Shown here one piece after another: positions 1 through 64,000 of a stretch of DNA of 64,000 nucleotides (position 1 is the first letter of the stretch; every line of letters starts with the position of its first letter). Below the pieces are notes generated by a model. That model had not been told where the DNA came from, searched no databases, and saw only the letters and a program-made list of their open reading frames with translations. The position numbers were made by a program, and so were the translations under genes. The DNA is from an uncultured virus (IMG/VR IMGVR_UViG_3300046455_000579) (Duplodnaviria; Heunggongvirae; Uroviricota; Caudoviricetes). The stretch lies in the IMG/VR virus record IMGVR_UViG_3300046455_000579. One strand, given 5' to 3'.

Positions 1-274
1 ACGCCGGGATCGCGGGTCCACCTGTCTACGGGGTCACGGCCCCGGGTACTCTGCTCCATGTCGGCACCTTCGTCGCTGTTGAGTGTCGGCCCGGCCCCGC
101 ACCGGTTGTTGACGCAACCGGGATACTGCGGGGCCGTTCCAATGTCTTGGGCGCCCTGTCCGTCCAGACCACGTTCTGACTGGACGTCTGGGGCTAGGCG
201 CAGCCTATCGGTTGGGCGTGTCATCTGTCCCCTGCCTCCCCATACGTGTCGTCTGTACGACCAATCACACCGGC

Positions 275-754
275 TCAGTGCTCCCGAGCGTCCTCGTCGT
301 CCGCCGGGTGCCACTCCGGGGCACGCTCCGCGACCTGCCGGGACCGGCCCGCCATCCCACCCATCGCCCGGAACCCCGCCTGCGCCAACTCGCCCTGCAA
401 CCGGGCCAGCCGGTCCCGGTTGAAGCGGGGCGCCGCCATCAACTGCCCGGCCCGCACCCCCACCACCAGCGCCCGGTCCCAGATCTCCTGCACGTCCGCC
501 GGATCCATCCCCGGGAACAAGTCCCGCGGCAGTTTCCGCGGCGTTCCCGCCGTGTCCAACTGGGCGGCCGCGATCAGCCCGGCCAGATGCTGGCCCGTCG
601 ATGCGGCCCGCCCCGCCAGGACGAGGTCGCACATCGCGTCCTGGCCGACGTCGGCCGACCACCCGGCCTTGACGACCCCGCCAGCGGCCGGACCGCCCAC
701 GGCCCCCGTCCCGATGGAGGCGGGCAGGGAGGTGGAGTCAGGGGTGTTGCTCAT
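275..754 (-). CDS. hypothetical protein
   Basis: ATG at 754 overlaps the stop of the upstream WhiB-like gene (ATGA); MSNTPDS... reads as a typical actinomycete protein. Confidence 0.6.
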   Translation of the reverse strand: MSNTPDSTSLPASIGTGAVGGPAAGGVVKAGWSADVGQDAMCDLVLAGRAASTGQHLAGLIAAAQLDTAGTPRKLPRDLFPGMDPADVQEIWDRALVVGVRAGQLMAAPRFNRDRLARLQGELAQAGFRAMGGMAGRSRQVAERAPEWHPADDEDAREH

Positions 755-1677
755 GCTGCAGCCTCCAGCGGCGTAGCGGGGAACAGGGAACACACATCGG
801 CGACCTGGGCCAGGTCGGCTTCCATCTCGGCGAGCAGCAGATCCAACTGCCCGGGTACCTCCACGAACCGCTCCCGCAACGACAGCCGGCGCACCCGCTC
901 CGTACGCCGCCCCGGCACACGCTGCTCGCCCTCGTCGACGTCGGCGACCGGCAGCCGGGCCAGGAGCCGCTCGAACTCCACCGCCCACAACAGCAACTGC
1001 CCGTTCGCCTCCACGGTGTGCGTCTTCACCCCCGACGGACACGCCAGCACCGACCCGTCATCCGCCACCACCAGGCCAGCGTCGACCAGGCCACGCTCCA
1101 CCGCCGCGGCGAGCAGCTCCATCCGCGACGCCTCACGCGACAGGCCCATCAGCGTGACAATCGCCGACCGCTGCCAACCCGCCGTCCGCACATCCATCCG
1201 CGCCGCCGCAGCCACCCGATACGGATCCGCGTGCCCGGCCAGCGCAGCCAGAACGGCCAGCTTCTGCTCCGTCCGCAACTTCGCGTCCGCGGCCGCACCC
1301 ATCACCTCGTGACGGTGCCGGATGAACGCCGTGTGCCGCTCCGTCTGCGTCTCCGCGCCCCACACCCCGTGCGGCTCCGCCAACCGCGCCACATCCCCGT
1401 CCATCACCACGGTGTTGGCGTACGCGGCGCACTGCACCATCACCGGACAGTCCAGACACACTTCGACCGCCGCGGCCTCCCGCGCCCGGCGTACCGGCTG
1501 CCTCTCCCCACCATCCACATCCGGAGCGAAATGCGCCCCCAGCGGCAGGTCCAGGTTCCCCGCCATCCGCGACGGCAGCACCGGATCCGGCGCACACCCC
1601 CGATACCGGAACCGCGGATGCGTCTCCCACGCCGCACGCGCCACCGCCACACTCACCTGCTCACCGGTGCCCGTCAT
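751..1677 (-). CDS. WhiB-family Fe-S transcription factor with a C-terminal LuxR-like HTH
   Basis: Four Cys (GCAPD...VCLDC...VQC) plus the HGVWG turn; the C-terminal TEQKLAVLAALA...RTA...SRMELLAAAVERGLV matches the LuxR/NarL HTH pattern. Confidence 0.8.
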   Translation of the reverse strand: MTGTGEQVSVAVARAAWETHPRFRYRGCAPDPVLPSRMAGNLDLPLGAHFAPDVDGGERQPVRRAREAAAVEVCLDCPVMVQCAAYANTVVMDGDVARLAEPHGVWGAETQTERHTAFIRHRHEVMGAAADAKLRTEQKLAVLAALAGHADPYRVAAAARMDVRTAGWQRSAIVTLMGLSREASRMELLAAAVERGLVDAGLVVADDGSVLACPSGVKTHTVEANGQLLLWAVEFERLLARLPVADVDEGEQRVPGRRTERVRRLSLRERFVEVPGQLDLLLAEMEADLAQVADVCSLFPATPLEAAA

Positions 1678-1976
1678 GCCGGACCCCCTTCCGAACTCGG
1701 ATCACCCGAACCACTCGAACGCGCCTGCGCGGCCAACGCCGCATCCACCACCCGATCCGCCTCCGCCAGCACCGCCCGCTGAGCCAGCACGGCATTCATC
1801 CGGGCGCGGAACTCCTCGAGGTCCCGGTCCCGGCAGCCCTCCGTCAGCCGGGCCGCGGCCTTCTCCCGGTCCAGCAGCCGGTACAGGCGCCGCAGCCGGC
1901 GCACTGTGCAGATGGCGACGGCCGCCGCGGCGAGTGCCGCGACGGCCAGAACAATCAGTAGAAACACGGCACTCAC
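1674..1976 (-). CDS. small membrane-anchored hypothetical protein
   Basis: N-terminal hydrophobic helix; stop overlaps the next start. Confidence 0.6.
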   Translation of the reverse strand: MSAVFLLIVLAVAALAAAAVAICTVRRLRRLYRLLDREKAAARLTEGCRDRDLEEFRARMNAVLAQRAVLAEADRVVDAALAAQARSSGSGDPSSEGGPA

Positions 1977-2012
1977 CTTTCTCCAGGGAAGGGGACGGCC
2001 ACCGGACCCCGG

Positions 2013-2306
2013 TCAGGGCCGGTACCAGGCGTTCGTCTTCACCACGCTGTCCAGCGCCCGCAGGCCTGCCAGCTCGGCCGCATCCGCCCGCGCCCCGACC
2101 TCCGCGTCCGCCACCGCCTCGAGCGCCTCCGCATCACGGACCGCCTGCTCGGCCGTCGACCGCCGCCGCCACGCCCGCAGCTCCACCACGTTGTCCGGCA
2201 CACTCGGACGGCGCTTCTCCCACCACAAGGCCACCGGCACCCCGAGCAGGGCCAAGAGCAGGATCGCCGGAATCACCCAGCGCTGGGCGTCAGAGAAAGG
2301 GGGCAT
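2013..2306 (-). CDS. small membrane-anchored hypothetical protein
   Basis: One hydrophobic helix (WVIPAILLLALLGVPVALWW); lies in the same operon. Confidence 0.55.
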   Translation of the reverse strand: MPPFSDAQRWVIPAILLLALLGVPVALWWEKRRPSVPDNVVELRAWRRRSTAEQAVRDAEALEAVADAEVGARADAAELAGLRALDSVVKTNAWYRP

Positions 2307-2618
2307 GACGGAACTCCGTTCGGCGACAGCCGGGATGAGGTGGGTGGTGGTGCGGCGGCCCGCCGGAGCGGGCCGGATGGTCAGGCGGCGGAAATGACCT
2401 CGTCCGCGCCATTCATCGGGATACCGAACCCGGCAGCGACAACATGCTGGAGGACAACCGGAGTACGGGAGAAACAGGCAACAGGCGGGACGGCGGTCAG
2501 TTCTCTTCTTGATCCGGCTTGGGGGCCAGCCGAGATACAGCCGAAAGGGATATGCAGGACCTCGTGCGAGGAGTCGTTCCCTCTACTGGGCAGCTCGTCC
2601 TTCGGTACGGGGCGGTGA

Positions 2619-3011
2619 TCACTGCTCGCCGCCCTCGGCGCCTGCGGCCAGGAGGCCGGCAAGGCTCTGGAGGTGGGCGGCCGGGCCGAGGTCGGTGTAG
2701 AAGGAGCCTGCGGGCAGCGGGGGCAACTGCGCGGGCACGGCCTGGTGCACGAGCGGCTGGTCCGCCAGACCGAGCCCCTTACCGGCGCGCGACCACGCCT
2801 GGCACGGCGGAGACCAGATCTGCTTCTTCGACCGCCCCTTGAATGGAGCGGTCGGGTACTGGGCGACGTCGCACTGGATAGTCAGGTGGCCCGCCGCCGC
2901 GCGGGTCTTGCACGCTGCGGTGTCCCACTCCAGCCCCACATCGCGAAGGCCAAGCAGCCGCAGCCCTTCCGACCAGCCACCAGGCCCTGCGAACCCGTCG
3001 AGGATCGTCAT
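2619..3011 (-). pseudogene. truncated DNA (cytosine-5)-methyltransferase, N-terminal part only
   Basis: Motif I (FAGPGG) and catalytic motif IV (SPPCQAWS) are present; the ORF ends at 130 aa with no ENV motif, TRD or C-terminal motifs. Confidence 0.75.
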
Positions 3012-3967
3012 CAGGCGGCGCTCCTCTCTGCGGCGTTGGCCTGGGCGGCCTGTTCCTTCAACTGGGCGATGCGGCGCGTCAGGAGGTCCTCAACGCGCAC
3101 GTCCATCTCGCCGACCTTCACCGTCTCGTCCAGAAGGCCGTGCTTCCTGGCGTCGGCAAGGTTCTGCTCGCACGACAGACGGTTCTTCCACCCGGCGTTG
3201 ATTTTCTCCTTGAGGCCTTCCAGCGTGGTCCCCGCAGCCTGCTCCTGCCGGTGCACGTCCTCCCGCTGCTCTTCCGTAGGACTGGCAGGCACGGCATCTA
3301 CCGCTTCCTGCTTCGCGGCCGCTACATCCGGCTCGGCCTCCACCTTGTCGTCCTTGAACTCGGCCTCCTTCGGCGCCTTCCAGTACGGAAGCGACGACTG
3401 CACCACCGGGGACAGACGGCCCTTGTTGTACAGGGACAGGCCGAACTGATCACCCAGGTTGGTGGCCGCCCGCTTCAAGGCCTGCGAGTCGGCGGTCTTC
3501 AGCGCCAGGTCGTGAGCATCGGCCCGGGACGGCTGGTTCGTGGCGTCCCCGGTGGCGATGCCGTGCCAGTGGCCCAGCTCGATCCCGTCCACCTTCACCG
3601 ACAGGCGAACCGCGACGCGGTAGATGACCGTCCACGCATCGAAGGGGTTCCCGTACGGGCGACCGTTCTTGTCCTTCTTCTGGTGGTCCGGGATGCAGGT
3701 CTCGGCGATCAGCGTCGACTCCAGCAGGTCGGTGTCGTGCCCGCCGAACCCGAAGATGCGGATCAGGTAGCGCCGAATGTCCCAGGCCTCCATGTGCGCG
3801 AAGCCCTTGCCGTCCGAACCCACCCGGTCCGGGTCAACGGGGCGCAGCAGCTGGGCGATCTGGAGGTCGGACAGGGTGCCCAGGCGGCGGGCCGGGGCCT
3901 GGTTTTGGGTGTGCGAGGTGGGGCCCTCCGCCGTCGTGCTGGCGAGGGCCTCGGTGGCCGGGGCCAT
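3011..3967 (-). CDS. Rad52/Rad22-family (Sak-like) single-strand annealing protein
   Basis: FAHMEAWDIRRYLIRIFGFGG and ALKTADSQALKRAATNLGDQFGLSLY match the Rad52 N-terminal core. Confidence 0.85.
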   Translation of the reverse strand: MAPATEALASTTAEGPTSHTQNQAPARRLGTLSDLQIAQLLRPVDPDRVGSDGKGFAHMEAWDIRRYLIRIFGFGGHDTDLLESTLIAETCIPDHQKKDKNGRPYGNPFDAWTVIYRVAVRLSVKVDGIELGHWHGIATGDATNQPSRADAHDLALKTADSQALKRAATNLGDQFGLSLYNKGRLSPVVQSSLPYWKAPKEAEFKDDKVEAEPDVAAAKQEAVDAVPASPTEEQREDVHRQEQAAGTTLEGLKEKINAGWKNRLSCEQNLADARKHGLLDETVKVGEMDVRVEDLLTRRIAQLKEQAAQANAAERSAA

Positions 3968-4050
3968 GAGGTCTCTCCTATGAGGTTGTGCGAAGTACGG
4001 GGCGCGGGGCCCGGCTGGTGTCGGCGTCCAGGCCGACCCCGCGCAGACGG

Positions 4051-4944
4051 CTATGCGGCGGGCTCGCCGAGGCGGTCCTTCAGGATCGCCACCGCGATCG
4101 AACCGGGGAACATCTTGTAATCCAGGGCCTCAGATACCCGCGGCTCCACGTCACGGAGCTGCTCGAGCAGGTCGGCGTTCACCCGGACCGGCAGCCACGT
4201 CGCATCGTCCAGCGACCGGCTACCCGGCGCCGCCTTCGACGGACGCGGCGGCAGCCACTCCCCGCCGGCCAGCGAACGGATCCCGTCCTCCAGAACCTTC
4301 TGCAGCGCCACGCCCTGACGGCCGGACTCGGCAATGAGGTGCTGCTCCAGGGGCTTCAGGACCCGCAGCTTCAGCATCTCCACACCGACCGGACTGTCGA
4401 CGCCCAGCTCCTCCGTCATCCACAGCAGAGCGATACCGCCCTCCGTGATGGGATAGCCGGCCTCCTCCGACAGCGACGCCAGCCGCTCCTGCACCTGCGC
4501 CCGCAGGTCCGCGTCGATGTTGACGGTCATCACCGCGCGGCCGGGGCGCCGTTCACCCTTCAGCCAGCGCTTCGTCTTACGCTGCGGCGGCAGCCACCTG
4601 CCCTCCAGCACCAGTCGGTAGCCGTCCTCGACCACATCGGTCAGCAGCACACCCAGCTCGTCCGCAGCCGCCCTCAGGGCGTCCCGCATATCCGTGTTCG
4701 TGGTGATGGTCAGCGGCGACTTGCCGGGCCCGTCAGCGGGAGCGGCGTCACGCAGCAGCGTCCACCCGCCCCGCACCAGGACCGCCCGGACATCGGCAGC
4801 CGAGTCGGGATGGCCGGCGTCCTCCAGACGCTGGGCGGCGAGGGTCAGACGGTCGTGGATGGGACGGGCCACGTGGAGCGGTCCTCTCGGATGGCACCTC
4901 CCCGGCTCCTTGCGGGCCGGCGGGTGCGTGGGGGCGTTGGCCAC
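4051..4944 (-). CDS. DNA-binding protein with four tandem ribbon-helix-helix-like units
   Basis: Internal AB-AB duplication (…EDGYRLVLEGRWLPP vs …EDGIRSLAGGEWLPP; VNIDADL vs VRVNADL); GGAGG upstream of GTG 4944; alternative start at 4872. Confidence 0.6.
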   Translation of the reverse strand: MANAPTHPPARKEPGRCHPRGPLHVARPIHDRLTLAAQRLEDAGHPDSAADVRAVLVRGGWTLLRDAAPADGPGKSPLTITTNTDMRDALRAAADELGVLLTDVVEDGYRLVLEGRWLPPQRKTKRWLKGERRPGRAVMTVNIDADLRAQVQERLASLSEEAGYPITEGGIALLWMTEELGVDSPVGVEMLKLRVLKPLEQHLIAESGRQGVALQKVLEDGIRSLAGGEWLPPRPSKAAPGSRSLDDATWLPVRVNADLLEQLRDVEPRVSEALDYKMFPGSIAVAILKDRLGEPAA

Positions 4945-4961
4945 GCCAGTTTCCTCCAAAC

Positions 4962-5067
4962 GGCAGTTCAATGCCATGCCCGGAGGCTCTGGCAGTGGGG
5001 CGGCACCCCAACAACCCCAACGATACTGCCACAGGCATTGCAATGCAATGCCTCACGGGTCTATGGT
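4962..5067. promoter_or_regulatory. divergent control region with two 19-bp operators and a sigma70-type promoter
   Basis: GGCAGTTCAATGCCATGCC 4962-4980; GGCATTGCAATGCAATGCC 5034-5052; TTGCAA(5038)-N18-TATGGT(5062) faces the WYL gene. Confidence 0.7.
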
Positions 5068-5097
5068 GGAACCAACACCACGAACCAGGGGGCCACC

Positions 5098-5547
5098 GTG
5101 CGGAATACCAAGAACCAGACCACCACCCGCACGCTCACCGACCTCCTCCGCGCCGCCGGCCGCCAGCACGCCGTCACCATCACCTACCTCAAGCCCGGCG
5201 AGACCGAGCCCACCGTCCGCACCATCGAGATCCACGAGATCCGCACCACCGCCGTGAAGATCAAGAAGACCGGCAAGGTCACCGGCGGAGGCCTCGTCAT
5301 CATCGCCATGTGCCGACTCCGCGGAGAGGGAAGGGAATTCCACCTCTCCGGCATCCTCGCCTACACGCTCCACCGCATCCCCTACGTCCTCAAGCGCCCC
5401 GCCAACACCACCTACCAGCCCGCCGCCCCCCAGCCCACCGACGACGCGGACGCCCTCTTCTTCCACGAGCTCGCCCGCGACCAGGACGACGCCGACTACC
5501 GTCCCCGCGTCAAGCTCACCCAGGCCGACACCGACCTCGCCGCCTGA
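5098..5547 (+). CDS. stand-alone WYL-domain protein
   Basis: VTITYLKPG..TVRTIEI…AMCRLRGEGREFHLSGI matches the WYL consensus; there is no N-terminal HTH. Confidence 0.75.
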   Translation: MRNTKNQTTTRTLTDLLRAAGRQHAVTITYLKPGETEPTVRTIEIHEIRTTAVKIKKTGKVTGGGLVIIAMCRLRGEGREFHLSGILAYTLHRIPYVLKRPANTTYQPAAPQPTDDADALFFHELARDQDDADYRPRVKLTQADTDLAA

Positions 5548-5557
5548 AAGGCACCCC

Positions 5558-5833
5558 GTGATTACCTACTTCACTGCGCCTGGCACGCTCGCCGAAGCCC
5601 TGCATGTACTGGCGGAACGGATGGAACGTGTCGAGGAGCGCATCGGGCACGTCGCGCTGGCCAACATGATGAGCGCCGTACTCGACGGCCCCGGGCATAC
5701 CGCCTGGACACCGACCGAACACCCGGAGCTGGCCCGGAAGATGCAGGACGCCATCGTCCCGGACGGCTTCCTGAGCCCGGTTCCGACGGCCGGGCAGGTG
5801 CGGCAGGCCGCCGACGCCGCCCGCAGTTCCTGA
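5558..5833 (+). CDS. hypothetical protein
   Basis: Follows the WYL gene with an AAAGG RBS and precedes a terminator. Confidence 0.55.
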   Translation: MITYFTAPGTLAEALHVLAERMERVEERIGHVALANMMSAVLDGPGHTAWTPTEHPELARKMQDAIVPDGFLSPVPTAGQVRQAADAARSS

Positions 5834-5847
5834 CCCCGGACATGACG

Positions 5848-5880
5848 AAGGCCACCACCCTCAAGGGGGTTGGTGGCCTT
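5848..5880 (+). terminator. intrinsic terminator hairpin
   Basis: AAGGCCACCA…TGGTGGCCTT inverted repeat followed by T. Confidence 0.6.
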
Positions 5881-5959
5881 TCCATACGGATCACGCACGC
5901 GCAGCGTAGCGGATCTATGTGCACGCACGCCAGACCTGTTCAGGGATGACACTGGGGAC

Positions 5960-6157
5960 ATGGCCACGAACCGTCAGGAAGCGCTGATCGAGGAGCCGTC
6001 GGGACGCCGGCGCGTGTGGTGCCGGGGTGTCGGCTGCGGCCGTGAACTGACAGATCAGGTGTCACGCACGAGAGGCTTCGGCGAGGAGTGCGACCCCGAG
6101 CCCCGAACCCGGCCGCGGACGTTCGTCATCGACCAGGATCCGATCCCCGGGACGTAA
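5960..6157 (+). CDS. small zinc-finger protein (DUF6011-like)
   Basis: C..GCGRELTDQVSRTRGFGEEC motif. Confidence 0.65.
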   Translation: MATNRQEALIEEPSGRRRVWCRGVGCGRELTDQVSRTRGFGEECDPEPRTRPRTFVIDQDPIPGT

Positions 6158-6430
6158 TGGCCGCGGGCCCGTCGCCGATGGGGAGCGCGGGCCCGCGGCA
6201 GGGGGCGGGAGCTTCACCTGGGGGGATCTGCTCGACCGCCGTGCGGGAACGGTACGCCCGCCCCGGTTGGTACGTACAGCCTTCAACAGAAATATCTACG
6301 GCCCGGGTCACCGGCCGCCCCCGGGGCGCTCCGGAGGAGAGCGGGGGCAGCGGATGCGCCGTTCCGGCATAGCGTGATCCCAGGGACTTGGTAGGGGATG
6401 CCGACCCATCCTCACCCCCTCCGACCAGGA

Positions 6431-6549
6431 CTTTACGAACCCTCCGAACCCCCACCCACCAGGAGAGGCCGCGCACGCCCCGCCCCGCACCCCCGGCCGA
6501 ACCGCAACCACCACCGCACCAGGGTGGACGGTCCTGAGGGTTTGTAAAG
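6431..6549. repeat. 14-bp inverted repeat upstream of the recombinase-like gene
   Basis: CTTTACGAACCCTC 6431-6444 and GAGGGTTTGTAAAG 6536-6549, 13/14 match. Confidence 0.55.
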
Positions 6550-6586
6550 ATTGATCTATGTCGTGGCGGGCGCCACTATGGACCCC

Positions 6587-7435
6587 ATGGACCCCCGCGC
6601 CCTGCTCGACGCCTGGCTCACCTCAGGACTGCTCCGCCAGTCCACCGTCGGCCGCTACCAGCCGCAGGTCGACCAGTGGCTCACCTGGTGCGAGGCGAAT
6701 GGTGTCCACCCCTACACCGCCGGCCTGCGCGAAGTCGCCGCCTTCTGCGGCCAGCGCCTCGCCCCCCACCTCGACGGACGGCCCTTCAACGGACCCGACG
6801 ACCTCGCCCGCCTCGCCCAGGAGGCCCCCGACGTCGCCGGCACCCACGACGGCTACATCACCGCCATCACCGGCTACTACACCGCCGCCCACACCCGCGG
6901 CCTCATCCCCGGCATCCCCGACCTCACCGAGCTCCGCGCCGGCATCGACCGCGACCCCGGCGCCCCCCAGAAGCTGAACCCCCGAGAACGCGCCGTCCTC
7001 CTCTACTGCATCGGCATGTGGAACCAGACCAACGCCCGCCACTACCGGCGCGACCGCCTCATCGCCTACCTCCTCCTCGAAGGCATGCGGCCCGGCGAGA
7101 TCGTCCGACTCGACTCCCGCCACCTCTACCCCCAGCCCGACGGCACCACCGAAGTCCGCGCCCCCGACTACGACTTCGAAGCCCTCGGCCCCCAGTTCGT
7201 CCTCGACCCCATCACCGGCGCCGCCCTCCAGGACTACCTCCCCCACCGGCCCCGCCCCGCCGAAGGCGTCCACGCCCTCATCCTCGGCCAAGGCGGACGC
7301 CCCGTCGTCTCCCGCTACCCCAACATGCTGATCCGGCAGATCGCCGCCCTCCACCCGATCCTCGCCCAACGCCAGCCACCCGTCACCGCCGACGCCGTCG
7401 CCCACACCGGCCTCTGGGACATCCCCGAAACCTGA
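6587..7435 (+). CDS. tyrosine-recombinase-like protein, probably catalytically inactive
   Basis: SAM-like N-terminus and box I (RDRLIAYLLLEGMRPGEI) are present; box II is degenerate (TADAVAHT) and the ORF ends before the catalytic Tyr; start at 6578 or 6587. Confidence 0.7.
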   Translation: MDPRALLDAWLTSGLLRQSTVGRYQPQVDQWLTWCEANGVHPYTAGLREVAAFCGQRLAPHLDGRPFNGPDDLARLAQEAPDVAGTHDGYITAITGYYTAAHTRGLIPGIPDLTELRAGIDRDPGAPQKLNPRERAVLLYCIGMWNQTNARHYRRDRLIAYLLLEGMRPGEIVRLDSRHLYPQPDGTTEVRAPDYDFEALGPQFVLDPITGAALQDYLPHRPRPAEGVHALILGQGGRPVVSRYPNMLIRQIAALHPILAQRQPPVTADAVAHTGLWDIPET

Positions 7436-7467
7436 CCCCAGTAGCGCTGTAGAAACTGCGGGGCCGA

Positions 7468-7489
7468 TGTCGGGGGTGGCTTGTACGGT
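7468..7489 (+). promoter_or_regulatory. PafBC/RecA-NDp-type promoter
   Basis: TGTCGG-N10-TACGGT. Confidence 0.55.
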
Positions 7490-7587
7490 CTTTCTGACCA
7501 GGAACAACGTCCGATCAGGTGGATCACTTCCGAATGACGGGTTATGTCCTTGGTGAGGGCGCACCGTGCGCCCGCCGAAGGAGCCCC

Positions 7588-7782
7588 ATGGACCGGACAC
7601 CCTTTGCTCTTGCAGTGGCCAGCCTGATCCTGCAAGCCCTAACTTTCCTCAGCCCACCCAGCCCCGCCCCCATCCGGACCGAGGTCACCGTGACCCTCCA
7701 GGTGCCAGCCACCGCCCCCACCTGCATCTGGGCCACCCCACCAGGCGGCTATTCCGGCCCGGTGCGCGTCACGTCCTGGTGA
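7588..7782 (+). CDS. small putative secreted or membrane protein
   Basis: AAGGAG RBS and a hydrophobic N-terminus. Confidence 0.4.
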   Translation: MDRTPFALAVASLILQALTFLSPPSPAPIRTEVTVTLQVPATAPTCIWATPPGGYSGPVRVTSW

Positions 7783-7833
7783 GGCCTGTCAAACTCGGCG
7801 GCGCGCGGAAGCCCGTACTGGCAGGATCGCCCC

Positions 7834-8802
7834 ATGCTCATTTCGCCCCGCCCGGGCACCGACCGGGACAACCTCCTCCAGACCCTGCGGTCCGTGCACA
7901 CCAGCGCCTCCAACGAGCACGGCCGCGGCTACGACAACGCCTACAAGCGGCTGCTGGGATATCTGGAGTGGGCGATGGGCGCAGCCCGGCTGCTGCGCAA
8001 CCAGATCAGCACCGAGGACCTGCACGCCTTGGTACTGACGAAGGGCCACGACACCCTGCTGAACGGCATCGGCGACCTCGAGGGTTCACGACGGGAACGC
8101 CTGGTGAACCTGCTTGTCGACCAAGAACTCGCCGAGCGCACCGAGGCACTCGAGGCCACAGTCAACCTGCTCCAATCACTGAGGCACCGCTGGCCAGGAC
8201 ACGAACGGTTCGTTGTCGCCGACCCCAGCTTCTACATCCAGAACGAGATCAAGCTGGCCGACGTCGACCTGCACCAGGTGCTCGGCATCCGGGAAGAGGC
8301 CTTCATCCGGCTGCTGTTCCCCATCGTGGTGGTCGACGAGCTCGACGGGCTGAAGGACGCGGGCAAGCCGCGGCCCCGGTGGAGGGCAGCCCACACACTC
8401 GGCCTCCTCGACGGGGTCCTGAACGGCGACACCGAAGGTGTTCTGCACCCCGGAACCTACGACCCCAGCAACGGGGAGACCCTGGGTAAAGTCATCGTGG
8501 AAATCGTCCTCGATCCTCCCGGGCATGTCCGCCTACCGCTGGCCGACGACGAGATCGTCGACCGGGCGGTCGTCCTCCAAGCCCTCGGCGGCCGCGACGT
8601 ACGTCTGCTGACGTGCGACACCAGCCAGCACACCCGCGGCTGCGCGGCCGGCCTGCAGGTGACGAAGGTCGCGACGAAAGACCCCGGCCCCGAGCCCGAC
8701 TGGGAGGCCGAGGGCAAGCCGGGGACCGGCGTACGGGCGCAGCGCCGCGCCAGGCAGGAAGCCAGGAACGGCAGTTCCGCCGAGGCGCCCGCGAACTCAT
8801 GA
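7834..8802 (+). CDS. PIN-domain ribonuclease with an N-terminal helical domain
   Basis: Four acidic PIN positions: VVAD, VVDELDGLK, ADDEIV, LLTCD. Confidence 0.75.
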   Translation: MLISPRPGTDRDNLLQTLRSVHTSASNEHGRGYDNAYKRLLGYLEWAMGAARLLRNQISTEDLHALVLTKGHDTLLNGIGDLEGSRRERLVNLLVDQELAERTEALEATVNLLQSLRHRWPGHERFVVADPSFYIQNEIKLADVDLHQVLGIREEAFIRLLFPIVVVDELDGLKDAGKPRPRWRAAHTLGLLDGVLNGDTEGVLHPGTYDPSNGETLGKVIVEIVLDPPGHVRLPLADDEIVDRAVVLQALGGRDVRLLTCDTSQHTRGCAAGLQVTKVATKDPGPEPDWEAEGKPGTGVRAQRRARQEARNGSSAEAPANS

Positions 8803-9945
8803 CCCGGCAGGCCCGGCCTCCTTGACGGCTGCCTTCCCGATCTGCGCGAGCGGGTTGTTCTCGCCCTGGGCGTCGTCCTCGTCTACGTAGCCGATCAGCG
8901 CTTTGGACTGGTCGTCCCAGCCGCCGTGCCGGCCGATCTGCACGATGTCGACGCCCGCGGTCCGGGCCGACTTCACGAAGCCGCGGCGGGAGGAGTGGGA
9001 GCGCCACCGGCCCGGCAGCCCGGTCCGCTCGATGGACCGCTGGATGACGTCGGAGGCGGCCTCGGTCGTCAGCCGTCCGTCCTCGGCGCCGATAGGCTCA
9101 CCGCCACGCTGCATCTCCGGGTTGAGGTAGCCCCAGCGGTCCATGCGCAGGAACAGGGGGCCCACGGTGTGTCCGTTGTCGGCGAGGGCGGCAACCAGGG
9201 CGCGGACCGCGCGGACGGCGCACAGGTCGGGTTCGGGGTCGAGCGGAATGTCGGGGGTCTGCCACATCTTGCGCTTCTTGCGGTAGACGCGGACCTGCAG
9301 ACCGCCGTCGGGGAGATCGGTGAAGCTGTCCGGCCAGTTCAGCGGCACGAGTTCGCTGCCGCGCGAGGCCAGCGCGTGACCGAGCAGCATCAGGGCGGCG
9401 TCCCGCTTCCCTGCCAGGGTGGTGCGGTCCAGCTCACCGAGCGCGGTGCGCAGGACGGTCCGGTCGGCGGGGCTCGCCTTCTGCGGGCGGGCGGCCGGGT
9501 CCTGGGCGAGGGCGAGCTGCTCGCGGTAGCCGGCCACGACCTTCCGGGCGCCCATGGTGTCCGGGGGCCGGTACCCGGCGGCCCGGTGGGAGGAGCGGAT
9601 GGACGCGATGACGCGGTCCATCGTGTTCGGTCCGTACGGGCGTCCGGTGCGCGGCCGCGGAGTGCGCTTCAGGTAGGAGAGGTACTCGGTGACGGTCTGC
9701 GGCGCAGCCGGCAGCGGGCGGCGGCCGACGGACAGGCACCATGCGGTGAAGCGGTCCATGTCGCCCTTGTACGCCTTGGTGGTCTCCTCCGGGATTCCGG
9801 CCTTGACATCCTGCTGGGCTTCCTCGGACAGCCAGGCGTCCGGGTCCTCTTCCGTCAACGGGACGGCGGGGGCCCGGTCTTCGGGGATGGCGGGCAGCCG
9901 GTCGTCGACCAGCTCCGCGTCGACCACCTCGTCGCGCATGCTCAC
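8797..9945 (-). CDS. Cre-like tyrosine recombinase (probable resolvase/integrase)
   Basis: RDAALMLLG…RGSEL, HSSRRG, GGW and catalytic Y (IGYV) are all present. Confidence 0.85.
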   Translation of the reverse strand: MSMRDEVVDAELVDDRLPAIPEDRAPAVPLTEEDPDAWLSEEAQQDVKAGIPEETTKAYKGDMDRFTAWCLSVGRRPLPAAPQTVTEYLSYLKRTPRPRTGRPYGPNTMDRVIASIRSSHRAAGYRPPDTMGARKVVAGYREQLALAQDPAARPQKASPADRTVLRTALGELDRTTLAGKRDAALMLLGHALASRGSELVPLNWPDSFTDLPDGGLQVRVYRKKRKMWQTPDIPLDPEPDLCAVRAVRALVAALADNGHTVGPLFLRMDRWGYLNPEMQRGGEPIGAEDGRLTTEAASDVIQRSIERTGLPGRWRSHSSRRGFVKSARTAGVDIVQIGRHGGWDDQSKALIGYVDEDDAQGENNPLAQIGKAAVKEAGPAGS

Positions 9946-10337
9946 GGCCGCCAGTTCTCCTTGTAGTCCTGGTGCGTGGCGTACTCCAGCGCGTGCAGTT
10001 TGATGACGTCCATGTAAGCGACGGTGGCCACCTGGGAGTTGTCGTGGTCCCAGTTCATCTCCTTGCCGCGGAGGGTCTGGCCCAGTGCGGCTTCGAACAT
10101 GTCCAGGGTGGCTTCGATCGCGTCCAGGTGAGCTTTGAAGCGTCCCAAGGGGACGAGGGCTGTCGTGCCGCCGCCGGTGCCGATCTGGTGCTGTGCCCCT
10201 GTGATGACCGGACAGTGCACGGCGTCCAGCGTGCTACGGTCGTCGGCGATGCGTTTCCGGAGGAAGGTGGTGAGGTCGTCCACCGCGGGTGGGCCGGACG
10301 CGGCAATGACGCGGTGGGCGATTTCGGCCTCGTTCAC
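9942..10337 (-). CDS. DUF6221-like protein
   Basis: DLTTFLRKRIADD…LHALEYATHQDYKENWRP pattern. Confidence 0.6.
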   Translation of the reverse strand: MNEAEIAHRVIAASGPPAVDDLTTFLRKRIADDRSTLDAVHCPVITGAQHQIGTGGGTTALVPLGRFKAHLDAIEATLDMFEAALGQTLRGKEMNWDHDNSQVATVAYMDVIKLHALEYATHQDYKENWRP

Positions 10338-10448
10338 GGGTGTCTCCCCTGCCTCGGATGATCGCTCTACAGAAGGAACATTACTTGGAGCCAGCGTGCG
10401 CATTGCCTCCGAAACAGCGATACCCCCGCACGGTGGCGGGGGTATCGG

Positions 10449-10760
10449 CTAGGCGTTCCGAGTGATGCCGTACGGATCCCACGTCGGCTGGAAGTCGGAG
10501 TGCGTTGCCCACCGGCGAGCCACCAGCGCCAGGTAGTGGAACGGCATGGACGGGTCGTCGCCGTGCGAAAGTTCCGACTGTGCGACGCCCTTGATGTAGA
10601 CGGCGAGGTCGAGAAGCGACTGGAAGGCCCTGCCTTCTTCCGAGTCGTACCGTGCAGCGTCGCGTAGCGGACCAACCCGGGCCTGGATGAAAGCGACGAG
10701 GGCGTCGATGTCTTCCTGCGAACGAGGCGGTTCAGGCGTGTACTCGGTCTGATCGGTCAC
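10449..10760 (-). CDS. DUF6221-like protein
   Basis: LVAFIQARV…ARRWATHSDFQPTWDP. Confidence 0.55.
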   Translation of the reverse strand: MTDQTEYTPEPPRSQEDIDALVAFIQARVGPLRDAARYDSEEGRAFQSLLDLAVYIKGVAQSELSHGDDPSMPFHYLALVARRWATHSDFQPTWDPYGITRNA

Positions 10761-10804
10761 GGCATGTGAGCTTATCGGGAACCAGAGCGCGTGATCCCGG
10801 CGCC

Positions 10805-10921
10805 GAACTACTAGTCCGGGACGAAATGGGAGACCAGTAGTAGTTCTGGGAGATGACTGACCGTTTCGATCAGTTCGATTTTTCGTCAGGAACGATCCTA
10901 AGCGCGGACCGTTCCTGACGA
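10805..10921. repeat. two inverted repeats; candidate recombination site
   Basis: GAACTACTA/TAGTAGTTC at 10805-10846; TCGTCAGGAACGATCC-N7-GGACCGTTCCTGACGA at 10883-10921. Confidence 0.55.
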
Positions 10922-10937
10922 CCTGCTCCTTCGACGT

Positions 10938-11363
10938 TCAGGACGGACGTCCCATCGTCCAGCCCTGAACTTCCTGAACCCGGACCCGCCACAACGGCGA
11001 CTCCATGCCCTGAACGACGTCACCGTCCAACGTCCCCCGGTAGTTCGTGACCACCCGCGCGTTCTTCAGGTGTGCGAAGTACAGCGGGTCCTCGTCCCCC
11101 CGGGGACCGGTCTCCTCGCTGACGCTCTTCAGGAACTTGCCCACCAGGTCGGCGCCGTCGCCGACCTCCGCCATCCACCTCTCGAAGGCGGCCACCCACT
11201 GGTCATGACCGATCAGGTCACCGCACACCAGCGTTCCCCCGACCAGGAGGCTGACCGAAATGGAAGCCTGCTTTTGGTCCTCCAAGTCCAGGAACTCCAA
11301 CAGCGCGTCAAAGTAGAGGTCCCGGTACGCGCCCACGGCCGGCTGAGAGGTCTTTTCACTCAT
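10938..11363 (-). CDS. GvpU-like protein
   Basis: ISVSLLVGGTLVCGDLI…FAHLKNARV…LWRVRVQEVQGWTMG. Confidence 0.6.
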   Translation of the reverse strand: MSEKTSQPAVGAYRDLYFDALLEFLDLEDQKQASISVSLLVGGTLVCGDLIGHDQWVAAFERWMAEVGDGADLVGKFLKSVSEETGPRGDEDPLYFAHLKNARVVTNYRGTLDGDVVQGMESPLWRVRVQEVQGWTMGRPS

Positions 11364-11426
11364 TGTGCTTCCCCGCTGTGCAGAGTCCCGGCGGGCCCTG
11401 TGCCCCCAGCCGACTCGGATGCATCA

Positions 11427-11448
11427 ACGGTATCCCGCCCCACTGACA
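11427..11448 (-). promoter_or_regulatory. PafBC/RecA-NDp-type promoter
   Basis: Minus strand reads TGTCAG-TGGGGCGGGA-TACCGT. Confidence 0.6.
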
Positions 11449-11459
11449 ACGCGGCGTAG

Positions 11460-11618
11460 CTACTTCTTCGCCTGCAGCGCGAGGACGGGGGCGTGGCAGA
11501 GGACGCAGAGCGGGCTCGCCTTCTCGCCGTACCTTCGGGTGGGGTGGCCGCAGCCCGCGCACGGGCCGACCTGGGCGGGCGCGCACGTGGGCATAGGCGG
11601 AGCGGGAGGACTGGTCAT
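11460..11618 (-). CDS. small CxxC…CxxC zinc-finger protein (52 aa)
   Basis: Manual translation gives MTSPP…PCAGCGHPTRRYGEKASPLCVLCH…. Confidence 0.5.
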   Translation of the reverse strand: MTSPPAPPMPTCAPAQVGPCAGCGHPTRRYGEKASPLCVLCHAPVLALQAKK

Positions 11619-11634
11619 GCCGGGATCATCTCAC

Positions 11635-11913
11635 TCACCGGTCCTCGATCTTCAGATAGATCGACCGCTCAGCGATCAGCCCGCTGGTGGTGGTGATCTG
11701 GCAGACCACCGCGCTGACGTCACCGAGCGCCCCGCCTGATACCCGCTGGGTGACGACAGAACCGTTCACCACCGGTGCCCCGACAGCCGTGAGCCCATCA
11801 TTCGCAACGACCGTTGCTTCGCTGATGGTGTCGCCTACTTCCGCGAGCCAGAGCGTCCAGTCCCAGGTGTAGTCCAGCAGCTCGGAGGGGTCTTTGGCGA
11901 AGGTGGTGGACAT
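11635..11913 (-). CDS. phage tail fibre adaptor-like protein
   Basis: KDPSELLDYTWDW motif; located at the end of the fibre genes. Confidence 0.6.
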   Translation of the reverse strand: MSTTFAKDPSELLDYTWDWTLWLAEVGDTISEATVVANDGLTAVGAPVVNGSVVTQRVSGGALGDVSAVVCQITTTSGLIAERSIYLKIEDR

Positions 11914-11915
11914 GC

Positions 11916-13166
11916 CTACCTCACTGTCAGGGTGCGGTGCTCGGCGGGGACGACCATCCGTCGGCGCTCGGCGGGGACGGCGACCAGCCGGTCCTCGGCG
12001 GGGATCTGGACGGTGCGCTGGGGACTGGGCACGACGGTGCTTTGCCTGGCGATCGGGCGTGCCGTGGAGACGTCGATGGCCGGCGTCAGGGTGGCGGTCT
12101 TGAAGCCGGTGAGCGGTAGCGCCGTCTCGATCACGCTGGCGGTGGACAGCGTCACGACCGGGGCGGCCGGGGTGAGCGGTTGCGCTGCCTCGACCTCGCC
12201 GGCAATCCCGAGAGCGGCTGTCTTTTCCCCGGCGACGGGCTGGGCGGTGCTCTCCTCCGTGGCGGGCGGGAGGGCGGCGCTCTTGGCGCCGGTGAGGTCC
12301 TGCGCCGATGCGGCTTCGACCGCGGTGGGGAGCGCGAGCGACCGGGTGCCCGTGAGTGCTTGCCCGGCCTCGGTGGCTGTGGCAGTGCTGAGTTCGCTCG
12401 TCTTGCTGCCGGTCGGGATCTGCGCCGTCTCCACGACGGTGGCCACGCCCAGCGTTGCCGTCTTGACGCCAGTGAGGGGCTGGGCCGTCTCCAGTACAGA
12501 ACCTGGGCCAAGCGTTGCCGTCTTGGTGCCGGTGAGGGCCTGGGCCGTCTCCACCGCAGCGCCTGCGCTGAGGCTGGTGGTCTTCGCCCCGGTGAGCGCT
12601 TGGGCGGCTTCGGATGCGCTGGCCAGCGTGAGGGAACTGGTCGTTCCCGTGGTCACGTCGGCTGCGGAGAAATCATCGAAGCGGAGCGCGGACACGGACT
12701 CGGCTCGGATACCGACGCTCGTTCCGGTGGCCACGTTGGTGTCCGTGACGCTGACCCTCTGGACACCGTTGACAAAGCCCTTGATCGTCGTGCCGACGAC
12801 CTGGAGCTTGGCGACGTCGCCCGAGACGGCCGCTGCGGCGTAGCTGCCGATGCTGATGAACGAGCCGCCGACGACCGCGAACAAGGTCCAGTTCGAGCCG
12901 TCATTACGCCACAAATAGCCGCTCGTGATGTTGCTGTTGCCTCTGCACCATATGCCGTGGCTGACTGCTGCGGTGACAGCGATCGTCGTCTGCACGTAGT
13001 GGTCGTTGCTGGCCATCGCTCCGGCGGCGCGGAGGATGATGGTGCCGCCGGCCGAGCCCGAAGACAGTCGGTTGGAGACGATCGACCAGTCCCCCGACAC
13101 CTCGACCCAGCCGGCGCCCAGGCTGGAGCTGTCCGACCGGTTGAAGTCGTCGGTGAAGGTGGTCAC
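11916..13166 (-). CDS. phage fibre or minor structural protein (beta-sandwich plus repeats)
   Basis: FTDDFNRSD lectin-like N-terminus; about ten ETAQxLTGxKT repeats of roughly 21 aa. Confidence 0.65.
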   Translation of the reverse strand: MTTFTDDFNRSDSSSLGAGWVEVSGDWSIVSNRLSSGSAGGTIILRAAGAMASNDHYVQTTIAVTAAVSHGIWCRGNSNITSGYLWRNDGSNWTLFAVVGGSFISIGSYAAAAVSGDVAKLQVVGTTIKGFVNGVQRVSVTDTNVATGTSVGIRAESVSALRFDDFSAADVTTGTTSSLTLASASEAAQALTGAKTTSLSAGAAVETAQALTGTKTATLGPGSVLETAQPLTGVKTATLGVATVVETAQIPTGSKTSELSTATATEAGQALTGTRSLALPTAVEAASAQDLTGAKSAALPPATEESTAQPVAGEKTAALGIAGEVEAAQPLTPAAPVVTLSTASVIETALPLTGFKTATLTPAIDVSTARPIARQSTVVPSPQRTVQIPAEDRLVAVPAERRRMVVPAEHRTLTVR

Positions 13167-13169
13167 GGG

Positions 13170-13619
13170 CTATGCCGCCGAGGTGACCCGCGCGAAGTCC
13201 GCGACCGTCAGGGTGAAGTTGTTGCCGTCCGGGGTGAGGGTCACGTCGTGGAGGCTCAGCGGCACGATGCTGGAGTCGGTCCCCGTGGTCGTGTCCGGGT
13301 CGAAGCAGATCAGCAGCTTCGAGATCGCGTTGCCCGAGGCCGCGGTCCACGTCTGGTCGGCGAAGTCCAGGGCGAGCCGGTCATTCGTGTCGTCGACGGT
13401 GGCAGTGCAGGCGGTAACCGTCTTCCTGCCCATGGTCGTCTGCTCGTTGGTGGTGCCGGACAGGAACGCTGCGAGGTCGTCTTTGTCGCGCAGGACCGAG
13501 TCCGTTTCCAGGCCCGAGGTTTCGATGGGGACGAGGATGAGTGCGGCGTTTCCGACGCCGACCTGTTCGGCGTACCGCTTCAGGTAGCCGAGCGCGATGT
13601 TCAGGACGATGTTGGCCAT
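13170..13619 (-). CDS. phage minor structural protein
   Basis: MANIVLNIALG… beta-rich sequence; GGAG RBS. Confidence 0.6.
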   Translation of the reverse strand: MANIVLNIALGYLKRYAEQVGVGNAALILVPIETSGLETDSVLRDKDDLAAFLSGTTNEQTTMGRKTVTACTATVDDTNDRLALDFADQTWTAASGNAISKLLICFDPDTTTGTDSSIVPLSLHDVTLTPDGNNFTLTVADFARVTSAA

Positions 13620-13651
13620 GGTCACTCCAGTTCTTGCGGGTCGATGCGGCG

Positions 13652-13975
13652 TTACGGGCTTGGGGCCGAGGAGGTCGACGGGGTCGGGGTGGGAACGGTG
13701 GCGCAGATCTTGTCGGCGGCCGTACGGACGGCGCCGGACAGCTTCGCCTGGGCGTCGTCGCGCATTACCGCCCACAGGGCGCAGGTGAGTTGCTGCTGGT
13801 CGGTGCGCTGGGCGAGGCCGGTGGTCTGCCCGGATCGCAGGGTGGCGAGGCGGTCCTGGGCGCGGGAGTTCTGCCAGATCAGTAGGACGGCCAGGATGAG
13901 CATGGTGGCCAGCACGACAGCGATGACGGGGGTGGTGTCATGCCGGGGGCGGCGCAGGGGAATCGGTGCGGCCAC
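13652..13975 (-). CDS. single-TM membrane protein in the lysis cassette
   Basis: TM helix, two Cys, GAGGAGG RBS. Confidence 0.6.
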   Translation of the reverse strand: MAAPIPLRRPRHDTTPVIAVVLATMLILAVLLIWQNSRAQDRLATLRSGQTTGLAQRTDQQQLTCALWAVMRDDAQAKLSGAVRTAADKICATVPTPTPSTSSAPSP

Positions 13976-13990
13976 GATGGCCTCCTCTCT

Positions 13991-14620
13991 TCAGGGGGCT
14001 ATCAGGCCGAGGAGGCCGGACAGCAGGGACGTGTCGGTCGGGGTGGGGGATGCGGTCGGGGTGGGGCTGGTCGTGGGGGTGCGGCGGCAGACGAGGGTGT
14101 CGGGGTCGTCCGGGGCCGGTTGGAGGGTGTAGCCGTCGGGGCAGGTCTGGCCGTCCTTGCCGTCGGCGCCGTTGGATCCGTCCTGTCCGCTGGTGCCGTC
14201 GGTTCCCTTCGCGCCGTCTTGTCCTGCCGCTCCGGAGGAGCCGGCGGCGCCCGGCTGCCCGGTGGGGCCGGGTGAGCCGTCCGGTCCCGGAGCCCCAGCG
14301 GGTCCGGGCGGGCCGGGCACGGTGGACGTCGGCCCGGGGGAACCGGTGTCGCCCTTCTCGCCCGGTTCACCGGGAAGGCCCGGGGATCCGGTGGCGTCCT
14401 GGCCGGGCTTGCCGGACGGTCCGGCGACGGGGTCGCCGCCCAGTTCGCGTACCTGCGCTGCGAGGGCGTCACGGTCCTTGCGCGCTTCGTGGAGCGAGGC
14501 GGACAGGTCCCGCATCGTGACGACGATCCACCCCAGCACAGTGATCAGTAAGGCGACGCCGACTACCCAGACCACGTCGGTACGCCGTTTGCGGCGCCTG
14601 GACGCCGGACTCTCCCTCAC
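13991..14620 (-). CDS. membrane-anchored collagen-like protein
   Basis: N-terminal TM helix, coiled coil and a long Gly-X-Y tract. Confidence 0.75.
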   Translation of the reverse strand: MRESPASRRRKRRTDVVWVVGVALLITVLGWIVVTMRDLSASLHEARKDRDALAAQVRELGGDPVAGPSGKPGQDATGSPGLPGEPGEKGDTGSPGPTSTVPGPPGPAGAPGPDGSPGPTGQPGAAGSSGAAGQDGAKGTDGTSGQDGSNGADGKDGQTCPDGYTLQPAPDDPDTLVCRRTPTTSPTPTASPTPTDTSLLSGLLGLIAP

Positions 14621-14961
14621 GATGACCCCTTACTGGCCAGGTAGACCTGCAGAAGTAGGAGCAGGAGGGGGGCGACGAGAGCGGTCAGCATGAGCCGTTT
14701 GTCGCCTGCTCTACGGGTTTCCAACTCGCGCTGCTCTGTCTGCTTCTGCTGCGCTTCCCGCTCCCGGGCCTGCTCGATCGCGGCGATCCGAGCGACAGCG
14801 GCGGCGTGGCGGTCGTCCTGCGCCTGCTGCTGGAGGGCGAGCAGGCTGGTGTCGGCCTTGGTGTCCAGGCGCCCCGCGAGGGTGCGCATGTCCTCCTTGA
14901 GGTCGTCGAATCCGGCGTCGAGGCGACGAGCCAGCTCCCCGTTCGTTGGCTCGTCGCCCAC
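14617..14961 (-). CDS. coiled-coil protein with a C-terminal TM helix (lysis accessory)
   Basis: GTG 14961 with AGGAG RBS; MGDEPTNGELARRL…. Confidence 0.6.
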   Translation of the reverse strand: MGDEPTNGELARRLDAGFDDLKEDMRTLAGRLDTKADTSLLALQQQAQDDRHAAAVARIAAIEQAREREAQQKQTEQRELETRRAGDKRLMLTALVAPLLLLLLQVYLASKGSS

Positions 14962-14978
14962 GGCAGCGGCTCCTAAAT

Positions 14979-15341
14979 TCAGGCCTGCACCGACCGCACG
15001 GCGGCGGCCGGAACGGGGGCGGTGACCTGGGTGCGGTCCCACATGCCGACGACGATGGTGACTGCGGTCAGGACGACGGCCTGCTTCTCCGAGGACCAGT
15101 CCAGGCCGAGGCCGACGGCCAGGGCGAGGGCGGCCTGCGCGAAGCCGATCAGCGCGGCGCCGACGGCGTCGTGGGCGATGAGGGCGACCAGAACGCCGAC
15201 GGCGGCCGCAGCCGCGCCGTTGACCCAAGCCTGGGTGTCGGCGGAGGCGTCCCAGCCGAACGCGGCGGACAGCTTCACGCAGATCGCAACGAGGGCCAGG
15301 ATGGCGGCGGGCTCACGCCCGAGGATCTTTACCGGGGACAC
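14979..15341 (-). CDS. holin
   Basis: ILGREPA N-terminus, about 4 TM helices, RTQVTAP C-terminus; follows the endolysin. Confidence 0.75.
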   Translation of the reverse strand: MSPVKILGREPAAILALVAICVKLSAAFGWDASADTQAWVNGAAAAAVGVLVALIAHDAVGAALIGFAQAALALAVGLGLDWSSEKQAVVLTAVTIVVGMWDRTQVTAPVPAAAVRSVQA

Positions 15342-15383
15342 GACGGTCTCCTTCTGGAGGGATGGGGTGGGGCGGGGGGTGGG

Positions 15384-16607
15384 TCAGACGTTGGGTACGC
15401 GAAGGGCGTCCCACGACTTTTTGCCGGGGATGCCGTCGCACTCGGCATCCGTCCAGCCCAGGGCGTTGGCCTTGGAGAATTTTCGCTGCCACGCCGCGTA
15501 GGAACGGCGGTCGGAGTTCGTCCAGTTCGGGCCGGGGCCGGAGGCGTACCTGCCGCAGCCCTCGGCGACCAGGCGCCGGCCCATCGCGGTGACGATCGGC
15601 GAGTGGCGGCCGCCGTGGAAGAACGCGGCACCGGGGAACGGCTCGGTCGACGGCCTGGCAGGCTTCGTGGGTGTGGCCGGGGTGGTCGGCTTCGGCGCGG
15701 GAGCAGCAGCAGGCTTGCCGGGCACGATGGCGGTGTCGATCGCTCCGGGGTCCCAGTGGTCGTTTCCGGGGACCTGCGCGTGCGCGTAGTGCCCGCCTTC
15801 GTTCTGCCACGTGGTCCGCGACCGGGAGCCCTTCGCCGCGGCCGCAGCAGTGGCGGGCGGCTTTCCGGCGGGCCAGACGTCGGGAATGCCGTGCGCGCGC
15901 AGAGCGGCCTTCAGCTTCTGGAAGTTCGGCTTCTTCGTCTCGTCGAACCCGTTGGTCCATGGCGAGGCGGCGCGGCCGAGGACCTCGATCTGGACGTTCA
16001 CCTTGCCCTCGCGGTTGGTGCGCCGGGTGCCGTCGTTCTTCAGGGCGCGCGCGGAGGCGGTGAGCGGGCCGAACTGGCCGATGAGGTCGGAGTCCGGGCA
16101 GTAGATGACCTGTGGTTCGGATGCGACGCGGATCAGGTAGGCGGCGACGGACGCGAAGTACGCGGCGCCGGCCGGGGACTCGGTGGTGTGCCAGGTTGCC
16201 CGGGGCGGGTTGCCGGGGTAGTCCATGGCGCCGCCGATGGCCTGGCTGCCGAACTTGGTGGCGCCGGAGATGTAGGCCGGGCCCGCCGTGGTACCGCGCG
16301 GCAGGTCCGCGCTCTCCTTGACGGCCCGCTTCTTCGCGGCGGGGTCCGGGTCGTACACCCGGTACTCGGGGGCGCCGACGGGGACGTACACGTCCAGGTT
16401 GTCGTCGTCGCGGAGCACCATGAAGGCGCCCTCGATGTGCGGGTGGTCCTTCACGAACTGCGGGGAGTCATCCAGCGCGGCGATCGCGCGGACTTCGTCG
16501 ACGTGGGCCTGGTCGCAGGTGCCCAGGTAGACGGTCTCCGTGTGAAGTTCGGGGGTGTCCGGATCGGGGGAGGCGAGGGTGTCGACTGCGACGTGGTACT
16601 CGGTCAT
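15384..16607 (-). CDS. endolysin (Zn N-acetylmuramoyl-L-alanine amidase plus peptidoglycan-binding domain) with an extra N-terminal domain
   Basis: WHTTES, QIEV, HYAHAQVPGNDHWDPG; C-terminal DGIPGKKSWDAL. Confidence 0.85.
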   Translation of the reverse strand: MTEYHVAVDTLASPDPDTPELHTETVYLGTCDQAHVDEVRAIAALDDSPQFVKDHPHIEGAFMVLRDDDNLDVYVPVGAPEYRVYDPDPAAKKRAVKESADLPRGTTAGPAYISGATKFGSQAIGGAMDYPGNPPRATWHTTESPAGAAYFASVAAYLIRVASEPQVIYCPDSDLIGQFGPLTASARALKNDGTRRTNREGKVNVQIEVLGRAASPWTNGFDETKKPNFQKLKAALRAHGIPDVWPAGKPPATAAAAAKGSRSRTTWQNEGGHYAHAQVPGNDHWDPGAIDTAIVPGKPAAAPAPKPTTPATPTKPARPSTEPFPGAAFFHGGRHSPIVTAMGRRLVAEGCGRYASGPGPNWTNSDRRSYAAWQRKFSKANALGWTDAECDGIPGKKSWDALRVPNV

Positions 16608-17428
16608 CGGCTGGCGTCCAATCGGGGCTGGACGAGGTCGATCTCGTCCCGGAGGGCCTGGTAGAGGGCGAGGGACATGCGGAACTCGCCGGCGTCGCCC
16701 CAGGAGGCGGACCAGCTGTTGCGTACGCGCAGGACGGTCTGCTCGAGGACCAGGTGGCCGTCCGGGTCGGTGACGGCGGACTCGAGGGCGGTGATGCACA
16801 CCTCGTGGCCGCCGGCGACGGGTGAGTCCTGCCAGCCGGGAATGTCGTCGAGGACGGCGTGGGCGCCGGACGGCTCGAAGAACGCCTGGTACCAGGGCAT
16901 GCCCATCAGTACCGGTCCGGTCTGCAGGAGGGCGCAGAGTTCCGCGGCAGTGGTGGCGTGCCCGTACTGGTCGATGAGGCCACGCGAGCGCAGGGCTTTG
17001 GCGACGCCGAGGCCGGAGGAGCCGCAGTCGTCGGAGGGCCACTGCTGGTCCAGCCACTGGTCATGTCGGGTGGCGTCGGAGTACAGGCCGATCGCCCATT
17101 CCTCGGCGGCCAGCGGATCGGAGACGTCCAGGCCCTTCGCGGTCAGTGTCTCCGTGTCGTGGAGGACGGAGACCAGCGCGGTGGCGGCGTTGGCGGTGCA
17201 GGAGCCCAGAGCGTCGACGTCGGGTGCGCCGGGGGCCAGGAGGCTGGTGCGGATGCCCTGGCCGAGGAGGTCCTGCTGGTCCAGGACCGGAATCTTGGGC
17301 TGCCACGCGGTGGGATGCAGCGGTCCGCCGTCGTAGCGGCGCCGGTAGGCGAGGCTGCGCGGGTCCAGCACTAGGTGCCGGCCGAGCTGTCCGGTGACGT
17401 CGTACCGCTTGATGTCGAGGTCGGGCAC
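16604..17428 (-). CDS. papain-like (C1) cysteine peptidase
   Basis: VLDQ…GSCTANA (Cys), GGHEV (His), VRNSWSASWGDAG (Asn); start at 17428 or 17446. Confidence 0.85.
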   Translation of the reverse strand: MPDLDIKRYDVTGQLGRHLVLDPRSLAYRRRYDGGPLHPTAWQPKIPVLDQQDLLGQGIRTSLLAPGAPDVDALGSCTANAATALVSVLHDTETLTAKGLDVSDPLAAEEWAIGLYSDATRHDQWLDQQWPSDDCGSSGLGVAKALRSRGLIDQYGHATTAAELCALLQTGPVLMGMPWYQAFFEPSGAHAVLDDIPGWQDSPVAGGHEVCITALESAVTDPDGHLVLEQTVLRVRNSWSASWGDAGEFRMSLALYQALRDEIDLVQPRLDASR

Positions 17429-17573
17429 CCGACCCTGCTCCTGCACTCCCCGCGCCTGAGCTGCTGTGTGGCGGACCGCTGTGGTGCGGTCGTCCCTCGG
17501 GGTGTGGAGTGTGGGGCGGAGGGTCGCCCGGTGATCTCAGGCTACGGCCTGACGGGGCGTGTGTTGCCCCGGC

Positions 17574-17798
17574 TCATTCGCCGAGCGGCGGGAGCGGGGT
17601 GACGGGGAAGATCTGCTCGTGCCGGGCTGCGGTGACGGACGCGAAGTCGGTGCCAGTCTGGATGAGCCATTCCTGGATGTGGTGGGCGAGGGCGACTTCG
17701 TCGACGCGCTGGTTGTCGGACTGCACGTGCACGGTGACGACGGTGGGGTTCTCGTCACCGTTGCTGGTGCAGGTGAGGACAGTGCTGGGGAAGTCCAT
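17574..17798 (-). CDS. small hypothetical protein, possibly a fibre chaperone
   Basis: ATG directly after the tail fibre stop. Confidence 0.5.
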   Translation of the reverse strand: MDFPSTVLTCTSNGDENPTVVTVHVQSDNQRVDEVALAHHIQEWLIQTGTDFASVTAARHEQIFPVTPLPPLGE

Positions 17799-17800
17799 GA

Positions 17801-20719
17801 TCAGGCCACCCTTTCGAGTGTGAGGTAGGAGTCGAGGTAGAGAGTGGTGGCGGTTGCGTCGCTGGTTCCCTGGGCCCATTGGAGGGCGAACGTTCCAGCG
17901 GTGCCACCGACACGGACGGTTGCTTTGACCTGGACGCCGTATCCGTTGGCCGCGATGCCGCCGTAGGTGCGGGGGCTGGCCAGGTCGGTGGATTCGGTTC
18001 GGACGGCGTACCCCCAAGTGGAGGATGTGTCCTGCTGAGTTCCTCCGCCGCTTGTCCCGGAGATGACGGTGACGCCGTTTCCGAGGCCCTGCCAGGTGCC
18101 GTCCGTTCCGGACGGGAAGGTCCATCCCATCTTGAAGTCGCCGGGCCCAGAGTGCAGGAGGAGGCCTTCCACCGTGTACACGGCTCCCGCGTCCACGGCG
18201 AAGGTGATCTGGGTGTCGGTGGCCAGGGTGGTGTTGCTGGTCTTGGTCGCGTTGCTGGTGCGGTACTTGGTCTGGCGGCTTCCGATACCGGAGACGGTCA
18301 GGTTCCCGGCCACGGTGGCGTTGCCGTCCTTGTCGACCTTGAACTTGTCGACGGAGTTGTACTGGGCGCGTACCAGGCTGGCGGTGTGCCCGGTCTCGGC
18401 ATTGACGTAGAGGGCTGCGGATGAGGAGGCGGGTGCGAAGATCTCGAGTCGGGCTTTGTTGATCTGTCCGACTCCCTGCTGGAGCGTCAGGACGGCGTCC
18501 TGGGTGGAGTCGGCGGAGTTGCGGAATCCGATGCTTGCCGAGGTGCTGGAGAGGAAGATCCGTCCGCCGAGGTAGACCGAGGTGTCGGAGTCACGGACCC
18601 GTTCCGCGCACCAGAAGTCGGTGCCCAGGGCGCTGCCGAAGATGGTGCGCCACTTCATGTCGGAGAAGGCGCCCGCGGTGAAAAGGCCCGAGTTCATGCC
18701 GAGGACGGCGGCCGAGCCGGACACGTTGATGACGGCAGAGTTCGTACCTGCCGCGTTCGTCAGCCGCAGGTTCGGGAAGACGTCGTTCGGGTCGAGCCAG
18801 AGGATGGCGCCGTTGGTGCCTTTGACCAGCAGGCCGGAGGCGGACAGTTCACCGATCGCGGTGCCGCTCGAGTCGTAGACGAGGACCTTGTTGGCGGAGG
18901 ACTCGTTCAGGGTGATGCGCTGCCCGGAGGCGGCGGTCTGGATGAGGGCGCCGGTGATGGTGCCGCCCGTGATGGTCTTGCCCGTGATGGCGGTCGCCGA
19001 CAGGGCGGTCGCGTCCACCGCCCCAGCCGTGATCTTCGCCGCCGTAATCGCACCATCGGCGATGTTGACGGTGTTGACCACACCGGTCGGCAGGGTCTCC
19101 ACGGTGACCTGGTCGACCTGCATGACGCCGCCGGTGGCGCCCGTCAGGAGCCGGACGACCGGGCGGACGTAGCGGACGTTCGTGTGGACTTTGCCGGGTG
19201 ATTTCGGGTCCGGGCTGGCCGCGGTGGTGCCGGTGGACGCTGTGCCCTGGACGTAGCCGGTAAACGTGGTCCAGGCGGTGCCGACGCTGACCGTGACAGC
19301 GTTCGCGGCAATGTAGTGCTGGCCGGTGACGACGGCGTTGGCGCCGGTGGAGGAGACGCGGGTGGTGCCGTCCGCAGCGATCCCGACCAGGCCCATGGAC
19401 ACGTTCGCGGTGCCCGCGGAGGGCGCGGTGGTGGTGCGGACGCGGGCGGTGACCCGGTACATCGTGTCTGGGTCGTAGGGCGTGTTGACGTTCCGTTCGA
19501 GGGTGACCGGCCCGGCAGCCTGGGCGACGGTGCCGCCGGCGGCCGCGTCGGAGACTGCGGTGAGCCAGGTCGGGGTGCCGGCGTCGGAGGTCTGCGTCCA
19601 CAAGGTGGAGTCGCCCATGGCGTCGACCATTTTCGAGGCGATGGCCTGGGCGATGCCGACGGTCAGGGCGGTCGCGGTGACCGCTCCGGCCTGGATGTTG
19701 CCCGCGGCCACCGAGTTCACTGCGAGTTTCCCGGCCGTGACCGCGAGGGCGTTGAGCTCGCGCGCGGTGATGGCGTTCGCGTCCACCGTCCCGGCCTGGA
19801 CCGCGTTCGCGGCGATGTTGCCCGCTTGCACGCTGTTCGCGGCCAGGTTCCCCGCCTGGACGGCCGCTGCCGCAATGTTCCCGGCCACCACGCTGCTGGC
19901 GTCGAGCTTGCCCGCGATGACGGCCCCGGCCGCAATCTTTGCCGCAGTCACGCAGGTCGCAGCCAACTCGTTCGCTGTGATAACGCTCGCGACCAGCTTT
20001 GGCGTGGTTATCGCGCCGTCGCTGATTTCGGTGTTCCCCACCGCTCCAGCCGCGATGGCTGCATTCGTGACGGCGTCCGCGGCGATGATGGCTGCCGTGA
20101 CCGCCGCGTTGGCCAGGGCATCTGTGTCGATGGCCCCGGCCGCTACCTTCGCGGAGGTGACCGCGTCGTCGGCGAGTTTGAGCGTGGTGACGATGCCGTC
20201 GAGGATGTCGTCCGCGACCACCGGTGTCGGGCCGAACGGCCCCACCGTCACGGAGGGCGGGGAGGCGGCGCCGGAGGTGTTGCGGGCCAGGAGGCGGACG
20301 TAGACGGGGGTGTCGCAGGAGTGGACGACGGTGGCGCCTTGCGCGGTCTCGATCGTGGTGACGAGGGTGGCAGGGACCGGCGTGTAGACGGGGGTGATGG
20401 AGGCGTGGACTTCGACGCGCTGCCAGTCCATCGGAATGACCGTGCCGCCCGCGAACAGGCCGTCCCAGGAGACGGTGACTCCGCCGAGGACGGACGCGAC
20501 GATCGGGTCGGACGGCTGGGGCGGGGGCGGCCCGTTGACCGCTTGGACGCCTACGGTGCCGTCGCCCTGGACGCCGAGGATCGCCCGGACCTGACCGGAG
20601 CCGCTGTTCACGGTGACGGCGGCGTTCTCGATGGACGCGCCGTGTGCGAGCCGCTGCCCTTTGCGGACCTGGGCCAGGGCCCGCTCGAGTGCGGCGACCT
20701 TCTCGGGGACGGTGGCCAT
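17801..20719 (-). CDS. tail fibre / receptor-binding protein
   Basis: Decapeptide repeats (IAAGAVxAxK) and beta-rich domains; follows the tail-tip genes. Confidence 0.8.
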   Translation of the reverse strand: MATVPEKVAALERALAQVRKGQRLAHGASIENAAVTVNSGSGQVRAILGVQGDGTVGVQAVNGPPPPQPSDPIVASVLGGVTVSWDGLFAGGTVIPMDWQRVEVHASITPVYTPVPATLVTTIETAQGATVVHSCDTPVYVRLLARNTSGAASPPSVTVGPFGPTPVVADDILDGIVTTLKLADDAVTSAKVAAGAIDTDALANAAVTAAIIAADAVTNAAIAAGAVGNTEISDGAITTPKLVASVITANELAATCVTAAKIAAGAVIAGKLDASSVVAGNIAAAAVQAGNLAANSVQAGNIAANAVQAGTVDANAITARELNALAVTAGKLAVNSVAAGNIQAGAVTATALTVGIAQAIASKMVDAMGDSTLWTQTSDAGTPTWLTAVSDAAAGGTVAQAAGPVTLERNVNTPYDPDTMYRVTARVRTTTAPSAGTANVSMGLVGIAADGTTRVSSTGANAVVTGQHYIAANAVTVSVGTAWTTFTGYVQGTASTGTTAASPDPKSPGKVHTNVRYVRPVVRLLTGATGGVMQVDQVTVETLPTGVVNTVNIADGAITAAKITAGAVDATALSATAITGKTITGGTITGALIQTAASGQRITLNESSANKVLVYDSSGTAIGELSASGLLVKGTNGAILWLDPNDVFPNLRLTNAAGTNSAVINVSGSAAVLGMNSGLFTAGAFSDMKWRTIFGSALGTDFWCAERVRDSDTSVYLGGRIFLSSTSASIGFRNSADSTQDAVLTLQQGVGQINKARLEIFAPASSSAALYVNAETGHTASLVRAQYNSVDKFKVDKDGNATVAGNLTVSGIGSRQTKYRTSNATKTSNTTLATDTQITFAVDAGAVYTVEGLLLHSGPGDFKMGWTFPSGTDGTWQGLGNGVTVISGTSGGGTQQDTSSTWGYAVRTESTDLASPRTYGGIAANGYGVQVKATVRVGGTAGTFALQWAQGTSDATATTLYLDSYLTLERVA

Positions 20720-20721
20720 GG

Positions 20722-21819
20722 TCAGGAGTCCTCCGGCGATCCGTAGTGGAAGCTGTCGGCGCGCCGCAGCGTCAGGACGGCCTGGTCGGGGTTGTCGCCG
20801 GGCTGGTAGGAGTCGGCCGTGATGCGCGCCCATCCGGTGTACGACGTCCACTCGTTGTGCACTGCTACCTGGACGTCGTCGCCGATCTGCCAGGACCCGA
20901 GGCGGGCGTTGGGGTGGTCGCGGACGGTGATCTGGTCGACCTGGCCCATGATCTGAAGCTTGCGGCGTTCGGCGGTCGCGCGGCGGCCGAGGACGTCGTT
21001 GCCGTTGACGGTGGGCAGGGCCAGCACGGTCTCCATGCGGAGGCGGCCGTCGCGGGCGGGGTCGACGGCGAAGCGGGTGGCGGTGCCTTCGCCGCTGCCG
21101 GTGGCGATGACGACGTTGGCGTAGTCGTCCCCGGACCGCTTGACCGGCGGCGCGTTGATGATGTTCACGCCGGACCGGAAGCTGATGTCGGTGCGGCGGG
21201 CGCCCAGACGCGGGTAGCCGAGCGCGAGGCGCCGGCGGATGCTGCCGTTGGACTGGAAGGAGCAGAGGTTGGTGTACTGCGGGGCGCCGTCCTCGGACAC
21301 CAGGTCGTCTACCAGCTCGCCCAGCACCGGGGTCTCGTACCAGTAGGAATGCCACGGCTCGGCCGGCGTCCCGGACTTCGCGCTGGACGTGGTGGAGTCG
21401 ACGACGACGCCGAGGTTCCCGTCCGGCTGCTCCTGCGCGTACGCCCAGATGTCGCGGATGATGTCGCACGGGTCGGCGTACGTGTACGGACCGCGTCCGT
21501 TCAGTTCGCCGTGCTCGTCGTGCCGCTTGGTCAGGTACGACGACCAGGACGCGGCCTCGAGCCGGTACTCACCGCCTTCGGCTTCCACGGACCAGACGAG
21601 GCCGCCCCAGCGCAGGAACCCGTCCGCTTCCGCGTAGATCAGGGCGACGGCCGGTTCGACCAGTGCAGCGTTCGCGGCGACCCAGTGCGGGGCGAGGGTG
21701 GCGGAGAAGCTGCCGGGGCCGTTGAGTTCGTTGCCGAACTCCACCCCGGACAGCGGCAGTGCGGGGTGGAGGACGGCGCCAGTCAGCGCGTGCTGCGTGA
21801 AAAAGCGCCAGCGCCCCAT
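20722..21819 (-). CDS. minor tail (hub/Tal-like) protein
   Basis: ELNGPGSFSATL, LRWGG, GSWQIGDDV motifs typical of actinophage minor tail proteins. Confidence 0.75.
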   Translation of the reverse strand: MGRWRFFTQHALTGAVLHPALPLSGVEFGNELNGPGSFSATLAPHWVAANAALVEPAVALIYAEADGFLRWGGLVWSVEAEGGEYRLEAASWSSYLTKRHDEHGELNGRGPYTYADPCDIIRDIWAYAQEQPDGNLGVVVDSTTSSAKSGTPAEPWHSYWYETPVLGELVDDLVSEDGAPQYTNLCSFQSNGSIRRRLALGYPRLGARRTDISFRSGVNIINAPPVKRSGDDYANVVIATGSGEGTATRFAVDPARDGRLRMETVLALPTVNGNDVLGRRATAERRKLQIMGQVDQITVRDHPNARLGSWQIGDDVQVAVHNEWTSYTGWARITADSYQPGDNPDQAVLTLRRADSFHYGSPEDS

Positions 21820-22772
21820 CAGATGGCGCCCTCGGTGAACTCCACGTCGATGATGAAGCTGGTGGCGCCGTCCACGCCGATCTTCCCCGCGTTGGAGGAC
21901 CGGGTCCGCATGCGGGCCTTGAAGGCCTGGTTGGTGCCGCGCATCGCGGCGCCCGCAGTGGTGGTGAGGCTGATCGTCTCGGCCATCACCAGGGAGGGGA
22001 CGCGGCGGGCGGCGGAGCCCTGGTTGTCGTCGATGGAGACCCACTGGGCGGCCTCTTCGGTGCCCAGCATAAAACGGAAGCCGCCGAACACGTTGCCGTC
22101 GACCAGGCGTATGCCGCCGGCGGAGAAAACGACCTTTGCGGAGGCGGCCCAGGCGGGGATCGCGATGGTCGCCATGGTCAGGTTGGGGTGGGTCTTCCAC
22201 GTCTCCGAGGTGCCGGAGATCTCCACCAGCGGGTCGGACGCGTAGTACGGGTACAGGATGCGTTCGCGGCGCGGGTTGGCGACCTTCCGCAGGTCCACGA
22301 TCATCGCGGCGGTGATGGTCGCGGTCGAGGCCGGGATGTCGATGCGGGCCAGCGGGATCGCCGAGTACCCGGAGGGCACCGTCGTCGCGGACGAGCCGAC
22401 GTTGGTGACGACCTGCCAGTAGACGATCGGGTCCTCGGCCGGGTCGCGGGTGCCCTCGTAATCGGGGTCTTCGACGCGCAGGATCAGCATGTCGGAGCGC
22501 GGTGACCCGCCGGTGGCGGAGATCGACACGGTGTCGGAGCCGATGTTGTAGGCCGAGTAGTAGCCCTGGAACGTGTTCGCCTTCCCGGCGATGACGGCCG
22601 ATCCGTCACTGATCTGGACGCCGGCGCCGGGCGTGGACAGGGCGGACACCTTCAGGTCCAGGCCGGTGGTGACGCCCTGGTTGTCCCGCGCCAGGTCTTT
22701 AATCATCATGCGGAACTGCTGGGCGGTGTGCTCGGCCCCGGTGGTTGCGATCGGGGTGCCGTTGAGCGCCAT
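21819..22772 (-). CDS. minor tail protein
   Basis: PRSDMLILRVED…IPLARIDIPA…IVDLR motif. Confidence 0.75.
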   Translation of the reverse strand: MALNGTPIATTGAEHTAQQFRMMIKDLARDNQGVTTGLDLKVSALSTPGAGVQISDGSAVIAGKANTFQGYYSAYNIGSDTVSISATGGSPRSDMLILRVEDPDYEGTRDPAEDPIVYWQVVTNVGSSATTVPSGYSAIPLARIDIPASTATITAAMIVDLRKVANPRRERILYPYYASDPLVEISGTSETWKTHPNLTMATIAIPAWAASAKVVFSAGGIRLVDGNVFGGFRFMLGTEEAAQWVSIDDNQGSAARRVPSLVMAETISLTTTAGAAMRGTNQAFKARMRTRSSNAGKIGVDGATSFIIDVEFTEGAI

Positions 22773-22782
22773 GACGGGCCTC

Positions 22783-23679
22783 CTACAGGGCCTTGTAGGC
22801 GGGCCACCAGGTGACGGCCAGCGTGGACGTGAGCGTGTTGTCGGTGGCGTTCCACCGAATCTCGTTGAGGCCCGGGGTGAGGACGAACTGGTCGATGCGG
22901 GAGACGGCGGTGAGGGGGGCGCCGCCGCCGTTCTCGCGCAGCACGGTGCGCCAGCCGGGCCGGGTGTCGATCTGCACCCACTCCCCGGCGGCCAGCGTCG
23001 TCTGCACGGTCAGCGTCCGGCCGGAGCCGACGTGGGTGATGGAGGGGTTGGCGCACGGCCCGTTGACCCGCAGAACGGGTGCGGTGGCCTTGGTGCCGTC
23101 GACCTGGATGTAGCCGGGGCGGGCGATTGCGGATGCGGCTCCGGCGATCGTGAACGGGAACTGCAGGGGGAAGGTCATGCCGCCCTCGGTGAGGCTGCCG
23201 AGCGGCATGGACGTCGTCTCCGCCTGGTCGGCGTAGTAGAGGTGGTCCTGCGCCTGGAACTCGATGTCGAGCGGCGCGTAGCCGAAGATGACCTGTTCCA
23301 GGTTGGGTTCGAACTTTCGCAGGCGGCCGCGGACGACGCGGGTGGTACGGCCGGGGAACTTCAGCCGCAGGTCCATGGTCGTGCCGGCCTGCCCGCGGAC
23401 GGCGTCGGTGTCGGCGAGGTCCTGGAGGTCGGCGGCGATGTCGAGGACGCCGGGCACGTCCTCGACGACCTTGACGGCGGCGTCGATGCGGATGAGGCGG
23501 CCGGCGTAGTAGTCGGTGCCCAGCCAGGTGCCGTCCTCCCCGGGCGGGTCCACGTCGGCGGTGCGCAGCGGGGGCTGGCCGAGGCCTTCGACGGTTTTGA
23601 TGGGGATGCTGGTGCCGCGTCCGATGAGGACGCCGCCGAGTTCGTGCTGGAAGTCGCTCAGCTCGATGGGTGTGCTCAT
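22783..23679 (-). CDS. distal tail protein (Dit-like)
   Basis: Directly after the tape measure; GPCANPSI…LTPGLNEI motifs. Confidence 0.75.
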   Translation of the reverse strand: MSTPIELSDFQHELGGVLIGRGTSIPIKTVEGLGQPPLRTADVDPPGEDGTWLGTDYYAGRLIRIDAAVKVVEDVPGVLDIAADLQDLADTDAVRGQAGTTMDLRLKFPGRTTRVVRGRLRKFEPNLEQVIFGYAPLDIEFQAQDHLYYADQAETTSMPLGSLTEGGMTFPLQFPFTIAGAASAIARPGYIQVDGTKATAPVLRVNGPCANPSITHVGSGRTLTVQTTLAAGEWVQIDTRPGWRTVLRENGGGAPLTAVSRIDQFVLTPGLNEIRWNATDNTLTSTLAVTWWPAYKAL

Positions 23680-26600
23680 CCGCGTGCCCCTACTCCGCCG
23701 CGGGCCAGGCGCCGCAGCTGGTAGCCCTGACGGCTGTCGATGTCGCGGGCCAGGTCGCGGTCGGACCGGCGGTCGCCGATGTGGTAGTGGTTCTCGCCGA
23801 TCAGGGGGGCCTGCTGACGGATGATGATGATCTTTTCTTTGGTGGCGTCCCGCAGGCCCACGCCGAACCGTCCGGCGACGTCGGCCAGGACCGGCATCGC
23901 GGAGCTGCGCTTGTTCGCGCCGAGCGGGATGTACGCCTCGCCGCCGGTGGACGGCTCGGCGAAGGTGACGGCGCCGCCGCTGGTGGAGTAGATTCCGGAG
24001 CGGATCCCGCCGTCGGCGTACGCGAGGCCCTTGTTGGCCTTGCCCAGGTCGGACAGGAAGCGGGTGGCGCGGGTGCCGAGGCTCTTGCTGATCTGGCTCT
24101 TGGCCTTGTTGGCGACCGTGATGATCTCGTCTTCGCCCAGTGCGGTGGTCGCGGCGACGTCGTGCAGGCCGGTCTTGCTCGTCTTGATCGCGGCGATGAT
24201 GGAGACCAGTTCGGACACCTCGTCGGCCGTCAGGGCCTTGTTCGCGGTCTTCGCTGCGTCGTTGGCCTTGGACGCCTTGCCCTTGTCCTTGACCGCGGCC
24301 GCGGCGAGGTCCTGCGCGGCCTGGTCGTTCTGGGCGGCCAACTGGGCGGCGAGGTCCCCGAAGCCTTCGGCGGCCAGCTTGGCCAGGTTGTCGCTGAACG
24401 TCTTGTTCAGCACGTTGGCCTTGCCCAACTGGCGGGTGTAGTCCTCGAGCGTGGCCTTGGCCGTCTTCTGCAGGTCCCGGAGCGCCTTGGACATGTCGTT
24501 GATGTACTTGGTGGAGCCGGTGGCCATTTTGTGGGCGAGTTTCATGCCGTCCTCGCCCATCGCGGCGAGGGCGTCGGCGACGTCCCCGCCGGCCCGGCGG
24601 GCGACGGCCTCGAGGTCCTTGTTCCAGGCGGTGGTGGCCTTCGCGGCGGACTTCAGCTTCTTCTCCACCGCGCCGATGTCGAAGTACTCGACCTCTTTGG
24701 TCTTCCACTTGCCCTTGACCTTGACCTTGACCTTCTTGGTCTTGTGGCCTGCCTGCCCGGCGTCGGAGGCGGAGTAGAGGGACCCGCTGGTGGGGTCGTA
24801 GCGCCAGTCGGTGACGTTGCCGTCGGCGTTCCAGTTGATGCCGCCCGGGTTGCCGCCCAGACGGCGGACGATCTCTTCGGTGATGGCGCGGGAGCGGGGC
24901 CGCTTGGAGGCGGCGAACGGAACGTAGCCCTCGCCCTGCGTCTCGGGCTCACCCCACACCCGCCACGATCCGCCGGGGGCGATCTGCGCGACGTGGTTCT
25001 CGGCGCCGCCAGCGAAGCGCTGTACGCCGCCGCGCTGGATGCCGCCGTTGGCGTAGTGGTCGACGATGCCGCCGTTGGAGTATCCGGCAAGGTTCTTGTT
25101 GGTTCGCGCGACGGTCGCTTCGACGTTGATGGTGTGCCGGACGGTGGTGAGCGTGACGGTTTTGCTGCGGATCCTGTCGATCGCGGCCTGGATGGCGCGG
25201 GCGGTCGCGCTGGCCCGGTCGATGACGCCTACGGGGACGTTCTTGCCCTTGACGCTGGACAGTTTCGCGATGAGCAGGTCGAGGTCGGCGCGAGCTCCCT
25301 GCGTCGGTGCGGTGATCTTGTATTCGCGGGTGCCGGGGATCAGCTTGATTTTGTAGCCGAGGTCCTCTAGTTCCCTCTTCGCGTCCTCGCCCAGAGCGTC
25401 AATCTTGATGGTCTTCTTGGTGGGCTGCGCTTTGAACTGGGCCTGCACCGCCATCAGTTCGGCGAGGGTGGAGTCGACGCCGTGGGTGGACAGCAGGATG
25501 GACACCTGTCCGGGGATCAGCCCCATGGAGTCGGCGACCCTCCCGGCCTGCGTCGCGGTCAGCCCGTACCCGCCCATCAGGTCGATGGCGGCCTTGCGGG
25601 ACTTCTCCATCTCCGCGCGCGCGGCCGCCATCGACTCGGGCAGTCCCTTGCCCTGCGAGTCGGCAAAGTCGTAGGCGGCCACCGCCGCGGAGGCACTTCC
25701 GTCGGCGACGGTGTTGAGGGTGTTGAAGAGGTCCTGGCCGTTCTTGGTGGTGGTGTCGAGCTGCCCGTTGGTCTTCACCAGGGCTTTGCCGTAGCCGGCC
25801 GTGTGGTCGATGCCGTTCTTCATCGCCTCGTTGGCGTTGGAGATGGCCTCGTTCACCCGGGCCTGCGCGGCCTGCAGGGAGACGCTGCCGCCGGACAGCA
25901 GGTCCAGGGCTTCGCGCAGGGCGCGGGTACGGGTGTCGGCGTCGCCGGTCCTGTCGGCCAGCGCGCCGACGGCGGTCTTGAGCCGGTCGTAGGCGGTGAC
26001 GCCGTTGCTGGCCCCGTTGACGCCTTCGTTGTAGTCGCGGGCGTCTGCGGCGGCTTTCTTGAAGTCACCGGACAGGCCGGACAGCCCTTGGCGCAGGTCG
26101 TCTGCTGCCTGGCCCTGTTTGTTGAGGGCATCGCCGCCGACACCGGACTCGGGGTCCAGAACCCAGTGGTGGTTCGCTGCGGCGACATCCTCGAGGTGTT
26201 TTTGCAGCTTGCCCAGGCTGGTGCCCTGGTTGGTGTAGGCGTCGACCAGTTCGGACATCGGGACTTTCGCGGTCCGCGCGAGGTCGACGAGGCGCTGCTG
26301 TCCGTCCAGCGTTGTTTTGATCTTCTGCTGCATCAGGTTCTCGGTGGCGATGGAGCGCACCGATTCGTTCACGACGCCGTTGGAGTCGCGTAGTGCCTGG
26401 GACAGGCTGCTGATCTGCTGCTGGTGCTCGGCGGCTGCCTGGGCGGCCTGCTGCTGCTTGGTGGCGAGGAAGCCGAGTCCGATGGTGGCGGCGGTGATGG
26501 CCAGGCCCCACGGTCCGCCGAGGGCGCCCATGAGGCCGCTGCCGAGTCCGCGGGCGGCGGTCCCGGCGGCTGCGCCGATCCCGCGCAGGGTGCCGGTGAA

Positions 26601-28769
26601 GCCGGTTCCGGCGGCTGCGGCGGTACGGAACGAGGCCCCCATCCGGCCGATGATCGGGACCCGGGCCTGGAGGACGGAGAGCGCTGCCCCGTACCGGGTC
26701 AGGGACACGCCGGCCGCGGCGGCCAGCGACCGCTGCACGGCCATCTGCCCGCTCAACGATCGGAAGGCACCGGTGACGCGTCCGGACACGGTGCCGGCGA
26801 GCGCTGCCATACGCGGCTGGATGCGGGAGGTCAGCATCGCGGCGAGGACGAACTGCTGGATCGGGCCGGGCAGCGCGCCGAACGCGGAGACCAGCGTGCC
26901 GACGAGGTGGCCGATCGGGCCCAGTACGACGGAGACCGCTGATACGGCGGCCATGACGAGGTCCAGGGCTCCCACGACGATGTCGAGGGTGGAGGCCACG
27001 GTGCTGCCCTCGCCGGTGAGGTCGCCGAAGGCGGACACGACGGGCTGGACGCCGTCGGCGAGGTTGCCGAGGACGTCCATGACCATCTTCCCGGCGTTGA
27101 TGATCAGGTGGAAGAAGGCGGCGATGCCTTCGCCCGCGAGGTCCTTGAACGGCTCGGCCAGGCCTTCCGCGGAGTCCTTGATCCCGTCGAACTGGGCGCG
27201 GGCGGCCGCGAGAAGGTCGGGCCCGAACACGGAGCCCAGGTCGTTCATGTGCTTGAAAAACTGTTCGATCTTCGGGGTGGCGTCGGACAGGCCGGCAGTG
27301 ATGCCGCGGGTGAGGAACTCCAGGCCGGGCGCCATGCCCTGGTAGATCGTCAGGCCGGTCTGCTTGGCCTGGGTCTTGAGCTGGAGCATGGCGCCGGCGA
27401 GGCCCTTGCCCTTGGCGGCGGCGATCTCGGAGGCGGCGCCGGTGTCGGACACCGCGGCCATCAGGTTGTCGAAGCTGTCGACGCCCTGGTGGGCGAGGGC
27501 GATGGCGCCGGACATGGCCGGCTTGCCCATGGACTTCTTGACGGCGGCCGCGAAGTCCTTCTGGCTCATCTTGTGCTGGGCGTGGGACAGGCCGTCGATG
27601 ACGTAGCGCAGGCCTTTGAACTGCCCGGACGCAGACCACGCTTCGATGCCCATGGCCTTGAGGCCTTCGATCATCTGCGGGGTGGGGGCGGCCAGGTTGG
27701 CCATCATGCCGCGCAGTGTCGTACCGGCGGTCTGGCCGAGGATGCCGGCCTTGCCGAGCATGCCGACCGCGGACGCGGTCTCCTGCATGGTGACGCCGAG
27801 CCCGTGCGCGACCGGGCCCGCGTACTTCATGGCGTAGTAAATGTCGATAATGTCGCCGGATGCGGCATTTGCCGTAGCGGCGAGGGTGTCGGCGGCCTTG
27901 CCCGCCTGGTCGGCGCCCATGCCGAACTGGTCCATCATGTCGCCGAGATACTTCGCGCTGTCGGCGGCGTCTACCTGCGCGGCGGAGGCGAGGATCAGGC
28001 TGGCGCGGGTGGAGGAGATGGCCTGGTCGGTACGGAACCCGGCCTTGGCGAGTTCCACCATCGCCTCGGCGGCGTCCGCGGCGGTGGCGCCGGGGATGCT
28101 GAGGTCGTTGCCGAGCTGGTTGGCGGTCGCCCCTGCGCGCTGCATCTGCATGGCGGTCGCGCCGGTCGTCGCCCCGAACGCGTTCATCGACTGCTGGAGT
28201 TCGCCGCCCATCTTCAGCAGCTCGGCGCCGCCGATGACGAACGCCCCGCCGGTCAGCAGGTTGGCCAGGGACATGAGCTGGCGGCGGGCGTGCCCGGACT
28301 CGTCACCGATGCGGCGCAGGCCACGGACGCTGCCGCCGCCGACCCGGGCCAGGCGTGAGTCGGCGCGTCGGGCCGCGTCGGCCAGGCGCAGCAGGTCCCG
28401 GACCGCACCGTCGATCTGCCCGGACATGCGGGCGAGTTGCCGGGCGGTGGTGCGGGAGTGATCGCCCAGGGTGTTGACGTGCCGCTGGGCGCGCTGCGCG
28501 GCATCCCCGTAGCGGCCGAGGTGGCGGGCCGCGGCCTGGGCGCCCTCTCCCAGCCGGGTCAGGTTGCGGCCTGCCGTGCGGGCTTCGCGACCCAGGGTGC
28601 GCAGGTGCCGGGTCGCGGTGTCGGCGGCCTGCCCGAGTTCCTTGACCTCGGTCTTCGCGGTACGTGCGGCATTCCCGAGGCTGCGGGCGTGCTTCGCCGA
28701 CGACTTCAGCGACTGGGCGAGATCATTACCGTGCCCGCGGATGTCCACGGACAAGTTCCAGTTGGCCAC
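23676..28769 (-). CDS. tail tape measure protein (TP901-type)
   Basis: 1697 aa, Ala/Gly-rich; AADAAEAMVELAKAG, AGTTLRGM, LGGPWG. Confidence 0.92.
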   Translation of the reverse strand: MANWNLSVDIRGHGNDLAQSLKSSAKHARSLGNAARTAKTEVKELGQAADTATRHLRTLGREARTAGRNLTRLGEGAQAAARHLGRYGDAAQRAQRHVNTLGDHSRTTARQLARMSGQIDGAVRDLLRLADAARRADSRLARVGGGSVRGLRRIGDESGHARRQLMSLANLLTGGAFVIGGAELLKMGGELQQSMNAFGATTGATAMQMQRAGATANQLGNDLSIPGATAADAAEAMVELAKAGFRTDQAISSTRASLILASAAQVDAADSAKYLGDMMDQFGMGADQAGKAADTLAATANAASGDIIDIYYAMKYAGPVAHGLGVTMQETASAVGMLGKAGILGQTAGTTLRGMMANLAAPTPQMIEGLKAMGIEAWSASGQFKGLRYVIDGLSHAQHKMSQKDFAAAVKKSMGKPAMSGAIALAHQGVDSFDNLMAAVSDTGAASEIAAAKGKGLAGAMLQLKTQAKQTGLTIYQGMAPGLEFLTRGITAGLSDATPKIEQFFKHMNDLGSVFGPDLLAAARAQFDGIKDSAEGLAEPFKDLAGEGIAAFFHLIINAGKMVMDVLGNLADGVQPVVSAFGDLTGEGSTVASTLDIVVGALDLVMAAVSAVSVVLGPIGHLVGTLVSAFGALPGPIQQFVLAAMLTSRIQPRMAALAGTVSGRVTGAFRSLSGQMAVQRSLAAAAGVSLTRYGAALSVLQARVPIIGRMGASFRTAAAAGTGFTGTLRGIGAAAGTAARGLGSGLMGALGGPWGLAITAATIGLGFLATKQQQAAQAAAEHQQQISSLSQALRDSNGVVNESVRSIATENLMQQKIKTTLDGQQRLVDLARTAKVPMSELVDAYTNQGTSLGKLQKHLEDVAAANHHWVLDPESGVGGDALNKQGQAADDLRQGLSGLSGDFKKAAADARDYNEGVNGASNGVTAYDRLKTAVGALADRTGDADTRTRALREALDLLSGGSVSLQAAQARVNEAISNANEAMKNGIDHTAGYGKALVKTNGQLDTTTKNGQDLFNTLNTVADGSASAAVAAYDFADSQGKGLPESMAAARAEMEKSRKAAIDLMGGYGLTATQAGRVADSMGLIPGQVSILLSTHGVDSTLAELMAVQAQFKAQPTKKTIKIDALGEDAKRELEDLGYKIKLIPGTREYKITAPTQGARADLDLLIAKLSSVKGKNVPVGVIDRASATARAIQAAIDRIRSKTVTLTTVRHTINVEATVARTNKNLAGYSNGGIVDHYANGGIQRGGVQRFAGGAENHVAQIAPGGSWRVWGEPETQGEGYVPFAASKRPRSRAITEEIVRRLGGNPGGINWNADGNVTDWRYDPTSGSLYSASDAGQAGHKTKKVKVKVKGKWKTKEVEYFDIGAVEKKLKSAAKATTAWNKDLEAVARRAGGDVADALAAMGEDGMKLAHKMATGSTKYINDMSKALRDLQKTAKATLEDYTRQLGKANVLNKTFSDNLAKLAAEGFGDLAAQLAAQNDQAAQDLAAAAVKDKGKASKANDAAKTANKALTADEVSELVSIIAAIKTSKTGLHDVAATTALGEDEIITVANKAKSQISKSLGTRATRFLSDLGKANKGLAYADGGIRSGIYSTSGGAVTFAEPSTGGEAYIPLGANKRSSAMPVLADVAGRFGVGLRDATKEKIIIIRQQAPLIGENHYHIGDRRSDRDLARDIDSRQGYQLRRLARGGVGARG

Positions 28770-28811
28770 CGGTACGCCCCTCCCTCGCTGCTCGACTCGT
28801 GCGGTGTGCGG

Positions 28812-29192
28812 TTACCGGGCGCCGAGTTCGGCGGCCAGCTGCTGCGCTGCGTGGATGTGCGCGGGCAGCAGCAGGACCTTCAGGCCGCCCCCGGCCTGCC
28901 CGTCGGGGATCTCCTTCTGCCTCATGGCGATCTCCTCGCAGCCGAAGCAGTTGTGCGTGACGGCGATGTAGGAGTCCACGTATTCGCCGTTCTCGTCGAC
29001 CCACTCCGATTCGCGGGTGCCGCACTGCGGGCACATCCCGCGCAGGTAGTCGGCGTAGGCGAGGGCCTTGTCCCGGTCGCCGGCCGACCAGGTGCCGTCG
29101 CCGAGGCCCCGGAACTGCGAGTACGGGATGCGGTACTCGCGGCACAGGGCCATCTCGGCGCGGAACCGTAGGTCATCGGTCAGCCTTTTCCC
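28812..29192 (-). CDS. tail assembly chaperone extension (gpGT-like, reached by -1 frameshift)
   Basis: The -1 frame from the slippery G GGA AAA reads GKRLTDDLRFRAEM…CPQCG…CFGC. Confidence 0.75.
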   Translation of the reverse strand, partial: GKRLTDDLRFRAEMALCREYRIPYSQFRGLGDGTWSAGDRDKALAYADYLRGMCPQCGTRESEWVDENGEYVDSYIAVTHNCFGCEEIAMRQKEIPDGQAGGGLKVLLLPAHIHAAQQLAAELGAR

Positions 29193-29743
29193 AGGTCGGC
29201 CCGGGTGGTGTTCTGCACCCCGTAGGCGGCGTTGAACATCGCGTTGGCCTCGGCAAGCGACCAGGACTCGAGGAGCTCGCGCGCTTCGGTCTCGGTCATA
29301 CCGTCGACGGACGCGGCCGCGATCAGCGCGGCGGGGTATCCCTCGCCCCACTCCTTGCCGTCTTCGGATTCCGCCTCGGACGCCGGATGCGCCTTGAAGA
29401 CGGCTTCGTAGGCCGGGCGGGGCAGGGCGCGGAAGCGGATGGCGATGGCGACCTGGTCGTAGGCGGCGTTCGCCTCGTCCCGCTCCCGGGTGGCGGTGGC
29501 GAGGTCGGCGGCCGCCTCAGCGTCCTTGGGGTGGGCCTTGGCGTAGTTCTCGGCCAGGTCGAACGCGCGGGCGGCCCGGTTGTGGCGGTCGCGGACGGCC
29601 TGGTCGTCGCAGATGACGAAGGTGGTCTCGGCGAGCGACCGGTTGCGGAGCCGGTTCATCTTGGCGGACCAGTGCGCGTCGGCGGCCACAGCCTGCGCGG
29701 GCGGCTCGGGGGTGGCGGTCTGCCGGGTTCGGGTGGTGGTCAT
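29180..29743 (-). CDS. tail assembly chaperone (gpG-like)
   Basis: Between tail tube and tape measure; ends …DLGKG with GGGAAAA at 29186-29192. Confidence 0.8.
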   Translation of the reverse strand: MTTTRTRQTATPEPPAQAVAADAHWSAKMNRLRNRSLAETTFVICDDQAVRDRHNRAARAFDLAENYAKAHPKDAEAAADLATATRERDEANAAYDQVAIAIRFRALPRPAYEAVFKAHPASEAESEDGKEWGEGYPAALIAAASVDGMTETEARELLESWSLAEANAMFNAAYGVQNTTRADLGKG

Positions 29744-29858
29744 GGCGGGTGGGTCCTCCGGTTCGGGAAGGGGACCCGGCCGGGCGCCGATGGGCGCCCC
29801 TTCCCGAACGCGTCGGGGCCCGGCCGGGCGTAGAGGGGGTGTTGCGGTCCGGCTGGGG

Positions 29859-30662
29859 TCAGCCGCCCGGCGTGGTCGTGGAGACCGTGACGGTCGGTGT
29901 GGTGCCGCCGGTCAGGGTCGCGGTCGCGGTCATCTGCGGGACGTCGGCGCCGTCGTAGGCGCCACCGAACGTGACGACGACCGGGGTTCCCGGGTGCGGG
30001 CCGCCGGTGCAGACGACGTCGCCGGACGCGATGTTCGACAGCGCCTCGAGCGCGGACTGCACGGCGGACGCGGCAGCGTTGTACACGATGGCCGCGGTGG
30101 TCTGCCCGGAGAAGGTCAGCGTGTACGAGCCACCGGTGGGGGTGCCGGTGATCGTGATCGTCTGGACCTCGTCCGTGCCCGCGGCGGGCACCGGTGCGCC
30201 CTGGAGCGGCCGGCTCGTGATGGAGCAGGTGGCCATGAACTTGGCGGCCTCGTTGTCGGCGGTGTACTGCGGCGACTGGGAGGCGACCCGGATCGGGAAG
30301 ACGTCCATCGAGTTGTTCGCGGGGACGTCGCCCTTACGCATGATCACGATGTAGGCGTTCGTGCCCTTCGCGAAAAGCTGCTCCAGGTCGGCGTCTTCCT
30401 CGTCCTCGTAGAACGTGAAGCTGCTGGAGTCGGCCTTGTCGCTGCCGGGGATGGTGGAGTCGTAGGTGTCCGCCATGTCCGGCGTGTCGATCTCGTTGTT
30501 GGCGACCGTCCACCCGTCCATCGCGGCGATGTAAGGGGAGAACTCGGTGCCGGCGGAGATCTCGCTGCGCGTGGGCAGCATGTCGTCGGACGCGATCGAC
30601 GGCACGAAGAAGAACTTCGACGTACCGCGCCGCATGTACTTCTTCGGCTTGGCAAGCAGCAT
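29859..30662 (-). CDS. major tail (tube) protein with an appended C-terminal beta domain
   Basis: Actinophage tail-tube-like N-terminal part; C-terminal TDEVQTITITGTPTGGSYTLTFSGQTT domain. Confidence 0.8.
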   Translation of the reverse strand: MLLAKPKKYMRRGTSKFFFVPSIASDDMLPTRSEISAGTEFSPYIAAMDGWTVANNEIDTPDMADTYDSTIPGSDKADSSSFTFYEDEEDADLEQLFAKGTNAYIVIMRKGDVPANNSMDVFPIRVASQSPQYTADNEAAKFMATCSITSRPLQGAPVPAAGTDEVQTITITGTPTGGSYTLTFSGQTTAAIVYNAAASAVQSALEALSNIASGDVVCTGGPHPGTPVVVTFGGAYDGADVPQMTATATLTGGTTPTVTVSTTTPGG

Positions 30663-30801
30663 TCGTGGGCCCCTTGGTCCCGGGGCCTTCGAGGTCTGTG
30701 GGACCCGGCCCCTTACACGGTGTGTATGGGTGGCGGCCACCTGCCTGGTGGCGTCCGCGTGGGGTCCCGCCGCGGTGCGGTCATACAGCCCTGACCTTCG
30801 G

Positions 30802-31251
30802 TCAGGTGGAAGTCAGGTCGAACCTGAACCTGCTGGCACTGCTCATGATTCCATCGGCGGCGTCAGGTGTTCCCCCCGCTTCGACCTCGGCGGCCCGGCC
30901 GATGACCCTGGCGCCGGACACGGCCAGGGCGTGAAGCCACGCGCGGGTGACCGGGTTGCGGCCGAGGAGGACTTCGCGGGCGGTGTCGGCCAGCCACTCC
31001 ATCTGGTCCTGGGTGCCGTGCGAGTCCGGGGCGGCCAGGTCGCGGGCGGAGATGCAGTTGACCTGGTAGATGAGGCTGCAGTCCTCGTTCAGGTCCGAAA
31101 ACGGCGCTCCGGAGGTCTGCCGGTCGATGAAGTGCAGGATGTAGTACTCGGTCGGGTTCCCGTCCGGGATCACGCCCTCCCCGACCGGCTTCCCGGTGCC
31201 GGTGGCGAGCAGGGTGACGAGCGCGTTGGTGACCAGCCGCGTTTTGATCAC
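30802..31251 (-). CDS. tail terminator
   Basis: Position before the tail tube; GTG overlaps the upstream stop. Confidence 0.65.
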   Translation of the reverse strand: MIKTRLVTNALVTLLATGTGKPVGEGVIPDGNPTEYYILHFIDRQTSGAPFSDLNEDCSLIYQVNCISARDLAAPDSHGTQDQMEWLADTAREVLLGRNPVTRAWLHALAVSGARVIGRAAEVEAGGTPDAADGIMSSASRFRFDLTST

Positions 31252-31634
31252 AGCAGGACCTCCGCGAGGGCGAGGCGCATCGTCGCCATCAGCGTGGCCT
31301 CGATGAACGGCAGGGCCGGCTGGACGTGCGGGAACGGCGGCTGGTTGTAGTTGCGGCCGATGCTGTCCATGCCGACGAAGCCGAACTCGAGGCGTCGGCC
31401 CTGGGGCGCGTTGGTGCCCAGGGTGCAGATCGCCCCGTGGGGAATCCTTCGGGTGTCGGTCTGCCAACTGTTGCGGTAGGCGCCGGTGATGACGTTCGGT
31501 CCGGGCCGGCCGGAGGCGTTGCCCCGGATCCTGGCCTGCCCGAGCGTGCCGGTGTGCTCGACGGCGTGCGCGATGGCCGGGCCGACCTTCTTCGCGGCGA
31601 GCTCGAGCTTGGCGGCCAGTTCATCCGGGGTCAC
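31248..31634 (-). CDS. HK97 gp10-like tail component
   Basis: TGAYRNSW…RLEFG…QPPFPHVQPA. Confidence 0.8.
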   Translation of the reverse strand: MTPDELAAKLELAAKKVGPAIAHAVEHTGTLGQARIRGNASGRPGPNVITGAYRNSWQTDTRRIPHGAICTLGTNAPQGRRLEFGFVGMDSIGRNYNQPPFPHVQPALPFIEATLMATMRLALAEVLL

Positions 31635-32080
31635 AACGGTGCTCCGGGGGCCTGGTTCTGGTCCAGCGGGGTGATGCGGACGACTTCGGTGGTGGCGGCG
31701 CGGGACGGGTCCTGGCACGTCCACGTGCGGCCGATCAGAGCCGTGTTGGCGGGGTCATGGACCTGGACGACGGTGACAATGGCGTCCTTGGGCACGATGG
31801 GCGCCTCGAGCGGCGTCATCAGCCGGTACCTGGACTTGGTCTCCTGCACCCACGGCTGGAGCGCGCCGGGTGTCGCGGAGATCTCCGACTGCGCGGTCCC
31901 GCCCTGCACAGCCCCCGGCCCCTCGTACAGGATCTCCCCGTCCGGACGGGCCAGCTTGCCCGTGACCTCGTCGAGGACGGGCTTGCCGGTTGCAGGCAGT
32001 TCGACCCGCACGGTGTCCAGGAGCAGGTTCTTGCCCACCCAGGCGCGTACGCCGGCGAGGGCTGCGTCCAGTCCGGGCAT
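31631..32080 (-). CDS. head-tail stopper (DUF6093-like)
   Basis: LDEVTGK…ILYEGPGAVQ motif and gene position. Confidence 0.7.
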   Translation of the reverse strand: MPGLDAALAGVRAWVGKNLLLDTVRVELPATGKPVLDEVTGKLARPDGEILYEGPGAVQGGTAQSEISATPGALQPWVQETKSRYRLMTPLEAPIVPKDAIVTVVQVHDPANTALIGRTWTCQDPSRAATTEVVRITPLDQNQAPGAPL

Positions 32081-32478
32081 CAGGTCCTCCCCTGCGCCCA
32101 CTCGGCGAGCTGCTTGAGGATCGCCTCGGTGACGCCCGTCTTCCCGTCCTCGAGGTCCATGCGGTCCAGCGCGGCACGTTGCACGGCCGCCGGGTCCAAG
32201 CCGAGGACGAATTCGGCGATGGCGGCGCCAGTGTCCTGCTGGACGGCGACCGCCACCCGGGACAGGCCTTCGAACGCGACGTGGTCGGCCTGCCGGATGT
32301 GCAGGACCAGCATGGGCAGGGAGTCGGCGATGGAGTGCTCGAGTTGGTAGCCCACGATCTGCCCGGCTGGCAGGGGGGTGCCGTCGATGCTGATGGTGGC
32401 GCTGCCGGGCTGCGCCTCGATACGGACGCCGCGCGCGGCCGACTCGGCGGGCCCGGTCTGCTGGGGCTGTTCGGTCAT
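32080..32478 (-). CDS. hypothetical phage protein
   Basis: Translationally coupled at both ends. Confidence 0.6.
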   Translation of the reverse strand: MTEQPQQTGPAESAARGVRIEAQPGSATISIDGTPLPAGQIVGYQLEHSIADSLPMLVLHIRQADHVAFEGLSRVAVAVQQDTGAAIAEFVLGLDPAAVQRAALDRMDLEDGKTGVTEAILKQLAEWAQGRT

Positions 32479-33329
32479 ACAGGATCTCCCGATACGAGGC
32501 CGCGGCGGCTGTTCAGGTCGGGGCGCGGGACCCACTGGCGGATACAGCCGTGGTGGGCGAGGGGGAAGGCGGCCGCGTCGTCTGCGGATCGGATGGTGCC
32601 GTCGGCATGGTCGGTGTCGGGGTGGGACTGGAATCCGCACTCCGGGCCGTCGATGCATTCGAACCAGTCGGCCTCGATGTCTAGGCGGCCGGTGTTGATG
32701 GCGCCGGCGTTCGCGGCGCTGACGCCCTGCCACATGAGGGCGGAACGAGCCCAGGCTTTGACGGGGTGGCGTGACTGGTCCGCGTAGATGACGGTGCTCA
32801 GCGGGTGGTCTGCGGTGAGTTTCGGGCTGTCGACGCGCGGGGTGCTGTATTCGACGATGACCTGCCGGACGGCAGTCTGCACTGCGCGGGCGAATGCTTG
32901 GGCGCGGCGGACTGCTTCGGAGATGCGCTGGATGAGGTCGACGTAGAACCCGGCGGTCAGGGTGGTGAGGGCTGCCTGGTGGGGGGTGGTCCAGCGGAAC
33001 AGGGTGACGTCGGCGGCAGCACGCTCGAGGGCGCGCAGGGCGCCGTCGCGGTAGATGGTGGGCAGCGTGGTCGCGGCCCAGCGTTCGGTGAACGCGCGGG
33101 CGGACCGGTCGAACTGGGCGACTTGGCCGTTGAAGACGGCCAGGGCTGTACGGAAGCGGCTGGTGGCCTGGTAGCCGGGCCGGATCTGCTCGACGGCGCG
33201 CAGGAGGTCGTCCTGGGCGAGGGTGAGGCGTTTCCATTCCCGGGTGAGCTGGGCGACGGCGGCCGCGATGGCCAGGAGGAGTTCCTCCCGTCCGTCGACG
33301 GTCCGGTCGACTGGGGTGGGGGTGGTCAT
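32475..33329 (-). CDS. minor capsid / head morphogenesis protein
   Basis: C-terminal DGPEC…H…DGTIRS…PLAHHGCIR motif. Confidence 0.7.
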   Translation of the reverse strand: MTTPTPVDRTVDGREELLLAIAAAVAQLTREWKRLTLAQDDLLRAVEQIRPGYQATSRFRTALAVFNGQVAQFDRSARAFTERWAATTLPTIYRDGALRALERAAADVTLFRWTTPHQAALTTLTAGFYVDLIQRISEAVRRAQAFARAVQTAVRQVIVEYSTPRVDSPKLTADHPLSTVIYADQSRHPVKAWARSALMWQGVSAANAGAINTGRLDIEADWFECIDGPECGFQSHPDTDHADGTIRSADDAAAFPLAHHGCIRQWVPRPDLNSRRGLVSGDPV

Positions 33330-33661
33330 CGCCGGGGCCGTTCGCGGAGGAAGAACACGCCCAGCGCGTCGGGGTCGCTGGCTTCGGGGTCCACCGGGTC
33401 GTCAGGCGCCGGCGGCTGACCGGCTTCGAGTGCGGCGATCTGCCGTTCGTAGGCGGCGATGTTCGCAGCGGTGTTGATGGCGACGACAGACACGACGGTG
33501 ATCCCGGACGGCTGGGCCAACAGGGCGGCGAGCCGTTCGCGGGCGATCTCGATGGCGACGGCGCGGGCGGTGCCGAGGCGGGTGTAGCGGGATACGAGGT
33601 CGGCCAGGTCGGTGTCGGTGCCGAGTTGGGCGAGCAGCCACGCTCTGACGGCGGTGTTCAC
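33326..33661 (-). CDS. head-tail adaptor-like protein
   Basis: GTG with GGAGG RBS; small helical protein after the capsid genes. Confidence 0.6.
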   Translation of the reverse strand: MNTAVRAWLLAQLGTDTDLADLVSRYTRLGTARAVAIEIARERLAALLAQPSGITVVSVVAINTAANIAAYERQIAALEAGQPPAPDDPVDPEASDPDALGVFFLRERPRR

Positions 33662-33703
33662 TGCTGCCTCCATCCGGGGTGGTGGTGGGAAGGGGGTGTG
33701 CGG

Positions 33704-33751
33704 GTGCGGGCCCGCCGGGTGGCGCCCCCACCACTGGTGGCGGGCCCGCAC
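33704..33751 (-). terminator. 13-bp stem hairpin after the capsid operon
   Basis: GTGCGGGCCCGCC / GGCGGGCCCGCAC. Confidence 0.55.
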
Positions 33752-33755
33752 GCCG

Positions 33756-34067
33756 CTAGTCGCCGCTGTTGCCCTCTCCAGCGGCGTCCCGGCCCCGAGA
33801 CCGGCTTGACGCCGCGGTCTTCTTCGCGGCCGTCTTCTTGGCCGCGGATGCGGCCTGCTTGGTGTCAGCTCCGTCCGAGTCGTCCGAGTCGTCGCCAGAG
33901 GCGTCGTCCTCGTCGGCTTCGGCGGGGAGGTTCCCGTCGATCCAGGCGGACGGGTTCGTCACCAGGGCGGCCAGCCGCGGTTCCGGGCAGGTGCCCGGGT
34001 CGAGGATGACCGTCTCGTGCGTCTCCGGGTCCGTCAGGTGCACGCTCGTTGCGAGTTGGGCGCCCAT
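33756..34067 (-). CDS. hypothetical phage protein
   Basis: Acidic and AAKKT low-complexity C-terminus; follows the capsid gene. Confidence 0.6.
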   Translation of the reverse strand: MGAQLATSVHLTDPETHETVILDPGTCPEPRLAALVTNPSAWIDGNLPAEADEDDASGDDSDDSDGADTKQAASAAKKTAAKKTAASSRSRGRDAAGEGNSGD

Positions 34068-34070
34068 GGC

Positions 34071-35132
34071 TCACCACACCGTCGCAGCGATGTGGATGTC
34101 GGGGGTGTACATGATGGGCATCGCCGCGGCGGAGCCCTTCGTCCACACCTCGACCGGGTCGTCCTCGTACCCGGAGGTGACGATGATGCCGGGGGCCTCC
34201 TCCTTGGTGATGGAGGGGTTGCCGCCGAAGGACAGCTTGATGCCCTCGGCGGTGAGGCCGTACTGGGTTTCGCCCATCTGGCGGGCGTCGGGCGGCAGCA
34301 GGAAGAACATGTTCTCCGGCAGGGGCCGCTTTGACGTGCCGTCGTCGAGGGGGATGGTGACGTCGTAGGCCTCGATGGGCGGCAGGTTGTACTGCGCGCG
34401 GACCACGTTGACGGCTTCCGGGGACAGGACGGCGGTCGGGGTGGCGCTGGGCGCTACGGACCGGTAGTACGCCGCCCGGTAGGAGTCGTTGGCCATGGCC
34501 AGCGACCTCGTCTTGTACGAGGTGAGCGCGCGGGTGGGGAGCGGTGCGCCGGTGGAGCGCAGGTACTCGATCCAGCGCATCTCGTCGCCGAGCATGTCGG
34601 CAGCCGGGTTGGTCCAGACGGTCCCGGCGGTCGGCATGTTGTTGGCCGGCACGTTGTGGTTGGCCTCGATGGTGAGGCCGTTCTCGCCGACCAGGGTGAA
34701 CTTGCCGTCGACCAGGAGGTCGCCAGCGGCCAGCTCGAGGCGGTGCTTGATGGACAGGACGTGGGCGGCGGTGTCGTCCCAGATGCTGTCCTTGAGGTCC
34801 TCGCCGTCCATGCCGCGGGAGACGGCCTCAAGGATGACCTGGAGTTCGTCGATCGTGTACTTCTGGCCGAGCGGCAGAAGCTGACCCTCGGTCTCGTACC
34901 GCTGGATCTCGCGGTCGGCGACCTTGACCTGGGCGTTCCACGCCCGGTACGACGCGGCGGCGACGCGCCGCTTGGTGCCGCGAGTCTTCCACTTCACCGA
35001 GTTGACTGTGCGCTCGGGGAAGACGGACTGCGTCAGCAGGTAGTCGGCCGGCGTCTGGATCTGCCGTACGAACGCGTTGATGACGGTGGGGTTGATGTCG
35101 CGGAGCAGGAGCTCCAGCATGTCGTCAGCCAT
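34071..35132 (-). CDS. major capsid protein (lambda E-like)
   Basis: 353 aa; RLELAAGDLLVDGK, GETQYGLTAE, DDPVEVWTKGSA. Confidence 0.85.
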   Translation of the reverse strand: MADDMLELLLRDINPTVINAFVRQIQTPADYLLTQSVFPERTVNSVKWKTRGTKRRVAAASYRAWNAQVKVADREIQRYETEGQLLPLGQKYTIDELQVILEAVSRGMDGEDLKDSIWDDTAAHVLSIKHRLELAAGDLLVDGKFTLVGENGLTIEANHNVPANNMPTAGTVWTNPAADMLGDEMRWIEYLRSTGAPLPTRALTSYKTRSLAMANDSYRAAYYRSVAPSATPTAVLSPEAVNVVRAQYNLPPIEAYDVTIPLDDGTSKRPLPENMFFLLPPDARQMGETQYGLTAEGIKLSFGGNPSITKEEAPGIIVTSGYEDDPVEVWTKGSAAAMPIMYTPDIHIAATVW

Positions 35133-35145
35133 GTCGGGCCCCTAC

Positions 35146-35883
35146 TCAGGCGGTCTTGTAGATGAAGTGGACGTTGGATCCGGCGGGTACGTCGGCCGGG
35201 TCGAAGGCGACGGGCAGGTACTTGGGGTTGACCTGGCCGAAGACCATGAGCGCCGCCTCGGACTTCGTGGCGCCCGGGTAGAAGGCGACCTCGGCGTAGA
35301 GGAACCCGGCGAACTTCTGGGTGCCGTCGGACGCGGTCGCGGTACCGCCCGCGGTGGTGGTGGCCATCGTGACGCCGGGGGTGGTGCCGCCGGTCAGGGA
35401 TGCGGTGGCCGTGGCGGAGGCGACGTTGTCGCCGAGGTACTGGCCGCCGAAGGTGAGCGTGTACGGGCCGCCCGCGTTGCCGGTGACCTTGATGTCGCCC
35501 GGGTTGACGTTGGACAGCGCCTCGAGAGCCGTCTGCACGGCGGCCGCGGTGGCGTTGTAGGCGATGGCCGCGGTGGTCTGCCCGGAGAACGTGAGGGTGA
35601 ACGTGCCACCCGTCGGGGATCCGGTGACCGTGGCGGTCTGGACCTCGTTGGTGACCGGGCTGTAGGGCTCGTACAGCGTGGTCGTGGTGTTGTAGCCGAG
35701 CGGGATGCCGGACTTCAGCTTGCGCTGCGGCTGGTGGGCGGTGCCCTCGACCCAGTGCAGGGTCTCGTCGAACGCCGTCAGGTCGAGAGTGATGGTCTCG
35801 TTGGTCTGCGACCCGAACGTGTTCATCAGCCAGCGGCGGCCGAACCCAAGGGTCTCTGTGGTGGTGTACGGCTGGATGGACAC
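35146..35883 (-). CDS. head decoration protein with an inserted beta domain
   Basis: LKSGIPLG…FAGFLY…AALMVFGQVNPKYLP decoration motifs flank an insert shared with the tail tube. Confidence 0.75.
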   Translation of the reverse strand: MSIQPYTTTETLGFGRRWLMNTFGSQTNETITLDLTAFDETLHWVEGTAHQPQRKLKSGIPLGYNTTTTLYEPYSPVTNEVQTATVTGSPTGGTFTLTFSGQTTAAIAYNATAAAVQTALEALSNVNPGDIKVTGNAGGPYTLTFGGQYLGDNVASATATASLTGGTTPGVTMATTTAGGTATASDGTQKFAGFLYAEVAFYPGATKSEAALMVFGQVNPKYLPVAFDPADVPAGSNVHFIYKTA

Positions 35884-35984
35884 GCCGTGCCCCTTTCGCG
35901 TGTTCCGCGGGTGTGGGAGAGGTCGCCTGCCTGGCGCCGTCCACGGGGGTCAGGGCGTGGTCCCTTGGGTGGTGCTGGTCTGGG

Positions 35985-36881
35985 TCAGGCTGCGTCCGGG
36001 GCGCGCAGGCCCCGGTCGATGGCCATCTGCCGGGCGGCTGCGTTGATGGCGTCCTTGTCGCCGACGGGCTGGCGGGGGGCGTTGCCTCCGGCCGGGCCGC
36101 CGGACGGGGCGGGGGGAAGCGTCAGGGGGGCGGCCGGGGCGCCGAACAGTTCGGGCCGGCGCTGCTTCAGCTTGTCGGCGGCCGCGGCAAGGGTGGCGGC
36201 GTCGGCGTCCGGGTTGTCGCGCAGGTCGCGGTCCAGCATGGCGAGCGCGTCCTGGAGGTTCGGGGCGGTGACGTTTCCCTGGTCGTCGGCGATGTCGAGG
36301 GCGCCGAGCCGGGTGAGGGCCTGCTCGCGGGCCAGCGCGCGCCGGTCCGCGGCGATCTGGGCGCGGTCCTGGTCCAGCTTGGTCCGGTCGTCCTGGAGGG
36401 TCTGGGCCTGGGTGGTGAGCTCCTCCTGGCGGCGCTGCTCCTCGGTGAGGCGTTCCTTGCGGGTGACCTCGGCGTCCTTGAGGAGTTGTCCGAACTTTTT
36501 GGGGTCGAAGTCGTCGGGGTCGAAGGGCAGTCCGGCGGATTCGGCGAGTTCACGCAGGGCGGCGCGGCGGCCCTTGGAGTTCTCCCGGGCCATGATCTTG
36601 GTGAAGGCGCTCTGGGTCATCGGGGCGCCGGTGCCGTGGTCGAGGAGGACGGCTTCGTCCACGCCCGCGGTCTGCGGCGCGGCAGGCTGTGGGGTGGGAG
36701 GCTGCTGGCCTGCGCGGGCGGCGACGTCGGCCGGGGAAGGCACGGCGGGAGCTGCCGGGGCGGGCGCTCCGCCCTGTCCGCCGTCGTTGTAGAACACGGC
36801 GGCCGCGAGGACACCCGTGTACGGGTGCGCCCAGGCGGTGCGCGGGGTGGGGCCGAGGTGGTGCTGCGCGGGGCGACGCAT
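35985..36881 (-). CDS. capsid scaffolding protein
   Basis: Coiled coil ending …KQRRPELFG; lies between portal and decoration genes. Confidence 0.7.
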   Translation of the reverse strand: MRRPAQHHLGPTPRTAWAHPYTGVLAAAVFYNDGGQGGAPAPAAPAVPSPADVAARAGQQPPTPQPAAPQTAGVDEAVLLDHGTGAPMTQSAFTKIMARENSKGRRAALRELAESAGLPFDPDDFDPKKFGQLLKDAEVTRKERLTEEQRRQEELTTQAQTLQDDRTKLDQDRAQIAADRRALAREQALTRLGALDIADDQGNVTAPNLQDALAMLDRDLRDNPDADAATLAAAADKLKQRRPELFGAPAAPLTLPPAPSGGPAGGNAPRQPVGDKDAINAAARQMAIDRGLRAPDAA

Positions 36882-36913
36882 CTGTCCAAGTCCTCCCAGA
36901 CTCGTACTGTTTC

Positions 36914-36964
36914 CAGGCCCCGCGCCTGAGATCAAGGACATCACAGATGTCACGAGGTGTTCCC
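36914..36964 (-). promoter_or_regulatory. late-promoter/hairpin element, copy upstream of the scaffold gene
   Basis: GGGAAC-N18-TGTCCT-N6-CAGGCGCGGGGCCTG. Confidence 0.65.
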
Positions 36965-38839
36965 CCCGCTCCCCTGCTGCCCCTGCGCGGCCGGGCCCTG
37001 GGCGGCAGCGGCTGCGGGGTCGTCGGACGGCAGGGCGGGCAGCTGGACCGCGGGCGCTTCGGGCTCGTCGGGGGCTTCGCGGCCGAGGAACTTCGCGGTC
37101 TCGTCCACGTTGCCGAGGGCGTCGGCGAGGTTGCGGGCGTCGTCGAAGGAGCGGGCGTCGATCCGCTTGATCTCTTCCTCGGCGTCGTCGATGGGCCAGC
37201 CGATGTCCTGCAGCATTCGGATCGCCGTCTCCAATGAGATCAGCTTGTCGGTGCGGGCGTTGCGAATGGACTCGAGGGCTGCCGTCTTGTCGGTGGGACG
37301 GAACGAGCCGCGCACGATCTTCGCCGGGAGGGGGGTGATGCCCGCCCAGTCGGGGTGCTGGCCGGCGAGGAACAACCGTTGGACGAACTTGGGGAGGAGC
37401 CGGTCGGCGTGGTCGCGGGCCAGGCGCATCCCGGCGATCAGGGAGTCCTCCGGGCCCAGCGCCAACTCGAGAGCGTACCCGGACGGCATCTTGGACGGGT
37501 CCAGGGTGCCAAGGGCGACGGGCGGGATACGGACGACGTTCGCTGCGCGTTCGCCGAGGTCGTGGACCTGGTTGCGGAGTTCGGCGAGGTTGCGGCTGGT
37601 GTCGACGGTGGTGATGCCGCCGCCCTCGCCGAGCGTGAACACCAGACCCGGCCCGGCCTCATAGTGCTGCTGCCCGGACACCGACTTCCCGGAGATGCCG
37701 ATCATCGGGGAGCCGGTGGTGGCCGAGGCGCGGCTGGAGTCGGTGTCGGAGCCGGACAGTTCGTCGAAGATCTGCAGGGCCTTGGCGAGGCTGGACTGCC
37801 CCCAGTGCTCCCCCGGCTCGGGCACGGTGTTGGGGACGTGGATGACCGGCAGGAAGTCCTGGTACAGGTCGAGGCGGTCGAGGATCTCGCCCTGCTCGTT
37901 GGTGGCGAAGGACGCCTTGCCCATGGGCAGGCTGTCGATGTCGACAGGGCCCTTGAGGTCGCCGAGGTCCCAGGTCGCGTCGGTGAGGTAGCAGGTCCTG
38001 AACGACGGCTTCTCGGACCAGGGGTACAGGCGGGTGATGGAGCCGTTGGCGTCGACCTGGTCGCCCTGGCCGAGGACCGGGGCGGACGGGGTGGTGTCGG
38101 TGGCTTCGGACATGACGGGGGCGCGCAGGGCCCGGCCGGTGCGGTCGACACCGTTCGCGGTGCGAGGGCCGATCCAGTCGAGGTGGTAGGTAATGCGGCG
38201 CAGCCGGGCCGGCAGCTTGCGGGCCTTGTCCTCCGGGAGTTCCCACGCGAAATGCACTTTGTCGGGGTAGTCGGAGCCGTCGTCGTCTTCCCCCACGACC
38301 GGGAAGTAGAAGCCGGGGTCGAAGGTTTTCACGCGAACGCGCTGCTTGTCGCCGTCCCAGTACAGGAGGTAGACGCCGTCGCCGAGGCCTACGGCCTTGC
38401 GTTCGGTCTGGAGCATCCGCATCGGCAGGAGTTCCTCGTCGGCCCACTCCCGCAGCAGCGTCTGGACGCGTTCTGCGGCCGCCGACTCCGGGGTCTGCTG
38501 GTCGCCTTCGGCGCCGGGCACGGTGATGATCTGCTCACTGCCCAGGACGTCCGAGGTCAGCTTGTCGACGAACATCGACGGGTCACCGAACTCGCGCCGG
38601 TCGCGGGCCGTATCCCCGTCGACGAAGGCCGACAGTTCGGCGACCTGGTTGTGGTCGTAGGCCTTCAGCAGCTTGTAGGAGGCCAGGCGGCGCTCGTCGG
38701 CGGCGGGGACCCAGGTCGCGGCGGCTTCCGGAAAGGCGCGGCGGTGGGGCATGCCGAGGCTGTCGGAGAAGATCGGCTTGTAGTTCAGCCACGACCAGCC
38801 GTCGATGACGGCCTCTCTCAAGCCGGTGAAGAGGCCCAC
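36950..38839 (-). CDS. portal protein
   Basis: 629 aa after the terminase; GLGDGVY, LPVIHVPN…HWGQS, SGYALEL. Confidence 0.85.
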   Translation of the reverse strand: MGLFTGLREAVIDGWSWLNYKPIFSDSLGMPHRRAFPEAAATWVPAADERRLASYKLLKAYDHNQVAELSAFVDGDTARDRREFGDPSMFVDKLTSDVLGSEQIITVPGAEGDQQTPESAAAERVQTLLREWADEELLPMRMLQTERKAVGLGDGVYLLYWDGDKQRVRVKTFDPGFYFPVVGEDDDGSDYPDKVHFAWELPEDKARKLPARLRRITYHLDWIGPRTANGVDRTGRALRAPVMSEATDTTPSAPVLGQGDQVDANGSITRLYPWSEKPSFRTCYLTDATWDLGDLKGPVDIDSLPMGKASFATNEQGEILDRLDLYQDFLPVIHVPNTVPEPGEHWGQSSLAKALQIFDELSGSDTDSSRASATTGSPMIGISGKSVSGQQHYEAGPGLVFTLGEGGGITTVDTSRNLAELRNQVHDLGERAANVVRIPPVALGTLDPSKMPSGYALELALGPEDSLIAGMRLARDHADRLLPKFVQRLFLAGQHPDWAGITPLPAKIVRGSFRPTDKTAALESIRNARTDKLISLETAIRMLQDIGWPIDDAEEEIKRIDARSFDDARNLADALGNVDETAKFLGREAPDEPEAPAVQLPALPSDDPAAAAAQGPAAQGQQGSGGNTS

Positions 38840-38857
38840 AGCGATCCTTCCGCTATC

Positions 38858-38907
38858 CAGGCCCCGCGCCTGTGATCAGCGTACGGGCTGGGCATGGTCG
38901 GGTTCCC
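38858..38907 (-). promoter_or_regulatory. late-promoter/hairpin element, copy upstream of the portal gene
   Basis: GGGAAC-N18-TACGCT-N5-CAGGCGCGGGGCCTG. Confidence 0.65.
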
Positions 38908-39262
38908 CCGGCTGTTCGGGCAGCGGGACCGTGCGGCGGCCGCCGTCGTAGTCGACGGCGTGCCCGGCGGCGACGAGGTCCGCGTTGAGGGTGCGGGCGC
39001 CCGCGGTGATGGTGCCGAGGATCCGCCCGTACTTCTCGGTCTTGTCGAGTTCGGTGCGCAGGATCAGGTCGGGCCCGTTCTCGGCGAGCCACTGGGTGGT
39101 GAACGCGGTGGCGGCGTCTCCGGCCGGGCTGCCGTGTTCGGGGCAGTTCACGCCGAGGAGTCGGACGCGTTCGTGGATCTGGATGTGAAATCCCAGGTCG
39201 GCGAGGACGTCCAGGGTGTCGCCATCGACGACTCTGGACAGCCGCGCAGCGTAGACATACAT
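38876..39262 (-). CDS. thermonuclease (SNase-like)
   Basis: RVVDGDT, VRLLGVNCPE, EKYGRILG, LVAAGHA. Confidence 0.9.
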   Translation of the reverse strand: MYVYAARLSRVVDGDTLDVLADLGFHIQIHERVRLLGVNCPEHGSPAGDAATAFTTQWLAENGPDLILRTELDKTEKYGRILGTITAGARTLNADLVAAGHAVDYDGGRRTVPLPEQPGEPDHAQPVR

Positions 39263-39271
39263 CGGGTTCTC

Positions 39272-40894
39272 CTATCGGCGGCCGCGGAGGCGTTGGTCGC
39301 GGTAGTTGGAGGTGCCGAGGCCCTGGGTGGAGGGGTCGGCGAGTTCGGTGAGGGCGTGGACGGCGGCGTCCATGCGGTCGGGTGAGTCCATGCCGGGGAT
39401 CCAGGTGACCATCTGGCCCTCGAGGCGGGGGAATTCGCCGAGGTGGTGGACGAGGCCTTGGGCGTAGAGCTGGGCGATGGGTTCGGCGCGTAGCCGTTTG
39501 CCTTGCTTGGCGTGGACTTCGATGATCGATGGCATGAGGAGGCCGCGGGTTTCGCCTCGTTCGGCAAGCTCTTTCCAGGCCTGGCGGATGATCTGCTTGG
39601 CCATGTCGCCGCCGAAGTTGGCTTCGACGACGATGGCGTCGGCCTGGTACTCGATGGCGAGTTGGCAGGCGGCGAGGCCCCAGGTGTCGGCGCCCATGCG
39701 GTCGGATGCGTCGGCGAGGAGGTAGAGGTGGCCTTCGCGGTCGCGTCCTGCTGCGCACAGGCCGGCTTCGTCGTTTCCGTCTCCTTCTCCGCCGGCGTGG
39801 TCGACGGCGACGATGCTGCGGGTGAGGTCGATGCCGCGGAACGCCATGGGGGTGATGCGGTGGTCGGTGATCCATGGCCATTTCCACACGCCGCCCTCGA
39901 GTGGGCGGGGTTTTTGCATGTAGAGGGACCACCAGACGCGTTCCCCGACGGCGCGGCGGATCTTCTGGAGGGCTTTGGTGCCGTAGCGGATGGGCCACAG
40001 GGGGCGGCCGATGTCGCGGCCGAGGGCGTCGTTTTCGCTGTCGGCGATGGCGGGGAGGTCGAGGATGGTCCAGTCGTCGGCGTCTTCTCCGGCGAGGATG
40101 CGGCCGGCGAGGTCCTGTTCGTGCCAGCGGGTCTGGATGACCAGGATGGATCCGCCGGGTTCGATGCGGGTGTTGAGGACGGATGTCCACCAGTCCCACA
40201 GGCGGCGCCGCATGGTGGGGGATTCGGCGTCGGCGGCGTCTTTGATGGGGTCGTCGACGACGGCGAGGTGGGCGCCCTTGCCGGTGAGGCCGCCGCCGAC
40301 GCCTGCGGTGACGAGGCCGCCTTCGAGGCGTTCGCCGGTGTCGGGGTCGGCGAGGTCGAACCGGTTCGCCGCTTTGCTGCCGGAGTGGAGGGCGAGGCCG
40401 ATCTGGGGGCCGTAGGAGACGATCGCGTCGCGGATCCACCGTCCGTGGTCGTCGGCGAGGTCCGCGGAGTATGAGGCGATCATGACGCGGTGGTCGGGGT
40501 GCCTCGACAGGTACCAGAGCGGCGCCCACCGGGCCGCACGCCGGCTTTTGCCGTGCCGCGGAGGCATGGTGATGAGGACCTTGCGGGGCCGGCCGCGGGC
40601 GATGTCGCGGAACACCTGGTCGATCAGGTCCAGGTGGCGGGCCTGCTTCTCCTTCCCGTCGGTGAGGATCGCCGACATGGCGCCCGGCGACCGCTTGAGG
40701 GCCATGTCGCGTTCGACCCCGGCGAGGACGGTGCGGACCTCTCCACTGGCCCGGCAGGCGATATGGCGGCGCTGAGCCCGGTTCAGGCGCCGGTACTGGG
40801 CGACCAGTTGGAGTAGCTCCTCCGCTCCCTGGACGACGTCATCAACGTCCTCGTCGTGCCCCGGGCCGACGTCAGGTGTCGTCGCTGTGGTCAT
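39272..40894 (-). CDS. terminase large subunit
   Basis: Walker A MPPRHGKS, Walker B VVDD, QTRWH, nuclease motifs VAVD…EANFGG…PDRMDA. Confidence 0.92.
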   Translation of the reverse strand: MTTATTPDVGPGHDEDVDDVVQGAEELLQLVAQYRRLNRAQRRHIACRASGEVRTVLAGVERDMALKRSPGAMSAILTDGKEKQARHLDLIDQVFRDIARGRPRKVLITMPPRHGKSRRAARWAPLWYLSRHPDHRVMIASYSADLADDHGRWIRDAIVSYGPQIGLALHSGSKAANRFDLADPDTGERLEGGLVTAGVGGGLTGKGAHLAVVDDPIKDAADAESPTMRRRLWDWWTSVLNTRIEPGGSILVIQTRWHEQDLAGRILAGEDADDWTILDLPAIADSENDALGRDIGRPLWPIRYGTKALQKIRRAVGERVWWSLYMQKPRPLEGGVWKWPWITDHRITPMAFRGIDLTRSIVAVDHAGGEGDGNDEAGLCAAGRDREGHLYLLADASDRMGADTWGLAACQLAIEYQADAIVVEANFGGDMAKQIIRQAWKELAERGETRGLLMPSIIEVHAKQGKRLRAEPIAQLYAQGLVHHLGEFPRLEGQMVTWIPGMDSPDRMDAAVHALTELADPSTQGLGTSNYRDQRLRGRR

Positions 40895-41375
40895 CCAGTG
40901 CGCCTTCGTCGCCCTCGTCGGGGGCTTCGTCGTCCTCGGGATCGGGGTCGCCTGCTGCTCCGATCAGGCTGCGGAGTTCGGCGATGCTGGCCTGGCTGAT
41001 GGGGACGGCTCCCCCGCCGGGCCCGGACACCTCGGCGCGGATGGGTTCGGCCACCCCGTACAGGCGGATCCGTTCGGCGATGAGCCGGCGGGCCGCCTCG
41101 ACGGCCTTGAGGTCGCCCTTGAGCGCTTTGGGCCACACGGCGGCCAGGAGGCGTTCGAAGCGGGCTCCTTCGACCTCGCGCAGGTTCTCGACTGCTTCCT
41201 TCTCTTCCAGCCGGTTGCGCTGGATGGCGCGCCAGAAGTCTTTGCGGGCAGCGCCGTCGTCGGCGTAGTCGAGGCGGTCGGCGATGGCTTCGAAGTCCAT
41301 GCCGGCGAGCTTCAGTGCGATGAGCTGCTTGCGTCGCTGCGCGGTGACGGCCTGCTGGGCTTTGGATGCGGGCAT
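40872..41375 (-). CDS. terminase small subunit
   Basis: N-terminal HTH, EVSGPGGG motif, directly upstream of the large subunit. Confidence 0.75.
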   Translation of the reverse strand: MPASKAQQAVTAQRRKQLIALKLAGMDFEAIADRLDYADDGAARKDFWRAIQRNRLEEKEAVENLREVEGARFERLLAAVWPKALKGDLKAVEAARRLIAERIRLYGVAEPIRAEVSGPGGGAVPISQASIAELRSLIGAAGDPDPEDDEAPDEGDEGALDDHSDDT

Positions 41376-41464
41376 CAGTCGTCACCGTCCTGGGCGGTGG
41401 TGAGGTCGTGTTCCTCGCCGGCTGCCTGCTGGTGGGTGTGGCTGCTGTGTGCGCTGGTGGTCAT
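41375..41464 (-). CDS. 29-aa leader ORF coupled to the small terminase
   Basis: MTTSAHSSHTHQQAAGEEHDLTTAQDGDD; GGGAG RBS; TGATG overlap. Confidence 0.45.
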   Translation of the reverse strand: MTTSAHSSHTHQQAAGEEHDLTTAQDGDD

Positions 41465-41498
41465 GGCGGTGGGGGCTCCCGCTCGTATGTCTGACTGT

Positions 41499-41549
41499 CA
41501 GGCCCCGCGCCTGCTCCTGATGATCCCTGGTTTCCTCCGTTTCCTTCCC
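41499..41549 (-). promoter_or_regulatory. late-promoter/hairpin element, copy upstream of the terminase operon
   Basis: GGGAAG-N18-GATCAT-N6-CAGGCGCGGGGCCTG. Confidence 0.65.
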
Positions 41550-41620
41550 CCAGCAGGGGTGTTGCGCGTGGCCGGGAGGGGGGCCGGGTCGCGGGCCGGC
41601 GGGCGGTGCTGCTCCCCGAA

Positions 41621-41676
41621 TTAGGTTGTCCATCTCATGTTGACGGCCCATCGGGGCTCCGTTAGATTGTCCATAT
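41621..41676 (+). promoter_or_regulatory. sigma70-type promoter with two TAGRTTGTCCAT boxes
   Basis: TTGACG(41640)-N17-TAGATT(41663); boxes at 41622 and 41663. Confidence 0.7.
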
Positions 41677-41705
41677 CAACACGACAACCTACGGAGGGAG
41701 CACCG

Positions 41706-42110
41706 ATGCAGAACCTGCGGAGCCTGACGGACAACCAGCTCGCCGAGGTGTACAGCGACGGCGACGAGGCCACCCAGGCCGCGGTGCTCCGCGAGGCCGC
41801 CCGCAGGGACCGCAAGGACGCACAGACCGCCCGCGACAAGGCCCGCTGGGCGGCCGTGAACGACCAGTGGATGAGCTGGGCCGAAGCGCAGTTCGCCGCC
41901 GCCGAGGCCGAGTGCCGCGGATACCTGCTCAACAAGGCCGGCCAGGCCGAGGGCATGACCCCGTGGACGCTGTGGACCGGCCCCGCAGCCCGCGCGACGC
42001 GGTACGCCTCCGAGGAGCTGCTGGAGTTCTGGGACACCCACCCGCGCCTGACCGTCAGCGAGTACCGCAACGAGCTGCGCCGCGCGAACCACGACCAGCC
42101 GGCCGCCTGA
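41706..42110 (+). CDS. hypothetical protein
   Basis: GGAGGGAG RBS; Trp-rich (YASEELLEFW). Confidence 0.7.
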   Translation: MQNLRSLTDNQLAEVYSDGDEATQAAVLREAARRDRKDAQTARDKARWAAVNDQWMSWAEAQFAAAEAECRGYLLNKAGQAEGMTPWTLWTGPAARATRYASEELLEFWDTHPRLTVSEYRNELRRANHDQPAA

Positions 42111-42143
42111 ACCGCCCATCCCACCCGCCGAAAGGACACGACC

Positions 42144-42479
42144 ATGACCGACTCCTCCTCCACCACCCGCTTCCAGGCCCGCAAGGCGCGCTCCGGCTGG
42201 TACGTCCAGGACTCCGTCACGGGCGACGTGTGGACGGGACTGTCCCGGCCCGGTGTGGACAACCTGATCGGCCACCTCGCCAAGGACAGGGCGTCCGCCC
42301 CGGTGGTCACGGCGGTCGCGGACGAGCCCGCCACCGCGGACGAGCCCGGCCAGCAGCCGCTGTGGGTGGAGATGATGGGCGCGGACTTCGGCGAGAGCCG
42401 TGGGCCGGTGCAGGGTTCGCTGTTCCAGGCTCCGGATGCGTGCGGAACGCTGGACCTGTTCGCCGCCATGGGCGAGTAG
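42144..42479 (+). CDS. hypothetical protein
   Basis: AAAGGA RBS; within the operon. Confidence 0.6.
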   Translation: MTDSSSTTRFQARKARSGWYVQDSVTGDVWTGLSRPGVDNLIGHLAKDRASAPVVTAVADEPATADEPGQQPLWVEMMGADFGESRGPVQGSLFQAPDACGTLDLFAAMGE

Positions 42480-42516
42480 CTTGTCTCTATCAGAACGACT
42501 ATCTATGGAGGTTGTG

Positions 42517-42876
42517 ATGGGTGCTGAGCCCGCAGGGCTGCCGGACGCCGACGAGCTGATCGCCGTGGCGCAGGGGGCGCTGGCCGGCGGCACGGCCGAC
42601 GACGCGCGCCGCGCGCTGGACGCTTACGCCCCGGCCGTCGACACGCTGGTCGATGCGGCCGCGGCCGCGGCGTGGCTGGGCATCTCGCCATCCTCCATCT
42701 ACCGCGAGCGCTCGCGCGAGCGCGCGGACGGGACGCCCGGCTGGCCCGACCCGGACAGGAAGTTCGGCCGGTCGGGGGTCTGGAGCTACCGGACGCTGGT
42801 GCTGCACCGGGCGACGATGCCGGGCCGGGGTTCGGCCGGCCGGGGTCGTCCGCGTCGGGCCGGCCAGTCGGGTTGA
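42517..42876 (+). CDS. AlpA/MerR-like HTH DNA-binding protein with an AT-hook-like tail
   Basis: LVDAAAAAAWLGISPSSIY…WPDPD..FGRSGVW; GRGRPR. Confidence 0.7.
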   Translation: MGAEPAGLPDADELIAVAQGALAGGTADDARRALDAYAPAVDTLVDAAAAAAWLGISPSSIYRERSRERADGTPGWPDPDRKFGRSGVWSYRTLVLHRATMPGRGSAGRGRPRRAGQSG

Positions 42877-42908
42877 CGGGGTTCTCACCCGGAAGATAGG
42901 TTGTCCAT

Positions 42909-43349
42909 ATGGACGAGACAAGCTTTCAGGATGCCCTGTTCGCCACGGACACCGAGCCCACGCCGTACGTGCTCACCGTGAAGCAGCCCTGGGCGTGGGC
43001 CATCATCCACGCGGGCAAGGACGTCGAAAACCGCAGCAGGCCTGTCAACTACCGGGGCAAGCTGCTCATCCAGGCTGGCAAGAGCTACGCCCCCGAGGGT
43101 GACAAGTACCTGCGCGATCTGGGCATCACTCCCCCGGCCGACCTGCCGCGCGGCTGCATCATCGGCTCTGTCGAGGTCGTCGGCTCCACCAGCCGGTCCA
43201 CCTCCGAGTGGGCCATGGACGGATACCAGCACTGGCTGCTCGCCGACCCGAAGCCTGCTGCGCAGCTCCTGCCGTGCCGGGGATCGCTGAGCATGTTCCG
43301 CGCCCCCGAGGGTTGGGAGCAGGCGTTCACGTCGCCTTCGGGGGCATGA
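42909..43349 (+). CDS. ASCH-domain protein
   Basis: LTVKQPWAWAIIHAGKDVENRS…YRGKLLIQAG…PRGCIIG; probable leaderless promoter TTGACG(42873)-N18-TAGGTT(42897). Confidence 0.85.
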   Translation: MDETSFQDALFATDTEPTPYVLTVKQPWAWAIIHAGKDVENRSRPVNYRGKLLIQAGKSYAPEGDKYLRDLGITPPADLPRGCIIGSVEVVGSTSRSTSEWAMDGYQHWLLADPKPAAQLLPCRGSLSMFRAPEGWEQAFTSPSGA

Positions 43350-44418
43350 ACTCGAAACTGCGCGTGAGAAGGCGTCGGGGGTCGGAGTAGCGCTTCCTCA
43401 GCGAGCCCGTGAGGCTCTTGCCGGGCTTTCCTGTACTCACCTTCCCGGTCTCGCGCCAGCGTGGGGAGCGCACGCAGTAGGCGATGACTGCCGGATGGGC
43501 GACAACTCGCCTGTAACGGCAGCCTTGCTGGTACAAGTGCTGGCCGATCCATTCGGAGATACGGCCGCTGATCCCCAGCCCCTGGTAGTCGGGCAGGACG
43601 ACGGACCGGTGGTCCATCTTGATGTTCTTCGCCTGGGCGTGCGGGAAGTGCATGTAGGCGCTGAAGGCTACGAGGTCGTCACCGATGAAGCCGCCGAAGC
43701 AGCGTGCGGAGCGGTTCAGGTCGGCGCTCAGATAGTGATGGCGGCGAAACAGCGGCCAGACGGTGTGATCGACCTGGTGGATGCGGAGTTCGAGCGCGGG
43801 GTGGGGTTGAACCTGCCTCCACGCGAAGGAGTTGGCCGCGACGTCGAACACCCAGTCGGGCTGGAGCCAGTCGGTGACGTCGTAGTGGCAGGTGACGGCG
43901 ACGAACTGGCGGTCCTGGCGGCGCACTGCCTTTTGCACCGTGTGGGAGGCGACCTTGGCGACCTGACGGTCGACGACCGAGGTGAACTCGTCGACGACGA
44001 CCAGGCCGTCGGTCTCGGCGAGGGAGCGGGCGATGGAGGCACGGAACGCCTCGCCGTTGGACAGCGTGTGGTGCGGGCGCATCCACGCGGGCGGTGAGCC
44101 GAGGCCGACCGAGGTGAGCAGACCGATGATGTCCTTGATGCTCATGCTGGCCGGGAAGTCGTCGAGCAGCGACGCGTCCGGGGACCATACATAGTTCGCG
44201 GCCATCTCCTCGGGCCACACGTGCCGGGCCAGGGTGGACTTGCCTGCTCCGGAGGGTCCGACGATGAGACCGACGTTCCAGGGCCGGTCCTCGATGGGCA
44301 GGTTCGCGTCGAGGGTGTGGCCGGCTTTCTGCTCGATCGGGACGTCGAACATGCCGGCCATCTGCAGGACGCGGGCGGAGCTGCAGACGGTGGTGCTGAC
44401 GTTGACTTGTGCGCGCAT
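43327..44418 (-). CDS. ABC-ATPase / GNAT (Mom-like) acetyltransferase fusion
   Basis: GPSGAGKST, LSNGE, VVVDEF, VTCH; then HHYLS and RSVVLPDYQGLGIS. Confidence 0.85.
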   Translation of the reverse strand: MRAQVNVSTTVCSSARVLQMAGMFDVPIEQKAGHTLDANLPIEDRPWNVGLIVGPSGAGKSTLARHVWPEEMAANYVWSPDASLLDDFPASMSIKDIIGLLTSVGLGSPPAWMRPHHTLSNGEAFRASIARSLAETDGLVVVDEFTSVVDRQVAKVASHTVQKAVRRQDRQFVAVTCHYDVTDWLQPDWVFDVAANSFAWRQVQPHPALELRIHQVDHTVWPLFRRHHYLSADLNRSARCFGGFIGDDLVAFSAYMHFPHAQAKNIKMDHRSVVLPDYQGLGISGRISEWIGQHLYQQGCRYRRVVAHPAVIAYCVRSPRWRETGKVSTGKPGKSLTGSLRKRYSDPRRLLTRSFEFMPPKAT

Positions 44419-44433
44419 GCCGGGGTGTCCCTT

Positions 44434-45009
44434 CTATGCCATGAGGGCGCGGACGCGGCGCCCTTCGGCGGCCAGCCGCTCGAGGAGTTCGGTCTGCTGC
44501 TGCTCGTCCAGGCATTCGACGATGACGCCCCACGTTGCTTCGGTGTCCTCGATGGGGGCGTCGCCCTCTTCGGGGAGCTGCGGGGGGACGATCAGTGCGG
44601 CGACGTCTTCGTCGGTGTATCCGGTGCCTTCGTAGTCGCCGTCGAGGTAGGAGATGAGTTCGGCGAGGGCGTCTTTGTCGTTCTCTCCGAGCTCGGCGGT
44701 GCGGTTGTCGGCGAGGTTGATCCGGCGGGCGGTGTTGTCGTCGCAGACGACGACTTCGCAGCGGGCTGTCTCGTGCCCTTCGGCGGCGAGCCCCTGCATG
44801 GTGTGGTTGCCGGCCAGGACAATGAGGGGGCCGTCAGGGATTTCCCGGACGACGAGCGACCTGTACTGGCCGTTGCGGCGGAGGGATTTGCGGATGGCGT
44901 CGACGTCGCCGCGTTTCGCGTTGCCGGGGAACGGGGTGAGTTCATCCAGGGGGATGTCGGCGGTGCGGACGTAGGTGACGCCGGCGTCGGAGTCGGTGCT
45001 TTCGGTCAT
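44434..45009 (-). CDS. ParB/Srx-like domain protein
   Basis: LTPFPGNAK…IRKSLRRNGQYRSLVV…LAGNH…LADNRTAEL; no HTH. Confidence 0.85.
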   Translation of the reverse strand: MTESTDSDAGVTYVRTADIPLDELTPFPGNAKRGDVDAIRKSLRRNGQYRSLVVREIPDGPLIVLAGNHTMQGLAAEGHETARCEVVVCDDNTARRINLADNRTAELGENDKDALAELISYLDGDYEGTGYTDEDVAALIVPPQLPEEGDAPIEDTEATWGVIVECLDEQQQTELLERLAAEGRRVRALMA

Positions 45010-45037
45010 GGCGGTGGGGCTCCCGCTGTGTGGTTGT

Positions 45038-45088
45038 CAGGCCCCGCGCCTGTCACAGATGATCGCCGATTTCCGTGGTTCTGTTCCC
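45038..45088 (-). promoter_or_regulatory. late-promoter/hairpin element, copy upstream of the ParB-like gene
   Basis: GGGAAC-N18-GATCAT-N6-CAGGCGCGGGGCCTG. Confidence 0.65.
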
Positions 45089-45120
45089 TGCGCCCTGGTT
45101 GGGGCGTCACGATGCCCGGC

Positions 45121-45819
45121 ATGAGAGATGTGCGTGTGAGGGGGGCTGTGGCGGCGTGTGTGGCTGCTGCGGTGGTGGTGTTGGCGGGTTGCGGGGGCGG
45201 ATCGGACGACGGCGGGAAGTCGAAGGCGTCGCCGTCGGTGTCGGCGGTGGGTTCGTCGCCGCCTGCTGAGGTGGAGCCGTCGCCGACGTATCCGCCGGGC
45301 CCGGAGGGGGATGTGGACCGGGCCGTGGATGAGGCGGGTCTGGTGTATGACGATTCGTCGTACACCGATGCGGCCGCGTTCGTGCAGGACATCTGCGACT
45401 CGATGGTGACGCAGTCGAAGAACTGGAACCCGGCGCAGTGGCTGGCGGAGGGTGGCTATCTCGGGGATGACGGGGAGCAGATCCTGGATGTGGGGGTGCC
45501 GAAGCTGTGCCCGCGGTGGAAGTCGGCGTTGAAGCAGGCGGAGGCGGGGACGTACGTGCGGTTCATCTCGTCTGGGGAGTTCGAGGTGAAGGCGGATCCG
45601 GCGCCGTATGACTCTGACAGCGATTCGGATGTTGAGGAGATCAAGGCGGGCACGTATGTGGCGCGGGGGCATTTCTCGGACTGCTACTGGGAGCGGACCG
45701 GGGCGGACGGTCAGATTATTGAGAATCGTGCGGTGACTCAGGCGACGCGGATGACGGTGACGTTGCGGGTTGGGGAGCTGTTCTCGAATGACTGCGGGAC
45801 GTTTCGGCCGGTCGGCTGA
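45121..45819 (+). CDS. lipoprotein
   Basis: Signal peptide with LAGC lipobox; GTY…CYWER…CGTF C-terminal domain; start at 45112 or 45121. Confidence 0.75.
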   Translation: MRDVRVRGAVAACVAAAVVVLAGCGGGSDDGGKSKASPSVSAVGSSPPAEVEPSPTYPPGPEGDVDRAVDEAGLVYDDSSYTDAAAFVQDICDSMVTQSKNWNPAQWLAEGGYLGDDGEQILDVGVPKLCPRWKSALKQAEAGTYVRFISSGEFEVKADPAPYDSDSDSDVEEIKAGTYVARGHFSDCYWERTGADGQIIENRAVTQATRMTVTLRVGELFSNDCGTFRPVG

Positions 45820-46043
45820 CCGATCCCGGATACGCGAAGGTCCCCGCCGCGCTCCCGGGGGGTGGGGTGCGGGCGGGGCCGGGTGCTCGGCCTGCCTGGG
45901 GGGATGGGCGGGTTCGAGCGGTGGGGGTGTGGGGGTTACGGCCTGCCCCGCCCCGGCGCGGGGGTGCTAGGACGGGACAGGCTGTGCACTTTTGATGGTG
46001 GGGTATGGCCGCGCGTTTGTCCGAGGCGCTTCCCCTCTGGGTG

Positions 46044-48332
46044 CTACTCCCCTGCGTCCGGGCCGGGTCCCGGGCCGTACTTGCCGCGGACGGCCTGGCC
46101 GCTGCCGGGCATGCGGTGGATGCGGCCTTCCTTGACCATCCGGGACAGCCGGTTCTCGAGCGTGGAGGAAGTCAGCCCGGTGAGGCGCTCGATGTCGTCC
46201 TTGTGCAGGTAGTTGACCTCCTCCCCCATCGGGTCGGCGGCGTCCTCGAGGACGGTGAGGATCTTTTCGTCTGCGTTGGGCCCCTTCGGCGGTCCGGTGA
46301 GGGTGGCCCCGCCGCCGGCCTGTCCCGTCTCGCCGTCTTCGTCGTCCGGGAGGATGGAGGTCCGGCCGATCTCGTCCGCGCGCTCGAAGTCCGGCCAGTC
46401 AGCGGGGTGGGCGATGGCGGTTTCGTCGATGTAGGGGGCGGCGGACTCGAGGATGAAGTCGCGCATCATCTCGGCGGCTCCGCCGGGGCCCAGGGTGTAG
46501 CCGAGCCCGTAGGTGGATTCGGGGTCCTGGAGGGCGACGCTCTCGTCGTAGATGAGGGGCCGGTTGACGTCCCAGGCCGGGGGGATCTGGCCGGGGTCGA
46601 CGCCTTCGAAGCCGGTGGTGACGAGGTTGGACTGGTCGGAGTCGGTGCGGAGCATGACCAGGGAGCCGCCCTGGATGACGTTGGTCCGCAGGGCGGTTGA
46701 GCCGCCGAGCTTGTCGGCGTTCACGGCCTGGTTGACGATGGTGAGGATGATGCCGAGGGAGCGGGCCTTCGCGGCCAGCGCCTCCACGATGATCTTTGCT
46801 TCCTTGCGGTGGTCGACCAGCTCGGACAGCGGGACGTGGGCTTCGTCGAGGATGACGCGGACCCAGGGGCGGTCAGGGGTGGCGATGAAGTTCTTCATCT
46901 TCAGCCGTGCGGACTCGGCGATCCGCCACTGCATGAGGCCGTAGGAGACGCGCAGGGCGTGCATGCACTGTTCTTCGCCGATGCCGGAGTAGCAGGCCAT
47001 GGTCTCGACGTCGGGGTTGGAGGAGCCCTTGGGGTCGGCGTAGATGATGGCGTGGCCGTTGACGTGGTCGGCGAGGGCGACGATCTGGATGAGGCCACCC
47101 TTGCCGGATCCGGTGACGCCGGCGATGAAGAGGTGCTTGGCGCCGAGCTTGGGGTCGACGAACTGGATGCGGGCGGGGAATCCGGAGACGTGCTGGCCGA
47201 TCTGGACGTAGCCGCCCTTGGAGATTTTCAGGACGTGGGTGCCGGGGAAGGGGACGCCCTCCTTGAGGGGGTTGTGATTCATCTTGCGGACGGTTCCGCG
47301 GCGGGGGTCTCCGGGGACGGGTGCGTAGGAGCAGAGCAGGGTGTTGGTGCGGAGCGCTCCGGCGAGGGCTGCGCGGTCGGGGACGGGGAGTTTGTCGAGG
47401 TTCTCGCCAGCGACGACGTAGGCGACTTCACCGCCGGTGTTGGGGTCGGTCTGGACGTCTTCGAGGTGGGTGCCGGCCATGACGCCGCCGGTGCGGGCGG
47501 CCCATTTGCGCCAGGCGCCCTGGAGGGTGCTGGTGTCGAGTTCGGCGGGCGGCGCAAGGTTGACGGTGATGTGGCGTTCGCCGGAGTGGGCGCCGTCCTC
47601 GAAGGTGATCCAGGCGGCGCGGACCTGGTAGGGGGTGGACTGGTAGGCGCTGGAGACGGTGTCGGCGGTGACGGTGACGGACTGGCCGGCGGGGGCGGTG
47701 ATGGTGCCTTTCCAGCGGGTCGTGGACAGGGTGCGGATCTCGATGTTCTGGCTTTTGTGGGTGCCGTTGTCGAGGTTGGAGATGATCTGGTGCCAGCGGT
47801 AGGCGATCTGTTCGGCGGGGGTCAGCGGTCCGGCGGCTGCCTTGGGTGCGGGGCCGACGGGGGTGGGGGCGGGCTGTTTGGGGGTGCGGACGCGGCCGAG
47901 GACCTTGCGGAGTTTGAGGGGGACGAAGCCGACGGCGGCCAGCCAGCCGAGGGAGACGATGCCGGGGATCGGGTTGGCGGCGATGTCGGCGACGCCGAGC
48001 ATGAGGGCGTCGGATCCTTCGCCGCCGAGGAGGGCGCCCATGGCGAGAGCGACGCCGCTGGTGAGGGTGGAGATGGCCATGGGGGTGCTGTGCGCGCGGA
48101 GGATGTCCGCGGGCAGGTGGCGTTCGAGGCCGGGCGGTAGCCGGTTCATGTAGGTGGCGGTGGTGAGGGCGGCCGCGCCGCCGTAGGCGATGGTGGCGAG
48201 GAAGGTGGCGCTGGCGTCGAGGAGGGGGATGCCCGCGCCGATGGCGATGGGGGCGGCGCTGGTGGCGATGGCGATGCCGCGTTCGGTGCTGCTGGCGGCC
48301 GGCCTGCTGGCGGTGTTCGTGTTGCTCGTCAT
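46044..48332 (-). CDS. traB: TraB-like FtsK/SpoIIIE conjugative DNA translocase
   Basis: N-terminal TM helices, Walker A GVTGSGKG, Walker B ILDEAH, ARSLGI…NQ, C-terminal winged helix. Confidence 0.8.
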   Translation of the reverse strand: MTSNTNTASRPAASSTERGIAIATSAAPIAIGAGIPLLDASATFLATIAYGGAAALTTATYMNRLPPGLERHLPADILRAHSTPMAISTLTSGVALAMGALLGGEGSDALMLGVADIAANPIPGIVSLGWLAAVGFVPLKLRKVLGRVRTPKQPAPTPVGPAPKAAAGPLTPAEQIAYRWHQIISNLDNGTHKSQNIEIRTLSTTRWKGTITAPAGQSVTVTADTVSSAYQSTPYQVRAAWITFEDGAHSGERHITVNLAPPAELDTSTLQGAWRKWAARTGGVMAGTHLEDVQTDPNTGGEVAYVVAGENLDKLPVPDRAALAGALRTNTLLCSYAPVPGDPRRGTVRKMNHNPLKEGVPFPGTHVLKISKGGYVQIGQHVSGFPARIQFVDPKLGAKHLFIAGVTGSGKGGLIQIVALADHVNGHAIIYADPKGSSNPDVETMACYSGIGEEQCMHALRVSYGLMQWRIAESARLKMKNFIATPDRPWVRVILDEAHVPLSELVDHRKEAKIIVEALAAKARSLGIILTIVNQAVNADKLGGSTALRTNVIQGGSLVMLRTDSDQSNLVTTGFEGVDPGQIPPAWDVNRPLIYDESVALQDPESTYGLGYTLGPGGAAEMMRDFILESAAPYIDETAIAHPADWPDFERADEIGRTSILPDDEDGETGQAGGGATLTGPPKGPNADEKILTVLEDAADPMGEEVNYLHKDDIERLTGLTSSTLENRLSRMVKEGRIHRMPGSGQAVRGKYGPGPGPDAGE

Positions 48333-48382
48333 GGCGGATCTCCTTCGCGGGGCTGCGGGCGGGGTGGGGGGGGGTGGAGGTT

Positions 48383-48772
48383 CTACTCCTGGGTGAGCCA
48401 GTCGTTGTCGACGTCGTGGATGCCGGAGGCCGGGGAGGCGTTGACGGCTTCGTGGATGCCCTGGTGGGTGGCGACGGCTTCGTCGTGGCTGGTCCGGGCG
48501 AGGCGGGTGGTGGTGTCGCCGGCGGAGGCGTACCGGATGGCCTGCTCGGACACCCCGGTCATGGTCTTGGCGAGTTGGTGGGTCTCTCCGACGGTCTCGG
48601 TGTCGACGCGTTTGGCGGAGATCCCGTCGGCGATCCGGCTGGTGTCGGTGGCTTCCTGCTCGATGAACTGGGCCCATCCGCGGAGGGCTTCGGCGTCGGC
48701 GAGGATCTCGTTGCCGAAGTCGGTGACGTCTCGGACGAACTGCTCGTAGCGGGTGTCGGTCATGGGGCTCAC
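48383..48772 (-). CDS. helical transfer-associated protein
   Basis: Directly upstream of traB and coupled to the previous gene. Confidence 0.55.
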   Translation of the reverse strand: MSPMTDTRYEQFVRDVTDFGNEILADAEALRGWAQFIEQEATDTSRIADGISAKRVDTETVGETHQLAKTMTGVSEQAIRYASAGDTTTRLARTSHDEAVATHQGIHEAVNASPASGIHDVDNDWLTQE

Positions 48773-50592
48773 TTCCGGTACCAGTTGAGTTCGGCGGGCT
48801 TGGTCAGGGGGCTGTCGCAGACGGCCTTGTAGATGCCGCCGTAGCGGATCTCCACGTTGACGAGGACCACTTGGGTGTTCTCGGCTGCGCGGACGACGCG
48901 CTTGTGGAGTTCCTGGGCTTCGCGGATCTGGATGGTGGCGGCCTCGTGGAGGCGGGTGAGGACGCCGACGAACCGGTCGCCGCCTTCGCTCTTCAGGTTC
49001 TTGGCCGTCTCGAGGAACTTCAGGGCCTTGGCGGCCTGCTGCTCGGCGTGGGCCTGGAGCTGGCGGGTGCCTTCGGCGGCCTTGCCCATGCTGGTGGCTT
49101 TCTCGCCCAGGCGTCGTTCGTACTGTTTGAGGTTGCGGACCTCGCCGCGGGTGAAGGTCCGGCCGCCGTCCAGGGTGATGTGGTCGGCGGTGACTTCCTT
49201 GACCTCGATGGGCTGCGGCCCATCGGGCTGGTGGTCGGTGCTGGACGCGGTCACGGGCTGGTCCTCTGCTGCTCGCTGCTGCTTGCGGTCGGCGCGTGCC
49301 TGATCGAGACGCTCCTTTTCGCGCTGGGCGGCTTCGCTGCGGTCGTGGTGGCCGTCCTTGAAGCCGTCGCGGTAGGCGTTGATGTGGGCGGTGACCGTGG
49401 CGGTACGGGCTCCGTCGCGGTAGCCGGCTTCGCGGGACGGCTGGGTCTTGGGCGGCGTGCCGTTCCGGTTGCCGGTGGTCTTGGACCGGTCGGCAGCTTT
49501 GTCCTGTCCGGTGGTCTTGGGTGGCGTGGTGCCGTCCTTGGGCGTGCTGGTCTTGCCCTTGGCGTTCGGGGTGTCCTTCTTCGCCAGGTCGGTCTTCGCG
49601 CTGTCGCTGCTGCCCTGCTTGGGTGCGGCGCCTGACTGGCCGCCGCCGGTGTTGCCGGTGCCGGCTGCGTTGTCCTTGCCCGGGGCGGGCGCGGGAGTCT
49701 TCTTCGTGCTGGCGGTGCTGTCGCCGTTCTTGGGCTTCTTGTCCTTGGTCAGGCTGATCCCGGAGGAGTCGCCGCAGGTGGCCGTCTCCGTCCTGGTCCC
49801 GGGCCCCGTCCTGGTCTTGCCCGGGGTCTTCTTGCTGCCGGAGCCGTTGCCGGTGGCCTCGTGGTGTCCTTTGGTGTCCTTCTTCGGCTTTGGTGTGGCC
49901 TCGTTGTTGCCGTGACCGGACGAGCCGCCGGCCCCGCGCCCCGCACCGGAACCGCCCGCCCCGGAGGCGGTACCGCTGCCGGAGCGGCCGTTGGACTTGG
50001 AGCCGCCCGCGCCCCCGCTCCCCGAACTGCCGCCTCCTGACCTGCTGTTCTTCGGCCCGGTGGGCCCGTTGGACTTTGATGAGGAGTTTCGGGATGACCC
50101 GTTGGAGGGGCCGCCACTGTTCTTTGTCTTGGAATCCGTGGACTTACCCGCGGATGTCCCTGAATTCGTGGAGCCGCCCACGAACTTTTCGGACCGGTTG
50201 ACCGTGCGGGATTCCTTCGTCTGGTACGCCTGCGCCTTGGCCTTTTGAATGTCGAGGCGCTTATTCCGGGCGTCGCCGCCTTTCTTCCACCGTTCGATGG
50301 CGGCGAGAGCGAAAGAACGCATGACGCCGGTCTGCTGCTTACTTTCCTTCGCCCCGGCGCCTTCCTGGGTGTCGTTCTGGTAGGTGGAGCTGGAGGCGCT
50401 GGTGTGGGCGGGGTCGATGGTGTCGGGGGTGGTGGCGGCCGGGTCGAGGTTGAAGGAGGCGGAGGTGGGGCGGGCGGGCTCGATGGGGGCGAGCAGGCTC
50501 AGGCCTCCCTTGCCGGGAAGGCTGTTGGGGGTGTCGGTGGCGGACGGGCCGCCCGGGTCGGGGACGGCGGCCGGCGCGATGTCGCTTGCCAT
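48769..50592 (-). CDS. transfer-region protein with a long Gly/Ser/Lys low-complexity region
   Basis: Within the operon; helical C-terminus. Confidence 0.6.
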   Translation of the reverse strand: MASDIAPAAVPDPGGPSATDTPNSLPGKGGLSLLAPIEPARPTSASFNLDPAATTPDTIDPAHTSASSSTYQNDTQEGAGAKESKQQTGVMRSFALAAIERWKKGGDARNKRLDIQKAKAQAYQTKESRTVNRSEKFVGGSTNSGTSAGKSTDSKTKNSGGPSNGSSRNSSSKSNGPTGPKNSRSGGGSSGSGGAGGSKSNGRSGSGTASGAGGSGAGRGAGGSSGHGNNEATPKPKKDTKGHHEATGNGSGSKKTPGKTRTGPGTRTETATCGDSSGISLTKDKKPKNGDSTASTKKTPAPAPGKDNAAGTGNTGGGQSGAAPKQGSSDSAKTDLAKKDTPNAKGKTSTPKDGTTPPKTTGQDKAADRSKTTGNRNGTPPKTQPSREAGYRDGARTATVTAHINAYRDGFKDGHHDRSEAAQREKERLDQARADRKQQRAAEDQPVTASSTDHQPDGPQPIEVKEVTADHITLDGGRTFTRGEVRNLKQYERRLGEKATSMGKAAEGTRQLQAHAEQQAAKALKFLETAKNLKSEGGDRFVGVLTRLHEAATIQIREAQELHKRVVRAAENTQVVLVNVEIRYGGIYKAVCDSPLTKPAELNWYRK

Positions 50593-50711
50593 CTCAATCC
50601 TTACTGTGAGTAGTTCCTCCCGGACTCCCCCCACTCAGGAGAAGGCGGATCATGCCCGTCCTGGCGTGGGGGGATCTTGCAGTTTTCCGTCGGGTAGACC
50701 GGCGGGAGTAA

Positions 50712-51278
50712 CTACGCTTCGTGACTGCGGGTGCCGCGCTTGACCATGACGACCAGACCGACGACGAGGACGCCACCGACGACGAAGACGCCGTTGTTGA
50801 TGCCGCCCGAACTGGCGCTGGAGGACGCCGCGGCCTGCATGTCCGGGTTGCTGGCGTCCGTGTACTGGGTCTGGCAGGCCTCGACGATGTCCCGGTAGGA
50901 CGACTCGAGAGACTTGCCGACCAGGTCCTTGCTGGACGCGACGCAGGCATCGACCTGCTTCTGCCGGACACTGACCGTGCCCGCCTGGGTCTTGTTGACC
51001 TGGGTCTGCAGCTTCAGCTTCTGCAGCTCCAGGAGGTCCTTTTTGTAGGCGATTTCCTGCGCCCTGGCTTCGCTCTCGGCAGCGTTCGCCGAATACACCT
51101 GGTAACCGACCAGCCCGGTGGTGGCGATGGCCGCCGCACCGAGGGCGAGAGCCGCCTTTCCACGCGGCGTGAGACCGGCCTTCGCATTCGCCGGACGGGC
51201 ACCGTACGGATTGGTGTCGACGGTTTCCGGGGTGAATTCCCTGCCCATCATCTGGTCGAATTCGTCGGGGCGGTTCAC
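50712..51278 (-). CDS. membrane protein (Spd-like)
   Basis: Two TM helices and a coiled coil. Confidence 0.55.
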   Translation of the reverse strand: MNRPDEFDQMMGREFTPETVDTNPYGARPANAKAGLTPRGKAALALGAAAIATTGLVGYQVYSANAAESEARAQEIAYKKDLLELQKLKLQTQVNKTQAGTVSVRQKQVDACVASSKDLVGKSLESSYRDIVEACQTQYTDASNPDMQAAASSSASSGGINNGVFVVGGVLVVGLVVMVKRGTRSHEA

Positions 51279-51280
51279 GG

Positions 51281-51838
51281 TTATTCTCCGTTCTTTCGTG
51301 CCGCGTTCGCGGACAGGGTGATGAGGTGGCTGACCTGCGGGAATGTGCGGCCGGTGTGGTCGTTCCAGGCGTGGAAGGGTTCGTGGACGCCGTGTTCGCG
51401 CAGGGTCTGCTGCATGTAGTCGACGGCCCGCGCCCGGGCGGCGGGGGTGACGTGTCCGGTGTGTTCGAGGAGGGTCTGGGCGCCGCGGATGCACATCCGG
51501 CCGGTGGGGCTGAAGTCGAGGCTGCGGGCCCAGCCGTAGCGTTCCAGGACGGCCAATGTCTGGGCGAGGTGGTCGGAGGGGATGAGGGGGGTCGGGTTTT
51601 GCCACAGCCCCCACGCCTCGGCCAGGTTGCGGACGCCGCGCGGGACGAGCAGGTGCCAGCGCGTCGGCCAGTCCGGGGCGGCCGGCTGCGGGACCGGGGC
51701 GGGCCGGGTGGGGGCAGGCCGTGCGGGCGCCGCGGACGGGGTGGCCGTCCGCGAGGCCTGCGGGATGCGCGTGGGGGCGGTGCTCATGCGGAGTGTCGGT
51801 TCCTTCCGTGTCGGTGCCGACCGGTGGGTGACGGTCAC
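51281..51838 (-). CDS. DUF6197-like protein
   Basis: VLERYGW…GRMCIRGA…AWND…RTFPQV. Confidence 0.6.
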   Translation of the reverse strand: MTVTHRSAPTRKEPTLRMSTAPTRIPQASRTATPSAAPARPAPTRPAPVPQPAAPDWPTRWHLLVPRGVRNLAEAWGLWQNPTPLIPSDHLAQTLAVLERYGWARSLDFSPTGRMCIRGAQTLLEHTGHVTPAARARAVDYMQQTLREHGVHEPFHAWNDHTGRTFPQVSHLITLSANAARKNGE

Positions 51839-53013
51839 GGGTTGCTACCGGTGACCTTGGTGTGGATCTCCTTGTAGAGGGCCCGAATGTCGTCGGTCTT
51901 GAGCCCGTAGCCGGACTTCCGCCAGGCCTGCTCGAAGGCGTTCTGGGAGGGAGCCGGGCCCGTGCCGCGGAGGTCGAAGTAGAGGTCGTAGGCGATCCTT
52001 CGGCGGTCGGGGTCGCCCTCGTCGTGCCTCTTGTTCGCCTGCGCCTCGCCGGGGTTCGCCTGGGGCGCGCCTTCGGTGGGCCCTGTGGTGCGCCCTGGTG
52101 CGCCCTCGCTGGTCAGAGCGCTTATGTCGTCGGGGCTGGCAGCCAGTGCGCCCTGGGGCCCGGTGGTGGGGCGCAGGGCGCGCAGGGTGTAGGCCTCGGC
52201 CCGGTCCGGGAGGGCTTTGAAGGCGCCCATGCGGTCGATGCGGGTGGTGATCTGCAGTTCGGAGCCGAGCTGGTCGAGGGTGTCGGTCAGGCCGTGGAAG
52301 GAGGCGTCGCCGGCGCGCATGAGGGCCTTCTCGTACTGGCGCTGGCCCATCCACCACGGCTTACCGAGCGTGGCGAGAGCGATGACCTTGTCCTGGGCGT
52401 TGCGGCGGCTGATGGCCTCGGCGTCGGCGCCGCGGGAGCCGATCCCGAAGCGGGACTCGATCCGCTTGAGGCGGTCGCGCCACAGGCGGGCGATCATCCC
52501 GTCGGACTTGATCTCAATCTTGCCGAGCTTCGCTTCGAGGCCGAGGAGCTTGTGCAGGCCGTAGGCGAGCATCACCGGGCCGACGATCCGGACGAGCGCG
52601 GTGCCGAGGTCCTCGTGCTCCTGGCGGACGACTTCGATGGCGCCGATCGCCTGGGCGAGGACGAGGACATACGCGGTGCGGGTGGCGCCCTTGTCGTTGA
52701 ACGCCCAGGCGTACAGGGACAGGCCCAGGACGATGGCCTCGAGGACGAGGCCGACGGTCATGTTGTACGGCGACTCCATGTGGAGGCGCTTCTCGGCGAA
52801 CCGGGCGGAGGTGTTGGTGGACAGGGCCAGGCCGGCGACGACGACCAGGCCCATGCCGAGGAACCCGGTGAGGGTGCGGCGCTTGTGGCTGTCGGCGCGA
52901 CCGAACGTCTTGTGGGCGATCCGGTAGCCGAGGAAGAGGATGGGGAGGGCGAGCAGGACGGCCCATGCCTGGACGGGCACCTGCGCGACCGCGTTCTGCA
53001 CTTGGGTGAGCAT
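51835..53013 (-). CDS. multi-TM spread (SpdB-like) protein
   Basis: About 5 TM helices plus a C-terminal HTH-like region; lies in the tra operon. Confidence 0.6.
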   Translation of the reverse strand: MLTQVQNAVAQVPVQAWAVLLALPILFLGYRIAHKTFGRADSHKRRTLTGFLGMGLVVVAGLALSTNTSARFAEKRLHMESPYNMTVGLVLEAIVLGLSLYAWAFNDKGATRTAYVLVLAQAIGAIEVVRQEHEDLGTALVRIVGPVMLAYGLHKLLGLEAKLGKIEIKSDGMIARLWRDRLKRIESRFGIGSRGADAEAISRRNAQDKVIALATLGKPWWMGQRQYEKALMRAGDASFHGLTDTLDQLGSELQITTRIDRMGAFKALPDRAEAYTLRALRPTTGPQGALAASPDDISALTSEGAPGRTTGPTEGAPQANPGEAQANKRHDEGDPDRRRIAYDLYFDLRGTGPAPSQNAFEQAWRKSGYGLKTDDIRALYKEIHTKVTGSNP

Positions 53014-53031
53014 GGGCGGGTCCTTCCTGGG

Positions 53032-53169
53032 TCAGGCGGCGGGCGTGAGGTCGGCCTGCTGGGGCTGCGGGTGGGCTGCGGGGGCGGTGATGGCGAAGTA
53101 CGCCTCGTACTCGTCGTCGTCCCAGCTGGCGGGGTCGCCGTGGCCTTCGCGGAACTCGATGCCGGTCAT
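53032..53169 (-). CDS. small hypothetical protein (45 aa)
   Basis: ATGA coupling to the upstream gene. Confidence 0.4.
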   Translation of the reverse strand: MTGIEFREGHGDPASWDDDEYEAYFAITAPAAHPQPQQADLTPAA

Positions 53170-53471
53170 CGGGCACCGCCGTGCTTGCTGTGGTCGGTGG
53201 CGTAGGAGCGGAGTCGGTCGAGTTCGGCGGGGCTGGTGTCCTTGGCGCGGATGCTGGCGTCGCAGCCCTTGGCCGGGCAGGTGTAGAGCACGGTGCGGGA
53301 GGCGTCGTCGAAGCGGATGGCGAGCATGAGGCCGACGGCGAGGGTGGACAGGACGGTCGACATGATCGCGGCGATGCCGACGTGGTGGTTGGCGAGCTGG
53401 ATGGCGAGGCTGGCGGCCAGGCCGAGGGCAGTGGCGCCGGTGAGGGCGGCGAGGGCGGTGGGCTTCTTCAC
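53166..53471 (-). CDS. small membrane protein with a CxxxxC…H motif
   Basis: GGAAGGA RBS; two TM helices. Confidence 0.6.
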   Translation of the reverse strand: MKKPTALAALTGATALGLAASLAIQLANHHVGIAAIMSTVLSTLAVGLMLAIRFDDASRTVLYTCPAKGCDASIRAKDTSPAELDRLRSYATDHSKHGGAR

Positions 53472-53520
53472 GTGCGGTTCCTTCCGTGAGCAGTGCGGGT
53501 GGGCGGGCGGTGGTTGGTGG

Positions 53521-53649
53521 TCAGGTGCGGCCGGTGCCGATGCAGGCGGCGCAGATGCCGCCGGGCCAGTTGTCGAACCAGCCGGAGCAGATGGAGCACT
53601 GGCCAGCGTTCGCGACCAGGTGCCACAGGCGGATCAGGTGCTTCTTCAC
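53521..53649 (-). CDS. small CxxC…CxxC protein (42 aa)
   Basis: MKKHLIRLWHLVANAGQCSICSGWFDNWPGGICAAC; AAGGAG RBS. Confidence 0.55.
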   Translation of the reverse strand: MKKHLIRLWHLVANAGQCSICSGWFDNWPGGICAACIGTGRT

Positions 53650-53697
53650 GGGGTGGTGCTCCTTCCGGTGGTGCTGGGCGGGTTGGTGGGTGGCCGG

Positions 53698-53991
53698 TCA
53701 GACCATCAGCCGGTACTCGTCGACGATTTCCGTGGTGTCGGCCAGAAGGCGGCCGGCCCGGTCGAGGAAGACGTCGCGGGCGGTGTCGCTGGTGGCCTGC
53801 TGCGCTTCGGTCAGATGCAGCACGGCGATCTCCAGCTCCTCCGCTCCGTTGATCTGGGCGAAGTTGGTGAGCCGATCAGCCGCGGTCTTGAGCTGGTCGA
53901 TGAACTCGCCGGGGGTGGTGGCCGGCGGCTCCTCGGCGACGAAGGCCACGTCTTCGGCATGGAGGCGGATGAGGGAGTCGAAGCTGGGCAC
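53698..53991 (-). CDS. hypothetical protein
   Basis: GGAAGGA RBS before GTG. Confidence 0.55.
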   Translation of the reverse strand: MPSFDSLIRLHAEDVAFVAEEPPATTPGEFIDQLKTAADRLTNFAQINGAEELEIAVLHLTEAQQATSDTARDVFLDRAGRLLADTTEIVDEYRLMV

Positions 53992-54140
53992 TGGGGGTCG
54001 GTTCCTTCCAGTCGTGCGGGACGGGGTGGGTGCTGGTCTGGGCTGGGGTCGCACCTCGTGGATGCGGCCTCGGGACGGGCCAGCGGGGGTGGGGTCCGGT
54101 CGCCGTGTCGGCTTCGGCGGCCGGACCCCGGTGGGGGTGG

Positions 54141-54263
54141 CTACTTGTTCTTGCCGGTGAGGTTGATGCGGACTCGGGGGGCGGGCTTCGGTGTCTTGGG
54201 GTCGGTGGTGGTGTCGCGGCCGTTGATGCGGACGCGGGAGGTCTTCTTGTCGCTGTTGGTCAT
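54141..54263 (-). CDS. small basic protein with a duplicated RVRIN motif (40 aa)
   Basis: AGGAG RBS. Confidence 0.45.
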   Translation of the reverse strand: MTNSDKKTSRVRINGRDTTTDPKTPKPAPRVRINLTGKNK

Positions 54264-54274
54264 GGCCGGGGCTC

Positions 54275-54679
54275 CTAGTCGGTGTGAATGGCGCCGCTGG
54301 CGTTGGCGGCGTGCTGGTGGAGGTGGCGGTCGGACAGGGCGAGGAGGAGGTGTTCCCCCGCCATCTGGGTGTGCTTCTGCGCGTCGAAGGTGAGGGTGCG
54401 GAGGGCGGGGTTGGAGTCGGGGTTCGTGAGCCGGACGACGAGGTGGCCGAGCGCGGTGAGGACGTCCGTACCGTCGGGGGATCCGGCGAGGGTGACGGCC
54501 AGGAGCTGCGTGGCTTCGAGGTTGTGCCGGTCCAGGGCGATCAGCCGAATTCCGTCGAGGATCAGGTCGATGCCGGGGTGAATGCCGGCCAGGTCCTCCA
54601 TGACGCCCTCCAGCTCGGCGTCGAGCGGGGGGACGGCGTTGCCTGCGGTGTGCACGTGCGTGCGAGGGACAGTCGTCAT
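54275..54679 (-). CDS. hypothetical protein
   Basis: Coupled to the upstream gene. Confidence 0.55.
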   Translation of the reverse strand: MTTVPRTHVHTAGNAVPPLDAELEGVMEDLAGIHPGIDLILDGIRLIALDRHNLEATQLLAVTLAGSPDGTDVLTALGHLVVRLTNPDSNPALRTLTFDAQKHTQMAGEHLLLALSDRHLHQHAANASGAIHTD

Positions 54680-54990
54680 CACGCCTGCCCGCCGTTCGCG
54701 ATGTTCTCCAGCGCCTGCAGCATCTCGGTGACGTCGTTCGCATCGACCGGCGGCAGGGATACGGCGGTCAGGCCGGCTTCTTCCATGTCGGCCTGGTAGG
54801 CGTTCAGGGAGACCATGTCGTCGGTGAGGGCTTCGACGGCCCTCGCGGACAGCAGCGCCTCCCCGACCAGGCGGCCGTCTCCCAGACGGAGCGTCATGCG
54901 TACGGAAGTCGGGTCGCCTTCGGGGCTCAGCGCAGCAAGCTGGGCGACGAGCTCGATCGCCCGGAGTTCCTCGTTCGACAGCTCGGCCAT
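54679..54990 (-). CDS. hypothetical protein
   Basis: Within the operon. Confidence 0.55.
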   Translation of the reverse strand: MAELSNEELRAIELVAQLAALSPEGDPTSVRMTLRLGDGRLVGEALLSARAVEALTDDMVSLNAYQADMEEAGLTAVSLPPVDANDVTEMLQALENIANGGQA

Positions 54991-55329
54991 CTAGGCCACC
55001 GCCTTCAGGACGCGGTCCGAGCCGGTCCACACGGCGCCCGTGTAGTGGTCGGTGCCGGTGTGGAGGTCGAGGACGTGGATGGCGAACTGGGCGGAACGGC
55101 GGCGCAGGATCCGGCGGGCCTCGGACGTGTTGGTGACGACGTCCTGGACCTGGAACATGCCGGCCGCGTTGTCGTAGACGGTGCCGGGCTCACGCGGGCC
55201 GATCTGCTCGGCAACCACGCGGCGCAGGGCCTCGTCGGGGTCGTGGATGGTGGTGTTACTCGGCGCAGCCTGGTGGACGAAGTCACCGGGGTGCGGTGCC
55301 ATAGAAACGGTCGCTGTGCGATCCTTCAT
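54991..55329 (-). CDS. hypothetical protein, first gene of the transfer operon
   Basis: AGGAGG RBS before ATG 55329. Confidence 0.6.
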   Translation of the reverse strand: MKDRTATVSMAPHPGDFVHQAAPSNTTIHDPDEALRRVVAEQIGPREPGTVYDNAAGMFQVQDVVTNTSEARRILRRRSAQFAIHVLDLHTGTDHYTGAVWTGSDRVLKAVA

Positions 55330-55462
55330 GAGGATCGACCTCCTGTTGTGGCAGGTAGGGCGGTTCCAAGTTCCTTCGTGGTGTTGCTGCACCACTCGGG
55401 ACAGGCGGCCCCGGTCCGGCATTTGCTGGCCGGGGTCGTTTCGTTGTGCTGATACGAGAGTC

Positions 55463-55495
55463 CCGCACCTCATGGACTTTGTCAACAAGGTGCGG
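55463..55495. promoter_or_regulatory. imperfect palindromic operator between the tra operon and the divergent HTH gene
   Basis: CCGCACCTCATGGAC-TTT-GTCAACAAGGTGCGG (12/15); contains TTGACA on the minus strand. Confidence 0.6.
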
Positions 55496-55513
55496 CATGA
55501 TGAGGGAGAAGCG

Positions 55514-55780
55514 TTGACCAACGAGGAACAGGAGGAGCCCCGCTTGATGACCATTCCGGAGATCGCAGCGGACCGCGGTGTCAGTCGACAACTGGTCCAC
55601 CGGATCGCGCAGTCGGACCCGGAGTTCCCTCCCCCCGTGATCGCGCCGGGAAGTACGCGGGCCAAGTACCCGTCCGACAAGGTCGCCGAGTTCTTCGCCA
55701 ACCGGACCATCCGGCCAGGCCGGCGTACGGACCTGGAGACCAAGAGACCGGAGAAATCCGATGCGAGCGAGAAGGACTGA
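55514..55780 (+). CDS. AlpA-like HTH regulator (Kor-like)
   Basis: LMTIPEIAADRGVSRQLVHRI…FPPP…GRRTDL. Confidence 0.7.
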   Translation: MTNEEQEEPRLMTIPEIAADRGVSRQLVHRIAQSDPEFPPPVIAPGSTRAKYPSDKVAEFFANRTIRPGRRTDLETKRPEKSDASEKD

Positions 55781-55978
55781 CTGGCCTGCTGCATCGGGTT
55801 CTCCTGGAGTCGACGATCTGCCTGACTCCATGCCAGCACTGGTCAGGGGCGCCGAAGTTGAGGCCGCTGTTGGCAACCGTGGCCAAAGGAATCTGCCAAC
55901 AGGTCAGGTTCCGACATCGCGCCGCATAAGCGGCATCACGCACTCCCGTTCGGATCGGAGAGGAGGAACACTCGCCGC

Positions 55979-57184
55979 ATGACGACCTTCCCGGAGCTGC
56001 TTCGCGTCCTGCGTATGGACGCCGGTATGTCGCTGGCCACGCTGGCGAAGCAGGTGCACTACGACCGCACGTCCCTGCATCACTTCGAGTCCGGCAGACG
56101 TCCGGCACCGCTCGAGGTCGCCGAGGCTGCGGACGAAGTGCTGCGCGCGGACGGCCGGCTGGTCGGAGCGTGGACCCGGGAGGACGAAGCACGGCGGGAG
56201 GCTGCCGCTACGCACAGGGTGCGGGCTGCTGCTCTGGCCATGTCGCGGGATCTGACCGCGCTGGCGGACCTGGACATCTCGGAGTTGCAGGACGGGGTGG
56301 CCGTGACCGCGGTCGACTACCTGGCTTCTCCCCCCGGTCCGATGATGGACCGGGCGCACGTGCTGCGCGGTGAGGCGTTCGAGCGGATCAGGTCGGGGCA
56401 TCACCGGCCTGCGGACCGTTCGGACCTGTACGTGGCCGCTGGACGGTTGTCCGGGGTGCTGTCGTACGCGCTGCTCGACATGGGCGACTCGGAAGAGGCG
56501 CTCGAGCACGCCACCGCGGCGGGCCGGTGCGCCGAGTTCGCCGGGGATGCCGAGCTGTCGGCGTGGGTGGCGGGCACGAAGTCGCTGATCGCCCGGTTCC
56601 AGGGCGACTACGGGCACGCGCTCGACTACGTACGCGACGGATACCAGTGGGTGGGGTCCGGGCAGGGAACCGGCGAGGCGCGCCTGCGCTGCGGTGAGGC
56701 CCAGTGCCTGGCCAACCTCGGCGACAGCAGGGCCGCGAACCAGGCCCTGGACGGCGCCGAAGCCGCGCGGGAGCGGATCCGCCGACCGGACACCCTGGAG
56801 GGCCTGTTCGGGTTCTCGAGGGCGAAACAGTCCTACTACGCCGGGTCTTCACTGATCTGGCTGCAGGGCGGCCACGACGCGGAGCGTGCAGCGCGGGAAG
56901 CCCTCGAGGCGATCGGCCTGTGGCAGTCCGGGCCGGTGGAGGAGCGGTCCCTGGATGACGAGCGCCTCGCGTTTATTTACCTAGCGACGGCGCGGGTGCA
57001 ACTCGACGACGTCGAGGGTGCGGCCGAAGCCCTGGCGCCGGTCCTGTCGTTGCCAGTGGAAGACCAGATTTCGTGGATCGTGAAGCGCATGGATCGTGTG
57101 GCGGGGATGCTCAGCGCACCTCGGTATGCGGGGAACCGTACGGCTTCCGAGACTGTCGAGAAGATCAACGCCCTCGCGGCGTGA
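55979..57184 (+). CDS. XRE-family HTH regulator with a helical-repeat C-terminus
   Basis: LRMDAGMSLATLAKQVHYDRTSLHHFESGRR. Confidence 0.85.
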   Translation: MTTFPELLRVLRMDAGMSLATLAKQVHYDRTSLHHFESGRRPAPLEVAEAADEVLRADGRLVGAWTREDEARREAAATHRVRAAALAMSRDLTALADLDISELQDGVAVTAVDYLASPPGPMMDRAHVLRGEAFERIRSGHHRPADRSDLYVAAGRLSGVLSYALLDMGDSEEALEHATAAGRCAEFAGDAELSAWVAGTKSLIARFQGDYGHALDYVRDGYQWVGSGQGTGEARLRCGEAQCLANLGDSRAANQALDGAEAARERIRRPDTLEGLFGFSRAKQSYYAGSSLIWLQGGHDAERAAREALEAIGLWQSGPVEERSLDDERLAFIYLATARVQLDDVEGAAEALAPVLSLPVEDQISWIVKRMDRVAGMLSAPRYAGNRTASETVEKINALAA

Positions 57185-57386
57185 CGGAAGGAGAGTTCCA
57201 GGTGCGTAGCCCGCCCTGAACAGCAGAGACGGCCGACCAGGCGTGAGCCTGTCGACCGCCTCCACGCCGGCGTACTGCGAATACGTCCCGGCTGCACAGA
57301 TCGCCCACTTGATGGAAGGACCCGTACGTGTCGACCCTAGCGAAAACTTCGAGAACATCGAAGTTCAGGGGCCCCGGTGATAGCCG

Positions 57387-57647
57387 GTGACCCACCAGAA
57401 CCCCCCTGTCTTCGTCACCTTCACAACCGGCGCGCAACTGCTCATCGACGAAGGCCTGGTCGAGAGCATCACGCCCGACGGCCTCAGGTACATCGCCCGC
57501 AAGGACGATGCCTGGCCGTTCGGTGACGGACAGGGCCAGCACCCGTACGTGATGGTCGGCAACGCCCGGACCATGGAGACGGGTGTCTTCCTGGACTTCT
57601 TCAAGGCGGGGCCGTCACGCGGCGGCCGCGGGCCGAACAAGTCCTAG
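57387..57647 (+). CDS. hypothetical DNA-binding-like protein
   Basis: ITPDGLRYIAR…WPFG…GRGP pattern. Confidence 0.55.
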   Translation: MTHQNPPVFVTFTTGAQLLIDEGLVESITPDGLRYIARKDDAWPFGDGQGQHPYVMVGNARTMETGVFLDFFKAGPSRGGRGPNKS

Positions 57648-57870
57648 GTCGCGTCTCCGACCAGCTCAGATCGCAGCCTGAGCCCGGAAACGCCGAACGG
57701 CCGGCTAGAGGTCGCAGCGCCTCATACCGGCCGTCACTAAGCACAACCAGTGGACGCCAATCCGCTGGCAACAAAACACCTCATGGAGAGGTACCCGCGA
57801 TGAGCGTACCGGTAGGTACGGGTAACCCGGCAAGTAGCCCCGACGTGATCGTCCGCACGGGGGTGCTGCG

Positions 57871-58887
57871 GTGAGCGTTGAGCACATGGCGATGGTGTTC
57901 GCTGCGGACGGCCTGGACGGCAGCGAGAAACTGCTGCTCCTCGCGTACACGAACTACACCGACCCCCACGGGTACTGCTGGCCCGGTGAAGACCGGCTGG
58001 CTGACGACAGCGGGACGTCATTGAGTACGGTGCGCCGCACAAAGAAGAAGCTGATCTCCCGGAACCTGCTGAGGTCGGTGCGCCGGCAGGAGACGAGCAA
58101 TCTGGCTCGGGTGAATCTGCCGCTGCTGGCGTCCATGGCGCGACCGCGGAAGGTCTACGACGACAACGAGGTGGAGCGGCTGTCGTTCGGAAGCGCCGAG
58201 CAGCAGGCGCCTGAAGATGCCTCTGACCTGCGGACAGTTCAATCTGACCTGTCGGGCGAGCAGGGCTCTGACCTGCGGACAGTTCATTCTGACCTGAGTG
58301 ACAGGTCAAATTGCTCTGACCGTCAGGTCAATCTGGCAGGTCCGACAGGTCAATCTGACCTGCAATCCATTAGTGATCCATCAGAGGGAACCATTAGCCG
58401 TCCTTCCGTCCAGGAGGCGGAGGCTTCGGAGGAGACGGATGGAGGGACGGACGGTCCAGCGGTCCCCCATCAGATCGGAAGGAATTCAGGCGTCGACCTG
58501 CTGCTCGCGATCGGCGCGCAACAGCCAGAGTTCCTTCTGACGGGAAAGACGCTCCAGGATCAGGGACGGGCTGTGGCCGGCATGTTCCTTGAAGGCTGGA
58601 CACGGGAGCAGCTCCGCCAAGTGATTACAGGTCGTCCTCTGCCGGATCAGATCACAACCACGGTGGGATCTATCGTTGCCAGCCGGTTGCGCCAGGCCTG
58701 CTCTGGACCTGCTCCTGGAAGCATCGGTGGACAAGAGGAACAGCGGCCGCGGAGCGCTCCCGCGGGTCCCCCGGACGGCATCACCCGGAGCAACTGCGGT
58801 GAATGCGGGGCACGCATCCGTCTCATCGGTAAGGCTTTGGATGACGGGCTGTGCCTGCCCTGCCGAGAGGAGATGGCTTCCGTATGA
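57871..58887 (+). CDS. replication initiator-like protein (N-terminal HTH, lambda O-like layout)
   Basis: EKLLLLAYTNY…GYCWPGEDRLADDSGTSLSTVRRTKKKL; internal iterons; C-terminal CxxC…CxxC. Confidence 0.75.
   Translation: MSVEHMAMVFAADGLDGSEKLLLLAYTNYTDPHGYCWPGEDRLADDSGTSLSTVRRTKKKLISRNLLRSVRRQETSNLARVNLPLLASMARPRKVYDDNEVERLSFGSAEQQAPEDASDLRTVQSDLSGEQGSDLRTVHSDLSDRSNCSDRQVNLAGPTGQSDLQSISDPSEGTISRPSVQEAEASEETDGGTDGPAVPHQIGRNSGVDLLLAIGAQQPEFLLTGKTLQDQGRAVAGMFLEGWTREQLRQVITGRPLPDQITTTVGSIVASRLRQACSGPAPGSIGGQEEQRPRSAPAGPPDGITRSNCGECGARIRLIGKALDDGLCLPCREEMASV
58221..58362. repeat. iteron array / probable replication origin
   Basis: CAGKTCAWTCTGACCTG-type units at 58235, 58280, 58302, 58324, 58346; 31-bp direct repeat at 58221 and 58266. 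Confidence 0.75.
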
Positions 58888-59336
58888 CCACAGAGGCCGC
58901 AGCAGGTGAGGACCTCCTCAAGGTCGAATACCTGTACGCGATCCAGGCCGAGCACTGGTCCGGCGACGACAGCCGCTTCCACGTTCCCAAGCAGGTCATC
59001 ACCTTCCGGATCATTAAGAAGACGCCGAAGCGGATCTACTACATCGCCAGCGAGGGCTGGGAGCCGCGTCGGCGAACCGGTTACGTCGACCGGCAGCGCA
59101 TCGAGGCCGAGGGCGAGGTGTATTCCCGGTCGCTGCACTGGTCCGCTCCCGACTTTCACCTCTACCTGGAAGCCCCGGAGTTGGAGGAATACGCGCCGGC
59201 CCCTGATCTGGCCCAGTTGAAGGCCGCTATGCGGGCAGCGCACCCGGACGTGGGGGGATCGGATGAGGCATTCCGGGAAGCCCACGAGCGGTACGAGCGG
59301 GCCCGGGTGAATGCGAGCAGGAAGAACCGAGCCTGA
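58884..59336 (+). CDS. protein with a C-terminal minimal J-domain
   Basis: LKAAMRAAHPDVGGSDEAFREAHERYE (HPD motif); ATGA overlap with the initiator gene. Confidence 0.65.
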   Translation: MTTEAAAGEDLLKVEYLYAIQAEHWSGDDSRFHVPKQVITFRIIKKTPKRIYYIASEGWEPRRRTGYVDRQRIEAEGEVYSRSLHWSAPDFHLYLEAPELEEYAPAPDLAQLKAAMRAAHPDVGGSDEAFREAHERYERARVNASRKNRA

Positions 59337-59346
59337 CAGGTCGTAG

Positions 59347-59380
59347 CTGTGCCCCCAGCATCTCGGGTCTGGGGGCACAG
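59347..59380. terminator. hairpin between convergent genes
   Basis: CTGTGCCCCCAG / CTGGGGGCACAG. Confidence 0.65.
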
Positions 59381-59392
59381 GCGTTCGTCCGG

Positions 59393-59623
59393 CTATCCGA
59401 GGGGCGCCGAGGCGGTGGACGCAAGGTAATCGCCGGGTCCCGCGTGGTGGCGGCCCTGGTCGTCGACGACGATGACGGGCGGGCAGGCCGGGCATGAGAT
59501 GCAGCCAAGGCCGATCCACCGCCAGCCGGCATCCCACAGGCCGGAATGGTCCCGGTCGTCGGGGAGGTTCGCGGTGGTGCCGCAGTCGTCGGTGGTGCAA
59601 GTGACTGTCATCGGCTTGCTCAT
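59393..59623 (-). CDS. small Cys-rich protein
   Basis: CTTDDC…AGWRW…SCPACPPV; GAAAGG RBS. Confidence 0.55.
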   Translation of the reverse strand: MSKPMTVTCTTDDCGTTANLPDDRDHSGLWDAGWRWIGLGCISCPACPPVIVVDDQGRHHAGPGDYLASTASAPLG

Positions 59624-59747
59624 CAGGGGCCTTTCACGTGCCGGATGGCCAGCCTAGTCGCGCTCCTGCGGACCTCGGATCGGAGGCAACGGTCGGCCGC
59701 GGGCGCGGGACGATGGGGATACGCCTCTTAGCCCCGAGGAGCCCCCA

Positions 59748-60173
59748 GTGAGCAGCAGCTACCTCATCCTTTGCCTGTCGCACGATCCGGCGACCACGGC
59801 ATACGAGTCCAGCAGCCCGGAAGCAGCAGCCGAAGCCATCAGGGCGGGCATCGCGGGCCATCCCGACTGCGACCTGCTCATCGAGCGTGTATCCGGTGGG
59901 CCCGTCGAGTACGGATGCCCTCCACCTCCGGCGACGACACGGCCTGCGGGCCAGGTCTGCCATCACAAGGCCACGGAATGGGTCCACATCGACTGGCTAC
60001 GGCTCCTCAGCCGCTCCCAGACGTCTGCCGATCCGAACGTCCAGGAGGCGGTTCGTCAGGGCCGGTTCCCTTGCTGGACCCGAGACCGGCTGCATCGACT
60101 GCGGTACCCCCTGGGTGTGGCAGGTGGCCCCCGGAACGGTAAGGGATGGACGGGCGGCGATGCCGGTGAGTGA
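59748..60173 (+). CDS. hypothetical Cys/His-containing protein
   Basis: GAGGAG RBS; LCLSHDPA…HPDCDL. Confidence 0.6.
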   Translation: MSSSYLILCLSHDPATTAYESSSPEAAAEAIRAGIAGHPDCDLLIERVSGGPVEYGCPPPPATTRPAGQVCHHKATEWVHIDWLRLLSRSQTSADPNVQEAVRQGRFPCWTRDRLHRLRYPLGVAGGPRNGKGWTGGDAGE

Positions 60174-60456
60174 TGTTCCTGAAGGCCACCCGATTCCCTG
60201 GGATCAGCTTGTGGCCTACGAGCGGGACCAGGGCGGGTACTGGCTCTACCCAGACGGCCGCGACGTGTGCGGGAACGGAAAAGTCTGGGTTGCCGTGCCC
60301 CGGCCGGAGGAGCCCGGCGAACTGCAGCGGTACGTCCGGCAGGTGCAGCATCTGGCGCAGCGCATCAGCAGTCGGGCCGAGGCGACAGGGAACACGGCGA
60401 TGGCCGAGCTCGCTGGAAGACTGACGCGGGCCTGTACAGGGCAGGGCAGTTCGTGA
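60166..60456 (+). CDS. hypothetical protein
   Basis: GTG overlaps the upstream stop region. Confidence 0.45.
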   Translation: MSDVPEGHPIPWDQLVAYERDQGGYWLYPDGRDVCGNGKVWVAVPRPEEPGELQRYVRQVQHLAQRISSRAEATGNTAMAELAGRLTRACTGQGSS

Positions 60457-60571
60457 ATGGCCGGCTGGACGGCTGTGCGCGCCGGCGACTTCCGGATGCT
60501 GTAATCCTCGCCCGTTTCCTCGCAACGGGATCCGCTTACCATCGAGAGAACTTGACCGCGGAAGGACTGCT

Positions 60572-61009
60572 GTGGACCTGCAGGATGCTTCAGCCGACCA
60601 GTTGATGTCCTGGGTGAGCAACGGCATTGAAGCCAAGAAGGCATCTGTGGAGCGCGGCTTGCAGCCGTCGAACTGGCTGTGGCCGCTCGCCAACGATGCT
60701 GATTCAATCCTGCGCCGCTGCGCTGCCGACACCGTCCTGCTGAACCTGCATGCCGGGCGAGGCCACTCCTGCCCCGCGTACGACGCGGACGGCGATCTGG
60801 ACGAAAACGCACGGTTCTACGATCATGAGGCGTGCCCGGTTCTCCAGCAGTTGGCTGAGGGTTACGGATGGTCGAGGACCGGCGGGCAGATCGAGTGTGG
60901 TTGGCATCCGCTGGATGGGACAGCGGACTGCGGCTGGGATCAGTCCTGCCCCACGCACGGATCGGGCGGCGTTCAGACGGACGCGTCGAGAGTGGAGCGC
61001 GCGGGCTAG
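60572..61009 (+). CDS. DUF6221-related protein
   Basis: ILRRCAAD..LL.LH…CP…CPVLQQLAEGYG. Confidence 0.5.
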   Translation: MDLQDASADQLMSWVSNGIEAKKASVERGLQPSNWLWPLANDADSILRRCAADTVLLNLHAGRGHSCPAYDADGDLDENARFYDHEACPVLQQLAEGYGWSRTGGQIECGWHPLDGTADCGWDQSCPTHGSGGVQTDASRVERAG

Positions 61010-61170
61010 TCGGCTTCGGTCCAGGGCGGGTCGTGGGGGGTGCAGGTCGTGCCGCACCACCAGCATTCGAAGTCCTCTACCCGGTACCGCTGCGTCCACC
61101 AGGAGACGACTGGAGTCCCCCACACGACGCATTCGGTGTCGCACCATCCGCAGGTGAACAGGAAGTTCAC
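61006..61170 (-). CDS. zinc-ribbon protein (54 aa)
   Basis: FTCGWC…FECWWC; AAGGAGG RBS. Confidence 0.6.
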   Translation of the reverse strand: MNFLFTCGWCDTECVVWGTPVVSWWTQRYRVEDFECWWCGTTCTPHDPPWTEAD

Positions 61171-61232
61171 GGCGCCTCCTTGGCGGTCGCGCGGGTCGTT
61201 TCGGTGGTGCTGGGGGAACTCGATCCCGAATA

Positions 61233-61265
61233 GGCATTGCAATGCCATGCCCGTACCGGTACGGT
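61233..61265 (+). promoter_or_regulatory. third copy of the 19-bp operator, overlapping a promoter
   Basis: GGCATTGCAATGCCATGCC 61233-61251; TTGCAA-N17-TACGGT. Confidence 0.7.
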
Positions 61266-61360
61266 GATGTATGTCCGGCAAGGAACCCCAACCGACAACC
61301 CGTCCCCTACCCCAAACGATTCCCTCCCGCCCCTCGCCCCCACAAGGAGGAAACACCCCA

Positions 61361-61399
61361 ACCCAGCCCGGCCGCCAACCCCCTGGCGGTCGGGCTTTC
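61361..61399 (+). terminator. terminator-like hairpin, copy 1
   Basis: AGCCCGGCCGCCA…TGGCGGTCGGGCT-TTC; 34/39 identical to 62262-62300. Confidence 0.6.
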
Positions 61400-61538
61400 C
61401 TACGCAGGGAACAGTCCGCCGAAACAGGCCGACGATGACCCCACACCGATGGCCGGGCCCTTTCCGTTGCCGACCGACTGTCAGTGCCGCCCGGCACCAT
61501 AGACGCCAGAACGCCCAACACCGGCTTGGAGGCCAGTA

Positions 61539-62258
61539 GTGGACGCACCCGACTTCTCCACCCTCACTGACGACCAGTACTCCGACCTGCTCACCCACCA
61601 GGCGCACCCGCGGTTCCGCGACCCGGACGTCTGGAGCACGCTCACCAGCCCCGAGAACATCGAACGGACCCGTTCCATTCTGGTGCAGATGCACCAGCGG
61701 ACCGCGAACGCGCTCGGGCGGAAGAAGTCGGAGCGGGAAGCGTTCGAGCAGGAGTGCCGGGCCCGCGGAGCCGCCGGTAAGGCCGCCTGGTTCGAGAGCC
61801 AGCCCGCGTACGAGAACACGCGGCGCAAGATGGCCGGGTTCCACCAGCTTGTTCAGCAGGCTATCTCCGACGTCGGAAAGATTCAGAAGGATCACAACCG
61901 GGCCGGAAGTCACCTGGTCAGCAACGCAGCCCGGGAGACGCTCCGTCAGCTTGCCGTGGCCGTGCAACGGCACCAAGCCCAGCACGCGAAGAGCGGCTCG
62001 ATCGCGGAGCAGCAGGACTACGAGCTGTGGCAGCTCCTGGACCGTCTCACCGTGCCGTGCGGCCCGAACCATGAGCAGACGAGTCTGCGGACGATGCTCG
62101 ACTTCTACTGGACGGACGTCACCCCCATCACGGACACGGAGTCCGGGCGGGAGGCTGCCGAGCGGTCCATGCGGAAGGCGCCGGCCGGACGGTCCTCCTC
62201 GTACACGGGCGTACCGCGGGCCCGGCACCTCGGGAACCAGAAGGACCTCGCCAGCTGA
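61539..62258 (+). CDS. hypothetical helical protein
   Basis: GGAGG RBS; PafBC-type motif upstream at 61479-61500. Confidence 0.7.
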   Translation: MDAPDFSTLTDDQYSDLLTHQAHPRFRDPDVWSTLTSPENIERTRSILVQMHQRTANALGRKKSEREAFEQECRARGAAGKAAWFESQPAYENTRRKMAGFHQLVQQAISDVGKIQKDHNRAGSHLVSNAARETLRQLAVAVQRHQAQHAKSGSIAEQQDYELWQLLDRLTVPCGPNHEQTSLRTMLDFYWTDVTPITDTESGREAAERSMRKAPAGRSSSYTGVPRARHLGNQKDLAS

Positions 62259-62261
62259 AGC

Positions 62262-62300
62262 ACCCAGCCCGGTCGCTATCCTCCTGGCGGCCGGGCTTTC
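62262..62300 (+). terminator. terminator-like hairpin, copy 2
   Basis: Directly after the stop; near-identical to 61361-61399. Confidence 0.65.
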
Positions 62301-62346
62301 GGCGTTCCTGCCCGCGATGTCAGACTCGGCTGGGAAGATGCCCACT

Positions 62347-63657
62347 ATGTCCGCACGCACGACGAAAGCCCTCGAGGCCTGGCATGAGCTGAATGATCGC
62401 CAGCAGGGCACCCTCGCCGTCATCTACGACCTGGACCAGGCCACCGAGTCCGGCCGCCGGCAGAACGCAGCACAGGGACAGTACGACAACCGGCCCGCCC
62501 TCGAGTGGCGCAGTATCGACTTCGCACACGAGCCCGCCATGCGGAAAGTGTTCGGCTGGACCATGCTGCAGGAGCGCCTGATGTGGCGGGGCTGGGACAA
62601 CCAGGGCAACGGGTCCACCATGGCCGCGCTCGAACGTCGCGGCCTCATCGCCCGCGATGGCCGGCCCACCCGCTTCGGGCGCATGCACACGGTGCGTCTG
62701 ACCCGTGAGGGCCGTGCCGCAGCCCAGGCTGGCACCAGCCTCAACCCCGGTGGACCGCGTAAGGCTGCGCTCGGTCATCGGTCCTGGGAAGTCCTCGCCC
62801 TGCTCTGGTCGGCCCACCTCCGCGGGAAGCCGCTGAAGTGGGGGTATTCCACGACCATCGAACGGGCGCTGATCGACAAGCACGTGCCGCCCCTGGCTCG
62901 CAGCGTTCTCGGCGGCTACGAGATCACCGACCGCGGCCGCGACTTCTACCGCGAGCATCATGCCGCCCATACGGCCGCGCACCCCGATGTCCGAGCACCC
63001 CACCCCGACGGCGCTGAGGCCGAACCATGGCCAGCGGAAGCTGACAAGCTGCTCACCCAGCACCGGCAGCTCTATCTCGCCCTGCTCGACGCGTGGGGGA
63101 ACGTCTGCAAGGCCCGAAAGGCCGCCGCGGAGGAGTCCGTCGCAGCTCTGCCCAAGGTGTCGGACGCTCTTCCTGACGTGGTCGTTGCCCAGATGGAGAC
63201 CCGGCACAAGCTATGGTGCGAAACTGCCCAGCAGCGGGCCGGTCTCACCGCCGAGCATGCCGAAGACCTCAGTGCTCGAGCCGAGCATGCCGCCCGGGCC
63301 TACGCGGTCGCAGCCCTGACCGCCTACCGGGCGGCCGTCACCCAGACCGACCCGCTCGAGACCATGACGCCCCCCGCCCCGGACCCTGACACGTGGGACG
63401 AGCCGCCCCTGCCGACGCCTGCGAAGACCGGCGTCAACGCCATCGACGCCGCAGCGGCGAAACTGCACGCGACCGTTGTGGGCAGACCGATCAAACGGCG
63501 TGGCCCAGCGCCCACACGGCGCACTCGCCGGGGGAACGTTCGTGTCGCAGAGAAGCCATCCGCAGAGCCCGGAGCAGCCCTGTACGCCCTCGCGGAACAC
63601 TGCCGCGGGCATGTCCAGGACGGCTCTCTGCTGCGCCGCCTGCATCCGGCGGACTGA
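62347..63657 (+). CDS. hypothetical protein with tandem winged-helix-like segments
   Basis: TMAALERRGLI…VRLTREGR and YEITDRGR; probably leaderless from TGTCAG-N10-GAAGAT. Confidence 0.6.
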   Translation: MSARTTKALEAWHELNDRQQGTLAVIYDLDQATESGRRQNAAQGQYDNRPALEWRSIDFAHEPAMRKVFGWTMLQERLMWRGWDNQGNGSTMAALERRGLIARDGRPTRFGRMHTVRLTREGRAAAQAGTSLNPGGPRKAALGHRSWEVLALLWSAHLRGKPLKWGYSTTIERALIDKHVPPLARSVLGGYEITDRGRDFYREHHAAHTAAHPDVRAPHPDGAEAEPWPAEADKLLTQHRQLYLALLDAWGNVCKARKAAAEESVAALPKVSDALPDVVVAQMETRHKLWCETAQQRAGLTAEHAEDLSARAEHAARAYAVAALTAYRAAVTQTDPLETMTPPAPDPDTWDEPPLPTPAKTGVNAIDAAAAKLHATVVGRPIKRRGPAPTRRTRRGNVRVAEKPSAEPGAALYALAEHCRGHVQDGSLLRRLHPAD

Positions 63658-63751
63658 CACGCCAAGCAGACTTCCATCTTCCCTCCCCGCTCTGTCAGTG
63701 CCCGCTGCCAGACTGGCCGTTGCCGACAACGACCCGAGGGGGAACCTCCGC

Positions 63752-64000
63752 GTGGACACCGAGCAGCAGCCCGCACAGCCCGGGGAACTCTGCACCTGCG
63801 GCCGGCAAGCCGTCACCGTCTACAGCACCGAGCAGTACGGCGACGTCGGGCACTGCGGCATCGACGGCGCCGCCTCCCGGCCCGTCCTGCCCTGCCCATG
63901 GTGCGGCACCAGCGAACCCCACAAGCAGCCGTGGGGCGACCCGACGAAGTGCCCCGACTACCGGCTCCGTGTTGATCGAAGCGAAGAGGATTCGCCAGTG
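63752..64000 (+). CDS. Cys-rich hypothetical protein, runs off the window end
   Basis: LCTCGRQA…HCG…PCPWCG…KCPDY; open to the window end. Confidence 0.55.
   Translation, partial: MDTEQQPAQPGELCTCGRQAVTVYSTEQYGDVGHCGIDGAASRPVLPCPWCGTSEPHKQPWGDPTKCPDYRLRVDRSEEDSPV

Follow-up and report, generated by a model that had tools for sequence, protein, structure and literature searches.

Where the late packaging operon of an uncultured phage begins, a cassette of predicted genes probably equips phage DNA with an acyl mark that can be taken off again. The cassette lies in the window, the whole 64-kb stretch of DNA that was analyzed, and the source phage is a temperate siphovirus-type prophage of a high-GC actinobacterium. 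Its main products are a ParB-like protein, an ABC-ATPase::GNAT fusion (ABC-GNAT) and an ASCH-domain protein. We give somewhat less than even weight to the whole reading, in which the inserted cassette encodes a ParB-assisted ABC-GNAT that acylates a phage DNA base and an ASCH protein that removes the mark. The assignment of writer and eraser roles is partly supported, and we infer from gene context that DNA, rather than RNA or protein, is the substrate. The idea of DNA-base acylation by a phage "GNAT coupled with an ABC ATPase" is not new, having already been predicted in print (Iyer, Zhang, Burroughs and Aravind, NAR 2013, as cited in a passage of Iyer et al., Viruses 2021, PMC7824862); a literature search found no experiment on it. 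The cassette with its duplicated leader is new here.

The ParB-like gene (44434-45009, minus strand) encodes 191 aa with a ParB/Srx nucleotide-binding-type N-terminal domain and a small conserved C-terminal domain. Its stop lies 15 nt from the start of the ABC-GNAT gene on the same strand (43327-44418, minus strand, 363 aa). The ASCH gene (42909-43349, plus strand, 146 aa) is convergent with ABC-GNAT, and the two genes overlap stop to stop by 23 nt (43327-43349). These are the three genes of the initial annotation, and the open reading frames, the overlap, the domain evidence and GC3 agree that they are real and intact. GC3 of the three genes is 0.87-0.89 in a genome of ~70% GC, so their coding signature matches the genome.

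The unit had been drawn too narrowly, since ASCH closes a set of four plus-strand genes spanning 41706-43349. The first (41706-42110, plus strand) encodes a 134-aa protein (phrog_12049, E 7.6e-15) that resembles the C-terminal part of large MuF/"head morphogenesis" proteins. In another locus (L084, by tblastn) ASCH follows a homologue of it with 52% identity, and an Atlas search with this protein gave no usable match. The second (42144-42479, plus strand) encodes a 111-aa protein with GC3 of 0.94 and no family match in Pfam, PHROG or a further family search. The third (42517-42876, plus strand) encodes a small protein with a weak helix-turn-helix match (Pfam HTH_28/HTH_23, E ~1e-3, below the cut-offs) and a match to the DNA-binding protein family phrog_597 (E 1.5e-6); a homologue was found only in two identical contigs (L168 and L169). 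The packaging genes on the minus strand are a probable small terminase subunit, TerS (40872-41375; phrog_645, E 5e-26), and the large subunit, TerL (39272-40894; Pfam Terminase_6N plus Terminase_6C; phrog_38, E 8e-102). The phrog_645 family carries the wrong label "Rnase E".

Loci of TerL relatives were compared with the window. ParB, ABC-GNAT and ASCH are together in 2/79 of these loci, which are identical copies, and 77/79 are without the module. In several close relatives, L191 among them, whose TerL is 91% identical, a lipoprotein-like gene directly adjoins the leader and TerS. The window has two copies of this leader on the minus strand, one upstream of ParB (45027-45088) and one upstream of TerS (41488-41549). 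They form a 62-nt direct repeat that is 74% identical, and the ParB copy can be aligned base by base to the one TerS leader present in relatives without the cassette. The comparison shows a ~3.5-kb cassette of predicted genes (ParB, ABC-GNAT, ASCH and the three small plus-strand genes) whose insertion at the beginning of that operon duplicated the leader. The putative ASCH gene reached the phage in the same insertion as the ParB/ABC-GNAT pair. The window is thus a clean natural experiment, in which the whole set entered as one block and 77 related loci are without it.

The ParB leader, with the hairpin CAGGCGCGGGGCCTG (45038-45052) and the ribosome binding site GGGAG, continues as far as the ParB ATG (45009). 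In the TerS leader the hairpin is at 41499-41513, and the ATG of that copy (~41469) now opens an upstream reading frame of ~30 codons coupled to the TerS start. Further copies precede the portal gene (38858-38872) and the scaffold gene (36914-36928). The claim that one element precedes ParB, terminase, portal and scaffold was borne out, with 4 exact copies in 64 kb, all on the minus strand, against a chance expectation of 0.05. The ParB/ABC-GNAT pair is therefore under a putative late leader common to TerS, portal and scaffold.

The ASCH gene had been credited with a promoter of its own. A promoter-like site before the ATG was read directly (TTGACG 42873-42878, an 18-nt spacer and TAGGTT 42897-42902, plus strand), but a consensus promoter scan of the window did not list it because TAGGTT matches just 3/6 positions of TATAAT. 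The ATG at 42909 is 7 nt past the -10 element, which would give a leaderless start. The site overlaps an operator-like inverted repeat, AGGTTGTC-N11-GACAAGCT. The element TAGNTTGTC..T.T has 4 copies among the four plus-strand genes, with 0.01 expected. The first gene is preceded by two of them, and the third gene and ASCH by one each. The two tandem copies (41622-41690, plus strand) lie ahead of the 41706 gene, where the second supplies the -10 of a promoter-like site, TTGACG-17-TAGATT (scan match 41640-41668).

ABC-GNAT matches phrog_11143 with an E value of 1e-96 (residues 4-358 on profile positions 2-349 of 357), and the fusion family is the one we take to be labeled COG2401. Its translation contains GPSGAGKS (Walker A), LSNGE (signature), VVVDEF (Walker B), CH (H-loop), HHYLS and QGLG. 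The intact ATPase and the HHYLS and QGLG motifs were thus read correctly at the outset, and they are conserved in a 53-member ABC-GNAT alignment. In the ATPase G57, G59, K60, L119, S120, G122 and D143 are invariant and E144 and H178 nearly so. In the GNAT domain Q279 and G280 of the QGLG acyl-CoA loop are invariant and G282 nearly so, and H228, Y229 and R271 are invariant or nearly invariant. Pfam ABC_tran was identified with an E value of 1.3e-7. Pfam Acetyltransf_1 scored 17.3 bits, below the 20.7 cut-off, on the window copy, while relatives pass with up to 37.8 bits. An AF2 model (pLDDT 93.2) contains an ABC nucleotide-binding domain in residues 1-~205 (Z 14.7, rmsd 3.1 A over 176 residues) and, in residues ~209-360, a complete GNAT fold (IAA acetyltransferase 1y9k, Z 14.4, rmsd 3.1 A over 133 residues; RimI, Z 13.9). 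By motifs and predicted fold the fusion belongs to the ABC ATPase and GNAT superfamilies. The ABC profile matched nucleotide-binding domains in the PDB (E 2e-18), among them those of the ribosome-associated ABCE1 and ABC-F. Neither the family searches nor the fold comparisons made with the fusion yielded a dedicated DNA-binding domain. Membership in TmcA/NAT10 was rejected: in the Pfam scan (E <= 0.01) the ATPase region matched ABC_tran and generic AAA families only, with no helicase or tRNA-binding family, and the ATPase fold is ABC.

The ParB-like protein matches phrog_723 (E 5e-44). The best match of its family profile was Spo0J (1vz0, E 1.9e-14), followed by Noc, ParB, a ParB-domain nuclease and sulfiredoxin. 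Pfam ParB_N did not match the window copy, yet it matches relatives. These profile matches assign the protein as a predicted homologue of the ParB N-terminal (nucleotide-binding) domain, and a ParB/Srx-only gene next to ABC-GNAT is what had been proposed. Canonical ParB proteins have an arginine-rich GERRxR motif for CTP binding. The window protein has AGNHT at that position; 50/75 family members have AGHxR and 23/75 share the GNHT state. A canonical chromosome-segregation ParB, that is, a CTPase clamp, was rejected on this motif, on the length of 191 aa and on the absence of a ParA gene among the window ORFs scanned. Activation of a phage DNA-base enzyme by a ParB-like protein is now experimentally shown in a thymine dioxygenase system (PNAS 2026, PMC13229309). 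In the account of that system given there, a short ParB-like protein with nucleotide-binding and C-terminal domains and no DNA-binding domain activates the enzyme on dsDNA; ParB is needed for dsDNA activity, and both its N-terminal and C-terminal domains are required (PMC13229309).

The ASCH profile matched the ASCH domain of TRIP4 (E 3e-20), and Pfam did not match the window copy. The AF2 model (pLDDT 92.1) was closest in Foldseek to TRIP4 ASCH (E 2e-9, TM 0.69), then to EOLA1, TTHA0113 and ZmASCH, and its predicted fold is a PUA-like beta-barrel. The octapeptide contains G36 K37 D V E40 N R42, with K37, E40 and R42 invariant in 39/39 aligned sequences, which places the protein in the GKER subgroup with TRIP4, EOLA1 and TthASCH. 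A YqfB-type protein (GKTR, ~103 aa) was rejected, as position 40 is Glu and the length is 146 aa; no YqfB chain was among the 12 PDB profile matches at E <= 1. The suggestion that ASCH hydrolyzes N4-acetylcytidine (ac4C) by analogy with YqfB stands in its chemistry, since ASCH proteins of the GKER type deacetylate N4-acetylcytidine according to part of a preprint (bioRxiv 10.64898/2026.02.27.708502), but the model protein was of another subtype, GKTR. The same part reports that 19/19 ASCH proteins tested in vitro removed ac4C from tRNA, that Lys and Glu are essential, and that the activities shown so far are on nucleosides or tRNA, not DNA (bioRxiv 10.64898/2026.02.27.708502). The TRIP4 ASCH domain, the nearest solved fold, was crystallized on dsDNA.

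The ABC-GNAT family comprises 648 representative protein clusters at E <= 1e-30, and the module is on at least 583 viral contigs. In a survey of 83 module loci, ParB was directly upstream of ABC-GNAT on the same strand in 79/83, and 8 ParB-ABC-GNAT fusions were identified among the best 150 representatives of the 648. This conservation supports a predicted functional pair. The linkage of ParB-domain genes to terminases also held: the module adjoins terminases of six sequence clusters (30+10+9+6+4+4 loci) that represent at least three Pfam terminase types. A phrog_645 gene lies between ABC-GNAT and TerL in 13/83 loci. At some loci further genes encode PanD plus a CoA-transferase III, a family-I CoA-transferase, a formyl-transferase or a glycosyl-transferase. 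Enzymes that make a donor, for instance a formyl-transferase or PanD with a CoA-transferase, are a typical mark of base hypermodification. In the Mu-like phage phiE255, ABC-GNAT comes after the tail-fiber genes, presumably the same place at which Mu carries mom. Carriers of the module with cultured and harmless hosts include Rhodococcus phage Jace, Arthrobacter phage EastWest and Leptospira biflexa phage LE3.

A lack of ASCH across homologous loci would have spoken against the initial annotation, and the opposite was found. ASCH is in 19/83 module loci and in 2/77 control loci, the TerL relatives without the cassette (Fisher p 1e-4), a ninefold rate. Among these 19 loci ASCH is downstream and convergent in 14, and in 8 it overlaps the GNAT 3' end by 4-97 nt. 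With at least 11 changes on the ABC-GNAT tree, over which it is scattered, the association does not come from one lineage. In a reverse survey, 12/80 ASCH loci had ABC-GNAT within 6 kb.

The first alternative accepts that ParB/ABC-GNAT modifies phage DNA and holds that ASCH is an unrelated accessory that landed in the same variable region between early genes and terminase, with no writer/eraser relation. We consider it unlikely, although several counts fit it. ASCH is absent from 64/83 module loci, and in the reverse survey 68/80 ASCH loci were without ABC-GNAT; an ASCH eraser is therefore dispensable. A ParB of the window type is in 26/80 ASCH loci, with or without ABC-GNAT, and the pre-terminase region may simply collect accessory genes. 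ASCH presence on the tree is no more clustered than shuffled labels (98/500 shuffles as low), and LE3 carries ASCH and ABC-GNAT ~13 kb apart on a circular record. Against this alternative stand the rate above controls, the arrival of ASCH with the pair in one insertion, and the convergent position and stop-to-stop overlap, which recur beside different terminase families.

It is also improbable that the pair is a packaging or protein-directed accessory, in which the ParB-like protein binds phage DNA near pac/cos, the GNAT acetylates terminase, portal, a capsid protein or a host factor, and ASCH is unrelated. The module is immediately upstream of TerS or TerL in most of the 83 loci, which suits such a role, but the gene and the terminase lie apart in phiE255 and in the T4-like Aeromonas phage PX29. 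Among solved folds the GNAT is nearest to acetyl-transferases that act on small molecules or on protein N termini (IAA acetyltransferase, RimI, Naa10 and Naa50). Their Z values of 13-14.4 are tied, so these folds are no pointer to nucleic acid, but neither do they separate protein-directed GNATs from others. The ABC domain is a compact one like those of transporters and has no coiled coils of the SMC or Rad50 kind, which again suits a protein target, and some phage GNATs, Rac among them, do acetylate host proteins (mentioned in Iyer et al. 2021, PMC7824862). A protein target accounts poorly for the donor-making enzymes at some loci, and it leaves the enrichment of ASCH unexplained.

Least likely is an RNA target. 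The fusion would then act late in infection as a functional TmcA/NAT10 analogue, placing N4-acetylcytidine or a different acyl-cytidine in tRNA or rRNA, with ASCH as the tRNA eraser. In favor of this, TmcA/NAT10 is the only known ATP-dependent GNAT on a nucleobase and acts on tRNA and rRNA, the demonstrated polymer substrates of ASCH proteins are all tRNAs (both from part of bioRxiv 10.64898/2026.02.27.708502), and the ABC matches include the ribosome-associated proteins, but the obligate partner is a ParB-fold protein with known roles on DNA, the gene context is packaging and DNA modification rather than translation, Pfam did not find the TmcA tRNA-binding/helicase domain in the fusion, and the 64-kb window has no tRNA genes.

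Reversible acylation of phage DNA is thus the reading we prefer. Against it count the ASCH activities seen on nucleosides or tRNA, the GNHT state of the ParB-like protein, the GNAT folds that give no pointer to nucleic acid, the searches of the fusion that yielded no dedicated DNA-binding domain, and the module loci that lack ASCH. Late in infection the ParB-like protein would load or activate the enzyme on double-stranded phage DNA, as in the ParB-dependent thymine dioxygenases. The ABC domain would dimerize on ATP and make a base accessible, and the GNAT would transfer an acyl group from acyl-CoA to the exocyclic amine of the base, giving packaged DNA with a protective mark. The presence of ASCH points to N4-acyl-cytosine as the most likely mark. 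ASCH would most likely remove it when the late operon is off, whether soon after entry or during lysogeny, and convergent transcription would stop writer and eraser from being made together. In its most specific form the reading extends to tailed phages: a ParB-loaded, ATP-driven GNAT writes N4-acyl-cytosine on replicated phage DNA before packaging, and ASCH, made mutually exclusive by the convergent overlap, erases it after entry or in the lysogen; we put this forward tentatively. Equally tentative, when judged jointly with reversible acylation itself, is the proposal of an acetyl mark, with a beta-alanyl one in its place at loci that add PanD and a CoA-transferase.

If true, the GNAT and ASCH would be the first pair of enzymes to write and erase an acyl mark on DNA. 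The mark would be a class of base modification (N-acyl, probably at cytosine N4) not known to have been shown chemically in any virus, found together with its remover, and the contest between restriction and anti-restriction would gain a further layer. The finding would also imply a DNA-level role for ASCH domains, including those of human TRIP4 and EOLA1, and might provide tools for writing and erasing acyl marks on DNA.

Among known systems, Mu Mom (adenine N6) is another phage enzyme with a GNAT fold, credited with acylating a DNA base as a defense against restriction. To our knowledge Mom has no ATPase domain, ParB partner or ASCH partner. The parallel drawn with Mom in the initial annotation is one at the level of the GNAT superfamily only. 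The Pfam scan of ABC-GNAT at E <= 0.01 listed no Mom-type family. TmcA/NAT10 together with the ASCH ac4C amidohydrolases (YqfB, TthASCH, EOLA1 and the ASCH domain of TRIP4) follow the same logic, in which an NTPase-GNAT writes an N-acyl group and an ASCH protein removes it, and the resemblance is in logic only. The window ATPase is ABC rather than a RecD-type helicase, is without a tRNA-binding domain, and has a ParB partner in a DNA-packaging context; the window ASCH is GKER and TRIP4-like, in contrast to the GKTR of YqfB. The ParB-dependent thymine dioxygenases (5mYOX with ParB; O'Toole et al., PNAS 2026, PMC13229309) likewise have, as described there, a short ParB-like gene beside a base-modifying phage enzyme that acts post-replication. 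Their partner is an Fe/2-oxoglutarate dioxygenase, whereas that in the window is an ATPase-acyl-transferase (PMC13229309). The closest system is the GNAT/ABC ATPase of Iyer et al., with the same full-length fusion (phrog_11143, E 1e-96) and the same predicted activity, described in a 2021 passage that mentions neither ParB nor ASCH (PMC7824862). To that system the window adds a convergent, overlapping ASCH gene and three small genes, all within a recently inserted cassette.

The window has a G+C content of ~70% and contains a siphovirus-type prophage extending from an integrase gene (8797-9945) to ~57 kb. Its late genes are on the minus strand and encode the tape measure (23676-28769), major head protein (34071-35132), scaffold (35985-36953), portal (36950-38839), an HNH endonuclease (38876-39262), TerL (39272-40894) and a TerS-like protein (40872-41375). 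The initial annotation described a ParB-like gene and an ABC-ATPase::GNAT fusion gene (ABC-GNAT) converging on an ASCH gene next to the terminase, and this observation was confirmed and extended. The ParB-like gene (44434-45009) and the ABC-GNAT gene (43327-44418) are on the minus strand, the ASCH gene (42909-43349) is on the plus strand, and all three ORFs have a coding-like third-position G+C of 0.87-0.89. ABC-GNAT and ASCH are convergent with a stop-to-stop overlap of 23 nt. Directly upstream of the packaging genes is a gene for an 877-aa FtsK/TraB-like DNA translocase (46044-48677, minus strand). It matches NCBIfam plasmid_TraB at E 3.8e-7, far under the model cut-off, and phrog_1358 at E 5.7e-5. 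The translocase is kept in relatives of the same phage lineage (43-82% identity) and is unusual for a tailed phage.

The origin of the three genes was examined using 79 viral loci encoding TerL relatives with 31-100% identity. ParB, ABC-GNAT and ASCH were present together in only 2/79 loci. Both are metagenome viral contigs (L168 and L169) with 100% protein identity over every window gene that they cover, TraB-like through HNH, so the window phage has been sampled elsewhere too. None of the other 77 loci encodes ABC-GNAT, and 2/77 encode an ASCH of the same family. In L191, whose TerL and TraB-like proteins are 91% and 82% identical to their window counterparts, the TraB-like gene is followed by a lipoprotein-like gene on the opposite strand and then by the leader, TerS and TerL, an order also found in several other close relatives. 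In the window, the interval between the lipoprotein-like gene (~45100-45819) and TerS holds in addition ParB and ABC-GNAT plus, on the opposite strand, ASCH with three small genes. One of these encodes a weak helix-turn-helix protein (42517-42876, plus strand) and two encode unassigned proteins (42144-42479 and 41706-42110, plus strand). An Atlas search with the 41706-42110 protein gave no usable match. A homologue of it, 52% identical, is encoded upstream of ASCH in L084, the nearest other ASCH locus, where ASCH is also convergent with ABC-GNAT and overlaps it.

Relatives have one leader, and it can be aligned to both copies in the window. The copy ahead of ParB retains the ancestral left flank. 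The copy ahead of TerS opens a short upstream ORF of ~30 codons (41376-41469, minus strand), a product of the leader duplication. Its start codon is the conserved leader ATG, at which TerS itself begins in relatives, and it is coupled to the window TerS by a stop that overlaps the start codon of that gene (TGATG). Together, the absence of the cassette from 77 relatives and the leader alignment indicate that ParB/ABC-GNAT and ASCH entered the phage together. By these comparisons the set is a recently inserted, mobile cassette, and the ParB/ABC-GNAT pair took over a leader of the late operon.

A 15-mer, CAGGCGCGGGGCCTG, folds into a hairpin with a 5-bp stem and a 5-nt loop. Exactly four copies occur in the window, all on the minus strand, ahead of scaffold (36914-36928), portal (38858-38872), TerS (41499-41513) and ParB (45038-45052). 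With 0.05 copies expected, sharing by chance was rejected, and the common element that had been placed ahead of the terminase, portal, scaffold and ParB genes holds. The surroundings of the TerS and ParB copies are similar over 62 nt (74% identity). The hairpin could serve late transcription as a promoter or activator site, or it could act on the RNA as a signal for processing or translation.

A second element, TAGNTTGTC..T.T, has four copies between 41622 and 42910, all on the plus strand, with 0.01 expected. Two can be read as a -10-like hexamer with an upstream TTGACG -35. A promoter consensus scan found a TTGACG/-10 site at 41640-41668 (plus strand). A TTGACG/TAGGTT site before ASCH (42873-42902, plus strand) was found by direct reading; the scan missed it because TAGGTT matches 3/6 positions. 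The element also bears an inverted repeat, AGGTTGTC-N11-GACAAsCT, overlapping both the -10 hexamer and the start point. The ASCH ATG is 7 nt past its -10-like hexamer, which fits a leaderless mRNA. Leaderless mRNAs are common in actinobacteria. A promoter of its own for ASCH, as initially proposed, is therefore plausible from the sequence, although the site is putative.

Relatives of ABC-GNAT are widespread. An exhaustive profile-free search returned 4029 representative proteins at E <= 0.001, of which 648 reached E <= 1e-30, tblastn located the fusion in 75/50,697 phage records spread over many host genera, and at least 583 viral-contig stretches encode a relative. Neighborhoods were compared in 83 loci, the best 80 of these viral-contig stretches plus phages Jace, phiNIH1.1 and phiE255, by clustering all ORFs and annotating the recurrent clusters. 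The large-terminase genes downstream fall into six sequence clusters (30, 10, 9, 6, 4 and 4 loci) and include Pfam types Terminase_6N/6C, GpA and TerL_ATPase/nuclease. Portal genes and several families of small terminase also occur in these loci. One gene between the module and TerL in 13/83 loci belongs to phrog_645 (window 40872-41375; cluster 6, e.g. L006 7499-7984). This family is labelled 'Rnase E', and its protein is most likely the small terminase subunit. Optional neighbors are PanD and CoA-transferase III (4 loci each by ORF clustering, 5 including Jace in the per-locus map), a family-I CoA-transferase (L015), a glycosyl-transferase (L068) and, in the Mu-like phiE255, a formyl-transferase.

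The ParB-like gene is the most constant partner, lying immediately upstream of ABC-GNAT on the same strand in 79/83 loci. Its product matches phrog_723 (E 5e-44), and the family profile matched Spo0J, Noc, ParB, a ParB-domain nuclease and sulfiredoxin in the PDB (best E 1.9e-14). The window protein has the motif subtype AGNHT, found in 23/75 family members, versus AGHxR in 50/75. Since it is short, has a variant motif and has no ParA partner among the window ORFs scanned, it was rejected as a canonical partition ParB. An N-terminal extension homologous to the window ParB is present in 8 of the 150 best ABC-GNAT representatives (E 1e-19 to 2e-4), and such fusions argue for a physical partnership. 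In phiE255 the ParB partner, gp28 (L003 4840-5004), is reduced to 54 aa and matches only a C-terminal ParB-family piece, phrog_28816, which also matches residues 157-186 of a full-length partner. Contact with ABC-GNAT may be made through this piece.

ABC-GNAT matches phrog_11143, a family without assigned function, over its full length (E 1e-96). Invariant residues in an alignment of 53 members are G57, G59 and K60 of Walker A, L119, S120 and G122 of the ABC signature, D143 of Walker B, Q279 and G280 of the GNAT loop, and H228 and Y229; E144, H178 and G282 are nearly invariant. The AlphaFold2 model built from this alignment (pLDDT 93.2, pTM 0.88) has two domains. In fold searches, residues 1-~205 corresponded to an ABC nucleotide-binding domain (Z 14.7, rmsd 3.1 A over 176 residues) and residues ~209-360 to a complete GNAT domain. 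The GNAT domain matched IAA acetyltransferase (Z 14.4, 133 residues), RimI (Z 13.9) and Naa10/Naa50 (Z 13.3-13.5), values that are tied and so do not indicate the acceptor. The GNAT-domain profile gave weak matches to PDB sequences (best E 0.025), nearly all of them GNATs, so the domain was settled by the fold search. PADLOC returned nothing beyond generic ABC-type matches and one weak methyltransferase match to ParB. Membership in the TmcA/NAT10 family was rejected, the ATPase being of another type. Representative P0203 (715 aa) contains an intein with Hint and LAGLIDADG domains, and a neighboring helicase in four loci (L023, L024, L027, L080) is also intein-bearing. In Streptococcus and Oenococcus phages (L002 4962-5989 in phiNIH1.1, and relatives) the match to ABC-GNAT falls into two segments. 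Annotation there covers the ATPase half alone, as 'ABC transporter', and an ASCH gene on the same strand comes after it. The gene may be split or contain an insertion.

Pfam gave no match to the window ASCH protein. Some of its relatives do match PF04266 or are named 'ASCH domain', and its profile matches the human TRIP4 ASCH domain (E 3e-20). The predicted structure (pLDDT 92.1) resembles TRIP4 ASCH, both dsDNA-bound and unbound, with TM 0.69. The motif G36-K37-D-V-E40-N-R42 is of the 'GKER' type, with K37, E40 and R42 invariant in 39/39 ASCH sequences; a YqfB-type ASCH was rejected since the motif has Glu where that type has Thr. The identities of the genes are established, and the catalytic motifs of their products are intact. 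Jace gp89 (L001 7214-7672, minus strand) is annotated as 'helix-turn-helix DNA binding protein', yet the ASCH profile hits it at E 7e-40; the label is probably a misannotation. The gene is convergent with an operon of ParB (gp85), ABC-GNAT (gp86), PanD (gp87) and CoA-transferase (gp88).

A TRIP4-like ASCH profile identified a gene in 16/83 module loci, and Pfam added three of other subtypes (L034, L081 and phiNIH1.1 p26), giving 19/83. Fourteen of the 19 are downstream on the opposite strand, and 8 of these 14 show a stop-to-stop overlap of 4 to 97 nt like that of the window. Carriers differ in terminase family. On a FastTree of 82 ABC-GNAT sequences (ORFs <300 aa dropped, four loci with <1.5 kb downstream scored unknown), ASCH presence required 14-15 changes, at least 11 of them forced by well-supported branches, so origin of the association from one phage lineage was rejected. 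The ASCH label was no more clustered than shuffled labels (98/500 shuffles as low). Compared with 2/77 cassette-less TerL relatives the enrichment is ninefold, with a Fisher p of 1e-4 that serves as a guide only because most of the controls come from a single phage lineage. In the reverse survey of the best 80 viral ASCH loci, 12 had ABC-GNAT within 6 kb, most of them adjacent and convergent, and 26 had a ParB of the window type. The reading in the initial annotation would have been refuted by a lack of ASCH at homologous loci, and the survey did not show this. Still, 64/83 module loci have no ASCH nearby, and ABC-GNAT is missing from 68 of the best 80 ASCH loci. The association recurs and is real, non-random and convergent, but it is facultative. 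In Pasteurella phage Pmp13 a convergent 93-aa ORF (L165 4573-4854, minus strand) overlaps the ABC-GNAT 3' end by 17 nt in an ASCH-like geometry. It was rejected as ASCH, having no ASCH or other Pfam match, and may be a different or very divergent partner.

The initial annotation proposed that ParB/ABC-GNAT writes an acyl mark on DNA and that ASCH reads or removes it. In the mechanism that we find most likely, the acceptor would be a DNA base. ParB would load or activate the enzyme on dsDNA, and an ABC dimer would bind and hydrolyze ATP to expose the base, by analogy with the helicase domain of TmcA. A short phage ParB homologue consisting of nucleotide-binding and C-terminal domains, with no obvious DNA-binding domain, was shown by experiment to activate a DNA thymine dioxygenase, and it is required specifically when the enzyme acts on dsDNA (O'Toole et al. 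2026, PMC13229309). The mark could be N4-acyl-cytosine, which ASCH would erase at another stage. A 2026 preprint reports that 19/19 ASCH proteins tested, among them the GKER-type TthASCH, EOLA1 and TRIP4 ASCH, removed N4-acetylcytidine from tRNA in vitro, and that the motif Lys and Glu are essential (10.64898/2026.02.27.708502). The interpretation is thus partly supported. The ParB/ABC-GNAT partnership, the late leader, the mobility of the cassette and the non-random convergent ASCH are shown by the comparisons, while the DNA acceptor, the role of ParB, the exposure of the base, the N4-acyl mark and erasure are what we infer. We consider the full reading possible, at somewhat less than an even chance.

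ASCH is dispensable in most carriers, which counts against erasure and would suit a DNA-writing pair to which ASCH is unrelated; the non-random convergent position of ASCH points the other way, and we find this version unlikely. A protein-directed or packaging accessory role for the module is improbable to a similar degree: the nearest GNAT folds include protein N-terminal acetyl-transferases, a point against a DNA acceptor, but their Z values are tied with that of IAA acetyltransferase. A module that targets RNA is less probable still, although every ASCH substrate demonstrated so far is RNA or a nucleoside, a point against DNA as the target.

No published link between ASCH and the module was found in the literature searched, and PMC12839542, searched for GNAT and ASCH, does not describe the module. 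Because harmless cultured carriers exist, such as Rhodococcus/Gordonia phage Jace, Arthrobacter phage EastWest and Leptospira biflexa phage LE3, the module is a good bench target. Acylation of a DNA base by ABC-GNAT, the core of the writer/eraser interpretation, is already a published prediction (Iyer et al., PMC7824862, in a passage citing Iyer et al. 2013), and the ASCH-coupled form is a variant of that predicted module.
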